Assembly (NCBI GenBank): GCA_965153455.1
Contig: OZ234494.1
Location: 7,006,001-7,070,000, forward strand
Reading direction: 5' to 3'
Origin: Sphagnum compactum
Lineage: Eukaryota
DNA: 64,000 bases
This document shows, piece by piece, positions 1 to 64,000 of the stretch. The notes under the pieces were generated by a model, which was not told the origin of the DNA, made no database searches, and saw only the letters and a list, made by a program, of their open reading frames with translations. The position numbers and the translations under genes are program-made. Each line of letters opens with the position of its first letter. Within the stretch, counting starts at the first letter, position 1.

Positions 1-1320
1 AGTTGAGAGGTGCCCGATACAGCTTTCGCAAATGTGTCGTATGTTGGGCAAGCAACAAATCTGGAAAATGGCAGTAGAACAGGATCTACACAGGCACCGT
101 TATATTGGTCAAGGGAAGTGAGGATTGCAATCTCTTAATTTGCCTCTTTAGCCAGAAGAAGCATAATGGCATACACTGAGGCATGCTCTTGGATTCAAGT
201 AGAGGAAGAGGTGTACTTATTGCAAGAAATTGCATGCCAGAATACCATGACCTAAAAGCCAATCCGAGCTCACAAAGTCTAACCCACAGGTTTCAATCTA
301 ATAATCAGATGTCACAGAGCAAGAGAGAAGGGTGTCGATAATCAATGCAACCTAGAAATGGAAAGTTCTCATGATCATCATGTGAACATCTGTAATGCAA
401 ACCATATACTAGTCCCTGCCATGCATGTTCAAGAGGTTCAGTTCATGCTTCTCTTACCTTGGATGATGTCTTGAGTTTGAGAACAGGGATGACTGCTGAA
501 ACTTGGTCAACAAAAATGATGTCAAATCTGGGCCAAAAGAGCACCATGCAGAGTGCCACATACATGCATCGTATGTATGCACAAAGGGCATGCAGGTGGT
601 GGAACACATGTCGTGGTAAAAAATCACCATAGACTGTCACAGGAAAGCTGCCTGTGCAGAGAGAAGCACACATGGATATTCAAAGTTGCTTGGCAGGAGA
701 GAGCACATCTTGTATCAATTTTATATCATATCTACCATCTGCGTACAATTTACTCACCTTCATCCTCTCTAGCTTGAAATGTGAATTCAGCAGAAAGGCA
801 CAGAAATTTTTGACTCACCATCTACAGTCTCCTCGAAGCAACGGTTCGGGTCATGATGTGCTGTGAACAAATGTACATCATGGCCTTGTCTGGATAGCTC
901 CAGAGCTGCATCCACTACCAGCCTCTCTGCACCTCCTGATTCACAAACACCATGCTGCCTTTTGTTAGAGACAACATTCTATCATCATCTAGGGTTTTCT
1001 GTGCCGCCCACTTTCCTACTTGTTCATACTCTGAAAGACAGCAACTGCGAGACGAAAACCCAAGTTCTTGTATATTCTATGTCTCTCACCGTTCAGGATT
1101 GACACATGAAGAACAGAAAATGGACCGATCAATGGAATTCCTACGCAGAGAGATATACGCTTCTCTGTTGCAAAAAGAGAGTTGCGAACAACAACAACAG
1201 AAACACAGAAAAAAGCTCACCTATGCCGAGATCAGGATGACAGAAAGCGATCCGCAGCCGCTTCTTTCTTTCTTCATCTCTAGGCCTTCCGATTGCTTCC
1301 GCCATCTCCTTCATGAGCAT
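1..1320 (-). CDS. ALG2: Alpha-1,3/1,6-mannosyltransferase ALG2 (GT4 family), 5' portion; gene continues beyond the left edge
   Basis: GT-AG exons 1221-1320 (ATG at 1320, 1314 or 1305; ...LRIAFCHPDLGIG), 819-935 (GAERLVVDAALELSRQGHDVHLFTAHHDPNRCFEETVD), 458-651 (GSFPVTVYGDFLPRH...DIIFVDQVSAVIPVLK), 1-85 (ILFYCHFPDLLLAQHTTHLRKLYRAPLN). Phases join in frame and the motifs are the diagnostic ALG2 N-terminus. Confidence 0.95.
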
Positions 1321-4300
1321 CGAAAATCCAAGCAAGAAAGCGCTTAGGAATCAAAGAAGTTCGATGGCGCTCGAGGAAGCAAGCCATAGTTTCTAGCTTC
1401 GCGCTCCAGTTTCTCATCCATCTTCATCGTCCACACTACGCGCTTTAGTATAATACCATAGTCAAGTATTCGTCCATAATCGCTCCTCTTTCATCCAGTC
1501 GGTCATCGCTCTCATCTGCCGTCACCGAGCTGAGGGAGGAGCAGCGGCTCGAGAGCTGCCCTGCCCGGTGGAGGGTGTGGTGAACCTCACTTGCAGTCTG
1601 GGAAAGCTTTTGTGGTCTCCTTCCTCTAGGATATTTGGACACTCTTTTTATGCTTGTTCTTCACCTCTTTTATGCTTGTTCTTCAGGTGATTTTGTCAGT
1701 TTCTCCTTTCTCCCCCTTAAATGTTCTTGGTTTTATTTTCTCAGTGAGAGTCTTGGAATTTTTTTTGTTATTTTGATCACATGCAATATTATAATGGGAG
1801 TTGTGATTTAGTTTTTCAAGTTCAGATTGTGATGTGTTTTGTGAATGTGGATTGTTTGCGATTTATTTCTGTATCATTTTGATTTTCATTTGTATTAATC
1901 ATTCATTTTAAAAAATTGGTACAAATTGATTTCATTTTGAACTCTTAAGTTTATACCCACTAATTTCATTAGGCTTCTGATGATGGTGGGAAGGTTTATA
2001 TTAGTATATAATTCTAAGCCCCAAGTGTGAGCAAAACCATTATACAAAATCTCTGTCTTGAGTTTCTTTCACACTTCTAGAAACAAGGGAAGATTTAGTC
2101 AAGAGACATAACTAATTTTTAAAAGTCAATAGTATCCTCGTTCAAGCTACAACAACAAGCTTGTCGTGAGGGTAAGCTTCATTTCATTTAGCTTGTCCTT
2201 GTTAAAAAAACCTTTAAATCAAAGGCGTAGATTGGCCTATGTAGTGAGGGTAGTCATGGTTGGGGCCTCTTGCACCTTGAACATAGTTTTTAACCTCATC
2301 ACTTATTTTTAGCAAAATTCTTAACTAATCAAAATGATATTTCGAGCTTCAGTCCCATAGAACATCAGACCCATGCAAGTGCACAAGAATTCAAACTTCA
2401 TGGTTGCCGTCTACCTTGAGATTCCACATTTAACATTATTAACACATGCCAAAAAGAACTAGATTACACCCTTACATCAAGAACCTTTGTTAGAATGGTA
2501 GTTCCTAAGACACAAATAAATGTGAGAACAACATGCATTTTTACGTTGGATCAATTGTCTCATTGCTTTGACGATGGGGTGAGAAAGAACGAATTATATT
2601 AAAAAGTCAATTGTTGGTTTAACAAGAGCGGATTTTGTGAGCAATTTCTTAAGTGATTGGGTTGTAAAGCACCAACAAGTTGTGGATCTCAAAATAAATC
2701 TACCTATTCATTGTGTTGTAAATCTTTTGTATGGTTGATATGAACAACATATTGATTATCGATTTGTAACAATATGCAAATTCGAAGTGTGTTTCCTAAC
2801 TCACAAGAAGAAGATGAGAATTCTGAAATGAGAGTAGAACAAAGAAGGCTTTTGTGGTTGATGCGACTTGATTTGTGCTGGAACATTGTTAGTTCACTCA
2901 TCATGATGCAACAAAAGTTGTAGTAGTTGCAACAAATTATCGCACCAATATATGCATTGCATTTAGTTCATCCTTCTCAAATGAATAATCATAGATATGT
3001 CATTGTAATCGAACTTGTAGTGAGGCTTTAATACATGTACCCATGATTTTTGTGTTGAGCCATTTAGTTTAACTTGGCATGATATCTTTTTGTCACCATC
3101 ATCTTTATAGTGTGATTACTTGAACATTTTTGTATCAATCCATTTGTTTTAATTTTGGAATCTAATTTTGGGATTTGTAGATTTTGGGATCGCTTTATGC
3201 CATGTTGCACACAATACCCCCATCCACCATAAACCAAATGAGGAATAGCTTCACCTAATAAAGTTAACACATTTTGTAACCATGTTAAAACATTTAAACA
3301 ATACTTTCATGAATGCAACTTGTAGGTCATTATTAAAATAATTGACTATGCAATATTTTCATATCCTTAATCACGAAATACTCACACAATAACCTTAATT
3401 AATGTATTTAATTACTTTTATATAATTATATTTCCCGCCTTTATGAAATGACCCTTTGGTGCATAAACCAATTTGTTTATGTGGGTGTTACAAACTCTTG
3501 ATCTTTTATTGTCAAGGGTTTGGGTTCTCCATGAAGCCCTTCAAATTGCAATACCCACATTGTTGACTAACCCATGTTCATGTTACATTATTCTCATATA
3601 AACTTTTGCATAATATTTGTTTTAAATAAACATGGGGGACATTGGGTTTAAAGTAACCTTTTTGCTAACATTTATATTATTTTCATGGAATATTTTAAAG
3701 GTGAATTTATGTATTCACATACACATATATATAAGGAGGTTCCTATTTTTCTTTTCTCTTTCATCTACTTAAAGAAAGGAGAATAAAAATGACTTCATGG
3801 CAAAGGTATGAATGATATAAACCTTCCCACTTGTTTTGTTTACATTTTATGAAAGGTTGGGGTTCCTCCCCCAAAACTAGGTTCAAAACACAAGTTTTGT
3901 TAATACTTATATAAATTGTTCCATATTTTTATTGCAATTATGTATCTAATGTTTATAGCCTGTACACAATTTAGGTATATGCAAAAATAATTCTGAAATT
4001 ACATTTAACATTTAGTTGTAAAAAAAATTAAAATTTTAGCATTAAAGTTATGCAACCAATTTTTTTTGTGTTTATCTAATTGAGGGTCAATATAAGGATC
4101 TTTTGTTGTAGAAAAAGGTTTTAATTCAACATTTTAAGGTTCTTTTGTATAGGTTTGCTTAATTTTTCAAATTTAAACATATGCATGGATATTACGTTGT
4201 AATGTTTACATAATTTATGGTTTATGCAAGCAAAATATACAAATTGGGTTTCAGGTTTTTTTGATCATTTGTATAAAATTGTTTAGTTTCTAGATGAGGG

Positions 4301-4959
4301 TTAAGGTTCCATTAGTTCAAATGTTTACGTAATTTAAGTTTGATGCAATTAATTGTGTAAGAATTACGTTGATTTAGATTTGGACAATTGTATTAGATAT
4401 TGACAATGTGGGTATTGTAGTTTTTCGAACTTTTTGGTTGCCTTAACCTAGGTGGTGGATGAGAAAGTATTTGCAATACTTGCATTTTCCAACCTTTTAA
4501 TGACCTAAATATAATTGGTAGCAAAAATGATATGGGAATTACAAGTTCTTGGGTTATTTGCATTTCAATTTTCTAATAGGTGACCCATCTCAACATGAGG
4601 GTATTGTTAAAACTTGGTCCACTGTGATTCAAGTTTCATCACATCATGATCGGTCCAATGTATGCAACACCTTCAGCCATAGTTTTGCCATTGTGATGAG
4701 AAATACTTAAAAGAATTAAAAAAAATAAAACAATGCAATATTTGCATTTGAAGCATAAAATCTTGGATGGATTTGTTATGTTTCAAGAAATACCTAAATG
4801 TTGCACATAAAATATCCATTGTTAATGATAAAAAATAAGTACGACGATAGTTTTGAATTTTGTTATAATTAGAAGAAAAATAAAGAAATTAGATTCATGG
4901 AATTGAAAAAAAAAAAATTGTAACAAAAAAAGGCAATAAAATTCTAAAAGGTGTAATAA

Positions 4960-5645
4960 ATTTAGCCAAAAGATAAAAGTTTAACCAAAAAGAGATATAG
5001 ATTTTACCAATAGATAAAAGTTTAGCCAAGAAAAATTAAAAGTTTTGCCAAGAGATAAAAATGTAGCCAAAAAAATAAATAAGTTTAGCCAAGAAGAGAT
5101 ATAAACTTTGCCAAGAGATAAAAGTTTAACCAAGAAGTGATAAAAGTTTAATTAGTAAGAGATATAGGTTTTACCAGAAGATATAAGTTTAGTAAAAAAG
5201 AAATAAAGGTTTTGTCAAGAGATAAAAGTTTAACAAAAAATAAATATAGATTTTGTCAAGAAATAGAAGTTTAGCCAAAAAGAGATAAAATTTTAACTAA
5301 TAAGAGATAAAAGTTTAGCCAAAAAGGAATATAGGTTTTGTCAAGAGATAGAAATTTAGCTAATAAAAAATATAGGTTTTGCCAAGAGATAAAAGTTTAG
5401 CCAAGAAGAAATAAAATTTTAGCCAAAAACTAAATAAATTAGCCAATAAAACATATAAGTTTTGCTAAGAGATAGAAGTTTAACCATGAAGAAATATAAG
5501 TTTTGCCAAAAGATAAAAGTTTAACTAAGAAAAAATAAGAGTTTTGCCAAGAAATAGAAATTTAGTCAAAAAAAGATAAGAATTAAGAGATTTGCCAAGA
5601 GGAGATAAAAATTTAGCCTGGAATAAGTATATGTTTTGCCAAAAA
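4960..5645. repeat. Degenerate A-rich minisatellite, ~20-bp unit (gccaagagataaaagttta-like)
   Basis: Dozens of imperfect copies of tttagccaa/tttgccaagagataaaag in tandem. Confidence 0.85.
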
Positions 5646-6889
5646 ATAAAGGATAGGTAAGGGATTAGTTGTTAGTTTGTAGGCAGGGCTAAGATATAGG
5701 CCAATAGGGTGGCTAGGTGAGAGGGTAGTATGGAGGTCAGGGTTGGGAAAAAACTAACAACAAAATAAAATGGTCAAAGGTCAGCAGCCAAAAAAGATTG
5801 ACTGTAGTAAAATGTTGGTTAATGTAGGGTGAAGAGGCAGATGAAAAACGCAGCTCACCTTACGGACAGAACAGCCAACTGGTGCAGTCACGGGTGCTGG
5901 TTCACTCTGGCCGGTTCATTATTCCTTATGTACTGATGATCGGCTAGCTAGCTACATAAAAGGTACCTGGACTGTCAAACCACGCAAACAACTAGTACAA
6001 ACTGGTTGCTGGAACCAACTACTAGCTCTCTCAAAAAGACTAGTTCATAAGACTCTGAGAAGACATGGCCTATTTGCACAGCTATGGTATTCACCACCTC
6101 CTATAATGAAATATCTTGAAAAGTTATAAAGATGCAAAGAGTGAGTGTGTTAAGACTTAAGATCAAGTTTTTTTAAGGAATTTTTTTGATGTAACCTAAG
6201 TGGTAATCATCCATAGGAAGATGTAACAAAAAAGTGACGATTGTCTTGGGAAAGATTAACCCAAATCTGGCTACAACCATATATGAAGTACAAGTTTTTA
6301 AAATCAACCTTTAGTATTAATGGCTACACACTAATAATTAACTATAGAAATCTAGCAATTTTTACGAATTTTTTCCCTCACTTCTAGCCATGCAAAGCAT
6401 CCAAAATCACTTTATTTATGAATTTTGAAACTTTCTTTTTGACGAGATTTCAGCAATGAAAAAAACCTGGAATTTAAGACATCTTCCAATATAAATTGAA
6501 TTTAGTGTCAAGTAATTTAATGCTTGGATAATACCAAATATACTTGGTCGCCTAAATTTGAAAGTTTGAAACTTTTCGACACTAGCCTTGTCCATATTAA
6601 TTGATTTCATAGATGGAGGAGGCACAAAAAAATTATTTCATGAATAATAAAAATGTAATACCAACTTCCAACAATCAACACTCAACTGCATAACACACAA
6701 AAAAAATAACACACAATAATACTCTACTCCCCCATTGGATTTGGAAACAAACTGTCAAATAATTAATTAAATTTTAAATCTTGACTTTAGCACTTGGTTT
6801 TTTAATTCTGAAATTTTGACAGGTAATGGTTATATACAAGGGGTGTGTCACACTGTGGCCTTGCCATTTGCATTAAAAAGTATCTTAAG

Positions 6890-7068
6890 GCAAAAGAAGA
6901 ATTATGAAAACTCAAATATTTCCACCATGCAAAAATATAATCTTCAAAAAATCTTCTAAAAGAAACCAAAATCCTTCAAGATATTATAACTCTAAACTAA
7001 TCTCAATTTTCAACACAAGCCAAAATATCATCTTTCAAAAATCCTCATATAAAAACAGACCTATTATT
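6890..7068. repeat. Dispersed repeat; reverse-complement copy at ~48250-48450
   Basis: caaaatatcatctttcaaaaatcctcatataaaaacagacctattatt here matches aataataggtctatttttatgtgaggatttttgaaatatgatattttgg at 48251 in opposite orientation, and similarity extends through cttaaggcaaaag. Confidence 0.75.
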
Positions 7069-10050
7069 ACCTAGGGGGGGCAAAATCCCTTAAGCTAGCA
7101 TACTCTATAATGAATCTAAACACAATATCCTTGCCTACCAAGGCAAGGCCAAAAATAAGAAACACAATAATGAGACAGTCGAGTGTGTCAGTCTTTGAGG
7201 TCTGTGGTTCAAACCTGACAGCTGAAATGATGCTGATTCCGAATTTTATTAAAATTTTGGCACAATTAAATAAATAAGCCATGACTACTGGCTATAGCAT
7301 GCCATCAAACTTAGCCACGAGATTGCAAACCTGTTATGACTCAATTGTATATGAACTAAACTGAGTTACCAAGGAGGAAGTGCACCATCCATTGGAAACC
7401 CATTATGAGTTGTTCCACCTCTCACCTTGGTAATCTATCCCCGAAACCCTCATACTTTGGACTCTCCCCTCACACTACTAAAGTAACTAGTACCAACCTA
7501 TATAAGTGGGTAAATATCATATGTAAGTAAGTAGCTAAGTCACTTGGTGACTACTAGATAAGTAGATTCATGTGGATGGTTAGTATGTCATAGGTCACCA
7601 TGGTGGTTAGCTATGGGACATGAATACAATGAACAAGTATTTCCTGCCCATACACCATCCTTCATTCATGGTGCAATGGTGGTGGGCCCTGGTAGCAGGA
7701 GTCTCAGACTATGGACATAAGGAGTACATGAATTTCTTAAGAATTTCATCAAACTATCCTCCATCTTCAGCCTTTGCATTCATCAGCTTTCCTGTCCTTT
7801 TCACACTAGGGAAGTTCACTAATCAAAATTTCATCTTCTCTCCTGCATTTCATGCATCAGTTTTTCATCCATCCTCAGAGTAACAATCATTCACTTGTCA
7901 TCCATCCTTCGCATCTGGATTTAAAGTAAGACCTTTTCATCTGTATCATAATTATAAATAGATACTGTATTATCTTGGTCACTTTGACACATGCTTGTTG
8001 AAAAACTAATTAATTTTCAGTATTCTATTTTGACAAATAATTTATTTCCAAATATTCCATCAGATTTTTTATTTTCCTTCAGAAAAATTCCCAAAAAAAC
8101 ATTTTTTTCAAAAATTTCAACATTTCGGAATACAACATAATTAGTGTTGGACTGGTCAAGTTACTATGGTAGCAGCTTCTAACACTTTTTGGGTGTCTAT
8201 TGGACATGAAACACGGAAGTGAAGCACCTACCCCTTTCTAAATCCGGGTGCCCAAATTACATAACAGGAGTTACTACCATAAACATATTACATGATGGAA
8301 TGGTCCAGGCAGGTGACATTCTGTCGTATTTTCTGCCCAATCAAATTTTTTATCTGCCCAAGTTCACTCATGGCCACTAAATTGAGCAGAATGTCATCCA
8401 CCCTCACTATTCCATAGTACATGAATTCCCTTAATGGGCTCACCTAGGGGCTTGCTAGGTCCTTGAGTATCGTGTGGACTAACCTTTCCCTGGTCCAATA
8501 TTGAATCCTGAGCGCCTGCACTGCTGCTACATATATTTTCACTGTTCCTACCTGTACAACTTCTATATTACTCTGAAACCTTGTGCATTAAATGCTGAGT
8601 TTCAGCATTTCATGCCCATACTTAATGAAATTTCCATACTTTGCGGATACCACTGAAAGAGGGATAGGGGGCGAAAGCAGAGGAAATGGGGGGTGAAACA
8701 GAGGGTCACTTTACCGATAACTCTAATATCTGGAAAACAACGTGGTGTCTGCTCCAAGAGAGACGCCATATTCCCTTCTTGCGTGATGCTTCGGAGCACA
8801 AGAAGAGAATGATGGTATTTTTCCCATTTGCTTTGTGATACACACGCACATGCTGGTTGAACGTAGTGGCTAGCCTATTTCGATGGCATTTTGATTCTCC
8901 CTTTTACTTACATAGGTATGTGGTGCCGTTGTTGACGCATTGGGCACGTGCCGACTGTTATGGTTATGAGTTTCAATCCTCAGTTTTAGGTTAGAGGTTT
9001 TTGAGCTTTGTGGTACAGATTCATTTAGACCATGGGTTGAGAAAAAGAGCCTTTAGAGGTGTGTCTACTACATGTCTACTACCCATTTCTGGATGGCACA
9101 AACAACATGGTCCAGGTTTATCTTGGGGGTTTCATGAAAAAGTCCTCATCAAAAGAAGCTACCTTGACTCATAGCATGTCGACCCAAATTTTTTTATTGG
9201 GATCTAGGTTGGGTCCAACAAAAGAAAGATTTCATGTGGACTTGTGAACCTCATCAAAGAAATTAAACCCGTTTGCAATATGTTGATGCATAGGAATCAA
9301 TGGTGTCATCTCTATTTGTGAAAAAGTCTAAAAAAAAAAAAAGTTTGGTATAGACTATGGACTTGCAAACCTTTTCAAAAGAAGCTTCCTTATTCATATA
9401 GCATGTTGACATGGCAACTTCATGGTCGTTCGGTTGGGGGGGAGGTGTCAAGCAATTTGCAAGACCTCGGTCTGTAAATAATTACCCATTACACAATAGA
9501 GTTATCCGTAAAGTAATGAAAACAGAGCACCAGAACCCTGATTTTGGAGTGAGATTAAAAAAAAACCTTGCTAAAAAGTACATTAGCATTCAAGTGGGGT
9601 AAAACTCAGAAAACCATCAATTTTGGTGGTAAATTGAGTTTCATCCTGTCTTTCCATTGCTGCTACATATATTTTCACTGCACTTACCTGTACAATTACT
9701 ATAATTACTCTCAGAGATTTAATAAAAATCTCCTTTTTTTGTGGATACCACTGAAAGATTCGATAGGGGGGTAAAAAGAGGCCAAAAGATAGGGTGAAGA
9801 CAGGGTGACCTTCCGAATAACTCTATTCAACTGTCAGTTCACTGAAGATAACTAAGAAAACAAATTCAGACAACCAAATCCAGCAAACCCATTGGCCCGA
9901 CTTTTTAAAAAAATCTTTAGGTCTACAGACAACCCTATTTTGTGGAACATTGAATTTTTTTCCCAAATGATCATCATCAATCCTACTCACTATAGGCTTT
10001 CCAAGAATAACAAGAGTATGCCCAAATTTCACTATGATTAAAAAAATAAT

Positions 10051-10302
10051 TAAAGGAAATTTTTTAATTCACACCTTTTTTTGTTAAATTCACACCCTTC
10101 GCGCATGTGCCAGTCTCACTTTGAATACGTGTAAGGACGCAAGTGTGGGGTCTGTGGTCAATCAGGGCACAACTCGTGAACTTGCCCGCAGAAGTAATTG
10201 AACTGATAAAGGAACATACTCTTAAAGTTTCATCTGCATAAAATCGAACGCGCAAAGGGTGTGAATTTAACCAAAAAAGGTGTGAATTTAAAATTTTCCT
10301 AA
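10051..10302. mobile_element. MITE (~250 bp) with ~50-bp terminal inverted repeats, nested in another dispersed repeat
   Basis: Left end aaggaaattttttaattcacacctttttttgttaaattcacacccttcgcgc; right end is its reverse complement (gcgcaaagggtgtgaatttaaccaaaaaaggtgtgaatttaaaattttcct). TAA/TTA context at the ends. Confidence 0.8.
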
Positions 10303-11139
10303 TTAAATGAATTTCTGATTTAAAAATTGCTCAACATTCAATAACTTCCTGATCATAAGTCCAAAAATATGAATCCAACTCAGTGCACCCCTACTGATCA
10401 GGGGCTTTCCAATAGGAATGAGACGAAAGGCACCATGGTTTTGGAGATCTGGAAGTGAAAAATTAAACAACACAAAGAAATAACTTTCTGGATCCTCCTC
10501 AACTGAATTCTTTTTTTCTTTTGCAACTAAGATTCCGAGGTTATTGAGAGCCTCTTGCCTACTTACCGCCATATGAAGCCAAAGCTCCTTTTTACACCCG
10601 GATTAGGAAAAAAAAGGAAGTTGTTCATAAGATATAGCTTCCTTAAAGGTGGCTCCCAACTTTTATTTTCCGACAACTTTGTGCAGCCCTCACATTGTAA
10701 GTATATTCCATGGATTTAAAAAAATAATCTCAAATATGGCCGGGAAAATATCAAGCAACAACTCAAATGGGGTAACCGGGACACAGGCCTTGAGTTCTGC
10801 ACTCCACTAGGCCTGTGCACATGCTAGAGGCTGAGCTGAGCGGTGCCGATTTTCTTGCCGGCAAATGAATGACGTGGTGGCTGAGCGACAGGGCTGACGG
10901 GCATGGTCAGTCCTTGTCTTCAGCCGCTCAGCCACACGGTTTTTGTTTTTTTTTGGGTACATGGCATTGACAATAGTACCATGGGTCAACAGTGCCCCCT
11001 TTTATTTTTGGGTTTGGGGCCGTGACTTTTTAATTTTTTAGTTTTTGGGTTCATTGCATTGAAGATATGGGCAATTCTTATATGAAATTCTTGTCTACTA
11101 TTTAGTTAGGGTACTTATTCTGTTTCGTATTAATTAGTT

Positions 11140-11470
11140 GGGGGTGCCTCAGAAGTCCAACTTTTTTTTTATTTGCAGTGAGCCAACTTTGATTGGCCCA
11201 TTGCAAAAAGAAAAGTTGAAACTATGGAGAAATAGAAGATTCTATGGAAAAGATGGAGTGCCTCCCCCTTTGGCCCACCTATATTGGTGAGAAGGGGAGG
11301 ACTTTGGGCAACACATATGAGATTAAAGCGAGGCGCTATTGGGAACACCCTTGGGGAACACATTGGGAACCTAGAAAACATATTAAAAACCTGAAAGGAA
11401 CATGTTGTGAACAAAGAAAAAAGGAAAAAAATCAAAGCACTTTGAGTGCATGATGAGCCTTCCCATTGGG
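11140..11470. repeat. Dispersed repeat (gggaacac-rich family); related degenerate pieces near 16600-16900 (-) and 53660-53820
   Basis: Repeated tgggaacac/ttgggaac motifs, with reverse-complement gttccc-rich stretches elsewhere in the window. Confidence 0.5.
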
Positions 11471-13405
11471 TTTGGGGTCGTGTGTTTTTTTGGGGGGGTA
11501 CATTGCATTGAAGATATGGTCAATAATTCTTACCATAGGTCAAGAGTGCCACTTTCTTCTTTTCGGGTTTGAGATGGACACTCAGGAGAATGGAGAAGAA
11601 GACCCATGCATGAAAAGTTTTTTGAAGGAGATGAAGAGTTGAGAGATGATTGTGCCATTTTGAAAAAAATGCAAACTACTATAAGAATATGGGCTACACC
11701 ATTTCCTTATATAATAAGATTATGGAAATTTAGTTCATTTAATCACATAAGTTTTTTTCAATGCATTGCGCAGTCCGAGGTACCCCACCTGTACCGATCA
11801 AGTGATGTATGCATTCTTCCTTATGCTCGTGGCCTGTGTGATGTCCACACCCCAAATTCACCCCCACTTCAATAAACTCGAAAATGTGAAAGAGTTTCGT
11901 TGTTGCCTACATGTACCTTCCCTGCAAAGGAAAAAAAGAAAAAAGTGGGTACCCACTAACTCCATCCTAGACGAGAAAAAAATTCTCAAAAAATTTGGCT
12001 TTCGTAGGGTAAGGCTTGAGGTCAAGGGCCTGCCTCACTTAAGGCTGCTTTGGGTAATGCCATCAATTGAGGGGCCTTATTGAATAATAAAGACTTGCTG
12101 AAAGTTTGTGACGGATGAGGTTATCCAAGAATTGACAAGGTGAATCATCTACGATGTTAAAAGAAATGGATGATCCTTACAAAGAAAACAACAGATATGT
12201 CCCAAACAACGGAAGAAGCCCTTCTTGAAAGGCCCTTGGCATTTCTTGGAGGTCAAATTCGACTTTGGAATGTGCCATCCAAATATCCTTGTAAAATTTT
12301 CAGTAGGTCTTTATGCCACTAGGCACAATGCACCATAGGTTTGGGTATTGTCCAATACAGGTCCAGCATCCAGTAAAAAGGCTCGGTCGCTGTGTGTGGT
12401 TTGGTTCAGGAATACACCAACAACGAACCTACCAACAATAGTTGGATTAGGTTTGGATCTTTTTGTTCTATAGGGTTTAGCCACAAATTTGGATGCGGTT
12501 TTGATGCAAGTTTACAGATAAGTTTAGCCACAATTTGGATGCGTTTTTTAATGCAAGTTTACAGACATGTTTAGCCAAGTGAGCGTTGGGGATTAGCAAG
12601 GCTACAGTGTACTACAGCCAGGTTCGGAAGGGAGTTTAGCCTGGTTGGGTTTTAGGCCTGGACGTGAAGACGGTAGAAAGCACAGAGGGGCGCGAGAGAG
12701 AGAGAGAGTACAAAAAGAGCACAACTTCCGTTGTTCGCTGCTGCAATTGTGCGTTGCAAATGTGTCGTGGTTGCGGGGTGCGTTTTCTCTCTGATGCTGT
12801 TGCCGCAGTGTTGGCACGGGCACTTGCGTCACCAGCGTCGTCATTTGCGAAGACGCAGGCCTGAAGCATACCCCACACTAGTAGCCACCAACAGGGGCCC
12901 GTACGTGCTTTACCCCTTGTTTTGTCGATATCTCAACGTCGTAATAAGAGCAAGTTGCCATTTCCGTATGATTCGATTGCCGAGTTCTTTTCTCCTTGAA
13001 AGTTTGGAGAAAAGAAAAAAAGAAAGAAAGCAAGGAAGGAAGGACGGAAGCGAGAGAGATAGATTTTGATTTTATTAGGGGATGCGGAAGGAGCGTTGGA
13101 AAGCGGTACAAGAGACAAAATAAAACGGTTTCATTCTTTTGGAACGTTTTGGAACAACAACAACCACCTCGGAGGAGGATGAGGAGTCCTCACCAGCCAA
13201 ATTGAGAGAAGAAATGATCTCTGTAATATGTAGTAATATTGCTATGTTCCATAGTGCAAGTCGTTTTGTAGCATTCTTGTATTAAGCAGTTGAGGTCACA
13301 GTTTGCAGGATCTGCGAATTGCGCAAGAAGAACGAGAGACAAAGACAGAGAGAAAAAAAGTGAACTCGCAGTTTGAAAATCGGCGAATTGCGCAAGAAGA
13401 ACGAG

Positions 13406-13407
<2 letters not shown>

Positions 13408-13445
<38 letters not shown>
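13408..13445 (+). promoter_or_regulatory. (GA)n microsatellite in the promoter/5' leader of the small gene at 14013
   Basis: About 15 GA units, preceded by a duplicated gcgaattgcgcaagaagaacgagag motif (13314 and 13384). GAGA tracts are typical of plant proximal promoters. Confidence 0.55.
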
Positions 13446-14012
13446 TTACTCACACACACAAACAGAGGCCCCCGGAGACTCTAGACGGCCAAGATCCGTA
13501 TCGTTACTTTGTCGTAGAATTCTTAAGCGCCGCAATATAATTCCGCCGGCAAAACATAGTCTAAAGACTACCAAGAGATTTACTCTTGGGGTGCAATCTT
13601 CTTGGTAGATCTTTTTGTGGTTTTCTGTATTTTTGTAGCAGCTATTCTCTCAGAGGCAGGCAGGAGAAGGACTGTATTCATTCGTCTTGTGAGGAGGAGG
13701 AGGACTGAGTAGGGCTAATACAGTTCGCAGGTTTTTTGGTTTTGAGGAATTTTCTTTTCCATTTAGCGGAGAGACTTTTGCGACAGAGAAAGAGGCTTCT
13801 TCGGTTTCGTCGTCTCTCGATGCCGCGTATTTTTCTGAGCGTTCGGTGAAGAATCATCGATTTGCTTGAACGCGGGCGGAGACTCCGATCGGATTTCCAT
13901 CTCGTCGGAGCTTCGTTCTTGCCTGAGCTTTCTTTTCTTCTTCTCTGTTTTGCAAGCTTCGGGGATTGGAACGAAAGGACGCGAGCAGAAGTCAGGGTGG
14001 CGGAGGGGCAAC

Positions 14013-14780
14013 ATGGGATCGACATCGTGGCTGCGCAAGGTCACCACTCCATTTAGGAGAATCTGGGATGCTATGATGTCCAGGCTGCTTCCGGGCCGCA
14101 GGCACAAGCGTGGTAAGCTCAAATTTCTTCCTTTCTCAAGGCCATAGTTATACTGCTGCTGCACCACCACAGACTCCTTGATTAGCTTTGTTGCGGTAGA
14201 AGTGAGCTTCAACAGAAGTCTAAGATGAGAGAGCAGAGGAGTCGGTCGGTTCGTTGAAAGAATTTGCTAAGAAGCTTATAACACAACCATCGCCAATTTG
14301 CATCTCATCTCTCTCGGCAGAAGAAACGACAACAATTTTGCAGCAGAGTGTTGTTATGCTGCATTTCGCTTTTCTGCCGTGGAGAAGAACCAACAGAGAG
14401 TTCGTCTTGTTGTTGTAGAGAGCTATAGATCATTCCATTTGAATTTGAAAGTTCATTCTCTTAACTTGAAAGAGAAAGAAAGCTTTGGAGATCTTACCCA
14501 GTGCACTGCTGCAATTGGGTATTGGAATTCGGAACCAAGAAGCATAGGGCCAAAGAAGTCTGGTTTCTGTTCAATGGGTAGTGTGATGACATGAGTGCAG
14601 CTGCTTGAAAAATGTGTGAATTTGGAATTTGCAGCAAATGGGATTTCAAAGCTCTACAAGGATGTGCGCTCCTGTGGCTACGAGGATGTGCATGTGATGT
14701 GGTCCATGCTACAGCACTCACACTTTCCTTCAGATCCACCAAAGAGACGACATCATCGCCTCACCAGAAGTCTTGGTTAA
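14013..14780 (+). CDS. Small conserved plant protein of unknown function (81 aa; 'L.KDV..CGYEDVHVMW.ML' family)
   Basis: Exon 14013-14112 (MGSTSWLRKVTTPFRRIWDAMMSRLLPGRRHKR, donor G|gtaagc) and exon 14635-14780 (acceptor ttgcag|; ANGISKLYKDVRSCGYEDVHVMWSMLQHSH...LG*). Phase-1 intron joins in frame. The N-terminal W..P.RR.W and the CGYEDVHVMW motifs are typical of a widespread land-plant family. Confidence 0.9.
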
Positions 14781-17700
14781 GAAAGAAATAGGGGCGCAAG
14801 CTGTGTACAAGAAGCTATAGCCCCTGGCAAGACTGCTGCTGCTGTAAATGGAGGATGAGACAACCAACACTCCACTGTGTACCATATTATGACCTTGTTG
14901 TAAATACAAACCTAGTGCATACAGAAGAAGAAGAAGAAGAAGGGAGAATTTGCGAACGATCTCTTCAGCCTCTGGGTGTTCTTTTAGCTCAGGTGGTGGC
15001 AGAGCCAGTCCTCAAGGGGATGAGTACAGGTTGCTGCAATTAAGTTATGCAGTAACAAATGAGGTCCCCTGCAGCCCGGCACCCTTCAGAGTCATTGTCA
15101 GAAGCCAGATAATGGTGAAGATGCTGTGTGCTGGGAGGGCAGAGATCTGCAGAATGTTTGAGATGTAGGGCAAAACAGGTACATCTTCAGGGTGTAGGAC
15201 AAGATCCAGTGTACAATGATGACACAATCAAAGGAATATGTTTGAATTCCCCCACATCACGTCAAGTGTCTGACTCTGGTTGTTGAAAATGCATGTTTCA
15301 AATTTGTTGCATCTGGAAAGAAACACCTGAGTGCTAACAGATTTGATCTGTTGACTACTTATGCATCAACCAAAGATGTGATGGTTTGTTTGTGCTGAAG
15401 AATTGAGTACTAAGATTTGTGCTTTGTGCAATCTGCAAGGGTGGCAATTGGTCACTACGTGGCTCTGAAATTATCCTTGAACTCAGACACAGAACATAGT
15501 GGCAATTGGTCACATGGGACCTGCAAGTGCAGCATCCTGAGTCAACATGGTGTGATGCAGGTATTTTATCACTCTGACTCAACACTAAGGACAAACTGTG
15601 CATGTTCAAGAGCATGCAATCAAAGTCATCTTGTCTGAGATTTGATCATTACTGTGTTACCTTGGCTGGTTCAGCAGCAAGAATGTATTTGTGTCAATTA
15701 TGTTTGGCAGTAAAAGTATAATATTTTTCAATCCGGATTATACTAAATAATGAAGCTATTGTGCTTGATAGTTTCATTCAGATTTTTGGCATGCCATGCA
15801 CTTATTTTTCAGAATTTTTGGCAATTGCAAAAAGTATTTAATTTGTGCCTAACCAGCCTAGGTACTAGGGTAGCTTGAAGATTGTAGCAACAGAATTTGC
15901 TGAAGATGAGACAGAAGGAGAATCACCAAGTTTGGTAGACCTTACCAGCTGCAAAGGCTCGTAACACATTAGCTCAATCTGCTGTATCTTAGTGGAATTT
16001 CATCAAAGGGTTTTGATGAGTTCATAACAGAAAGAGCATAGGATTGCTAATGCTTTGCAAGCCGAAAGCCGGTTGTCTTTTCTTATGCACAAAAGTATCT
16101 GCCCAAAACAGTTCCATGTGGGGGGGGGTGCAGAGGGACAAGAAGCCGACTTCAAGCCAAATTTGGACACCAAACCACCTCCCCTGAGTGGCAAAACCCA
16201 TTGCACTATATCCAATGGTTTAAACCTCAAACCATAAACCTTGCGGATGTGAAGCTTCTGCCAATCGACAAGTTAGTTCTCATTTGTCATTGCTTTAGGG
16301 TTTCACAGGAGCCCGCTTGCAAGCTATATAATCAACTGCTTTCCTTACTCTGGCGAACTTTGCTTGCAACACAGTTTGCTCTTTACCTGGGAGCTGATAC
16401 CCCTTATGTTAAGCCTTGGCTATAAATTTTTAACCCTCAAACCAAGCACAAAAAATTTAGTTGTCCATTGAGGTGAGCGTAACTTTTTTTTGCTGGGATA
16501 TGGGGATTTTTGGGGGAACTTGAAGATTTTAGAAATCAGGGGACTGAAGCTGGCTGTGTTCGTTTTGTTGCTCCTGCATGCTCTTGTTAATGTTATGTGC
16601 TACCTACAATGTTCTTGGGGTGTTTCCCATATGTTCCCATGTCTTCTGATTGTTCTCAATAGAACAACTGCTTCTCCCATATTCTTTTGGTCACATTCTA
16701 TGCTGTTCTTCAAGAGGTGCCCCACAGTTCCCATATGTTCCACTCATATTCCTTACGACTTTCACAGTACTACCAATCAGGCCAAATGGAAGTGATGACT
16801 GTTTTGACAAATTTATTTGCATGTTGATGTTCCCCATGTGTTTGCAATAGAGTTCCAGCCAAATGCTACTTTTGATTTTTCTCATAAGCATTCCCAGCAT
16901 GTTAAATCCAGTGGTTCAGGGTTTAAGTTCTTGCTGCCTCAACCTGAGTTGTCATCCTTCTGTTGGAATTGGCACAAAAATCAGATTATCAAACTAGCCT
17001 TTTGCTAGATCCATAACCAAAACCAAAACCATGAAAAAGGAAACTTCAACACATGTTTAGGTTCTTAGGTAGGAAAGTCGAATTTTGTTTTTCGAAAAGT
17101 ATACAATTAGGCTGAACTTCATAATTAAGTATTATTTTTAATTATATGTTGAACTATGTATCTATGCATTCCCCTATTTAAATTTGTTGTAAAACTTTAA
17201 ACCTATACTCTAGATTGGGGAGTTTGTATAGTGTATGTAAAACTGGACCATGTTTTTGAATTAGGCCTAAAGGTTTCTGAAAAAATGTGCCAGAACCGAA
17301 ACCAAAGGATCTAGAAATTGGAAGAACAGGCTTAACTCACACTTGAAGAATCTCCAAAAATGAAGAACCACACAACATTGGTCCACACTTTTGATATGTA
17401 TGCATTTGAAAAGTTGATTTGGATTTTCCAAGTGATGAAAGTTTTAAGATGTGAAGAAGGCATAGCATACGCTTTCATACTTTAAAATCTCAACAAGTTC
17501 AATTCTAGAATGCAAATTAAAGAATGATCTAATTTAATTTGAACCCAACTCAAAACCAAAACTCATCACAAATTCATCACCAAGTAAATATTTATTGGAA
17601 ACACTACTCCCCTAAGCTCTAAAGTTCCAAGTGGGGCCAACATTGAAAGTGGGAAAGTCCTACAAGTCTTAAGTCCTATGGGGATTCCCTTTCCAAGTCT

Positions 17701-19380
17701 TTTTTCAAATGAAAACAATTGATGTTTCAAAACTTGAAACACCCATAATTCCTTAGTAACACAATCAATCAATCAAGCTATGAAATCCCACTATCTTATT
17801 ACTCTTTTTAAGATGCATATATGCCACAAACATTGTTGAAACATTTAACACATTACATTGAAGGTTCCAAACCAATTCTTTCTCATGTCCAAAACAATTC
17901 CAAATTTTCATGTCTATTTTATAAAAAATCACAACAACTAAATATAAATACCCAATAAACAAAAGTATATCTATTTAGATTTTAAAGTAGTATAATGGAT
18001 AATTTCTAATTAGTGTACCCAAAAAAATATTTGTTGCAATGAATTGACTTTTGGTGCATGATTATTTGAGAACTTAGTTCTTTTTTGTTTTTTTGTTGCA
18101 ATGCTCACTTTTATGTGTCTATTTTACCATGCTTAGAACTTTGAGTTGGTTCTAACTAGCAACTTATCATAAATGTGACTAAGAAATCGAGATTTAACAA
18201 AATTAAAATTTACTATCATTTTGCAAATATGTTGAATTGGTAAGATAAGTATGTTACTCTCTGTTCCTTATACTATATCATTGTCATGTTTAAACAAGAT
18301 GCTCCTTCTGATCAACGGATGGCAGATATTTTCATTTTGTTCAGATGGAAAAATTTATTGGACACAATTCCTCCCATTTGAGGTGGAATCTCAAAATTCC
18401 ACTCTTTGTATTTTCAAGGTGCCCCTGTGTTCAGAGGAGGGTACTGTTTTGCTACCTAATTATAAATGAGATGGATGTTAATATATAGCCTTGTTTTTTA
18501 TTTATACAAAACGGTAGTTTTGACAATTGATAAATATCTATATTTATTTTACAAATGGAAAAAATAGCTAGATTTTCAAATTTTTAAAAAAATTAAAATA
18601 TTTTAAAGGTTTTCTTACAGGTCTAATATTTTATTTTATTTTAAAATAAAATTTACCTTTAAAGTTTTATTTGTACAAGTCCTGATGCAGGTGTCCTGTT
18701 GCCCACAGGGACAAGGTCAATGTCCCGTATGTCTTGTTGGTTTTACCTGCGGTAAACAATTCCGTAGGATATAGGTCTCATATGTAGGTAGTTAGGTAGG
18801 AAAATAGGTAACTACTAGGTAAGTAGATGGTTTATGTATAGGTAAAGGTTGGTTTTACTATCTACCTACTAACAACCTGCTTGTGGGTTGTTAGTAGGTA
18901 GATAGAAAAAAAAGCAACTGAGCTAACCACCATGGTTAGCTAGTGAACTGGAACCCAACAGAAAACTGTTTCCTGACCACTTACCATTCATCCTTTATGG
19001 TGCACTGGTGGGTGCTGGTTCACTGTGGCCGACCTCCGCCATGATGATCCAAGTGTTGTGCACGTGAGAAATTGCCAGTTCTGGGTGGGTACCTTGGAGG
19101 GTTAGAACTGTAGAACCACAGGTTCTGGTTCCGGTTAGTAATAACTGAACTGAACCCATGTTTGGAGTCGAGTTTGGAACTGGAGCCAAGGTTTTGGTTT
19201 TTCCAAAGAACCACCAAACCAGAACCGGGGATCTTGGTTTTTTTCAAGCACCAGATTGGAATTCGGGATTAATAAAAACCTTTTGTCTCTTTTAAAAAGG
19301 ACTAGAATTGGTGCTAACTGGCAGTTAACCCCGCTGGTTTTGGTCCAGGTTACCTAGAACTAGACTAGAACTGGACCAGA

Positions 19381-19605
19381 ACTGGGTCTGATTTTCAGAA
19401 GCAGAACTTGAACTGGGATTAAGAACTGGGTATGATTTTTAGAACCAGAACTTGAACTGAGATTAAGAACTGGGTCTGATTTTTAGAACCAGAACTTGAA
19501 TTGGGATTAAGAACTGGGTCTGATTTTGAGAACCAGAACTTGAACTGGGATTAAGAACTGGGTCTGATTTTTAGAACCAGAACTTAAACTGGGATTAAGA
19601 ACTGG
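19381..19605. repeat. Tandem repeat, 44-bp unit x5, inside a gaacc/ggttc-rich dispersed element (~19080-19690)
   Basis: actgggtctgattttcagaagcagaacttgaactgggattaaga starts at 19381, 19425, 19469, 19513 and 19557 with few substitutions and no spacers. Confidence 0.9.
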
Positions 19606-19715
19606 ACCTGGAACCCCAGACCCCTCTAATTTTGTCATTGAGAACTGGTTCACTTCATAAAAGTCAAGAACCGCCCAACACTGGAAATAGCATGAGATCC
19701 AGCTTGTTGTGCATA

Positions 19716-20033
19716 TCAATCAGAAGTAGTGTGCGCAAGAGGAGGAGCGAGGTAGTTGGAGCTTGCTCTACCGAGCTCGATTGAAGCGAGTCGAGCCGTC
19801 GTCGGCCAGTTTGCTTTGGATGAGAGAGACCATGCTAGCGGCCCATCCTTCAATGCTGGAGGAAATCTCAACCCCTCCTGAGACGGCAGCTGCCGCAGCC
19901 GTGACACCTGCCGCAACAGACGTGGAGACTGGAGACGCCCAACACAGTCACGACTCACGACTCCGTTAGCTTCGAAGACTGCCGCGACAGGCGCGGCTGT
20001 TCCTGCGGTTGCGACAGTCACAGCCACACTTAT
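19716..20033 (-). pseudogene. Orphan first-exon-like fragment encoding a plastid-transit-peptide-like sequence, start codon reading ATA
   Basis: GC-rich island reading (I)SVAVTVATAGTAAPVAAVFEANGVVSRDCVGRLQSPRLLRQVSRLRQLPSQEGLRFPPALK..., preceded on the minus strand by a CT-rich leader. No in-frame ATG and no downstream exons recognised. Confidence 0.4.
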
Positions 20034-20689
20034 GTTGTTCAGAATCGACAAATAAGAGAACGAAGAAAAGAGATGGAGAAATTGAGGCAGAGAGCTTGAA
20101 TGACAGAAGAAGCGAGCGGAGGCGAGTGCTTTAGCCTATACACAGCGGGAACAGGAGGTGGGGGAAATAGGGCTGGCAGAGGAGTTCAGCTTAATGTACG
20201 AATGTTTTTTTTTCTCTGGAAAAGTTTTTCCAAATTTCCACCCGAAAAATATGATTTCAACATACACAAAAGGATTTTTAATGGAAAAAAATCGAAATTA
20301 GCCGGATTTTGAAGAATTTTTCCAAACTTTCATATTTTTACGAGAAGTTTCAGTAGGTAGCCAAAAATATAGAAGGATTCTGCAATTTTTTCTAATATGT
20401 AACCAAATCTGGCTAAAGCATCTTATGGATGATCGCCACTTCAACTAAATCACAAAATTGAAAAAAAGAAAAGAAAAAAAGGACCCCTCAAGGCTACTCA
20501 AGTTGCAAGCGGGGGCCCATGAACCTTTTCTTGCAAGTTTCTTTTTTGTTTTTCGATGGTGAAGACGAATTGGGACACGGATTTAGACACGCAACAAATC
20601 GCAAGGCTAAATGAGCATCTCCTAGTAGCTGTAGGATTCAAAAAGCTAGGCGCAGTGCACGCCAAGGCAACGACTTGTTGTGAAACAAG

Positions 20690-21521
20690 TTGTGGCTCGT
20701 AGCACTTTGGGGATAGAGGGGCGTGCTGGAGCTCCGGGATGGGACTAGGAAAAATGACAAGCACTTAATCACTCACACGGATCTACACAAAACCAACCAA
20801 CAAGTTGGTTAATGCATAGTCGGAGCACTTTTGGTGCTAGGACGAGTCACGGGCAAACTCAGATTCACAAGACTCATCACGGCCTGAACTTGAAGGAAGC
20901 CACCACCTTCCCCCATATAGTATACTTTGTGCCTCTTCCCGAGGCCCACATCCAAATGACATTTTGTCCCGAGACTCCCAGATGGGAGTCCCAAAATTGT
21001 CAAAGTTGGGATTCTTGCGATTTTGGGGCCCCATAACTTTGCGTGGAGACCACGGATTGAGATGAGGTCTAAAGCAAAGTTATAGCCCTCGTCGAGATAT
21101 TTTCAATGGTATGTCGCACGCCACCTGTACACAAGGAATCGGGTCGATTCCTGACTTTTAATGGTCGGGAATCAAATTGCCAATTTGACTCTCGACCCTT
21201 CTTTTGGCCATAACTTGTGTTTCAGATGTCCAAATGGGTCATGCGAGCCCATTTTAGACATGTACGTCCAAGAGCTTCTCAATGATATAAAGAACTTTGC
21301 AATTCAATGAGTTTTGACCCTTATAATCGCCCTCTGAACATTCAAGAGTCCACCGGGACTCCAACTCCCAAAGTGGAAACTCCTTTGGGAGTGTGAGGGT
21401 TCATTCCTTCACACTCTCTTACACTCCCGGGAGCATGCGGTGTGACTCTCGAGCTTCCCTCTTGGCCCGCAACCTTGCCAGCCCTTACTTTGGTCACAAG
21501 CCCAAGGCTAGGGTTGCGACA
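20690..21521 (-). mobile_element. LTR-like dispersed repeat (~830 bp) beginning TGTCGCAACCCTAG on the minus strand; far end truncated
   Basis: Sharp boundary gggttgcgaca at 21521 against LINE sequence, non-coding, higher GC than flanks. Resembles a high-copy peat-moss repeat as I recall it (not verified). Confidence 0.6.
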
Positions 21522-23530
21522 TTGGGGGGTCGTCCCCTGCAAGTGCCATTCTCCCGGATCCCAGGGGAGGCTTTCGATGAAACCGGTTTCAAAGATCTAG
21601 AGAAGAGTGGGTTTAGGGAGGACAGAGATATCTCTGATCGCCTTGAAAGGGGCTCCGTGCTTCTCTTGGGCAAGGATTCTAATCAAGTGGTAGCCCTTAG
21701 GAGAGAGGGTCACCTCTTGAGAGTTCACTGCTCTAATGAGGGCGTTGGGGGAGACCCTGTCAAATTCTATGGCTTGAACCAAGTTAAAGGAGACTATCGT
21801 TACTCGTTATATCCACTTGAGAGGGGCGCGGATACTTGTAACCTTGCTGTTGATCCAGTCATCAGTTTGGAGACGGTTGGGGAATGTTGCTAGGTTCCAC
21901 GGGATGTTGGAGATGATGGTGTCTCTACTTGTTCGTTTGATGACGTGGGAGTTCATCCTGAGTGCCGGGAGGCTCTTCTAATCCCTGTCTTCCCGGTCCC
22001 ATAGGTCCTTTATTCTGGTGCAGCTAGCTTTGGCGATGGCTCGCCTCTCGCTGAGTCCGTTCACCCCTCGGGGGTGGCCGGTAGCATTGGTGACCAGGGG
22101 GTTGTTGAATATGGGTTGCCTGAGGACTTCCGCTTGCGAAGTGGGTTCGGTCTTCACGAGGCCGGCCCTCACGTTCATCCAAGATCCGAGGATGTTTTTT
22201 TAGAACGAGCAGGTTGTTTTTTGGAGTTTGGGGGCAGTGAAGAGCCAATTGATGTCATGATTCCTTGGGCCTTTACCATGGACCAGGAGTTGGACCTAGT
22301 TCGCGTGGTGTCTCAAGATTCCTTCCAGGGTTCGCCCCCGGAGGATAGTCCTCTCACTAGTAACTTGGCGAGGAGGGCTTCAGACTATGCTTTGGGATCT
22401 GTGATTCTTAACTTGCCGCACGAAGGGGGGAGCGTGAAGGAGTCCCACTTGACCTTTGCCCGGGTTTTGGACGCTTTGCCTACCCAAATGAAATTTCGAA
22501 CCACCCCCCTGATTTGGTTGCACATTCTGGGGTTGGGGTTCTAGCAGGCCACCATGTACCACATGGATGAAAGTAGGACCTAGTTGGCTATTAGGATTCT
22601 ACCTGCGAAGGAGAGGTTGCAACTGCCCCACACAATCATTTTGCCCTTGAGAGAGGTCACAACTACCCCACACAATCATTTTGCCCTTGAAAAAGGTCAC
22701 AACTGCCCCACACAATCATTTTGCCCTTGAAAAAGGTCATGAGCTTATCAAAGTTGGCCTCCGCAGGGAGCTAGAAGCCAACTTGAATTCCCAAGTAGCG
22801 AACTCCTTCGCCTCAGGGATCCACTTCAACCCTACCTCTTGCCCCCATTCCCAATCTTTCTTCTCTTTGTTGGCCCAAATGGCAACACACTTCCCCAGTT
22901 AATTTTTGCCCTAGATGTGAAGCAGAAAAGATCCTGTCCGAGCTTTATCCAAGTTGTTTTAGGTTACTTTGAAGTAGAGGGCGGTGTCATTTGCGAAGGT
23001 TTGGTCCTGGACGCAGCCTCCTTTGGGCAGGGTCAGCCCCTCCACCTTGTATTTCGTGTTGTCCAGCATGTGGCCCAGAACGTTCATCGCTAGGATGAAG
23101 AGGTATGGGGCCAACGGGCAACCCTGTCTTACCGACCTGGATAGCTTGAAGTCTCCTCCAAATTCTCCATTGACCTTGACCGAGGAGGAGGCTAGCCAAT
23201 ATATGGATGAGACTCACTTAATCCATTTGGGGCTGAAGCCTAGTTTGGATAGGGTTGGAAAGAGGAAGCCCCACTCTACTTTGTCAAAAGTTTTTTTGAA
23301 GTCGAGGAGGAGCAGAACTAGGTCCTGTCCACTCTCTACTGCCCATTCTAGTGATTCCTGAGCAAGAAAGTTGTTGTCCAGGATGCTCCTCCCCATCACA
23401 AAACTTGTTTGGTTGGGTTTAATCACGAAAGGGAAATGGACCTGGATCCTTCGCACTAGGATTTTGGCGAGTATTTTGTAGATACTTCCAAGGAGGGTGA
23501 TAGCTAGGAGGAGCATGGGGGCGGTGCCTC
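21522..23530 (-). mobile_element. LINE (L1/Tx1-type non-LTR retrotransposon) ORF2 remnant, 5'-truncated, with stops and frameshifts
   Basis: RT motifs ITLLGSIYKILAKIL..., PNQTSFVMGRSILDN, LLLDFKKTFDKVEWGFL, then across a stop RSVRQGCPLAPYLFILAMNVL and QTFANDTA (decayed YADD box). Confidence 0.93.
22621..22740. repeat. 40-bp unit x3 inside the LINE
   Basis: aactgccccacacaatcattttgcccttgagagaggtcac at 22621, 22661 and 22701. Confidence 0.9.
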
Positions 23531-25422
23531 CCACTCTTAGGGAGTAGGCATAAGAGCGCTCCCCCTCCTATGCCTTGTGATCTACATATGTATAGGTTCA
23601 TAATAAAGTTCACCTTGTGCATTACAGTGGGTAAAGCCCAGGAATGAGGGACATTCCCAAAATGCACTGCCGGACTTGGCTACTGCCTTGTTGAAGACCC
23701 CTTATTTTGGGAGTGCCCCCCACCTGGAACCTCACCCTACGCATTAAAACTTCAACCCACAAGGCTGACAGATGTGCGACCATAGACTGATGTTAGTTGC
23801 TCTTTGTTTCACAGAATCAGGCTGTGAGATTATACTCAAACTGTGTCATTCTGCAAACTCCTAACTTTTGGATTTACAGTAAAATGCTCTTTATGCATCT
23901 AGATGCACTGAGAGGAGGAGGCTACCAATTTGAGCAGATCATGAGTTTTTCATTCGTTATAAAGCACTACTGTTATTTTCAAAGTATACTCAGAGAGCCC
24001 CTTATAACGATGAAAGTTCCTGCTCTCAGGAGAGGAACTTTTCAGATTCAGAATGTTTAGTAGCTGTGCTTTACACATGGTAAAGCCCTTGGGGGAGGCC
24101 ATTCTCAGAATAAGGGGCTGCCTCGGCTCCGCCTCACACATGCCCTTATTCTGAGAATGCCCTCCAGCTAGGGCTTTTACCTAACACGTTTCTAATGTGT
24201 TGTGTGAAGAAATTTTTGACAACAATGGTAAGCCAATCCCTATTCAAGGCATTGTCATTGTGTGGTTGCTGTGCCTAGACCCTACACTGCATAGAGTCCT
24301 GGAATGCCTTCATGCATAAATGGGAGATAGATAAGATAGAATTGAAGCCATAACATGAAGTTTGAATAATGGAGATTTCCAGATTTCCAGATGGAAGAAA
24401 AATTACTCCTGGAATTTGACATTGAGATGTCCACCGTACCTAGAGTGAGTAATGTACCTATGAAACTGCAAAGATATCTCCACAACAACAATTTGAAGGT
24501 ATTGTGACACTGAGTGCAGTCATAACCTAAGAGTCACTCACAAAGTATCAGACCATCACCTTCATCACAAATAGCAGTGACAATTACACAAGTATCCACT
24601 GACTTCATCAGCTCCTTACAGTGGGTGTTAAATTATGTAATAACCTGTCCAAACTCTTGGGCAAACCTTACAACAAATCTGCATCCTGAGCTTCTGTCTG
24701 TTGGCTAGCATCAAGGGACATAACCTTATCAAAAGAGTCAACAGTAGCTGCTGCATTAAAGCTACAACAAGCTTCTGAGGGTAAGCTTCATTTCATTTTA
24801 ACTTCTTCTGTACAAGCAAGCATCTAAGCCTAAGGCATAGGGCGAATAATCTATGAAAGCATACTGAGGAGAAGTCACCAATAATTTAAAAGCAGTTAGT
24901 CCAAAAGCTGCAAGGACATTTTGCTTGTGTATTGAGAAACTTTTAAGTCTGTCTGTTGTTTTCTTCCAGGGCATCACCCATGATGTCTCTTTTGGTGTAC
25001 AGACATAGCTTCTGGAAAATGATGTTGTACAGGCAGTGTGCTGCTATGTAGCAGAGCAGAAGCTTGCTACCAAGAGGGTCAAGATTGCCATGGAAACATG
25101 GTATGGCCACAGCATGCTTTTCTGATGCTGTTTTCCCTTAGGTTGGTTTGACTGCAGCCATCTCTCTGGGGGGTAAGCCACACATGTCATGTGGATTCAA
25201 TGTACAGTTTCTGTGAAATGTGACTTGTGGGTTGTTGCTTACATCTGTTGAAGGTGTAAGCAACTACCCACATGTGCGTCTTACCACTCATTTGTTTATT
25301 ATGTCTGTCCTGCAGGACTATTAGAGCTGCTCAGCACAAGTATGAGAAGGAGTGGCAACATTTTCACTGTTGGCAGAGGTCACATATCACCAAAAGAAAA
25401 TTCACTACAAGTTGCTCTTGTG

Positions 25423-28400
25423 TTATCTTGCTGGAAGTCTTGAACTCTGCAAGCACTCTACCTGAGCCACAAGTGAAAGATCACCCTCACAGGCTGTCAA
25501 CAGCAACTGTACTCTTTTGTCAAACTCTTCACTGCTCAACTCTGCCATTTCCTTTCTCGGTGATGGAGGCTGATACTCAAGAAGCTGCATCAACATACCC
25601 TGCAACAATACATAAACACTTCATTAGGGCAGCTTGCTTGAATAGGAGGCACAGAGAACTAAGGACCAGAGAACAACCTCTTGATCTCTCACAAAACATA
25701 GGTTTACCTGCTGCTGTACCCTCTGTGTTGAGCTTTGAACCAGAGTTGTGATCACCTTATTAAGTGCAAGCTTCTCCTTCACAACATTCCCTGCTATGAA
25801 AATATAACCAAAAATGTGATGCAAGGCTAATGCAAATGACATTGAGCCTCCCACAACTGCAGTTTCATATGCTCCTGATGTCCATGCAGAGACATACGCC
25901 TCAATCATCTGGTTGTTTGTCTGCATCACAACATGAAAATTCTAACAATGTCAGAATAAACACCATCTAAAATAGGACAGCTGAGATAACTTGCTTCTGA
26001 ATTTACAAACTGACTGTCTAAGAATAAACACTCCACATAGTCTTCACACTTGATTTGAAAGCAAATGTGAATTACCTCAAATGGGTACAGGTAACCCCAT
26101 TGTTGACCACAGCACTGAGTCAAAGGAGGAAGTAACTTGAGAACTTGTGCTTCAGCCAATTGGTGCCATATAGCAAGCCGTACAGAGTCTGGCACACCCC
26201 GCCGCAAATATATGGCTACCTGGCGACCAAAGACCAAATCACCATATGAAGAGGCACCAAATTGCTCTGCAAGAGTTTCTGCAAATGTGGTGTAGTTGCC
26301 ATCAATACAACAGATAAAATCCAGAGGCATGCTTGAAGGTGATTCATCCAAACAACTTGCCATATCTGCTCTGAACTCAGAGGTTTCTAAATGTTTCTTT
26401 ATTGGCCAGTTATCAAGCTGATGCCCGTAGAACTCCTGCAAGGTTCCCACCATTTTGTGGACATCCTCATGCAGGAAGAAATCATCTGCCAGAACAAAAA
26501 CAGTTGATAATGCATGGAGTTTTCTTATCAATGGTATTGTCACGATGAAGTTGCTTTCACTCTCCTCCATTGTCTCACTCAGAGCTTCCAAGCTCAAAAG
26601 CCATGAAATACCAGCTTTCACAACCTCTTCCATCTCCAGCTTTTCTTGTACAGCAACTGAAACTTTGTGACCTGTCAAGACTTCTATTCCTTGAGACCCA
26701 TCAAGAAAATGAGATATGTTAGTTGCCATAGGGCTTAGAAGCCAATGTGATGGCAGCGGCAGCCTCTGTCTTGCCCACTCTCTCACCAAGGAGTCGATTG
26801 TACTACAAGCATCAGTCCCTTCCTCCTCACACACAGTTGCAAGTCTCAAAGAGCCAAAAGTTGATTTTTCCCTTATTGATACTTTTGGATTGATATCTGC
26901 TTCTCTTTTTGAGGCTTTCCACAGTTTTGTTGATGTCCATGTATCCCTGAAGTCCTTCATGAGAAGGTTGGAGACCAGTTGAGGGTCCAAGCTGGAACTC
27001 AAAGTCAAGCCCTTCATCCAATCACTGCTGCCCTTAGATTCATCCCAGCTCTTCAGCACAATTTCCATGTTTTGGAACAAGAATGCTAGCATATCAGGGT
27101 GCAGCAGGGATTTCAAACAAGCTTGCTCTACTAGATCACCATTCTCAGGATCAGCAATTGCAATGATTCCAAACCAGCAGCTGATTCTCCACATAAAGTC
27201 AGAGGCCAAGACCTCCTCTCTGCCCATTTCACAATCAAGAGCCTGAGAAAAACTTCCATGACTTGGGGGTAAAATCTCCAGCAACTCTGCCACAAGCCTG
27301 GCACTAGCCTGGGCAACAAGAACCCCTTTGGACCAAGCTCCTCCTCCAACAGAACCCCAGCCCAATCCCAGACCAGGGGCAGGACCTCCCCTCCCACTTG
27401 CCTCACTAGACTGTAAGACATGACCATTCATGATCACTTCCTTCCCCACAAGGGCCAGCAAACCTCTCAACTCAATAGCACCTGAGGCCACTAAACCACG
27501 GTCCAAAACATTGTGGCCTTCAAAATTGTCACCCATGTATATTTGTAGACCACTCTCTGGTTTTGCACTTCGAATTAATTGGTCCAGTATGTTCAGTAGT
27601 CGCACCAGACCATGCAAGCAGCTAGTTGCAGCCAAAGACATTTCATAATCTCCCCTATGCCTGATAGCACACAAGCTTGCCAAGAGGGTACTCTTCTCAC
27701 TACCTAATTGTGCAGCTACTGAAGCCAAGCTCCCATAGTTGAGAACCCCATTTGTTGACAATAGAAGTCCAAGGTGAGGGATGAAGGTTGGCAACCATGG
27801 AATGTGTGACACAGTATTTCTCCCCTCTTTGTCCTCATTCCCAATCTTCTCACTGACTGTGGCAAGAAAATGAAAAAGTGATGCCAGTGTTCCAACCAAT
27901 TTTGCCCTGCTACCATCTCCTGTGGTCAAAGATTGTTCATCACCATGTGCAGCAATAACCAGTTCGTTAGTCACAGCAGACACAGATTCAGTTGACAACC
28001 ACCCAAGTGCTGTCTCAACCACAGGGATAGCAACCTGCCATGTCCAGTTGATATGGATGAAATCCTCAGTTTCAGTATCCAACATTCCTCCCTCTTGTGA
28101 GTGGAGTCTTGGCAGTGTTTGGGCCAGGCTTTCAAGCAAGATGTATGACTCCTGGGCCAGACACAATGCATCCACTTTCTTGTTGCTGGCAATGTCTTCT
28201 GATGACAAGGGGGTGAGCCAGAAACACAGAGCAGGATAGATGTCTGAAAACAGGGAAATGCCCATCTGATAGTGTACGCAGACACGCCATAGACGGAGTG
28301 ACGCAATTATTGTTGAGCGGACTCCTTCAAAACATTCCTCACCAAGTCTTGGGTGCAACTGCATGGGGTATCCCTGTCTGTAAAGTTCACACTGTGCCAC

Positions 28401-30282
28401 TTGCAGAGCTCCTGACTCTGCAAACCGAATGCAATTCATCCTACTTGCCTGTAGCAATACCTGCACATTAGATTAATCATGCACTGCATTAAATCACGAA
28501 CATGTACACAGCAAAGTCTTTGAACAGGCCCTTTATTGGCACACACCAATTAGGTGAATCCACAGGGTTTAGAGAGACGGTGATGCACCTTGAGAAGTTC
28601 AATGGCCTTTGTATGGGCAGGACGCAGAGCATCAACCTCAGCATCCAAGTCATCATCCATAAGAAAGAATTGTTGGATGATGGAATCCATCAGTCTGGGG
28701 CACTTCATGACAGCATCAGCAGCTCCAGGGGAATGTCGTGCAAGAGCTACTACCACACTCAGCAGTGGCTCATTGGCTCCTGCGATCTTCTCCACCTGTG
28801 TTGAATCCTTCCTGAGTTACTCAGAACAGCTGAAATACTGACATGTTCATTTTCCAGTGCAGCACAATGAAACAGTGATTTTATATTGTAGTACTGCTAG
28901 ACTATGAGTATTGCAAAGCAGCATAAAGAGAGGAAAGACCTCGAGAATAAAACGTATCCTGGGCAAGATGCCCATATGGATAAAACCAGCAGCAACATCT
29001 TTGATTGCAACTGTAGCATCGTCTCCAACTGTCTCTTCATCTTCGCCACCATCAACTTTGGAACTGACCCTCTCAGAGAATGGAAACATCTCATTTGTCT
29101 TGACATTGTACTTCCAGTGACCTCCTCCAAGAAAGCCCTCACTGTGTTTTGTGTGTCTTCGAAAGATAGGTGCCATAAATGTTGATATATCACCAGGCCA
29201 AAATGCCTGTCAAACTCACCAAAGAATGAATTAAGACTTTACCAAGACAGGCTTTGATATCCATTTGAAGCTTTCAAACTGCAACAAAGTAACTTGCCCA
29301 TGAAATATACTGCTGCTTCAAAACCACACCATGGGATAGTGAGAACCTCATGGAGATTGGAAATCGCTTCATTAGCAGAGCAGGTCAGGATTGCCTGTAG
29401 AGCCTTGGAACAGGCTACAACCACAGTGGTATGTTTGTCATCCAGTGCAAGTCTGCACCCGCAAGGCACTTGAACCAAGTTAGTCACTAGTATAATCATC
29501 CAACAAATATGGACACAGCAACCTTGACAACTTGCAAAAAGAAATGCTCAAGCTAAACAGAGTGATTGTGAACACCATGCCTGAGTGTTAAGACTAGCTG
29601 TGGCTCTGGACCAAGAGCATATGCCCACACAGCTTGCCAATCCACTTCATTGTGTTCTTCTACTTTTGAAGGTCTGAAAGGAAAGCACAGGCACTGGGTT
29701 TGAATTCCTGCAATGGCCTTGTTCAGCACAGCTGCAATCAGCTGCAGGGCAAACACTCGGTGACCTGGAAACTGCAAGGCGGACAACAATTGAAACCTGT
29801 TGGTTTGGAAAAGGATGCAAACATGGTGACACTGCTATATAGAAAGCAGCAGAACAACATATAAAAAACATGTCTGAAGAAGGGCTCACATACTGTGCTC
29901 CAAATGAGATCTGTTGCCTCCTTCAGACTGTAGCCTTTTGCAGCAGGATTCCCTTCTGACCGCACATAATCGCACTCAGCAATACTCTTCTCACTCAAGG
30001 TTACAGCAGAAGATGTGTCATCTGCAGACAATCATCAACAAAAGTCAGAGATTGTGCAGGATATACATAAGGAGAAAGAGGTCAGATTTTTTGATTTGTT
30101 GATGAGCATTCATAAACAAGAAGAAATAGAAAGAAAGTCAAGAAATTAAGAGAATTACTCAGCATCATTGGCGCACCTGCTTCATCAATACCCAAAACAT
30201 TGCCTTCCAGATCAAACTTGTGCAGCCTCACAGCCTCCACTCTCTCCGCCCAGGACTTGACCCGAACAGCTGAGCTTCCCAT
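25423..30282 (-). CDS. IYO: Transcription elongation regulator MINIYO / RPAP1 homolog, ~1265 aa from the first in-frame ATG; N-terminus appears missing
   Basis: Exons 30159-30282 (5' end uncertain; frame open to ~30470), 29894-30021, 29581-29771, 29347-29452, 28940-29206, 28589-28795, 26076-28460, 25708-25920, 25423-25599 splice in frame. Motifs: SWAERVEAVR..FDLEG, GYSLKEA (RPAP1_C), VDWQAVWAYALGPEPQLVLTLRLALDD, GRGGPAPGLGLGWG.GGG.WS, EWARQRLPLPSHW, EQFGASSYGDLVFGRQVAIYL. Confidence 0.92.
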
Positions 30283-30699
30283 ATTATTATGTCCTACTGC
30301 AGAAAGCTGCTGCGAGAGGGCAGAAGATAATGGTTTCTTCTCTTCACTCCCAGTCTCAAATGACTCTCCAGTCTGCAAGGCTTCACTACTTCCAACATTA
30401 CCAGTAGTCAACAACAACTCGTCATTTCTCTTATCTTCTGCATGCCAGTTCTTGACTTCCCGCTGCGCCTCTCACGCAACAAGCTCCGAATAGCCGAGAG
30501 AGAGAAAACACACTCTCGCGCGCGCAGGCAGGCAGGCAGCAGCACTGGCACCAAAAACACACGCGCACGCATACTAATCATATATGATTGTTCTTACTAA
30601 TCATCGTCCCCCAACTCTTAACTCGCACTAATTATAAAATTAGACGACAATCCTCCCCGCCCAATAAACTTACTACCTAATCCCGCTCCCAACTCCCAA

Positions 30700-31200
30700 C
30701 CAGTGTTTTTTTTTTTTTTGCAATCTTCTCATGGTGCTCCAAAAGTGGTGATCAGCCACAAGAGGATTTAGCCAAATTAGAGTCCAGATGTGATGAGTTT
30801 TTTTCCATTTTTTGAGGTGAAAATTGGCAATTTTTTTTGCACTAAAAGAAATATTGTGGCAATATATTCCCTTTTTAATTCTATTTTTCGGATTTTGGCG
30901 AAAGTTTGCACCGACAAAAAAACGCTGCCCCCAACCATGAACTGCTTGGTTTTGGGGAAAAAAAAACGCTTAGTTTCACACCTTACAAACAATGCTTTTT
31001 AATAGACAAATTCACGCCAATTTTCAACCTGAAAAATCTGATTTCAACCTATACAAAGGATTTTGCATGGTCCAAGAATATAGAAGGATTCTGTTTTTTT
31101 TCTACTTTTATTATATCTCATTTATAGCCAGATTTGGCTAAATTATTTTTTGGAGGATCGCCACCTTGCCTGCATCACAAAATCCTTTGAAAAACACTGC
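30700..31200. mobile_element. AT-rich MITE-like dispersed repeats; related copies at ~6170-6480, ~20190-20470, ~32800-33130
   Basis: Shared blocks such as atatagaaggattctg...ttttttct, ccaaatctggcta, ggatgatcgccac, atcacaaaat. Confidence 0.6.
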
Positions 31201-31695
31201 TTACCCCTAAACCTCCAATCATACATTAACTACTAATCCTAGTTATTAATCATCCACAGTCTTCTCTTCTTCTTCCTGTGCAATTATATTATTGACGAAA
31301 TTTACTCACTAAGTACTTCATTTTATTCGCTAATTAATTTACTAATCTTGTCTGGCGCTCCTCACACTCTCCTGATTTGGTGAACTCTTGAGGCGGCTCG
31401 CGCGACCGCCACCTGTCCAAACTTGGGCACGGCTGGGTCCACACTTGGTGCAAGCCACAAGTTTCGTCCATTGGACTTTTCTGGCGGCAAATGATCCTGC
31501 TGTCCGATGAGCGCCATCTGTCAGAAATCGGATGGTTGTGATTGGTCAAGGTTCCGTAGTGAACTTATCGAGTTTCGCACTCGCCAATCAGAATGCGCCA
31601 GATGTCAGACCTCCACACATTGTTTTGCAGGCTCTGATGGTGTGCTCTTCTTGTCTCTTCGCTTGCACGATACATAATTTCTTTAATTATTTATA

Positions 31696-32125
31696 TATTT
31701 TCTTAAAGTGAAACCAAAGTTTACCTGCATGATGTTAAAATTAGGTGTAACTTTTGTTATTAGGTTTAAAATTAGGTATAACTTTTGTTATTAGGTGTAA
31801 AATTAGGTGTAACTTTTGTTACTAGATGTAAAATTAGGTATAACTTGTAAAGGACGTCGTGAAGCTTCCCCTTAATTCGTCCCGTCATCCATCCTGTCAT
31901 CCAACCGGACGGACATTTCATCCATCTCGTCATCTGTCTATTTAAGCCGGACATCCGTGAACTAGTATTTTCTTAAAGTGAAACCAAAGTTTACCTGCAT
32001 GATGTTAAAATTAGGTGTAACTTTTGTTATTAGGTGTAAAATTAGGTGTAACTTTTGTTATTAGGTGGTAAAATTAGGTATAACTTTTGTTACTAGATGT
32101 AAAATTGGTATAACTTTTGTTATTG
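31696..32125. repeat. Duplicated ~150-bp block containing a 31-bp tandem unit (aaaattaggtgtaacttttgttattaggtgt), copies separated by a ~115-bp GC-richer segment
   Basis: tattttcttaaagtgaaaccaaagtttacctgcatgatgttaaaattagg occurs at 31696 and 31966, each followed by ~4 units. Confidence 0.85.
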
Positions 32126-34714
32126 TACTGATAAGTGGACCAAATGGGCTCTGTCCCTTTATGGTGTTATCTTTTTGCCCCTTGTGGTAACTTTTGTTCC
32201 CATAACTGATTGTAGAGAGTGTCTCATTAACATGGCAGCACACACCATTTGACAAGAGCTCCAAAGTTATGTTGTATATTTTGTTGCCTTCTACTGACAT
32301 TTTTGTAACCTCTCTAAGACATTTTTTGCACATTCCTGGTCACTCACTGGTTGGCTGAACCTCACAACTCATGCTCTTTTGTGTCTCATAACCAATAAAG
32401 CTCGATGCACCTGGGTCCCATACAATCAATCAGGTATGTATGTCCGGTAACTTGCATGATCTCACTTACATTGTGCCGCAATGTGATCTTCTGCCTCATT
32501 ATGGCAAGTTCAAACCAGAAACTGTAAAAATAGGAAATGTTCCATGAAAAATTCCTGCCCCTTTTGGCAGGTTCAAACTTCAAAACCAGCAACAGTTAAA
32601 ATAGGACATGTTCCACCACAATCCCCCAAAATGAACTCACAATCAGAGAGTAACACCTGACGACCAAGCCTGAAAATGTGGGATCAAATGAAAACTACAT
32701 TATTCCATAGTCTCTCCAATAGACTTATCTTATGGCTAAGTTTGTGGTTGAGCATGTGTGTGGTTTTGTATTTTTGCTAATTTGATTTTATATTATTATT
32801 TTTTAGGAATATAGGAAAAAAACAAGGGAAAAGGTTTACTTCTCAAGAATCAAGATCACCCATACTTTTCTGTGCAAAATTTTGGGAAAATGTCAATAAA
32901 ATAAATGTCACATATTCCACTTTTGGGGAAAAAAATTGCCAAATGTCACAAGTAATTTTTTTTGGGAAAAAATCACCACATTTTCACTTGGATTTTAAGG
33001 GGATGCATTTTCTGTAACAGCTTTCTACTTTTATGACAGGTTCTAGAAACCTATGGCCATTTAATGCTAATCCCTCTTGGGATGCTCACAATTTTACGTA
33101 ACATTACAAATGAGAAAAAAACATTGATTCAAACATTACATGATTTAAAGAGGTAGAAGGGAAATTTGAATCAATTATTTGGATTGAGAGAAGCTTTCAA
33201 ACTAATGGAAACATGACCATCCTCAACACATCATACGTTAAAGAAAAAGATTAACTTGCTTGCTTATTAATTGTACATGCTTAAAACGGGTGGGTGGTAA
33301 CATGGCAAACACTAACATCATATTTATAATTTCAAACATAAAGTGTATATGCTTGAATTTGAGCCTAAAGTGTAATAAGGTAAGGCCCTAAATAGCCTAA
33401 CAACACTTTCCATACTTGAGAACTCTAGAGTGTTGGAACCCTGAATGTAGAGCTTGTTGTCTAAATGGCTGCAATTGTGGAAGGCTTGGTTGTCAAGACC
33501 TTATTTGATGTAAAGTACAAGCGAATCAATAAAAGCAAGTATATCGGCCCGCCAGTTCTATGTTTTTTTGTAGATTGCTTTTTTCACTTTAGAAGCTTCC
33601 TCCTCTTATCAAACTTTTGGTAATCTACTTTGCAAACTACACACTACCTATATTGAGAAACAATCACATGATGATCTTGTCCCTTATGGCAAGTTCAAGG
33701 AATGTCTCATGGAGATGAACCAAAAGTTATAACACGTGGTGGACATCCCTGAAAATGGGGGACCAAATGAAAACTAGGTACATTATTGGGTAGTCCCTCC
33801 TCCCTCAGAGAGAGACAGAGCCAAGAAAGGAAAAAACTACTTTACTTGAACTAACTTGACATCCTGGAACTTCTCCCATTTCCTTTTTTCTTATTCCTTT
33901 GTACATTTTTCCAACTCTACTGTGTGTTTATTGATAAAGTTTTGCAGGGTTTCACCACTTTACCGGGATGTGGGCGTGATGCACGTGTTATGAAGCATTT
34001 CTATTTCTTAAGTGGGGTTTTGTGTCTTCTTCTTTTTTTTCCAATTTTGAGTTCTACAAAAAAGATCCCACTTGAAATCTGTGTTTTTTTTGTCCTCCAT
34101 ATTAAACCAATGTTGGGCGGTTCTCTCTTCTCCTTTTTCAAATAAAGAACTAAGTGTGTAGGGTTGAGTACATGGGACCCTTGACCAGCAAGCAGTTCCC
34201 AGAAAATCAAAGAACCAGTTCAGACCCAAGGGACCAGCAGTTCTCAAAATTCAAGAATCAAAATGTGTGATTCATCCCCGATTCCCATAAACATGCCTAC
34301 GAGTGAAAACGTCATGTATAAAAAGACAATGACATCATGGTGGACACTGAGTTGGTGATGGAGTCTAGAGATATTGTCACACAACATTGGTCATAAGTCA
34401 TAACCTTACAAGAGTCACTCACAAAGTGTCTGACCATTTCACCTTCATCACAAACTGCAGTGACAAACTAACATGACTACCTACTGAATTCATTGGCTCC
34501 AGACCCACAAAGTGTCCAACCATTTCACCTTCATCATCACAAACTGCAGTGACAAGCTAACATGACTACCTACTGAATTCATCAGCTCCAGTCGGTGGGT
34601 ATAGATAGTACTTCATCACAAATTCGGGTGGCCTGCACCATTGCCCCAAGTGTGAACTTGTTACCCCAACTAATTTCTCCTTCCAAAACCAGTATATGTA
34701 ATTTTAGTTGAATT

Positions 34715-35040
34715 TCTAGTGACAAAATTTACTCAAAATTCAATATCTCCAACAACTTAGGTCTAAAAGTTTTTTAAATCGCCTCCATAGAATCCTACTC
34801 ATTGAGGGCTTTCCAGGAATCCCAAGAGCACACCCCAATTGGTCTCAGATTTCATTGAGTTTTCAATGACAAAATTGTTCAATATTCCATGACTCCTGCA
34901 CCATTGGTCCAAACATTGTGAAACCACTTCGGTGCAACCCTACTCATCAAGGACTTTGCAACAGTACCAAGACTGCAGCAATAGGTACTGGAGTTTTGGC
35001 AGATCTAAATGTGACAAACAAACAGACTACCTTAATAGAT
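34715..35040 (+). mobile_element. Dispersed MITE-like family (aatcctactcat...gggctttcc); copies also at ~9823-10470, ~60250-60480 (-), ~61020-61370
   Basis: Shared motifs aatatctcc.acaacttaggtctaaa, aatcctactcattgagggctttcc, gcaccctactcatcaagg, acaaacaaac. Confidence 0.7.
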
Positions 35041-35286
35041 AGATAGCAGTGCCACGCTGCAATGAGTACCCACTGACTTCATCAGCTTCATCAGTTCCTG
35101 AAGGTGGATGTGGATAAGAATACTATGGGGCTGAAAATTTGACAATTAAATCCTTTCTGGAGAAGTACTTCATGGACAAAGATGGCCACTGCAAAGTGTC
35201 TATCACCCACAGGATTTACATCATGCAAATGACTGTTTTCATGCTCTAGCATCTCCCTTGGGAATTCAACTTGCTCCTTGCTTCAG

Positions 35287-38200
35287 TTAGGACTCTCCTG
35301 ACATCAAAGGGTCTTTAGGAGAAATCTAAAAACAATAACAGAATCACTCAACACAAATATACAATCTCTCTCAGACTAGTATCACAACCTATTCTGAACC
35401 TCCAAGAACTGTAGCTGCTCCATGAGCCGTTGTTTTGTATTCACCATTTTCAACCACCGCCTCTTCACCCGATTCTGCTCACCAGACAATGTCTTTCCCA
35501 CCTCATTATTTGTGTATTATCACTGCCAATCAGTCAAGACAAGAAGCAGGAACACCCACATGGAAGCAAGGCACCAGTTCTCACAACTTCAAACCAAGTA
35601 CAACACAGTAGACATCACAACACACCTATCCCAAAGATGCCATTTGGGATCTTAGGTGTGCCTGTACTGCATGCATGATCATGATGACTGAAAAACAAAA
35701 CCAGACAATACTAGGTTGTAAATGACCTTGGATGGATTACAGCTTTACTTAACTTGCTCAAGCCTTATTGCCAGAGAGACTTGAACATGATTTAGTTGGA
35801 AGTAGGCAATGGGAGAGAGATGAAGCTCACAGGAATCTGCAGAAGATGCCCAATGGTGAAAGAGGCAAGAACTGGATCATCAACACAACGGATGAGGCCT
35901 GGCACTGCTTGAGCCTGAATCCACCAAACCCTCATCAGGTTGGTGTCATCTATGACCAAGAGAGCATGAAACCAAGTATTTTGTTTCTATTCATGCCCTG
36001 GACATTTTGGATACCTTCAGCCTTGTCCAGAAAGAACTTTGCAGGACGTTTCATAAACCTTTCCAGCAGAAGTCAGACTGCAGAACCAGCTATGTCATGA
36101 CAGAATCTCAAACCAGGGAAAGTGCTGCGAATCTGTGAAACTGGGGTAACAAAACAACTAGATGATATAATGTTACAGGGACAGACTTTACCTCAGGAAC
36201 CAAAACACGGCACATATCAATGGCCTGCTTAGCAAGCTCCTTGACTAGCTCTCTTTCCACTCCAGATGCACAAGGTTCATCATCAAAGTACTCCACCTGT
36301 CACATAAGATCAGTATGTGAAAATTGGTAAATGTTGCCAGGAATGAACTAGAACAAAAGACACTTCAAAATCAGGGAAATTCATAGACGATGCTCTGATA
36401 AGCAGCCCTGAATCAGAAAAAGGCTTTGCAAATGACCTTCACAAAGGAAAACACAGAGGGAAAGATGGGCATCATAACAACTGGAAACAAAAGTACCTCT
36501 CCCACATTGAGACCAAAGGAGCCTGGTTGCACCCACATCCTGCTCAAACATCAATTTTCCAAGATGTCAATAAGTGGGGGCAATTCTGGGCCTATTTGGT
36601 GATCCCTTCAGCTACAGAGCATGACAGCAATGGTTCCTTCCAGAGAGTATCCTTGACTCGCATGGGAAGTGACAGAGGTCCATCCTGAAGGCAAAGTTGA
36701 CTGTAACACGACACCAAATTCCCAAAGTTGGAAGACCCTTCACAAAGGTTTCAATCTCACTTGCTTACCTTGGGCCTCAATGTCAAACACAAGTAGAAAA
36801 CATGCAAACCAACAACATGAATCTCAGCAGTTATAGTTTAGGTGGTTCTTAATGATGTAAACAGAAATTCAAGCGTAGTGCTCGTGGAGATTGGTTAAGG
36901 TGTGAAGAAACATTAAGCTTCAAAAATAGCTCATACCTTCTATCTAGTAATCGGAAGCGCTGAATGCCATGAGCAATTATAAATGACCGGCAATCCCTCT
37001 CAAACATGTGCACCTTCAAGTTCTGACACACCCACATCCTAACCAAGCTGAACAAACTGTGTTTGGTATATAAGAGTGTCTGACCACTTGTGTGATTCTA
37101 GGAATATGAAAACTAGGATTCAATGTTTGAAAAGAACTTCTGACCAGAAGTCTGTGCTAGCCAGCCTACAATTGCCAGTGGATCCTGAAGTGCATCTTTG
37201 TTACTTCTGTGCAAAGCTCTAATAACAAAACAAGCTTCCTCATCCTTCTGTGCCCACCTCTTATCCTAGATCCAAAGACAATGACTGATAAAAAATTTAA
37301 ATCTAAATGTCTGGATCCCCAACAAGACACATCAATCAACACAAGAACAATCCTTTAGTTGTGCAGTCTGTGCAACAGAACAAGCAGAGTAGGTCTAAAG
37401 CGCACCGCAACAGTACCGATTACATCTTCGTTATCCACATCAGGAGGATTCCATGATGTTACACTCATAGTCGACAATCCAAAAGGCTTTCCTTGCTCCA
37501 GACACTGGCGTACCTGCCCACAATTCAGCAGTATGGGAAAGTAAGTGGCACATTAAGGGGAATGTAATCTATGCAGGCCAGAAAATCTCAACCATGATGG
37601 TGAATAGGACACAAGAGGCTCATGGAGGCCCACAAAACAGCATACAATGCACAACTCAGCAACATTACCATCACTTTGGAGGAAAGGCTGCTTTTCTGTC
37701 CAAGAAACCTCTCAATTTCTTAGTCCTAATAGTGATGACAAAATGAGAGGATGTACTTACCATGAAGCGATAGCAAGGCTCATAGATATGGAAAGGAAGG
37801 GACCACCCAGGAAACAGGACCGCATCAAACAATGCAAGTGGCATCCTTTCTGGATTTGCCAACTCCTCACTTACAAAAGGGACCTTTCTACTCCTCAGAG
37901 CCCTCCTCCCACCATTATGTTCAGAAGACCTCTCTAATTCCTTGTTTTCAATGAGTGTGTCAGCAAGATTCTTCAAAGATGAGGGCACATGTAACTCTTC
38001 TGGCCACCCCTTCTGCTGTGATTGGTCTGCGTTAATTGGCACCCCTGTCCAATGTGCTGTGACTTTTTCAGATGGTGGCACAACCCCATTGATATGTTCT
38101 TTAGGCCCTGTTGACGATTCCTTAACGTCAACCCTCATGCCTTGAGTAACCTTCTGCAACAAACCATCATTCAATTCTGGCACATGACTTGTCCGTAAGA

Positions 38201-41200
38201 GGTGGGAGCTTAATTGATCCAAAATATTTGTGATACTTGTTGGATTTCTCCTTTCAGACTGTGACTGCTCCTCATCAAGAACCACATTGCTTGGAAGAAA
38301 AAGGCTTTTACTCACATCCACCCTACCATTCAAACAAAATAGGTCCTCAGAGCAATAGACATTGATTCGAGCACAACTAACAAACCTTCAAGTCAGAATC
38401 CAAATGTAAAAGCTATGGGATTTGTCGCCCTGAGTAGATAAAGCAATCCTTCAGGAAGAAGGCTCATAGAAATCATACTTGAGTAATGTGTAACCAGGCA
38501 TGCGTGGCATCCCCAAAGACATGCGCACAAATTGTGCAAATGCATCTACAGGTATCTCATCTGCCCCTTCTGTTTCTTACACATCCAAACACCCAGTGCT
38601 CGATTGTTAATGCAGCAAAAGCTGCTTATCAGGCCATAACATGACATAGTCCAAGAAAACATCGACCAGTAGTTCTAAGAAACATTGTTGGAGCCACACT
38701 TGTTTGGCCAAGCCATGCTTCCCAACAAACAGACTGCATCTCTTCTTCATTGGGAATCTGATCAAACACAGAAATCTCCATTACTGATTGTAGAAGAGAA
38801 GACACTATGTGCAAGAAAACCATGAAACACTGATGTCGTGGAATTTTTACTGCAATACCTTCAGAGGAAATGGCCAGGCCCACCACACCCTTTGTGATAC
38901 AGTGGGTACCATAAAAGAGTGGACCAGCCTTCTCTTCAGCAAGTTTAGCATACTGGCTGCTATTTTGTGTGGTGGTGAACAAAGGTGCCATGAATACACC
39001 TGCTCTGCAACGTGAACATCATCCAACATAAGAAACATACCTGTTTCCATCTCCCAGATAAACATCCTGCTAGTATGTGAAATCACCTGAGTTTGAATTA
39101 ATGAATTACACTTCTACTCTACAAAACATATAAAGCCCAAGTGCAGCAACAAAAATCTTCCCTGAGAAACACCAAGAGAGGTAACTTGAATTGAAAGTTC
39201 AAGAATTACAACCTTAGCACACACATCTCTCCTTGGAACATTGACAGAAATCCTCTATTTGAAACAGCAAGAAGTCAGATCCCACCTGGTGCTCTCTGGG
39301 AAGACTGTTGAAAGCCTCTGATGGAACTCTGGAAAATCAAAACCTGCAAAGCTCAGAACCACAAATAAACTGATGAGACAAGAGCAACAATGAGAAGACT
39401 GTCAGAAAGCCTAAAATAGTATGATGAAGAACATATCTGCAGCAAACACCTATCTAAACTTGATGAAGTCAAACCAGGACACCTGGTGATTGAGGCAGAA
39501 CTACCAGGTGTGGTTTACATCCATTAAAGTAAGGTAGACATAATGAAAGAAACAAACCTGGAGAACCCAACATGAGGATGTGGGGGTTGTTGGTCATGAC
39601 TGCCCTTTCAAGGTTGGGCAGATGTGGGAGCCCTGATGTAGGAGAAACAAAACCAGCTGCCTGTGACCCTGGCATATGGCCCATGCAAAGCACCATAACA
39701 TACTTGTCATCCTCATTTTCTGAATCGGAATCTGTATCTTCTTTGTGTGCACCAGTCCCAGGTGTTTCAAGGGCATCCTCTAGAGGGATGACGACCTCCC
39801 CATCCTTACTGGGGCCAAGACTCTCTTCTCCGACAACTGCACATCAGCAACCCTGTCACAGAAATCATCACTTGGGCTGCACTATCAGCAATGTTCAAAA
39901 GAAGGGACAAAATCTTGGAAACACAGTGCCTGTATCTCACTGCATGCAACACCATGAAGACTGAGGTGCAGACATGTGATAGATTATATGACAGAAAGAG
40001 CACAATAGAAATAATTTCAATCAGCTGCTAACTCAACAAACACTTGCCTATAGAAGTGCCTAATTTTGGATCCCAATTCTGGTTTGAAGTTTGCTGGTTG
40101 AGTGTGCCCTGTGACATGGTATTGACTGCATGCAATAACACAGGTTCAGGCAAGTCATTCAGAAAACCAAGCAAGCTTGTTGTCTCTCCCGCCATCTTAG
40201 GGTTGTCTGCTTCAAAGGCAAGTAAATCCCTGTTCTCTTCAACCTCTTCCCTTATGGGAGCTTCAGAAGCACAAATGTCTTTCCCTTTCAACTTTGCATA
40301 ATCTTCACAGAGTTCCTCCCAGTCCGTGAGTGTCCCCTCATCCTCATCACTCACTATGTCCCCTATTCCACCTGCCACCCTCCTCTCTGCCTGCCCCTTC
40401 TCAGATCCATCTTGCTCTACTTCATGGACTAAAATCCCACATTCATTCACCAAACATTCTCTAGTGGATATGTCACGTCCTTCATCCTTATTCCCAAACA
40501 TCTCCAATGGATTCAATCCTTCTTCGTTCATGCCATTACCTTTACCTGTAGCAAGAGGTGGAGTACCCCTCACCCCATCCAAACCATCAGCTGAGGAGTT
40601 TGCCTGTAGTCGTGCACCTCCATTTTGCCCACAATTGTTTCCTCCTGTACCCGAGGGTCTGTCCCCTGTGAAGTTCGAGCTAGCTCTGCAACCGGCATTC
40701 TCTGTTCTCTCCCCTTGCCCTGACCCTAGTGGTTGCATATCATCACCGTACTCAAGCCCTAGATTCTCCACAACACACCCTATCAAGGGCACGATCTCCG
40801 CCTTCTCCTCCCCTACGTCTAACGCAAAGCTCGAGCTCTCGACGGATGCATTCCAGGAGCTAGAGCTTGAGGAAGGAGAGGAATTAGGGCTTGGCGGAGA
40901 AAGGGATTGAGGAACGGAGAGAGCTTGGGGGATTTCTTGAGATCGAACCTCCGCTGAACTGGAAAAGTGGGACGCAAGCTCCTGGACTGCAAGAATCGCT
41001 GCTTGCGTGGGTTTCGAGATAAAAACAACTGCCAGTGTGGGGGGCGAACGAGGGCCGAGGAGGGACCGACCGTGAGCCCACGCAGCTAGAGGCGATTCTC
41101 CCTCCTGCATCCCACGCAGCACCAAGGTAGCGAACCTGAATAATCTTCCGTCTTTAGCATTGTGCTCCGCGATGAAGCATTGCTCAAATCTCGGCGAGTT

Positions 41201-41302
41201 TCCAGTACTGCTGTGGCGCATCCGAGGCGCAAAACTGCACGATGGTACACGGCATGCTATCAACTTGGCCCACCGCCGCGTCTGCACCGCCCTGAGCATC
41301 AT
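35287..41302 (-). CDS. ~1015-aa protein: organellar-targeting-like N-terminus + split FIST-N-like domain + C-terminal Lon protease N-terminal (LON_substr_bdg/PUA-like) domain
   Basis: 14 in-phase exons: 40048-41302, 39558-39836, 39286-39343, 38859-39004, 38667-38783, 38479-38569, 37761-38322, 37406-37513, 36937-37022, 36497-36539, 36192-36296, 35831-35914, 35400-35474, 35287-35325 (junctions in 38300-38900 are less certain). Lon-N motifs: MPLALFDAVLFPGWSLPFHIYEPCYRFMVRQCLEQGKPFG, IGTVA, RSFIIAHGIQRFRLL, GEVEYFDD, SFTIGHLL, KRRWLKMVNTKQRL. FIST-like motifs: PTLAVVFIS, VPLIGC, MVLCMGHMPG, ILMLGSPGFDF..F.QRLS.VFPESTRAG, LFYG....KGVVGLAIS. Confidence 0.85.
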
Positions 41303-41916
41303 TCTCGGACCAAATCCAAGCACACAAAGCAGCTTGCCCAGGCACTCTTCGAGTATTTATGTCATAGAGTCGTCAAATTCTTGCTTGCAGAACCACAAGC
41401 CGCTTGTTGTCCCCGATTGCAATTGGCTCTATAACGCTGTCTGCAGCAAGAGCAGATGTTGCAGTTGCTGCAGATTTTGACCAAATTGCGAGGATTTCCC
41501 GATCGCACACGAGAGAGAAGGAGTGCGCACATGCGCTTGAATTCGTCCGCTCGGCCGCGAAAACGGTCTGACAACCGATCATCCGCTCCGTCCACAGGTC
41601 GAAGTGAGAGCAGACTTGCATATCCAACCACTCACCAGCGCAGTATCCCAGGGGCTTCACAACCCAACCAAAAAAATTAATTAAAAACACCCCATTCCTC
41701 CACCCTCTTGTTAGGGGCTCCACAACCCCAAATAAAAATATTGTAAAAAACTTATGTGATTAAATGAACTAAATTCCCGTAAATTATAAGAAAATGGTGT
41801 GGCCCATACTTTCATAGTAGTTTGCATTTTTCAAAATGGCACAATCATCTCCTAACTCTTCATCTTCTTCTTCAAAAAAGGTTTCATACATTCTTCTTCA
41901 TTCTCCTAAGCGTTCA

Positions 41917-42168
41917 TGTTAAGATATATTGCTTGTAATGTCGGCTAGTGCAATTGTCATGGCCCATCCCAATCTAACAACACAAAATAAAAGAGGTGTT
42001 AAGATATATTGCTTGTAATGTCGGCTAGTGCAATTGTCATAGCCCATCCCAATCTAACAACACAAAATAAACACAAAATAAAAGAGATGTTAAGATATAT
42101 TGCTTGTAATGTCGGCTAGTGCAATTGTCGTAGCCCATCCCAATCTAACAACACAAAATAAAAGAGAT
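41917..42168. repeat. ~80-bp unit x3 tandem repeat
   Basis: tgttaagatatattgcttgtaatgtcggctagtgcaattgtcat...aatctaacaacacaaaataaaagag at 41917, 41997 and 42088; copy 2 has an extra 11 bp. Confidence 0.9.
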
Positions 42169-42299
42169 GTGAGACCTGTAGCATGGTCAAATAATGCATT
42201 GTCCACCTTATTAAATTTGTATGAGGAAAAATATTTGGTTTTTGGTTGTGGGTTTTCTTAAACAAAGGATTGAAAAGAAATTCGAAGAAAACTTGTGGC

Positions 42300-42915
42300 A
42301 CATATCCCTATTAAAAGTGCTCGGACTACAATTCAATGTCGTGACAAGTGGGACAAGATGAAACGAAAAAATTCAAAAGAAAGCAACGGAAGGTGGTACA
42401 GGTGCAAAAACCGTTTCATGGGTTTAGTTTGACAAGATGAATCAAATTCTTGAAGGCACAACTAAAGCAGATGGCACACCAAGTGATCTTGATTAAAGGC
42501 ATGCGCATGTGAGATCTTTTCAAACACCAACCATAGAAGAAGATTTACTAAACAATGGAGTTCCAACTCGTTGGGAGTGCAATTCCACAATCTCCTCCTT
42601 TCACGGTCCCTATGTTTGGTACTCAAGCTCCTACATCTCAAACTCCTTGCACATGTGTAGCTAATTTTGTAAGTGTTTCTAGTAAAGTCATGGGAAGGAA
42701 GAAATGTAGATCGAATGGTGATATGGCAACTACTTGGAAGAAATTTGCTAATGCTTCTGAGAAGATTGAAAATTTAAAGTTAGAGTTGCAAAGAGAGGCA
42801 ATTGAGATTACAAAATCCATTGCTCACTCAATGATTGCAATGGAAGAAAGATCAAAGCAAGAAAGTAGATAACAAATTTTGTAGTTGGCACAAATTTTTG
42901 TTGCAAACTAGAGTT
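42300..42915 (+). pseudogene. Harbinger Myb/SANT (trihelix) DNA-binding protein remnant
   Basis: ARTTIQCRDKWDKMKRK, then after a frameshift SWV*FDKMNQILEG, and a coiled-coil-like tail (FANASEKIENLKLELQRE). Confidence 0.8.
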
Positions 42916-43079
42916 AAATGCCCACTTAATGTTCTATAACATTCAGGTTTTTTTTCGTTTATGTGTTTTATGAATTAAACATTCATATAATAATGTATAG
43001 ACATGCACTGTAATGCAAAAAAACATGTTTGTTATTTTATATGTTTTTCACATGGGTTTCTGCCTAATGAAATCAAGGT

Positions 43080-44120
43080 TTATTCCCTAGGATTACGAAG
43101 AATCCCATGATGTAAACAATGGATCTCCAATCTCTTCATCGGTTGTCTTGGCACCTTCACCTTCTTGCGACATTGATATGCACATATTGGCAAAACCCAC
43201 CATTGGCTCTCCTTGTGTTCAAATGTCACAAACCATTGGTTTTGGCATTTGTTGGCAAAAATTGTGCAAAGTGTGACATGCCAAAGCAATCATTAGAGCT
43301 CAATCAACTTAAGCATTGAAAATTTTCAAAATCCTCCATCGGTTCTACAAAGTCCCAAATGCATTTTCAATTACAACACAACCTTCATTCATGGTTCAAT
43401 TAAATTGAATTTGGTCAACCATATTAAAATTTTGAAGTTTAAAACCTTTGAAAATGTATTATTGAATGGGATATGCAGCATCACCAAAAAGGTAAGTTTC
43501 GATTTGCACACCTCCAATGTTAACGAGTTCTTACAAAATTTGTTATGTCTGAAGTGCACGATATAAATTTAACATTTTGAACTATCTTCCATCTACAACT
43601 CCTCCTGACTAACCAACACAAACATTTCAAAAACTATGATCACAATCATTAACTGCTTGCACCACTACATTATGAAAGTGCTTCTTGTTGTAAAAATCTG
43701 CAATTAAAGACATAACTTGTTTATTTGGTTTTGCACTTAGTCATATGTGGGCACAATCAATGACACCACAAATTTGTGGCAAACCTATGATGTCACCAAA
43801 CCGCTCAAAGAGGTTATGTAACCAATCTCCTATAGGAGTATGAACATGAAAATAACTTGTGAACGTTAAATAAAACATCACACACTATGTAGGTGTATTA
43901 CCTAATTGTAGATGCCCTCACACTATATAATGCACACATCTTCATAGGAGATAATCCATGTGCTAATTGATACAAAACCATTATCACAATCTTCCTAGAA
44001 CGTATAGATGTTTTCACAAATTAAGTTGAAGTTGGATTGATGTATGGAATTAATTCTTGCAATAGGTATTTAAAGGCCAAAATATGTCATCCTATAGGAT
44101 TGTGAATATTTCTTATCAAG
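43080..44120 (-). pseudogene. Harbinger/HARBI1-like DDE transposase remnant
   Basis: GLPQICGVIDCAHI*, DFYNKKHFHNVVVQAVNDCDHSF*NVCVG*SGGVVDGR*F, YLFGDAAYP; multiple stops. Confidence 0.88.
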
Positions 44121-45058
44121 CATTTCAGGTGTACAATATCACACATCACCCTTAACATCACATTTTTTCTTAACTTTGTTTCTCCAAGAAAGTAAAATAA
44201 AGAATGGCATGGAATGTTGCAACAAAGATTGCCCTATATCCAATAGGATAGGGAAGACTTGTTTCAGGAGAATGGTGTCATTTTCGGCCATTGTGTTAGA
44301 GCAATTCAATCTTGACAAAAAAATTATATGTATAAGTTTTGAACTCAAAATACAAAGGACATAACTTTTTGAGTTTCAAACCCTAATCCATTTGTCAAAG
44401 GGTAGGAGTGAAATAGTAAACAATAAGGTTTTGATTTTTGGTATTGTGAAAGCCATTTTTTTTTTTTCTAACATAAGATGAGAAATGATTTTCAAATGAT
44501 GCTATTTTTGTGAAATGTGAACAAAATCATGTGATTTGACTGAAATGAATCATTAGCCCAAAATAAACATAACAAATGTGAACACAAATTAAAAACATGA
44601 CAAGCATATGACCGCAAATTACAGAGGAAAGAAAAAAACAAAAAAATAAAGCAATCATCTTGTTGTTATTGAAACAAGCCATTAGCCAAAAAAAACACAT
44701 TTCTACTTGTAATTTTGACAAACTTGTCGTGTTGTTGCTTATATGACATTGATTCCAAAATTATCAATGAAAATAGCTAGACACAGCCCCAAACCCAAAA
44801 CTAAGAAAGCGACAGTCATCAATAGGTTACAATATGATGGCGATCATGATGAGGTATACAATGGGGGTTTGTAGGGTCACTTTTCATTGGAAGTAACAAG
44901 GGGAAAGTATAATGTTTTTGCAATTTTGCAATGAAATATCTTGTGCATTTGCAATCCTTCCAAAAGAATTTCCACCTACTGATTGATGAGCAACCATCCA
45001 TCTTCCACAGGAATTGCAATTCACCTGGAGGTTCCGACCATACATTCCTACATATACA

Positions 45059-47208
45059 TCACTTCTTCAAAGAGTGTCCTATTCTTGGAGGCTGGTGAGG
45101 AAGAATTGGTTTTGCTACTGGCCTTGCTGAGGCTACCACTGGTTTCCTCCGCATTGCAGCATGCATTTTTGCTTCATTACTGCATGAGATAGGCAATTGG
45201 TCAGACAAGGGACACAGGTTTTAAGAACTGGCAGCAACAATTTTATATGCAGACTATATATATCCAAGGTTTACATTAGAACTAGACATGCACATTAGAA
45301 AATTACCTGTTTACATACTCCATCCTTGCCTTCTTCATTAACCGGCCCTTACAGTTTGCAAACCGACCCATAGGGGCACTACCTGTCCTCACATAAAACA
45401 GAAGACATCACTTCATCTTATTCCGGAGGGAGACACAAGTTCTGGAGAAATTGTTTTGGGCAGGCAACTGCAAGGCCATCTAAAGCCCAGAACTGACCTA
45501 AAATGCTATAAACCTCAAGCTACCATTGCAAACATATCAAACAGGGTTTGCATCAATAATTTGCACCCACACAAGGTTGATCAGAGATACCTCGGCCACT
45601 TCCAGGACCACATTTACTTCGCTTGCTGTCTGGTGGAGTAATCTCACATGACTGTGTTTGCCGAGTTGCTTTCACTGCAGTTACAAGGACAATATTCTTC
45701 AATTTGCTCACAATCAACAAGTTCCCCAACAAAGCACAAAAAACTTCTGGAAAGCAACCTGGAAAAACTCAGTTGCCATGAACAACCCAAACAGAGAAAC
45801 TGTTGATCAGAACAAGCACAAGGTATCTCACAGGATTTTGCCTCCTTGTAGAGCTCCTTCAAGCGGTCTACACCTCTTCTCTGGATTTCTTCTTGCTCTT
45901 TGATCTTAGCCTGCAGACCAGCAGTTGATCGATACAAATTACATACTTAGTATAAACAAGATCAAACTACTGCCAATTCTACACAACATAAAGAAGGAAA
46001 CCAAACCCTAACTTTGGGCCACTTAGGGAACCAAACCCTAACTTATTCCTAATGCATTCTGAGACTTAGGGCCACTTAAGGTCCAGGGTCCAATGAAATA
46101 GAGCAACCCTATTGGCTGAGAACCATAGGTTGGACCCATAGCCTCAAGATGAGGTTCCAAGACCCACAAGTGGCAAATTGAGGCTAAACCTACATGGCAC
46201 CATTTTGGAGGGAAAATCAATTGGTATGGACCAAGAAATAGAGCTCAAAGGAGAGCTCATGATTCAGAAACCAAGACAGAAGCTAGAGTCCAAGGCGGAG
46301 TCCAACTCACACATTCAATTTGATTCAAATGAGACCAAACTGGTTCCTAAGAATCTTGACCTGGACCCCCATCTAAAGTGGGCCTTAGGGGACACCAAAA
46401 CCAAAAAAGAACCCTGAAGGAGTACCCTCAGGGCACCACTCCCTTTAGGATGTCCTTCGAGCAAAAAGGGCGTCCCTTCAGTTCTCTTGAGTTTGCTCCC
46501 TTAGGTTTTTCAGCCTCAGCAAACTTCAGGCCTGAAAACACTAAGGGAGCAAACTCAAGAGTACTGGAAAAAGCCCTAAAACCTCGGACTGCATGATTCC
46601 CACACCTGAGATTGTTCATCAAGATACAAATCTGCCCATTACCCCAAGAGGCAAGCCACCTTTAAACCTGGTACAGCTGCTTCCATTTGAACTTGCACTT
46701 CCGATCCGCCATGCGCCGCTTCACCATCTCCACAGCATCATTTCCGAACTTGCGGGAGTAACACTTGAGCCAGAGCTCATCGGTGATAGGACTCAAATCC
46801 CTTCCCTGCACATATCAACAGTAGGGTTATGTTGTTCAGTAGACGACATATGTATGTGAACACGAGTGACCTAGATCCCAAGCCGCATGTAAAGCTTATG
46901 AAATCGCGCTACAGCACACAACCACAAAATCTGGAGCCCCATGGCTTCGCTTCCGAAGAGCATACGTATGCTCCCATACCACAAAAAGAACAAGCACACC
47001 GCACCTGGCCACAACTAGTCCGGAAAGAGAGAGAGAGAGAGAGAGAGAGTCGAACCTCTGTGCTCGACTCGATATGGAGGAGTTGATCGGCATCACAGTG
47101 CGGAAGAATCACCTCCAACAAACTCATGTCTGTGTGTCCCACATCTCCTAGATGCGACAGATTATCTATTGCACTCCGCACACAAAGCTCCACCAAAGAC
47201 AACACCAT
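45059..47208 (-). CDS. Elongin A-like protein (RNA polymerase II transcription factor SIII subunit A family), 216 aa
   Basis: GT-AG exons 47056-47208 (MVLSLVELCVRSAIDNLSHLGDVG...LPHCDADQLLHIESSTE; BC-box-like SLVELC), 46668-46805 (GRDLSPITDELWLKCY..KFG...KFKWKQLYQ), 45832-45910, 45591-45674, 45307-45382 (GRLMKKARMEY), 45059-45179. Total 651 nt, in frame. Confidence 0.93.
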
Positions 47209-49719
47209 GGTTACCCACTTGTTTTCAATCCACAAACCAAGAATCCCAAAAATTAGCACCACAACACCACCACCTCCTCTCCTCCTCCTCCTCGCCCTCA
47301 AACAATCAAACACCTATTTGCTACTACAAACCCTCTCAACTTCCTGCATTTTCGAGCAAATCCTGCACTAAAGAGGTCTCTGAAACAATGATTACAGTCT
47401 CCATCTCTCAGACACACCAGAAACATGATCTGCAGACGGTTAGGAGGAGGAAATGGCGGAGAGAGGCAAGAGGGAAAAGGGAAGCTCGATTTTTGCTTCT
47501 GCACACTCTACGTCGTCTTAACTTATACTGTCGACTCCACGGTTTGAATTTAACTCTGGTTAATAACTCAGGTGCTGATCTCTGTTACTGCGGTTAGAAC
47601 TCCGGTGGCACAGCTGTTTGACAGAACACACGTCCTAAGATTCAGGTCCTGATACGAAGAGAGACCTCAAAAACACTTTGAGAACCTCAAATCCAGGAGT
47701 CGTCGTGTTGGAGGATGAACACATGTATCCAAGACCTTTATTTATTTTATTTTATTATAGAGTACTAGTGGGTACCCGTTAATTGTTTCAACCAATTAAT
47801 AACTCTTGTTGTTGTTCTGTCTGTGTACTATATAAGCAGTGTTGGGCGGGTATTTGATATGTTGAATAACCTCCACGTCTGGGTATTTGTAAAATGAGAA
47901 TTAAAAGAATTAAAACTCGGAGTCAAAGAATCACAAGTTCCGGGTATTTGAAAAAAAATTCAGAGTCAAAGAATTGCTGCTGGTTCTGGTTATTTCAAAA
48001 AAACCTCACAGAACTATCGGGTTTCACGAAAACTCGAAAAAGAGGAGCCAGGCAAGGTTTTGGGCGGTTATTTTACTTTTACAATTTGCGATCTGTGTTT
48101 TAGGACCTCGACAGACGGACAGACGAGATCTGGGTTTTTGTCTCCTCGAATTGGTACTTCGAAATTGACTCCTCAAATTGACACCTCGACAGACACACAG
48201 ACAGACTTAGTGAATTAATATATATGATAGTAGCTTAAGGAATTTTAATAATAATAGGTCTATTTTTATGTGAGGATTTTTGAAATATGATATTTTGGCT
48301 TGTGTTGAAACTTGAGATTAGTTATAATAGAGTTATAATACCTTGAAGGATTTTGGATTCTTTTAGAGGATTTTTTTGAAGATTATATTTTTGCATAGTG
48401 AACTAATTGAGTTTCCATAATTCTCCTTTTGCCTTAAGATAAATTTTAATGTAAATTGGCAAAAAAAATTGAGTTTTGAATTTAAAAATAGGTTATTAGT
48501 AACAACATTATAGATAAACTTAGGTGTTTTTTCAACACTAATAGATACCTTATATCCATCAAAATATCCCTCCTAGGAAAGAGCAGGGATATTATGCCTA
48601 CTTATAGGTCTAAAGTCCTTCCCACCCACAAGGAGTAGGTGTAGGACCTTTTTTCCCTTCATATGCCTAGTGATCTAGGTCTGTTTAGGTTCATGATACC
48701 TTAATAAAGCCCATGGGTGGGACATAACCCAAAATGTGGGGCTAAACTTGGTTACCACCTCGTCCTACTTTGAGAATGCCCTGATTGTGAGGCTTTTTAC
48801 CTTATGATTTTATTTTTTCCAAATTACAATTTATTCACAATTGTTTGGTTGCCATAGCTTTTTGAGTGTTAAGGTAAAGCCCTGAGGGTTTGGGACTTTT
48901 GCCTAAATAAAGGGCCTAGGCCAATGCCATAGCTAAGTCTAGACTCACATTTTGTAAATGTCCCTTGCCCCTAGGCTTTACCCATAGTCAAGCAAGCATT
49001 ATGAGGTGAACATTCTCATGAACCTAAACATTTGTAGATCACAAGTTGTAGGAGCAGCTCTTACACATACTTCTTATAAGTGTGAAGGACCTTATGCTAT
49101 TATATATGTGCTATGCCTACATGTTTGAAGGGTAGGATTCTTCACATATTCTTAAGGGATGGGTGTAAGGACATTAATTTTTTGGAGAGATATTCATGAA
49201 CTTAAGGTAAGCATGTCCATGGTTTCAAAAATGGGTCATAAATTTTTGAAACCATTGTTTCCCAAAACTCAGTTAGGTTTACGACTTCAAATGATTCATC
49301 AATGCATAATAGTGGCAATTCAATATGAGGTATAATCACACATTTGCCTTTCAACCCTAAACATGAAATGTTCCACATCTAGCATTCCGTGATATTTGTG
49401 GTTTATGTCAAAATGGGACATTATTGTTCCAAAATCCATCAAACCCAACTTGCTCAATAGGGTTTATGTCTTTAATTTCACCCGCATTCAAAGTGGTTGT
49501 CAAATCGTCCAATTTAGTTTCCGGCACAATAAAGTCTTCATTGCAAATTGGGTTTATATGAGAATTACTTGGAAAAGGGGTTTATGCATGACATTTTACC
49601 AACACCCCTTGTTGAAAAAAGATTAGAGTGATTTCAATCCCTAGCTATAATATCCCCAAAAAACTTCTTGGAAGTACCACATTTCCAAAAATATTTTATG
49701 ATAGACTTTTACATTGTGG

Positions 49720-50470
49720 ATCTACAAAAAATTTGGGAAAATTTAGCATATTAATTTAACAATATTCGAAACTACTACAAAAATTTAATTGCAATTTTGG
49801 AAAATATTAGCCAAAACTTCGAAAATTTCACCAAACTCTCAAAACCAAAAATTGGATATTTTATATAATTCTACTAATTTTTTTGAAGACCTTGACATAG
49901 AATTGGAAAAATTCAACAAATACTTGAAACCAAAAATGTGAAGAAAATTGGGATTTTTTTTTTAAAATCAAAATTCAGGAGAAAAACCTGACATAAAACT
50001 GGACAAACTCTCCAAAATTTATTTTTAAAAAAAGATATTTGGCACATTAACCAAAATCTTGAAAATCCAAACTTGGGTACAATACAAGAATTCCATCTTT
50101 CATTACAAATTCAGAAAAAAATGAAAAAACAGGAAAAATACACCAAACTCTTGAAACATGAAAATTGGGAAATATGGGAAACAATTTTTTTTATTGAAAT
50201 TTGGGTAAAAGGTGACAAAAATTTTGGAAAATTTCACCAAATTTTCAAATTACAAAATTGGAAAGAGTCAGGTAGTTCAGGGGAAATAATGACAAAAGAT
50301 TGTAAAAATGCCAAAATTTTAATTTTATTTCTCAGATTTCACCAAAAAATTGACAAAAAAATTGGAAATTTTCACCAAATTTTCAAAAACTAGAAAATTG
50401 GCAAAATTGAATGGTTTCTTTTTTACTACAAATTCACAAACATTTGACAAATAATTGGAAAATGTCTTCA
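49720..50470. repeat. Degenerate A-rich tandem-like repeat (aaatttcaccaaactctcaaaac...aaattgg)
   Basis: Recurring caccaaa/ttgaaa/aaattgg modules. Confidence 0.5.
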
Positions 50471-53400
50471 AACTCTCAGAACTCAAACTTTTACTTTTCC
50501 ATGATGGGTAGTTAGACAAATAATTGAAATGATTAATATCACAAAATTAAAGAAAAAACATTTATACTTAATCATGTTTTTTCTGGGTAAATTTTCATAT
50601 TGTCTAGACCAAACAAAAAACCAATGTGCACATTGCATTCCAAAGAGGTTTTTTGGGGGGAAAAATACAAAAACATTGCCATATTTGGAGGAAACAAAAT
50701 TAAAAGTTACTAGAGTTGAACATGGGTTCCTATTGGTTGCCAAGACTCGGCATGAAATTTCCAAAAAACTTATTACCCACCTAGGACAATTGCCATGTAA
50801 TGTTAACTAATCTTGGGATCTTAACTTACTTGAAGAGTTTGTGAAAAACCAACCTTACCTAACCTAAATTGAATGAAAATAAAAACATTTGGGTTTGAAT
50901 GATGGGGTTGCCATCAACTATTGTAAAGCAATCACATTGCAAGATCACAAAAAGAGGAGTTATTGCATTGTTGAGGTGGTCCCAAGAGGTCTTCACTGGA
51001 TCATTTTTTTGAAAGTAACAAACATGACCATTGTCATCAAAAGCTTTTGCACTATCAAGCTCGTTTAAAGGTTAAATCTCCTCATGATTTTTTTTGGAGT
51101 AAGATAAACACCATCGCTAATAACAACTACTATTGCTTCATTGTCAATGTTGTTTACGAGGGTCTCCCTATGTTTTTTTCAGAACACTACAAGAACCATC
51201 GCCAATAATTTCACCAAAGGAAGGAATCAAATGCATTTATCAAAAAGATTGTGTGTGTGAAACTTGGGTTGAATTAGCATATTCACATCATTGCTAAACG
51301 CCCCAAACAATATAAAAAAAGTATTGCAAAAAATTTCTTGATGGTTTTTTAATGTTGATGAACCAGGCCCATTAGGTGTTCAATATTTTTCCAACACAAC
51401 ATTTTATACTACATTAATATGTTCAAGCGTGACAATTGATGCCTTCCAAAACTTCGCGTTGCTTTTGCCATTACCTTCAAAAATTGAACTTGCAAAGTTG
51501 GTTTCTTCAAATTTTACATCTAGGGGCGCACCTGCATCACCAAAAATTGATCATTCAAGATGTAATTGTTGTTATTTCTCCAACCAAATTATTTAACCAC
51601 CATTCCTCCTTAAGGATGATATTGAGTTGGTTGGAAATGCTAATTGCTTCCCTTTCTATGCAATTAAAAAACCAAGAAATGTATGTCCTAAACAATAATT
51701 TAAAATTTTTTAGACCTAAGTTTTTCAAGGCCACAGAACTCCTCGTGGTTTTTTCACCTTGCAAAATTGTTCCTCATCAACTAGGAGCAAAACTTGTTTC
51801 ACAACGACATCACCTTGATTTTGGTCTTATCTAAACCAATGCTCCAACTCTATAATGAATTTAAAGCATATGAATTTTTGAGAGCTATGAATAGCGGTAC
51901 AACTACACTCAAAGAAGCTTAAGACAATTTGTTTTCTATGTTTTTTCTATAACTACCACTAGTATTATTAGCCATGGAAACTTTAGTCACTTTAATTTGT
52001 TCTTAATGTTTGGTCACCTAACAAGCTAGGCATCAATGACAATCTATAATGACACTGCTAAAAACAAGGTTGCATAGGGATAGGAATGTTGCATAGTTTG
52101 TGTTTGGTTCTTTCTACATGTAGATTTTGGAATGCCATGGCAAGTTCTTGTATTAGGTTGTAGAAAGGTTAAAACTTCATCTATTCCTTCGCACATCTTT
52201 TGTGTGTGTGTAGTTCAGGATTCTTATCACTAAAACTAAATTGGATTCATGCAATGGGTTCCCACACATGGCAATTAAACACCATGCACTATGGTCTTTG
52301 TTGGTTTCTACATGTAAAATGCAATGGGGTCCATGTGAACCAAATTGGTTTGCATTAACATTTTTGGATTAGATTCAATTGCCTAAGTATAATGAGGAAA
52401 CCTTATATAGCGTATGGAGGTGTTCAGATTCTTATTTTATTTCTTTTTTTTTGGGCTTCTTTCTAATTTCTTTCCAACTCCTTGCCCTAATTATAACATT
52501 ATTTCATTTTTTTTCTTATTATTTCACTTTTTGTTTTTTCCTCATTGTGCTTACAGAGTGAAACTCTATCATATTTTTCTATGCATGTGATGTGTACAAG
52601 CATTAAACTCAACTTTTCATGATCATCCTTGTCTCATTTAAAGTTATTATGTTCACCATCTCCAAGTTTAGTTTCAGTATTTTCTTATTATCTTTTCTTC
52701 AGTTCTATTGTTTTTTTTTCATACTTATGTTTTTATGTGTTTTCTTCTTTTGTTTTTATTCTTCCTCTGTTTCCTTCTTCTCATGCATTTTTCTTCATTT
52801 CCAACATTACTACAAGTTCTACAAGTTTGTTATAGTTTTTTTGCTAATGTGTTATTGATCACATTCATTTGCACTATGTTTCCACCATTGTTGTGCAATT
52901 TTTCCTTTTTTCTTTTGATTATTTTTGCGACACAATTTTTGTTCAATTTTTGCACATTTTATTTTATTTATCTTCTTGAGACGTAATTTTTCTTTAGGTG
53001 TCTTCATGGGCTTTCCAAAGCTCCTTTTGTTTGCTTGGTCTTTCACTCCCTACTTCCTTTTTTCTTTTAATCTTCGTTCCTTCTAATCTTACTTGTATCC
53101 TTTTCTTTTTTTTAATGTGTACAATTTTTTTGGTATTTTCATCTTGGTTTCTTGTGCTTCTTTTCCTATTCATGTGAGGATATCTCTTTGGCTTTGCGAT
53201 ATTCTTTTCATTCCACCCTTTGCTTTAAGATTCATTTATTTTTCTTTTGTATTATTTGTTCCATCTTACAATTCCCAATGTCATGTTTATGAAACATTTT
53301 CTAAAAGAACATGTATTCGATCTTGGGCTATTTTGGAACCAATTTACACTTTGATGAGGTTGGACATGATTTGGAGCTTGTCACACTTGGAGCTTGGAGG

Positions 53401-56400
53401 AGCTTTGCTTTATATTCATTATTTAAAAATCCATGTTACATTTGTAGATTGTTAGTTTGACATTTTTTTATATTTTTTTCTTATACACTTTCTTTTGGAA
53501 ATGTTGGATGTAGTTGATTGAAAGATGATGGATTTGTTATTCATGAATTTTAATTTATAGATATTTCACAACTTTTGTTTTGGATAGAGGTTTGGAATAG
53601 GCGATGCTAACACTTGATCTAATAATATTTATTAAATTTTATTGTTACTTTCATGGTAATGTAAATTATGTGGGAACATAAGATAACATGTTAGAAACCT
53701 CTTAGGGAACCTTCAACCATAAGGGATATTGGAGGTAACATCATGGAGAACATGTGAATGTAGAACGAATGGTATATGTATTAAAATCATATAGGATTAA
53801 TTGGGAGCACTTGGAAACATAAAAATGATTATTTAAGGTGAATGAAGATATAATTACGTCACATGGTGAAAACACCAAATTTGGTTCCTTTCACTTCTAA
53901 CATTTGGAAAGTCCAACCCCCAACCAAATCTTGTTAAATGTTTTTTAATATTTAAAATTATATTTGTAATTGTGTTAAAACTTAACCATGGTATGAATTC
54001 TCAATTAAATAAATGTTACTCTTGTGAAGATTGATCTTGCAATAGATATCTAAATTCACCAAATTGCTTGTTTAAAAGGGACAAGTCACAAATTGAATTG
54101 GATAATGTTTTCTTGCAAATAGTTGCAATACATAATTTAATTGTGTTTGACAAGTCGCTAATAGCCATTTTTCTTCTAGTGAAATGTTATGCATGTGGTC
54201 CCTAGATAAAATTGTTCATTGGCATTGCCATGGGCCCATCATGTTTGTATTGTGCCTATGTTATGTACACTGGTGTGGGCATTGTAAATTACATGTTCAA
54301 ACACCACATGCATTCGGTGGCTTCCATTATTGAGGTTGGTGAAAAAGTTAAATAAGGTGTGTTAATTCATGCATACCTAGAAAGTGATTTCATTTGACCT
54401 TACCATATGGTTTTAATCTCACCCAACATTGAAGTTTTTAGTATCTTGCACTAGTGAAAACCATAGGTATTGCAACTATTGTTCATAAAATTATCGATGA
54501 TATATAAAGTTTTTTTCATTGTTTAGATTCAAACAAGATGTCAATGTTGATTTTGGACATGTTTAGATCACCAAATTTTGCTTCATTTAATCACACAATA
54601 TATTTTTTATGTATGTTTCAATTTTATTCAAAATATGACCATAAAATGGAAGGACAAATATATAATTCAATGTTGGATATAGTCAAAATCATCAAACTTA
54701 TGGATGGTTGTAGAGCCAATATTTTTTTATTTAAGTAGGATTAATTACTTATAAGCCTAAATGATAGTTTAAAATTAACGAATTTCACACATTTTTGTAA
54801 TTTTTTCATTTAAAACTTTCTTTAAAAAATATGGCTACATATTAACAAATGCATAAAACCCAACTTCCATGTTTATAACCTAAACCTTGCATATAATAGC
54901 TTATTACAATATGCTTGAAATTCATTTCCAAACATGTTTTTTGAACCATAAATGTTTTCCAAAAGAAGACATTTCAGAATTCAAAGTTCAAAGCAATAAC
55001 TCTTCAACTACATTTCATCCATGAATAAATTTCATTTGTTGCACGTAATGAAATTGGTGCTTATTTCTAAGTAATGGACAAAGCTTGAATATGAATACAT
55101 TGAAATTGGTTTATTTTTTGGAACTCAAATGAATTTAAACTTTTGTTCATTAGCTAGTCAATTTTTGTCCATTAAAGTGTCCAAGACACAACTTAATGTT
55201 TAACAACGTTTGTTGATGACATGGACAATATGGAAATGAATTATTGTAGGATGAAATATCATTTGAAAGGCTTCCTTTGGTTGTCATAAATTTCAATTAC
55301 AAGCTAACATTTTCCCATTTGGCTACCCATTATGAATCATGGTTTTTTTTTGCCTTGACTTATTATATTAAATGTCAAGTTGATTGCCATTGAAACATGT
55401 ATTATTTTCGCATTAACATTCACATATGTTCCTCCAAATGATAAATCATGTCTTGTCCATCTACTTATAAAAATATTTGGTGCTAGAAGTTTAATTAGGA
55501 TATCATTAAGTTCATTTATGTATTTAACATTCATTAATCATTAAACGAGAAAATATTAACAACTTGTAACATTGATGTTAAAGGTCATAAATTATGTTTC
55601 ATGCACGGGTTCATGCATAGAAAAACATATTTTTACGTTTGATAAATTAATCAATAATTATTGATTTTGTGTCATGAATGGTTTTTTTTGGGGTATTGAT
55701 TAATGGGAATATCACCACTTCTTCAAATTGGAAAATAATGAACAAACACATGAGATGGGACATAAATAACTTCATGATTCAATTAATTTTTTAATTTTAA
55801 TTTTCTAGTCAAAAGATTGGATTGTTTTATCTTTACATTGCATACCACAAGCCTACTACTTCCTTTCGAAAGGGTCATGTTTTGTCCTTAAAAACAAATG
55901 CAATGCAATTGCGTTGCAACTTTCCCCAATGGTTTGAACCTAGGTCCCCATATGATTTTTTGGTCATTAATTGACCCATTCATTGAAACTATAACCACAT
56001 GGGTTGTAATTTATGTAAGATCTAACATCACACAATGGTGAATTGAACAACCATTTGCAAGCTGGATATGAGCCGCAACCACTTAACATTTTGGTTTGAT
56101 CTTAATTGTAAGAACATTTGTATTTAAAAATGGATAAGCATGACATGATTTAGTAAAGATAATTTCATGGAAAAGACCCCAAAAAAATCATTGAACAAAA
56201 AGAATTAAATGTTTTGTCAATACATTTTATTTTATTTTCATGTAACTCCTTTATTTAACAAAACATAAAAGCATAAAAAACTCAAAGATTCAAACAATAT
56301 TTTACCCACAATTACAATTTGGATGTTCATATAATGTAGGTTTTTGTCAAACTTTTATTTTGTCCATAATCATTAGCAACATGTTGACTAATGTCATATG

Positions 56401-56861
56401 ATTGCATTTGATCATTTTAACATTGCATTAAAGTTATTTACTGATTATATTTGGTTTCGTGTGTTTGAACATGATTGAGTTTATAACGAAAATTGTATAT
56501 ATATGTGTGTGTGTGTGTGTGTTATAATGTCATCACAACAAAATATAAAACAATCTTCCATACCAAATTAGATATCATTTGTAGTTGATAAAAGATCGTC
56601 ACAACTTTTGATATATTATGATATCCATGCATGATATATAGTGAAGAATCAATCAAATTGTGTTTTTTACTATTTTATTCCAATAAATAATGGTCAAGTA
56701 ATAGTAAAATAGTTGAAATAAGGAGGTGGTCTCAATATAAGGTTGATATGGTTGATAGAAAGTAATTCCATAATAACTTCGACATATGGAGGTTGACATT
56801 TGGTGTTAACCAAAGCTAGGCGACACAAATATTATCGTTGACCATCAATGCATTTGACCCC

Positions 56862-58016
56862 TCAACCTCCACAATTGTTGGGATCGGTTGAAAGGTTTAC
56901 ACAACGTTTGTTACAACAATATTGTTGCGATGGGCATTTAATGCCACAACCCCCACAATTGTTTGAGTCAAAAAGAAAATCTTCAATCAACCAACAAATA
57001 TTATGACAACAAGTGAATTGCCCTAGTAGAAGTAGATTTGAACAATTTTCAAGACTTTCACAAATTTGTGAAGGGGGAGGAGGTGGTGGTGGTGATGGTG
57101 ATGGGGGAGGGGGAGAAAGCAAAGGAGGTGGTGATGGTGGAGGTGGTGGTGATGGGGGAGGGGGCGAAGGAGGAGGTGGTGATGGTGGCGGAGGGGGAGG
57201 TGGTGGTGGTGATGGCGGAGGGGGTGAAGGAGGTGGCGGTGGTGGAGATGGAGGCGGCGGTGACGGTGATGGGGGAGGTGGTGAGGGAGGGGGAGGTGGT
57301 GAGGGAGGAGGAGGTGGTGGTGATGGGGGAGGGGGCGAAGGAGGAGGTGGTGATGGTGGCGGAGGGGGAGGTGGTGGTGGTGATGGCGGAGGGGGTGAAG
57401 GAGGTGGCGGTGGTGGAGATGGAGGCGGCGGTGACGGTGATGGGGGAGGTGGTGAGGGAGGGGGAGGTGGAGATGAAGGAGGAGGAGGTGATGGTGGAGG
57501 TGGAGATGAAGGAGGAGGAGGTGATGGTGGAGGTGGAGATGAAGGAGGAGGAAGTGATGGTGGAGGTGGAGACGGAGGTGGAGGTGGTGATGGGGGAGGG
57601 GGTGAGGGAGGTGGTGGTGGTGATGGTGGAGGTGGTGATGGTGGTGGAGGTGGAGATGAAGAAATTGAAGGTGGCGCTACAAGTCGACAAACACCATCCA
57701 AACAAAAAGAATTGTCATTACATGGATCTGCACAATGTCCACAATTGTTGGGGTCATTTGAAAGATTTGTACAAGTTTCATTGCAACATGTTGGTTTTGA
57801 ATTGGGGCAAAATATTTTGCCACATGGAATTTGAAGTAAGGTTCTCGATATTTTGATTGAATCGCTTAACAAATAACGACTTCCAATAATTTTTTTAACA
57901 TTCATTGGATTTGTTTCCATAGCTTCAACAAAAGTGACCGTCAATTGCATGGAAATAAATGCCCAAAAAATGGAAAAAAATGAAATCAGCACAAAATTGA
58001 TTCTGAAGTTTGCCAT
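56862..58016 (-). CDS. Secreted STIG1-type cysteine-rich protein with a central Ser-Pro(3-8) extensin-like domain (384 aa, intronless)
   Basis: Hydrophobic signal peptide (MANFRINFVLISFFSIFWAFISMQLTVTFVEA); CC...C.NL.NDPNNCG.C...C.....C..G.C repeat; ~200 aa of SPPPP repeats; two further Cys repeats (CCHNIC...DSNNCGGCGIKC, CCNKRCVNLSTDPNNCGG*). Confidence 0.88.
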   Translation of the reverse strand: MANFRINFVLISFFSIFWAFISMQLTVTFVEAMETNPMNVKKIIGSRYLLSDSIKISRTLLQIPCGKIFCPNSKPTCCNETCTNLSNDPNNCGHCADPCNDNSFCLDGVCRLVAPPSISSSPPPPPSPPPPSPPPPPSPPPPSPPPPPSPPPPSLPPPSSPPPPSPPPPSSPPPPSPPPPSSPPPPPSPPPPSPSPPPPSPPPPPPSPPPPSPPPPPPPPPSPPPPSPPPPSPPPPPPSPPPPPSPPPPSPSPPPPSPPPPPPSPPPPSPPPPPPPPPSPPPPSPPPPSPPPPPSPPPLLSPPPPSPSPPPPPPPSQICESLENCSNLLLLGQFTCCHNICWLIEDFLFDSNNCGGCGIKCPSQQYCCNKRCVNLSTDPNNCGG

Positions 58017-58382
58017 TTGGAGAGTTTTCGAAAACTTGTACTATTTGATCCAAGAAAACAAAACATGTGTTTTGTAATTTATCAACTATGATTGACAAGA
58101 AGTGGAAGAACAAAAACAATAAAAGTTATACCTATCAAGCAATCAAATACTTGGGACCTTTGTACAAGATGTGCCACAAGTTTCCACATGACATTATAAA
58201 GGTTGTTGACCCATTGTTGTACATTTCAATGAACTTGCATGTCATATTTATACATAAGCCTAAGAAACATACGAATCAAATTGGTGTTTGATGGTACAAT
58301 ATTGAAGTGGGACCAAGTGATGTGAGGCAACGTGCATTGTTCATCATGATTGCCTAGTCCACTTACCATGTATATTTTTGTC

Positions 58383-58517
58383 ACGTCCTCAATACATGCC
58401 ATGATTTTGCATATTTAAATCGAAAGTTTCTAGTCATTCTTTGCATCTATAAGAGATGCAAAGAATGACTAGAAACTTTCGATTTAAATATGCAAAATCA
58501 TGGCATGTATTGAGGAC

Positions 58518-58519
<2 letters not shown>
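58383..58519. repeat. Perfect 66-bp inverted repeat with a 5-nt spacer
   Basis: 58383-58448 (acgtcctcaatacatgcc...ttctttgcatct) is the exact reverse complement of 58454-58519; spacer ataag. Confidence 0.95.

Positions 58520-58555
<36 letters not shown>
58519..58555. repeat. (TA)n microsatellite
   Basis: About 18 TA units directly abutting the inverted repeat. Confidence 0.95.
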
Positions 58556-58558
<3 letters not shown>

Positions 58559-61500
58559 TGTTATTGATTTTAACATTATTCATTACATCAATATTTTTTT
58601 AATTTTTGTGATGTCATGAAATTTTTACATCTAGAATAAATTGTTGGAAATATGTCATATTATATCATATAGTAGAATTGTAATGATACTAGTTCAATAA
58701 GACTAAATTAAAACACAATTTTGAAATTTTCTTAATAGGTACATTTTTTTCAAGTTTATGTTCAACCTCGGTTTATATCTTTCATATTTTTTGTGATATG
58801 TTTGTGTTGCCATTAGTGTAAAGCTTTAAATTAAAAAATAACCTCCCAATTATTTAAAATGGTTAAACATCCATATAAAACGTGTTTTTCTTTAGATTGT
58901 GATATATATTCCAAATTCGAGAATCAATTTAATGTTTTATATGTAATCCATAATTTACAAAATATTATCACATATTAGTTGACATTATCATTCTTTTACT
59001 TATGGTGTATCATAAGTATGAATTAACTGTTTGGTGTAATCATATTAATCCAATTATTAGTGGAAATATGATCCACCAAACAAATAATGTGACATGCCTT
59101 ATTTGAATTGTCATAAAATATTTTAAAGGTAAAAAAATAAAATGCAACATGTCATTGGTACGTTCATGAAAAATGAAATTGTTAAACTAATTTGTTTTAT
59201 TTTCTAACTAATGATTATCATTTTTTTAATGTGTAAATCCGTGTTTCCGTTGCTATCAAGATGGTGATTGTTGTTTTTGACTAGTATTTCTCATCTAATG
59301 CATAATAATTAAACACATTCTCACGATTTGTGAAAATAAATAGAAACAATTTTAAATGATGAAAAATGAATTAAAATATTTTATTGTAAAAAGGTGGAAT
59401 TAATCTTTTTGGTAATGGTTAGCAAATTTTACATGATTTTATTTTAATCACTTGTTTGTCAAATACAATTACTAGAAAAATGTATTTGTTGAAAATTAAA
59501 AGACGAGGTCTATTTTCATCATTGGACGTATTGTGTTTGGCTATTATTTTTAATCAATTAATAAACAAATGACATTTTGGTTAATTGATATAAAAATATT
59601 GATGTATTAAAAGTAAAATATGATATATTTAAAGGCAATGATGGTGAATCACTATGCAATATATTTTGACGACCTTGAATTCAAGCAAATTTGAAAACCT
59701 TTTGGGAAGTGTATTGCCATTTCTAAACATTCAAGGTTATAACACTTCAAAGTTGTATACCTGGATTCAACAATTAAGATGTGAAGAAATTTTGAGGACA
59801 TATAAAATGGATATGTAATACATAACATATATTGAGATAGTGCTATTTTAGGTTTGCTAGGTTTCATGAGACGTTAACAAATGGAAGAATAAATAAATAA
59901 TAAACACAAAAAAATAAAATCATACATGATGTCATGTTCTTTCATATGAAAATATTTCTTTGATAAAAAAAAGGAATTAGAATTTCTTTATTCAACTATA
60001 ATATTTACACAAATTCCATAATGAATGTGTGCATTAGCCAAATTTGACAAACTTTCCAATGTGATTTTTTTTGTTAGTTCTTATCAATGTAATAGATTTG
60101 TACAAAAAATGACATAACCTACAATTTTAATATGTCCCATGTGTTCAAATTTTATGACCAATGTTTTTTTTTTCCGTTTTATCTTGCAGAAATTTGGAAA
60201 TTTTTCCCTTTTTTGAAAAAAATATTGCATTGAAAAAACCAAAACTTCCAAATTTTGTTTTGTCACCTTAGTGTGAAATTTTTTTTATTGAAAATATAAT
60301 AAAATAAAATAAAAATAGTTTTGAAACATTGTCATTGCACATCTTTGGCACTGTGAAGAAATATTTGAATGAGAAGGATTTCATGAAGATGTTTTCATTA
60401 TTTTTAGACCTAAGATGTAAGAGATATTGAATTTTAAATGATATTTGCCAATGAAAATTCAATAAAATCAATTTTTTAAAAAACTAAATTTCAAACTTAG
60501 GCTAAATAAGGTGTAATACCATTCAAAATTACATCTACACATGCCACACATTAGTTTTTAGTCTTATAATGTTGTGACATCGATTTTGATTTGTGCATGG
60601 ATGAGTTTTGGTCTATCGTGGAATTGCCTTTTCAAGTTCATTTCACATTGTTGGATTGTCCTTTTAACCACCCACCTACCCACCCCAACCACATGAATAA
60701 TAACCAACTGTGATTTTTGCTATGATTTTTATTTTGAAAAATCTTATGGATGGGATAACCCATGTCCCAAAAGAATTCATAAAATGTAATGTAAACAAAT
60801 TGTTTTCATCAATATTGCAAAGGTCATATTCACTATTAACTAAGTTTAACCTATTGAAACATGCTTCAACAACATCACACAAGTCAATGGAAATTTTCAA
60901 TACAAAATACTCAATTCGTAAATCATTAGTGTGACATTCCTTGCTAAACGCAAGTTGGTAGATCTCCTTTAGCCTAAGTCTAAAATCGAATATCCTTTAA
61001 TATTATGATTTTTTCTGAAATTTTAATGACAATAATTTCTCAAAATAAAATATCTCCCACATTTTAAGTCTAAAGTTTTTCAAACAACTTTCATTAAATC
61101 CTACTCATCAAAGGTTTTCCAATATAACAATGAGCATGCCCAAATTTCAATATAATTTTAAACTTTGATTTACATAAAATTTCATTGAAATCTTGTTCAA
61201 TTTTCAATAACTTCTACACCATAAGTGCAAACATTATGAAACCAAATCCATGTGCCTTCACTCATCAAAAGTTTTTCAACAATACCAAAAGCACCACAAA
61301 AGGCATTTGAATTTGGGAAATTTCACCATGAAAAACAAAACAAATAAACAAATAGTCTTACTTAATAGTAGGATGTGATTTCATTGCCAACCTTACAATC
61401 TTATTAGCAACTCATTAAATGAATGTTTTCATTCCTACGCTTAAATATGTGGAACATAGGTAGAGTTGATGTTGAATGATCCACCTACTTAGTTGTATAA

Positions 61501-62826
61501 AAGGCTTTTGAGAGCTTTCATCACTTAATATTTAAAGCAATATCGGATATCCATATGAACCTTTCATCGTATTATTTCAATAATGGAAAGTTCATTGTTT
61601 GCCACCTTATACTACTTACCACATTGTAAAGTGATCTTTTTTTACTTTCACAATATTTCAAAAAACTTTCATTAAGTCAAAGGTTTTCCAGTAAGTGGAA
61701 AGAAAAATAAATAAATAACTAAATAAAATTTGTAGGAATAAAAGCTAAGTAAAAGAAAAAAAGTTTAAAAAAGTTGGAAGTCCAAGGTGTAACTTATTTA
61801 TTTTGGAAAGCGCAGTAAATTCAAAACTTTTTAAAGATTGAACACATGTACGTTTGTGTGCATTCGATCAATATGTACACATGGTGGCTAGAAGAATCCA
61901 AGGAAGGAAGTAGCCATGAAAAAAAGCAAACGAACTTAAACCTTGGAACCTACCCAGGCCATACATTAATTGGTTATTGAGGTCACGGGCATTTGAAAAC
62001 TAATCCTTATGCACAGCAATCAAATATTACCAAAAAACAATAATAATGGTAATTGGTAACTTGAATATTAATTTAACAAGGAACTTGATAATAAGGTTTT
62101 AAACTTTTAAAATTTGTGTTACACATGCCCTATGTGATGCAAAAACAAAAATTCACAAAAACTTGTCACCTTGGCTTACCTATTTCAAAATAGAATCAAA
62201 TCAAATCAAACAACACTAGTTGAAAATTACATCCTATGAACGAAGGGCAAAAGTGTAATGGCCTAATGTCAAAATATTACTTAATGTAAAAAACGAGATA
62301 GTACTTGTCCAAATGTGCTTTGAATGTGAATGGAATCGTTATATGATGCGAAAAATAAATTTGCACACATGTGTACTTTGCATAGAGTAAAATTTGTCGT
62401 TGAATGCAACCTTCAACTACATTTTTAAAAATGCAATGATTGTTTTATAAGTTAGCAAAAAAATCAAATTCTACTAGCATCATAAACTTCCAATATCAAG
62501 AAATTTCAAAAGAATTCATGTGAAGATTGTAAAACATAATTTTTATACAAAATCCGTAGGCTTCAAAGTGTAGAAATGGCATGATATATGTATGATGTGT
62601 CTTTTGTACATACGATGTCTTAATGTGAAGTATGTGCGATTTACATTTTAATTAAATTTGTGTAATTATTGTGATTTAATAAATTGCATGTGATTTTTCT
62701 GTATTAAACGTGAACATTCACAGATGACATTCAGAAGTAATCTTTCATTTGTTTGAAAATTTAAAATATTGAATACGTACTCCACTCTTATGGAGTAGGT
62801 GTTAGATCCCATCCTCTCTTGCTAAA

Positions 62827-63278
62827 GGTGCATTTACACTTGGTGTTAGGGATTCTAGTGTTGAGTCTCGTAACACCATGCTAGTCATTTAGGACTTACA
62901 CCTACTTACCATGAACATTTTATGTTAAGTTAACATTCACTTAACATTAAACGATCGGCTATTTTACATTGGGTGCCACCTAGGATGTTGCTTAGATTTT
63001 CATTTAACACTAGCTTAACATCAACTGTGAATGCACCATAAGAGGGATATTCATGGATATAATGTGTCCCCCAAATGCACCTAGGGAAATTTTCCAAGTG
63101 TCTTCTTATCAAATTAAGGCCCGTGTGGTGTAGCATACTGGTCACTTGTTTATCATTAAGATGTTAAACTAACATTCACTTAACATTAAACTATCGCCCA
63201 TTCAACATTGAGTGCCACTTAAGGATGCCACCTACATATTGAGTTAACATTGATTTAACATCAAGTGTGAATGCACCA
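62827..63278. mobile_element. Tourist-like MITE (62827-63037) plus a second partial right-hand copy (~63160-63278)
   Basis: Left end ggtgcatttacacttggtgtta, right end taacatcaactgtgaatgcacc. The block taacattcacttaacattaaac...aatgcaccataag is repeated. Confidence 0.7.
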
Positions 63279-64000
63279 TAAGTTGTCCTTTTATCCACAA
63301 TTGTGTTACAATCTATCTTTAACGGATTTTGTATGATTGTACCTTCAACTAACAACTAATGTTATTTGTTGAGAATTGCTAGGTGTTAAATTAAATCTCG
63401 TGAGAGCAAGTGGGACCCAAAAAGAAAATTGACCTAACCTTGTTGAAACTTTTAACATTGCCAAATTTTGCAAGAAATGAAAACCTATTCTTATTGATTA
63501 ATTTAATAATTTAAACCATCTTCACTATTGCATTATATTTGGGTGATATCAATATTTATTACATCCAAATAAAATGTTGAAAATTTGCCTTTTCTCACCC
63601 ATAAATAAGAGATATTGAACATTATATATTGAAGAAGGATTTACATGTTCACAAGTGGACCAATCATTGTGATTAGCCAATTAGTAATATTCAATGTGTG
63701 ACCAATAAATGCAATAAATCAAGTAACTAGTCCTCCCCCCCCCCCCCCCCCCCAATATTTGCATTCACCCATTGCAAATTTGATCAAAATGCTATTGCAA
63801 ATTGATATTTACAATAACTTGGTGTAGCGGTAATCCAAAATTTGGCATATAAGTCTTATTAGTGGAAATGTTTTTAGCCCACTCCATTTGGATACCACAA
63901 TATATGCAACATATCTGAAAGACCTTGTATACTTTATAAATGACTAGATCAAAATGCTAAAATATGCAAATTGGGGTTGTTGGACAAATTTTTTAATATA

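Follow-up and report, generated by a model that had tools for sequence, protein, structure and literature searches.

A moss gene that joins a divergent FIST-N-like half to a protease-free Lon N-terminal domain

Which protein is encoded on the minus strand within a 64,000-bp stretch of the genome of the moss Sphagnum compactum (contig OZ234494.1, positions 7,006,001 to 7,070,000; hereafter the window), where a first-pass annotation had suspected a FIST sensor domain fused to a Lon N-terminal (Lon-N) domain, and what might such a protein do? FIST occurs in the SCF-FBXO22 ligase, and Lon-N occurs in Lon, in the LONRF ligases, and in cereblon, i.e., both are recognition modules of the protein-degradation machinery. 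A conserved protein with FIST and Lon-N and without a catalytic domain would be an adaptor of a new type in the proteostasis of plants and algae, and its novelty would be greater still if the protein goes to an organelle.

A single nuclear Sphagnum gene, which is expressed, makes up the locus; its first in-frame ATG is at 41302 (MMLRAVQ...) and its stop codon at 35382-35384. Stranded poly(A) RNA-seq (X24) provided 610 reads, 602 at a similarity of 99% or higher, and the first mate lies on the plus strand in all reads on the gene. Together with metatranscriptome contigs (X1-X3), these reads define 12 introns, of which 11 have GT-AG ends on the minus strand and one has GC-AG ends (CT..GC on the plus strand; 8 X24 reads and one X1 contig). 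Each of the 12 junctions, among them the exon-linking ones at 39004/39286, 38569/38859, 38322/38479, and 37513/37761, has support from stranded reads or from contigs; together, they link exon 1 to the last exon. The spliced model of 13 exons (831 aa) is 100% identical to the annotated protein P0001, named "Lon N-terminal domain-containing protein". The first-pass model of 14 exons and about 1015 aa is thereby replaced by two forms (Table 1), and its low end at 35287 falls about 95 nt into the 3' UTR and not at the coding end: the UTRs reach past both ends of the coding region, and read depth carries on beyond 35200.

Table 1. Features of the gene and of the encoded protein (window positions; residues of the 831-aa form unless stated otherwise)
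Feature	Position	Strand	Remarks
Coding region	35382..41302	-	13 exons (831 aa) or 12 exons (969 aa); RNA junctions, tblastn map
Presequence-like stretch	41189..41302	-	aa 1-38; basic, rich in Ser/Thr; from composition
FIST-N part 1	40763..41197	-	aa 36-180; conserved block ...PTLAVVFISKPT... and I-G-C motif (40775-40783)
In-frame 414-nt intron within exon 1 ('exitron')	40126..40539	-	spliced, 831 aa; retained, 969 aa
Conserved acidic motif T-L-T-D-W-E-E-L	40310..40333	-	inside the retained intron; starts at residue 324 in the 969-aa form
GC-AG intron	39837..40047	-	sole non-GT donor among 12 introns
FIST-N part 2	38860..39720	-	aa 320-441; exons 3-5; ...LCMGHMPG...LPHLPNLE...NNPHILMLGSPGF...GVVGLAIS
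Family-specific tail	38283..38859	-	aa 442-485; ...DAFAQFVRMSLGM...SLFLP; occupies the place of FIST_C
Linker	37839..38282	-	aa 486-633; low-confidence (pLDDT below 50 for residues 461-638), poorly conserved (alignment A1)
Complete Lon-N (substrate-binding) domain	35403..37838	-	aa 634-825; exons 7-13

The encoded protein consists of four parts in the order presequence-like start, divergent FIST-N with its tail, disordered linker, and complete Lon-N. That a single transcript encodes both the FIST-N-like half and the protease-free Lon-N half, as had been proposed, is borne out by the junctions, Pfam, and profile alignment. We see hardly any chance that two genes are present, or that an additional internal transcript exists, such that the Lon-N half is also, or only, made alone. 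X24 depth does rise about three-fold 3' of around position 38190 (from 16 to 44), position 38193 is the end point of five molecules, and an alternative junction (38154-38478; 8 reads as compared to 10 for the main junction) as well as retained introns truncate the protein ahead of Lon-N. However, poly(A) libraries are usually biased towards the 3' end, spliced reads and contigs cover every junction between the halves, and in four further plant lineages the annotated orthologue is one protein that contains both halves.

Concerning the C-terminal part, the Lon-N motifs noticed at first are real: Pfam PF02190 matches with 57 bits (cut-off 28.7; E 3.3e-15) over positions 5-198 of the 200 of the profile, and is likewise above its cut-off over the whole domain in five orthologues. 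The domain also agrees with the fold of solved Lon N domains, and the protein stops six residues behind it. No Pfam family besides PF02190 matches significantly; a single further row (AFF4_CHD, E 0.34) is noise. Pfam, read up to E 10, contained no AAA+, protease, RING, or F-box family, in accordance with the first-pass annotation as regards the first three; the same tool did detect RING and TPR in LONRF-type matches.

In sequence comparison, the N-terminal half is a very divergent, remote homologue of FIST-N. When a profile of 13 green-lineage N halves (excluding P0174, see below) was aligned with one of 26 bacterial Pfam-type FIST proteins, hhalign yielded an E value of 4.2e-12 (probability 97.6%) over 191 collinear columns, covering FIST columns 5-201, whereas the reversed profile gave E 0.098 and the best of 20 column permutations (one without a score) E 0.54. 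In earlier profile runs with eight sequences, part 1 (pLDDT 74-83) aligned with bacterial FIST columns 8-80 (E 6.5e-4; best of 30 permutations E 0.15) and part 2 with columns 84-197 (E 3.6e-8, probability 95%; best of 30 permutations E 0.055). Between the two parts, behind the G-C motif, lies a long acidic insert that is disordered; all eight land-plant sequences share Cys176 and Cys331. The best ESM Atlas matches are FIST clusters (scores 0.86-0.87), and the ten best family-bearing matches share family or clan.

The first-pass annotation had expected profile matches to both domains, of which only that to Lon-N appeared. Pfam FIST (PF08495) had no row at E up to 10 in P0001, in three Sphagnum isoforms, and in six orthologues. 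None of the 11 green-lineage relatives scanned at E up to 1 or 10 (P0016-P0019, P0023, P0024, P0072, P0078, P0176, P0178, P0182) showed it, nor did P0173 and P0141 at the cut-offs used for these two (1e-4 and 1e-5). As standard profile search is blind to this FIST, its homology requires profile-profile comparison or bridging sequences. FIST_C (PF10442) had no Pfam match either, and the tail, which is conserved from algal relatives through land plants, reached hhalign E values of 0.13 and 0.5 against the FIST profile. Since FIST-N is followed by about 45 conserved residues and no more, and FIST_C is missing, the domain may not fold or act as a canonical three-repeat FIST; the claimed FIST resemblance thus stands for FIST-N, at a remote level, and does not extend to FIST_C.

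It is highly improbable that this resemblance is spurious and that a lineage-specific domain of another fold was joined to Lon-N. Such a view could draw on the missing Pfam match, on the bacterial FIST HMM, which gives 13.8 bits at most in hmmsearch, and on the low confidence of the two AlphaFold models, which are poor with a mean pLDDT of 45.2 and 42.5. Against it, four kinds of test agree on FIST, their matches being collinear and their controls clean, and a relative of the same architecture, P0174, possesses FIST-N and FIST_C at Pfam significance. That the N half is an enzyme with a fold of the YjgF/Rid, chorismatase, or cyanuric-acid-hydrolase class, which Lon-N merely tethers, and no sensor or recognition module, is very unlikely, too, as the sequence homology is specifically to FIST, in the profile alignment as well as with a Pfam-verified FIST protein (E 4e-7, see below); moreover, the enzymes that were matched are known fold neighbours of FIST.

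The bridging protein P0174 (647 aa; from a metagenome collection, cluster of P0046) resembles the window protein in its order of FIST-N, linker, and Lon-N. BLASTP of P0001 against P0174 results in two collinear matches, one in Lon-N (37% identity, E 5e-22) and one of the second half of FIST-N (block C; E 4e-7) with residues 106-177, i.e., inside the Pfam FIST-N of P0174. Unlike the window protein, P0174 possesses a full Pfam FIST_C (E 1e-14) and a Pfam-significant FIST-N (E 1e-22), and it lacks the long acidic inserts; its N-terminus is open. Green algae (with compact forms), a liverwort, a fern, and lycophytes all have relatives of the window protein, while no seed-plant member was present among the matches examined, which were not exhaustive. 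P0174 shows the canonical form (FIST-N, FIST_C, and Lon-N), and green algae, the liverwort, lycophytes, and the fern a reduced one. As the combination of FIST and Lon-N is found also in P0174 and in algal relatives, it is an uncharacterised eukaryotic FIST/Lon-N family rather than a one-off fusion. The architecture had been thought undescribed, and in the literature searched, no paper brings together the FIST domain and a Lon N-terminal domain, or FIST and PF02190/LON_substr_bdg. FIST of the green lineage has diverged beyond the reach of Pfam, so that counts of FIST in plants and algae may be too low. Mosses and a liverwort being among its members, next to lycophytes, a fern, and algae, the family can be approached by knock-out in model bryophytes.

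The Arg-rich, acid-free start described in the first-pass annotation is present, the first acidic residue being at position 40. In all six complete orthologues, the N-terminal extension is basic, hydroxylated, and acid-poor (41-83 aa ahead of the first conserved block, with 7-13 Arg+Lys and 1-6 Asp+Glu), such that composition is conserved and sequence is not. From composition alone, we infer an organelle presequence; the protein would thus be imported, into mitochondria more likely than into plastids, because most orthologues begin with M-(L/M)-R. Inside the organelle, it might act as a non-catalytic adaptor or regulator of protein quality control, in which Lon-N would bind unfolded or degron-bearing proteins, by analogy to Lon and LONRF2, and FIST-N would take up either a partner protein or a small ligand, so that a cue may be linked to handing clients over to, or shielding them from, the proteases of the organelle. 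Splicing of the in-frame intron, through which a conserved acidic Trp motif is gained or lost, could then change the set of partners. As a whole, this mechanism is tentative, quite possible but falling short of probable. Both the original wording of a 'ligand-gated proteolysis adaptor' and the idea of haem binding are speculative, and the label 'sensor' is weakened by the FBXO22 structure paper, which presents the FIST domain of FBXO22 as a protein-recognition module without an obvious ligand pocket.

Both forms of the in-frame intron exist as RNA: X24 includes five spliced reads and a retained depth of 4.1 as compared to 11-13 in the flanks, and X1 holds a spliced contig (depth 14.2) as well as a retained one (8.6). 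The acidic motif encoded in the retained form, which we take to be shaped like a putative ATG8-interacting W-x-x-L motif, is represented in the same alignment columns of orthologues by SDWDYL, SDWEGV, SDWEDL, SDWEHL, VDWEEM, and EDFKAL, i.e., in six of the eight rows of alignment A1, five of which show an aromatic-x-x-L/V core. The two rows without it are the Sphagnum row (831-aa form) and an Adiantum fragment, and the retained intron of the window supplies one further motif beyond these rows. It is hard to see what purpose a conserved ATG8-type motif would serve inside an organelle, which is a point against the import model. Another point against the model as a whole is that, in the few reads available, the productive forms are no more frequent than two alternative junctions that break the frame and two introns that are retained.

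The protein might instead be a cytosolic or organelle-surface receptor, whose conserved acidic D-W-E-x-L motif would interact with ATG8 and link the clients of Lon-N or FIST-N to autophagy, with splicing as the switch of this link. The conservation of the motif within an otherwise unconserved, acidic, disordered insert, and the existence of both RNA forms, are in line with such a receptor; we nevertheless regard it as quite unlikely, since the ATG8 reading draws on general knowledge of such motifs, the basic, acid-poor N-termini argue for import, and retention of the intron (about one third of depth) is no higher than that of two frame-breaking introns. Starting again from the imported adaptor, a wider scenario, which we consider unlikely, would be that the green lineage kept a protease-free sensor-adaptor, in which a reduced, two-repeat FIST-N reads a ligand, the redox state (via Cys176 and Cys331), or a partner, and thereby gates client binding by Lon-N in organelle quality control; the conserved acidic Trp motif, present or absent according to the alternative splicing of the in-frame intron, would recruit a further partner, possibly ATG8, and seed plants may have lost the system.

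Despite these similarities in single modules, there are clear differences from the systems known so far. FBXO22 (PDB 8ua3) possesses an F-box, which is missing in the window protein, and, in comparison to it, the lack of FIST_C means that the third repeat is missing in the window protein; the structural match between the two has an identity of only 11% and is absent with the second AlphaFold model. With bacterial FIST-N plus FIST_C proteins, the family that includes NosP, profile-profile homology covers the whole FIST-N including the G-C motif, but these proteins are around 380-430 aa long and contain FIST_C. NosP is a haem/NO sensor, a function that is not transferable to the window protein. 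LONRF1-3 (TPR-RING-Lon-N ubiquitin ligases) share with it a protease-free C-terminal Lon-N, and the nearest Lon-N matches outside the family in a representative search are of LONRF type (P0027 and P0028, 38-40% identical); in contrast to LONRF1-3, Pfam found neither RING nor TPR in the window protein, which would hence have no ligase activity of its own. According to its description, LONRF2 recognises misfolded proteins. Cereblon has a thalidomide-binding domain, of which Pfam detected none in the window protein, and its sequence match is weak (E 0.003-0.7). The stand-alone bacterial Lon-N proteins (1zbo BPP1347, 7cay) consist of a single domain, whereas Lon-N of the window protein follows a FIST-N module; and while the N domain of LonA precedes AAA+ and S16 protease domains, Lon-N here closes the protein.

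The protein of the gene with the FIST-N-like and Lon-N halves starts at position 41302 (minus strand), the first in-frame ATG of the stop-to-stop frame 40028-41356 (-), where the residues quoted in the first-pass annotation for the protein start are found. The annotated Sphagnum compactum protein of this gene (P0001, 831 aa) is 99% identical to one exon frame of the window and maps along 41302-35385 in tblastn. Its 90% cluster has 34 members, including alternative Sphagnum models of 829, 833, 803, and 698 aa; among the members listed (15 of 34), five Sphagnum species are represented and the sole informative name is the UniRef entry "Lon N-terminal domain-containing protein".

Between 33 and 37% of the words sampled from the window were contained in 17 RNA runs; three metatranscriptome runs (as contigs) and the raw reads of one stranded poly(A) run (X24) were used. 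Concerning X24, 610 reads were placed on the window, 602 of them at least 99% alike, with the first mate on the plus strand in all, which in most stranded libraries indicates RNA from the minus strand. Twelve introns are supported by RNA, 11 of the GT-AG and one of the GC-AG type on the minus strand after shifts within the allowed ambiguity; intron 39837-40047 (-) carries the only non-GT donor. Joining the exons at the RNA junctions yields 13 exons and a protein identical to P0001 at 831 of 831 residues, with the stop codon at 35382-35384. It had been anticipated that RNA would connect the exons of both halves, and spliced reads are present at 39004/39286, 38569/38859, 38322/38479, and 37513/37761; because they cover all of these junctions, the N and C halves are linked piecewise in one transcript, a linkage from short reads that cannot show a single full-length molecule. 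An annotation mis-joined from two genes is ruled out by RNA junctions that link all exons, and two separate genes, the outcome that would have spoken against the first-pass annotation, are likewise at odds with these connections.

Intron 40126-40539 (414 nt, in frame, inside coding exon 1) is only partly removed from RNA: X24 contains five spliced reads and a retained depth of 4.1 versus 11-13 in the flanks, and in the first metatranscriptome run the spliced contig has a depth of 14.2 and the unspliced contig one of 8.6. If this intron is kept, the gene has 12 exons and encodes 969 aa. In this one respect the first-pass model is favoured; the 14 exons and approximately 1015 aa then proposed agree with neither form and are unsupported. 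The intron is apparently missing from all annotated Sphagnum models seen (831, 829, 833, 803, and 698 aa). It encodes an acidic tryptophan motif (see table), and within the acidic insert only this motif is conserved in further land plants. Six orthologues possess it in the same alignment columns, the surrounding acidic sequence being otherwise unconserved; the annotated 831-aa protein is without it. The acidic run followed by an aromatic residue and, after two positions, L or V is a shape which we take to be that of ATG8-interacting motifs.

Features in the window (window coordinates)
Feature	Position	Strand	Remark
Match to RPAP1 TPR repeats	25926-28472	-	open frame, E 3e-11
Motif T-L-T-D-W-E-E-L	40310-40333	-	encoded by retained intron 40126-40539
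Match to Elongin A	46909-47313	-	open frame, E 2e-5, below cut-off
Match to STIG1-like family	56862-58040	-	open frame, E 5e-14

Introns 38570-38858 and 39005-39285, both frame-breaking, have retained depths of 5.7 and 6.5 in the poly(A) RNA, comparable to that of intron 40126-40539, whereas those of four other introns are only 0-0.7; these mid-gene introns are thus selectively retained. Furthermore, the alternative junctions 38154-38478 (8 reads versus 10 for the main junction in X24) and 39000-39285 (4 reads versus 1 in X24; the contigs favour the main junction) shift the frame, so that the products end early, at 477 and 405 aa, and lack Lon-N. Judged by the small number of X24 reads, frame-shifting junctions are about as common as productive ones. 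Around 38193, five read molecules end, and the depth climbs about three-fold in the 3' direction along the gene; the signal could mean that a transcript for Lon-N alone begins inside the gene, or could be no more than 3' bias.

The C-terminal half is readily assigned: residues 634-825 of P0001 match the Pfam family LON_substr_bdg (E 3.3e-15, 57 bits versus a cut-off of 28.7, profile positions 5-198 of 200), and no other family, AAA+, protease, RING, and F-box included, is significant in P0001, such that the protease-free Lon-N domain recognised in the first pass holds. Seven single exon frames gave only a sub-threshold Lon-N match. In AlphaFold model 1, most blocks of the Lon-N domain reach a pLDDT of 70-94, and Lon-N chains fill the result list of Foldseek with the whole model.

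For the N half, direct searches yielded little. At E up to 10, Pfam reported FIST in none of four Sphagnum isoforms and six orthologues, and a word-based homologue search with P0001 regions 30-500 and 320-485 found only P0001 itself, a limit of sensitivity from which absence does not follow. Among PDB chains, sequence searches with P0001 or the family profile, too weak a method to detect FIST here, found no FIST but only Lon-N and cereblon chains. A bacterial FIST HMM scored at most 13.8 bits in hmmsearch against eight aligned land-plant sequences, at collinear positions but not significantly on its own. Concerning language-model neighbours of residues 30-500, the three best clusters shown carry PF08495 (scores 0.86-0.87, 167-171 shared features), and all ten best family-bearing matches share one family or clan, by the method's own calibration only a lead. 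AlphaFold model 1 has a mean pLDDT of 45.2 (74-83 at residues 36-117, roughly 52-78 at 322-345 and 433-460); fold comparison of this overall poor model gave YjgF/Rid proteins, chorismatase, and barbiturase among the shorter matches. A second model (Selaginella first, 12 sequences) was poorer in the N half and did not give the FBXO22 match of model 1 again.

Profile-profile comparison, in contrast to the Pfam search, points to FIST-N. The bacterial FIST set derives from one phylum, where the Pfam model matched in 37 of 121 genomes: 29 loci were considered, setting aside that of a genome flagged as unpublished. Of the 28 frames recovered, 26 matched a seed HMM and were used, and two picked in the wrong frame were dropped; for three of the 26 proteins, Pfam confirmed both FIST-N and FIST_C. 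When the eight land-plant sequences were compared with this set, the second part of the putative FIST-N (block C, P0001 residues 320-441) matches FIST columns 84-197 (E 3.6e-8, probability 95%), and the first block with the I-G-C motif matches columns 8-80 (E 6.5e-4), in the correct order; reversed profiles gave E 0.22-0.34, the Lon-N part E 0.25, and 30 column permutations at best E 0.055 and 0.15. Thirteen green-lineage N halves, algal relatives included and the canonical protein P0174 excluded, gave a single alignment that bridges the inserts and covers the whole FIST-N (probability 97.6%, E 4.2e-12, 191 columns), versus E 0.098 for the reversed profile and E 0.54 for the best of 20 permutations.

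P0174 emerged when the longer Lon-N matches of an exhaustive representative search were scanned in sets of 9, 19, 10, and 15 proteins, where one cluster stood out by a fragment (P0046) with FIST_C and Lon-N. Its cluster mate P0174 (647 aa) possesses FIST-N (E 1e-22), FIST_C (E 1e-14), and Lon-N (E 8e-16) in Pfam. BLASTP of P0001 against P0174 gave two collinear matches, one in Lon-N (E 5e-22, 37% identity) and one between block C and residues 106-177, inside the FIST-N of P0174 (E 4e-7). The tail following FIST-N showed no match to FIST_C (E 0.13 and 0.5); about 45 residues (...DAF.EF.R..LG...LFLP) are conserved there, and the tail is common to the compact algal relatives. In our reading, the N half would be a true, highly diverged FIST-N, with a long, disordered acidic insert after the G-C motif and FIST_C replaced. 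The FIST proposed earlier for the N half is therefore upheld as remote FIST-N homology (E 4.2e-12; BLASTP E 4e-7), but with neither a Pfam FIST row nor a FIST_C.

Cysteines 176 (I-G-C; window 40775-40777) and 331 (L-C-x-G-H-M-P-G; exon 3) of P0001 are invariant in the eight land-plant sequences; that of I-G-C is replaced in two algal relatives (I-G-M, V-G-A).

The representative search returned 1204 proteins at E up to 0.001, nearly all matching Lon-N only. The N half or the same architecture is matched in the lycophytes Diphasiastrum (920 aa) and Selaginella (823 aa), the liverwort Riccia (853 aa), the fern Adiantum (471-aa fragment), and three proteins from other assemblies, besides Sphagnum fragments. 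Compact algal-type relatives (P0178, 479 aa; P0078, 512 aa; P0182, 549 aa; an MMETSP-derived cluster with P0176, 496 aa; a Cymbomonas protein; a Chara fragment) show the block order of land plants without the inserts. Among those of the matches listed (150 of 1204) that carry a name, no seed-plant protein matches the N half, which is not proof of loss. The Chara braunii protein P0038 (694 aa) resembles the family in an incomplete Lon-N-like N-terminus, behind which lie matches to retroelement aspartyl protease; a chimeric model spanning a transposon insertion is the probable explanation.

All six complete orthologues have 41-83 residues before the first conserved block, unconserved in sequence, Ser/Thr-rich, with 7-13 Arg+Lys and 1-6 acidic residues, and four of the six start with M-(L/M)-R; judged by composition and general knowledge, this stretch would fit an organelle presequence. 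The architecture comprises two recognition-type modules and long disordered linkers, without a catalytic domain. Bacterial FIST domains are known as ligand or NO sensors, and the FIST-N module may bind a partner or ligand. In FBXO22, the FIST domain serves to recruit substrates, and an obvious pocket is lacking. The Lon-N domain would bind unfolded or degron-bearing clients, as described for Lon (PMC8835725) and LONRF2 (PMC10226518). With two such modules, we tentatively favour, at somewhat less than an even chance, a role in protein quality control as an adaptor or regulator without catalysis of its own; the site of action would probably be an organelle.

In the literature searched, no paper combined "FIST domain" with "Lon N-terminal", or FIST with PF02190/LON_substr_bdg (Lon terms occur without FIST), and none of the top ten matches for "FIST domain" with plant names contained "FIST domain"; the impression that a FIST plus Lon-N architecture had not been described is in line with this. 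The gene is real, expressed, conserved, and uncharacterised, and publicly annotated as an uncharacterised Lon-N protein.

The RPAP1, Elongin A, and STIG1-like neighbours are nuclear genes unrelated to it. A strong GC skew (0.46 at 56001-58000) coincides with the STIG1-like region, and at 4001-6000 GC is low (0.29), with a GC skew of +0.27 and an AT skew of +0.13.
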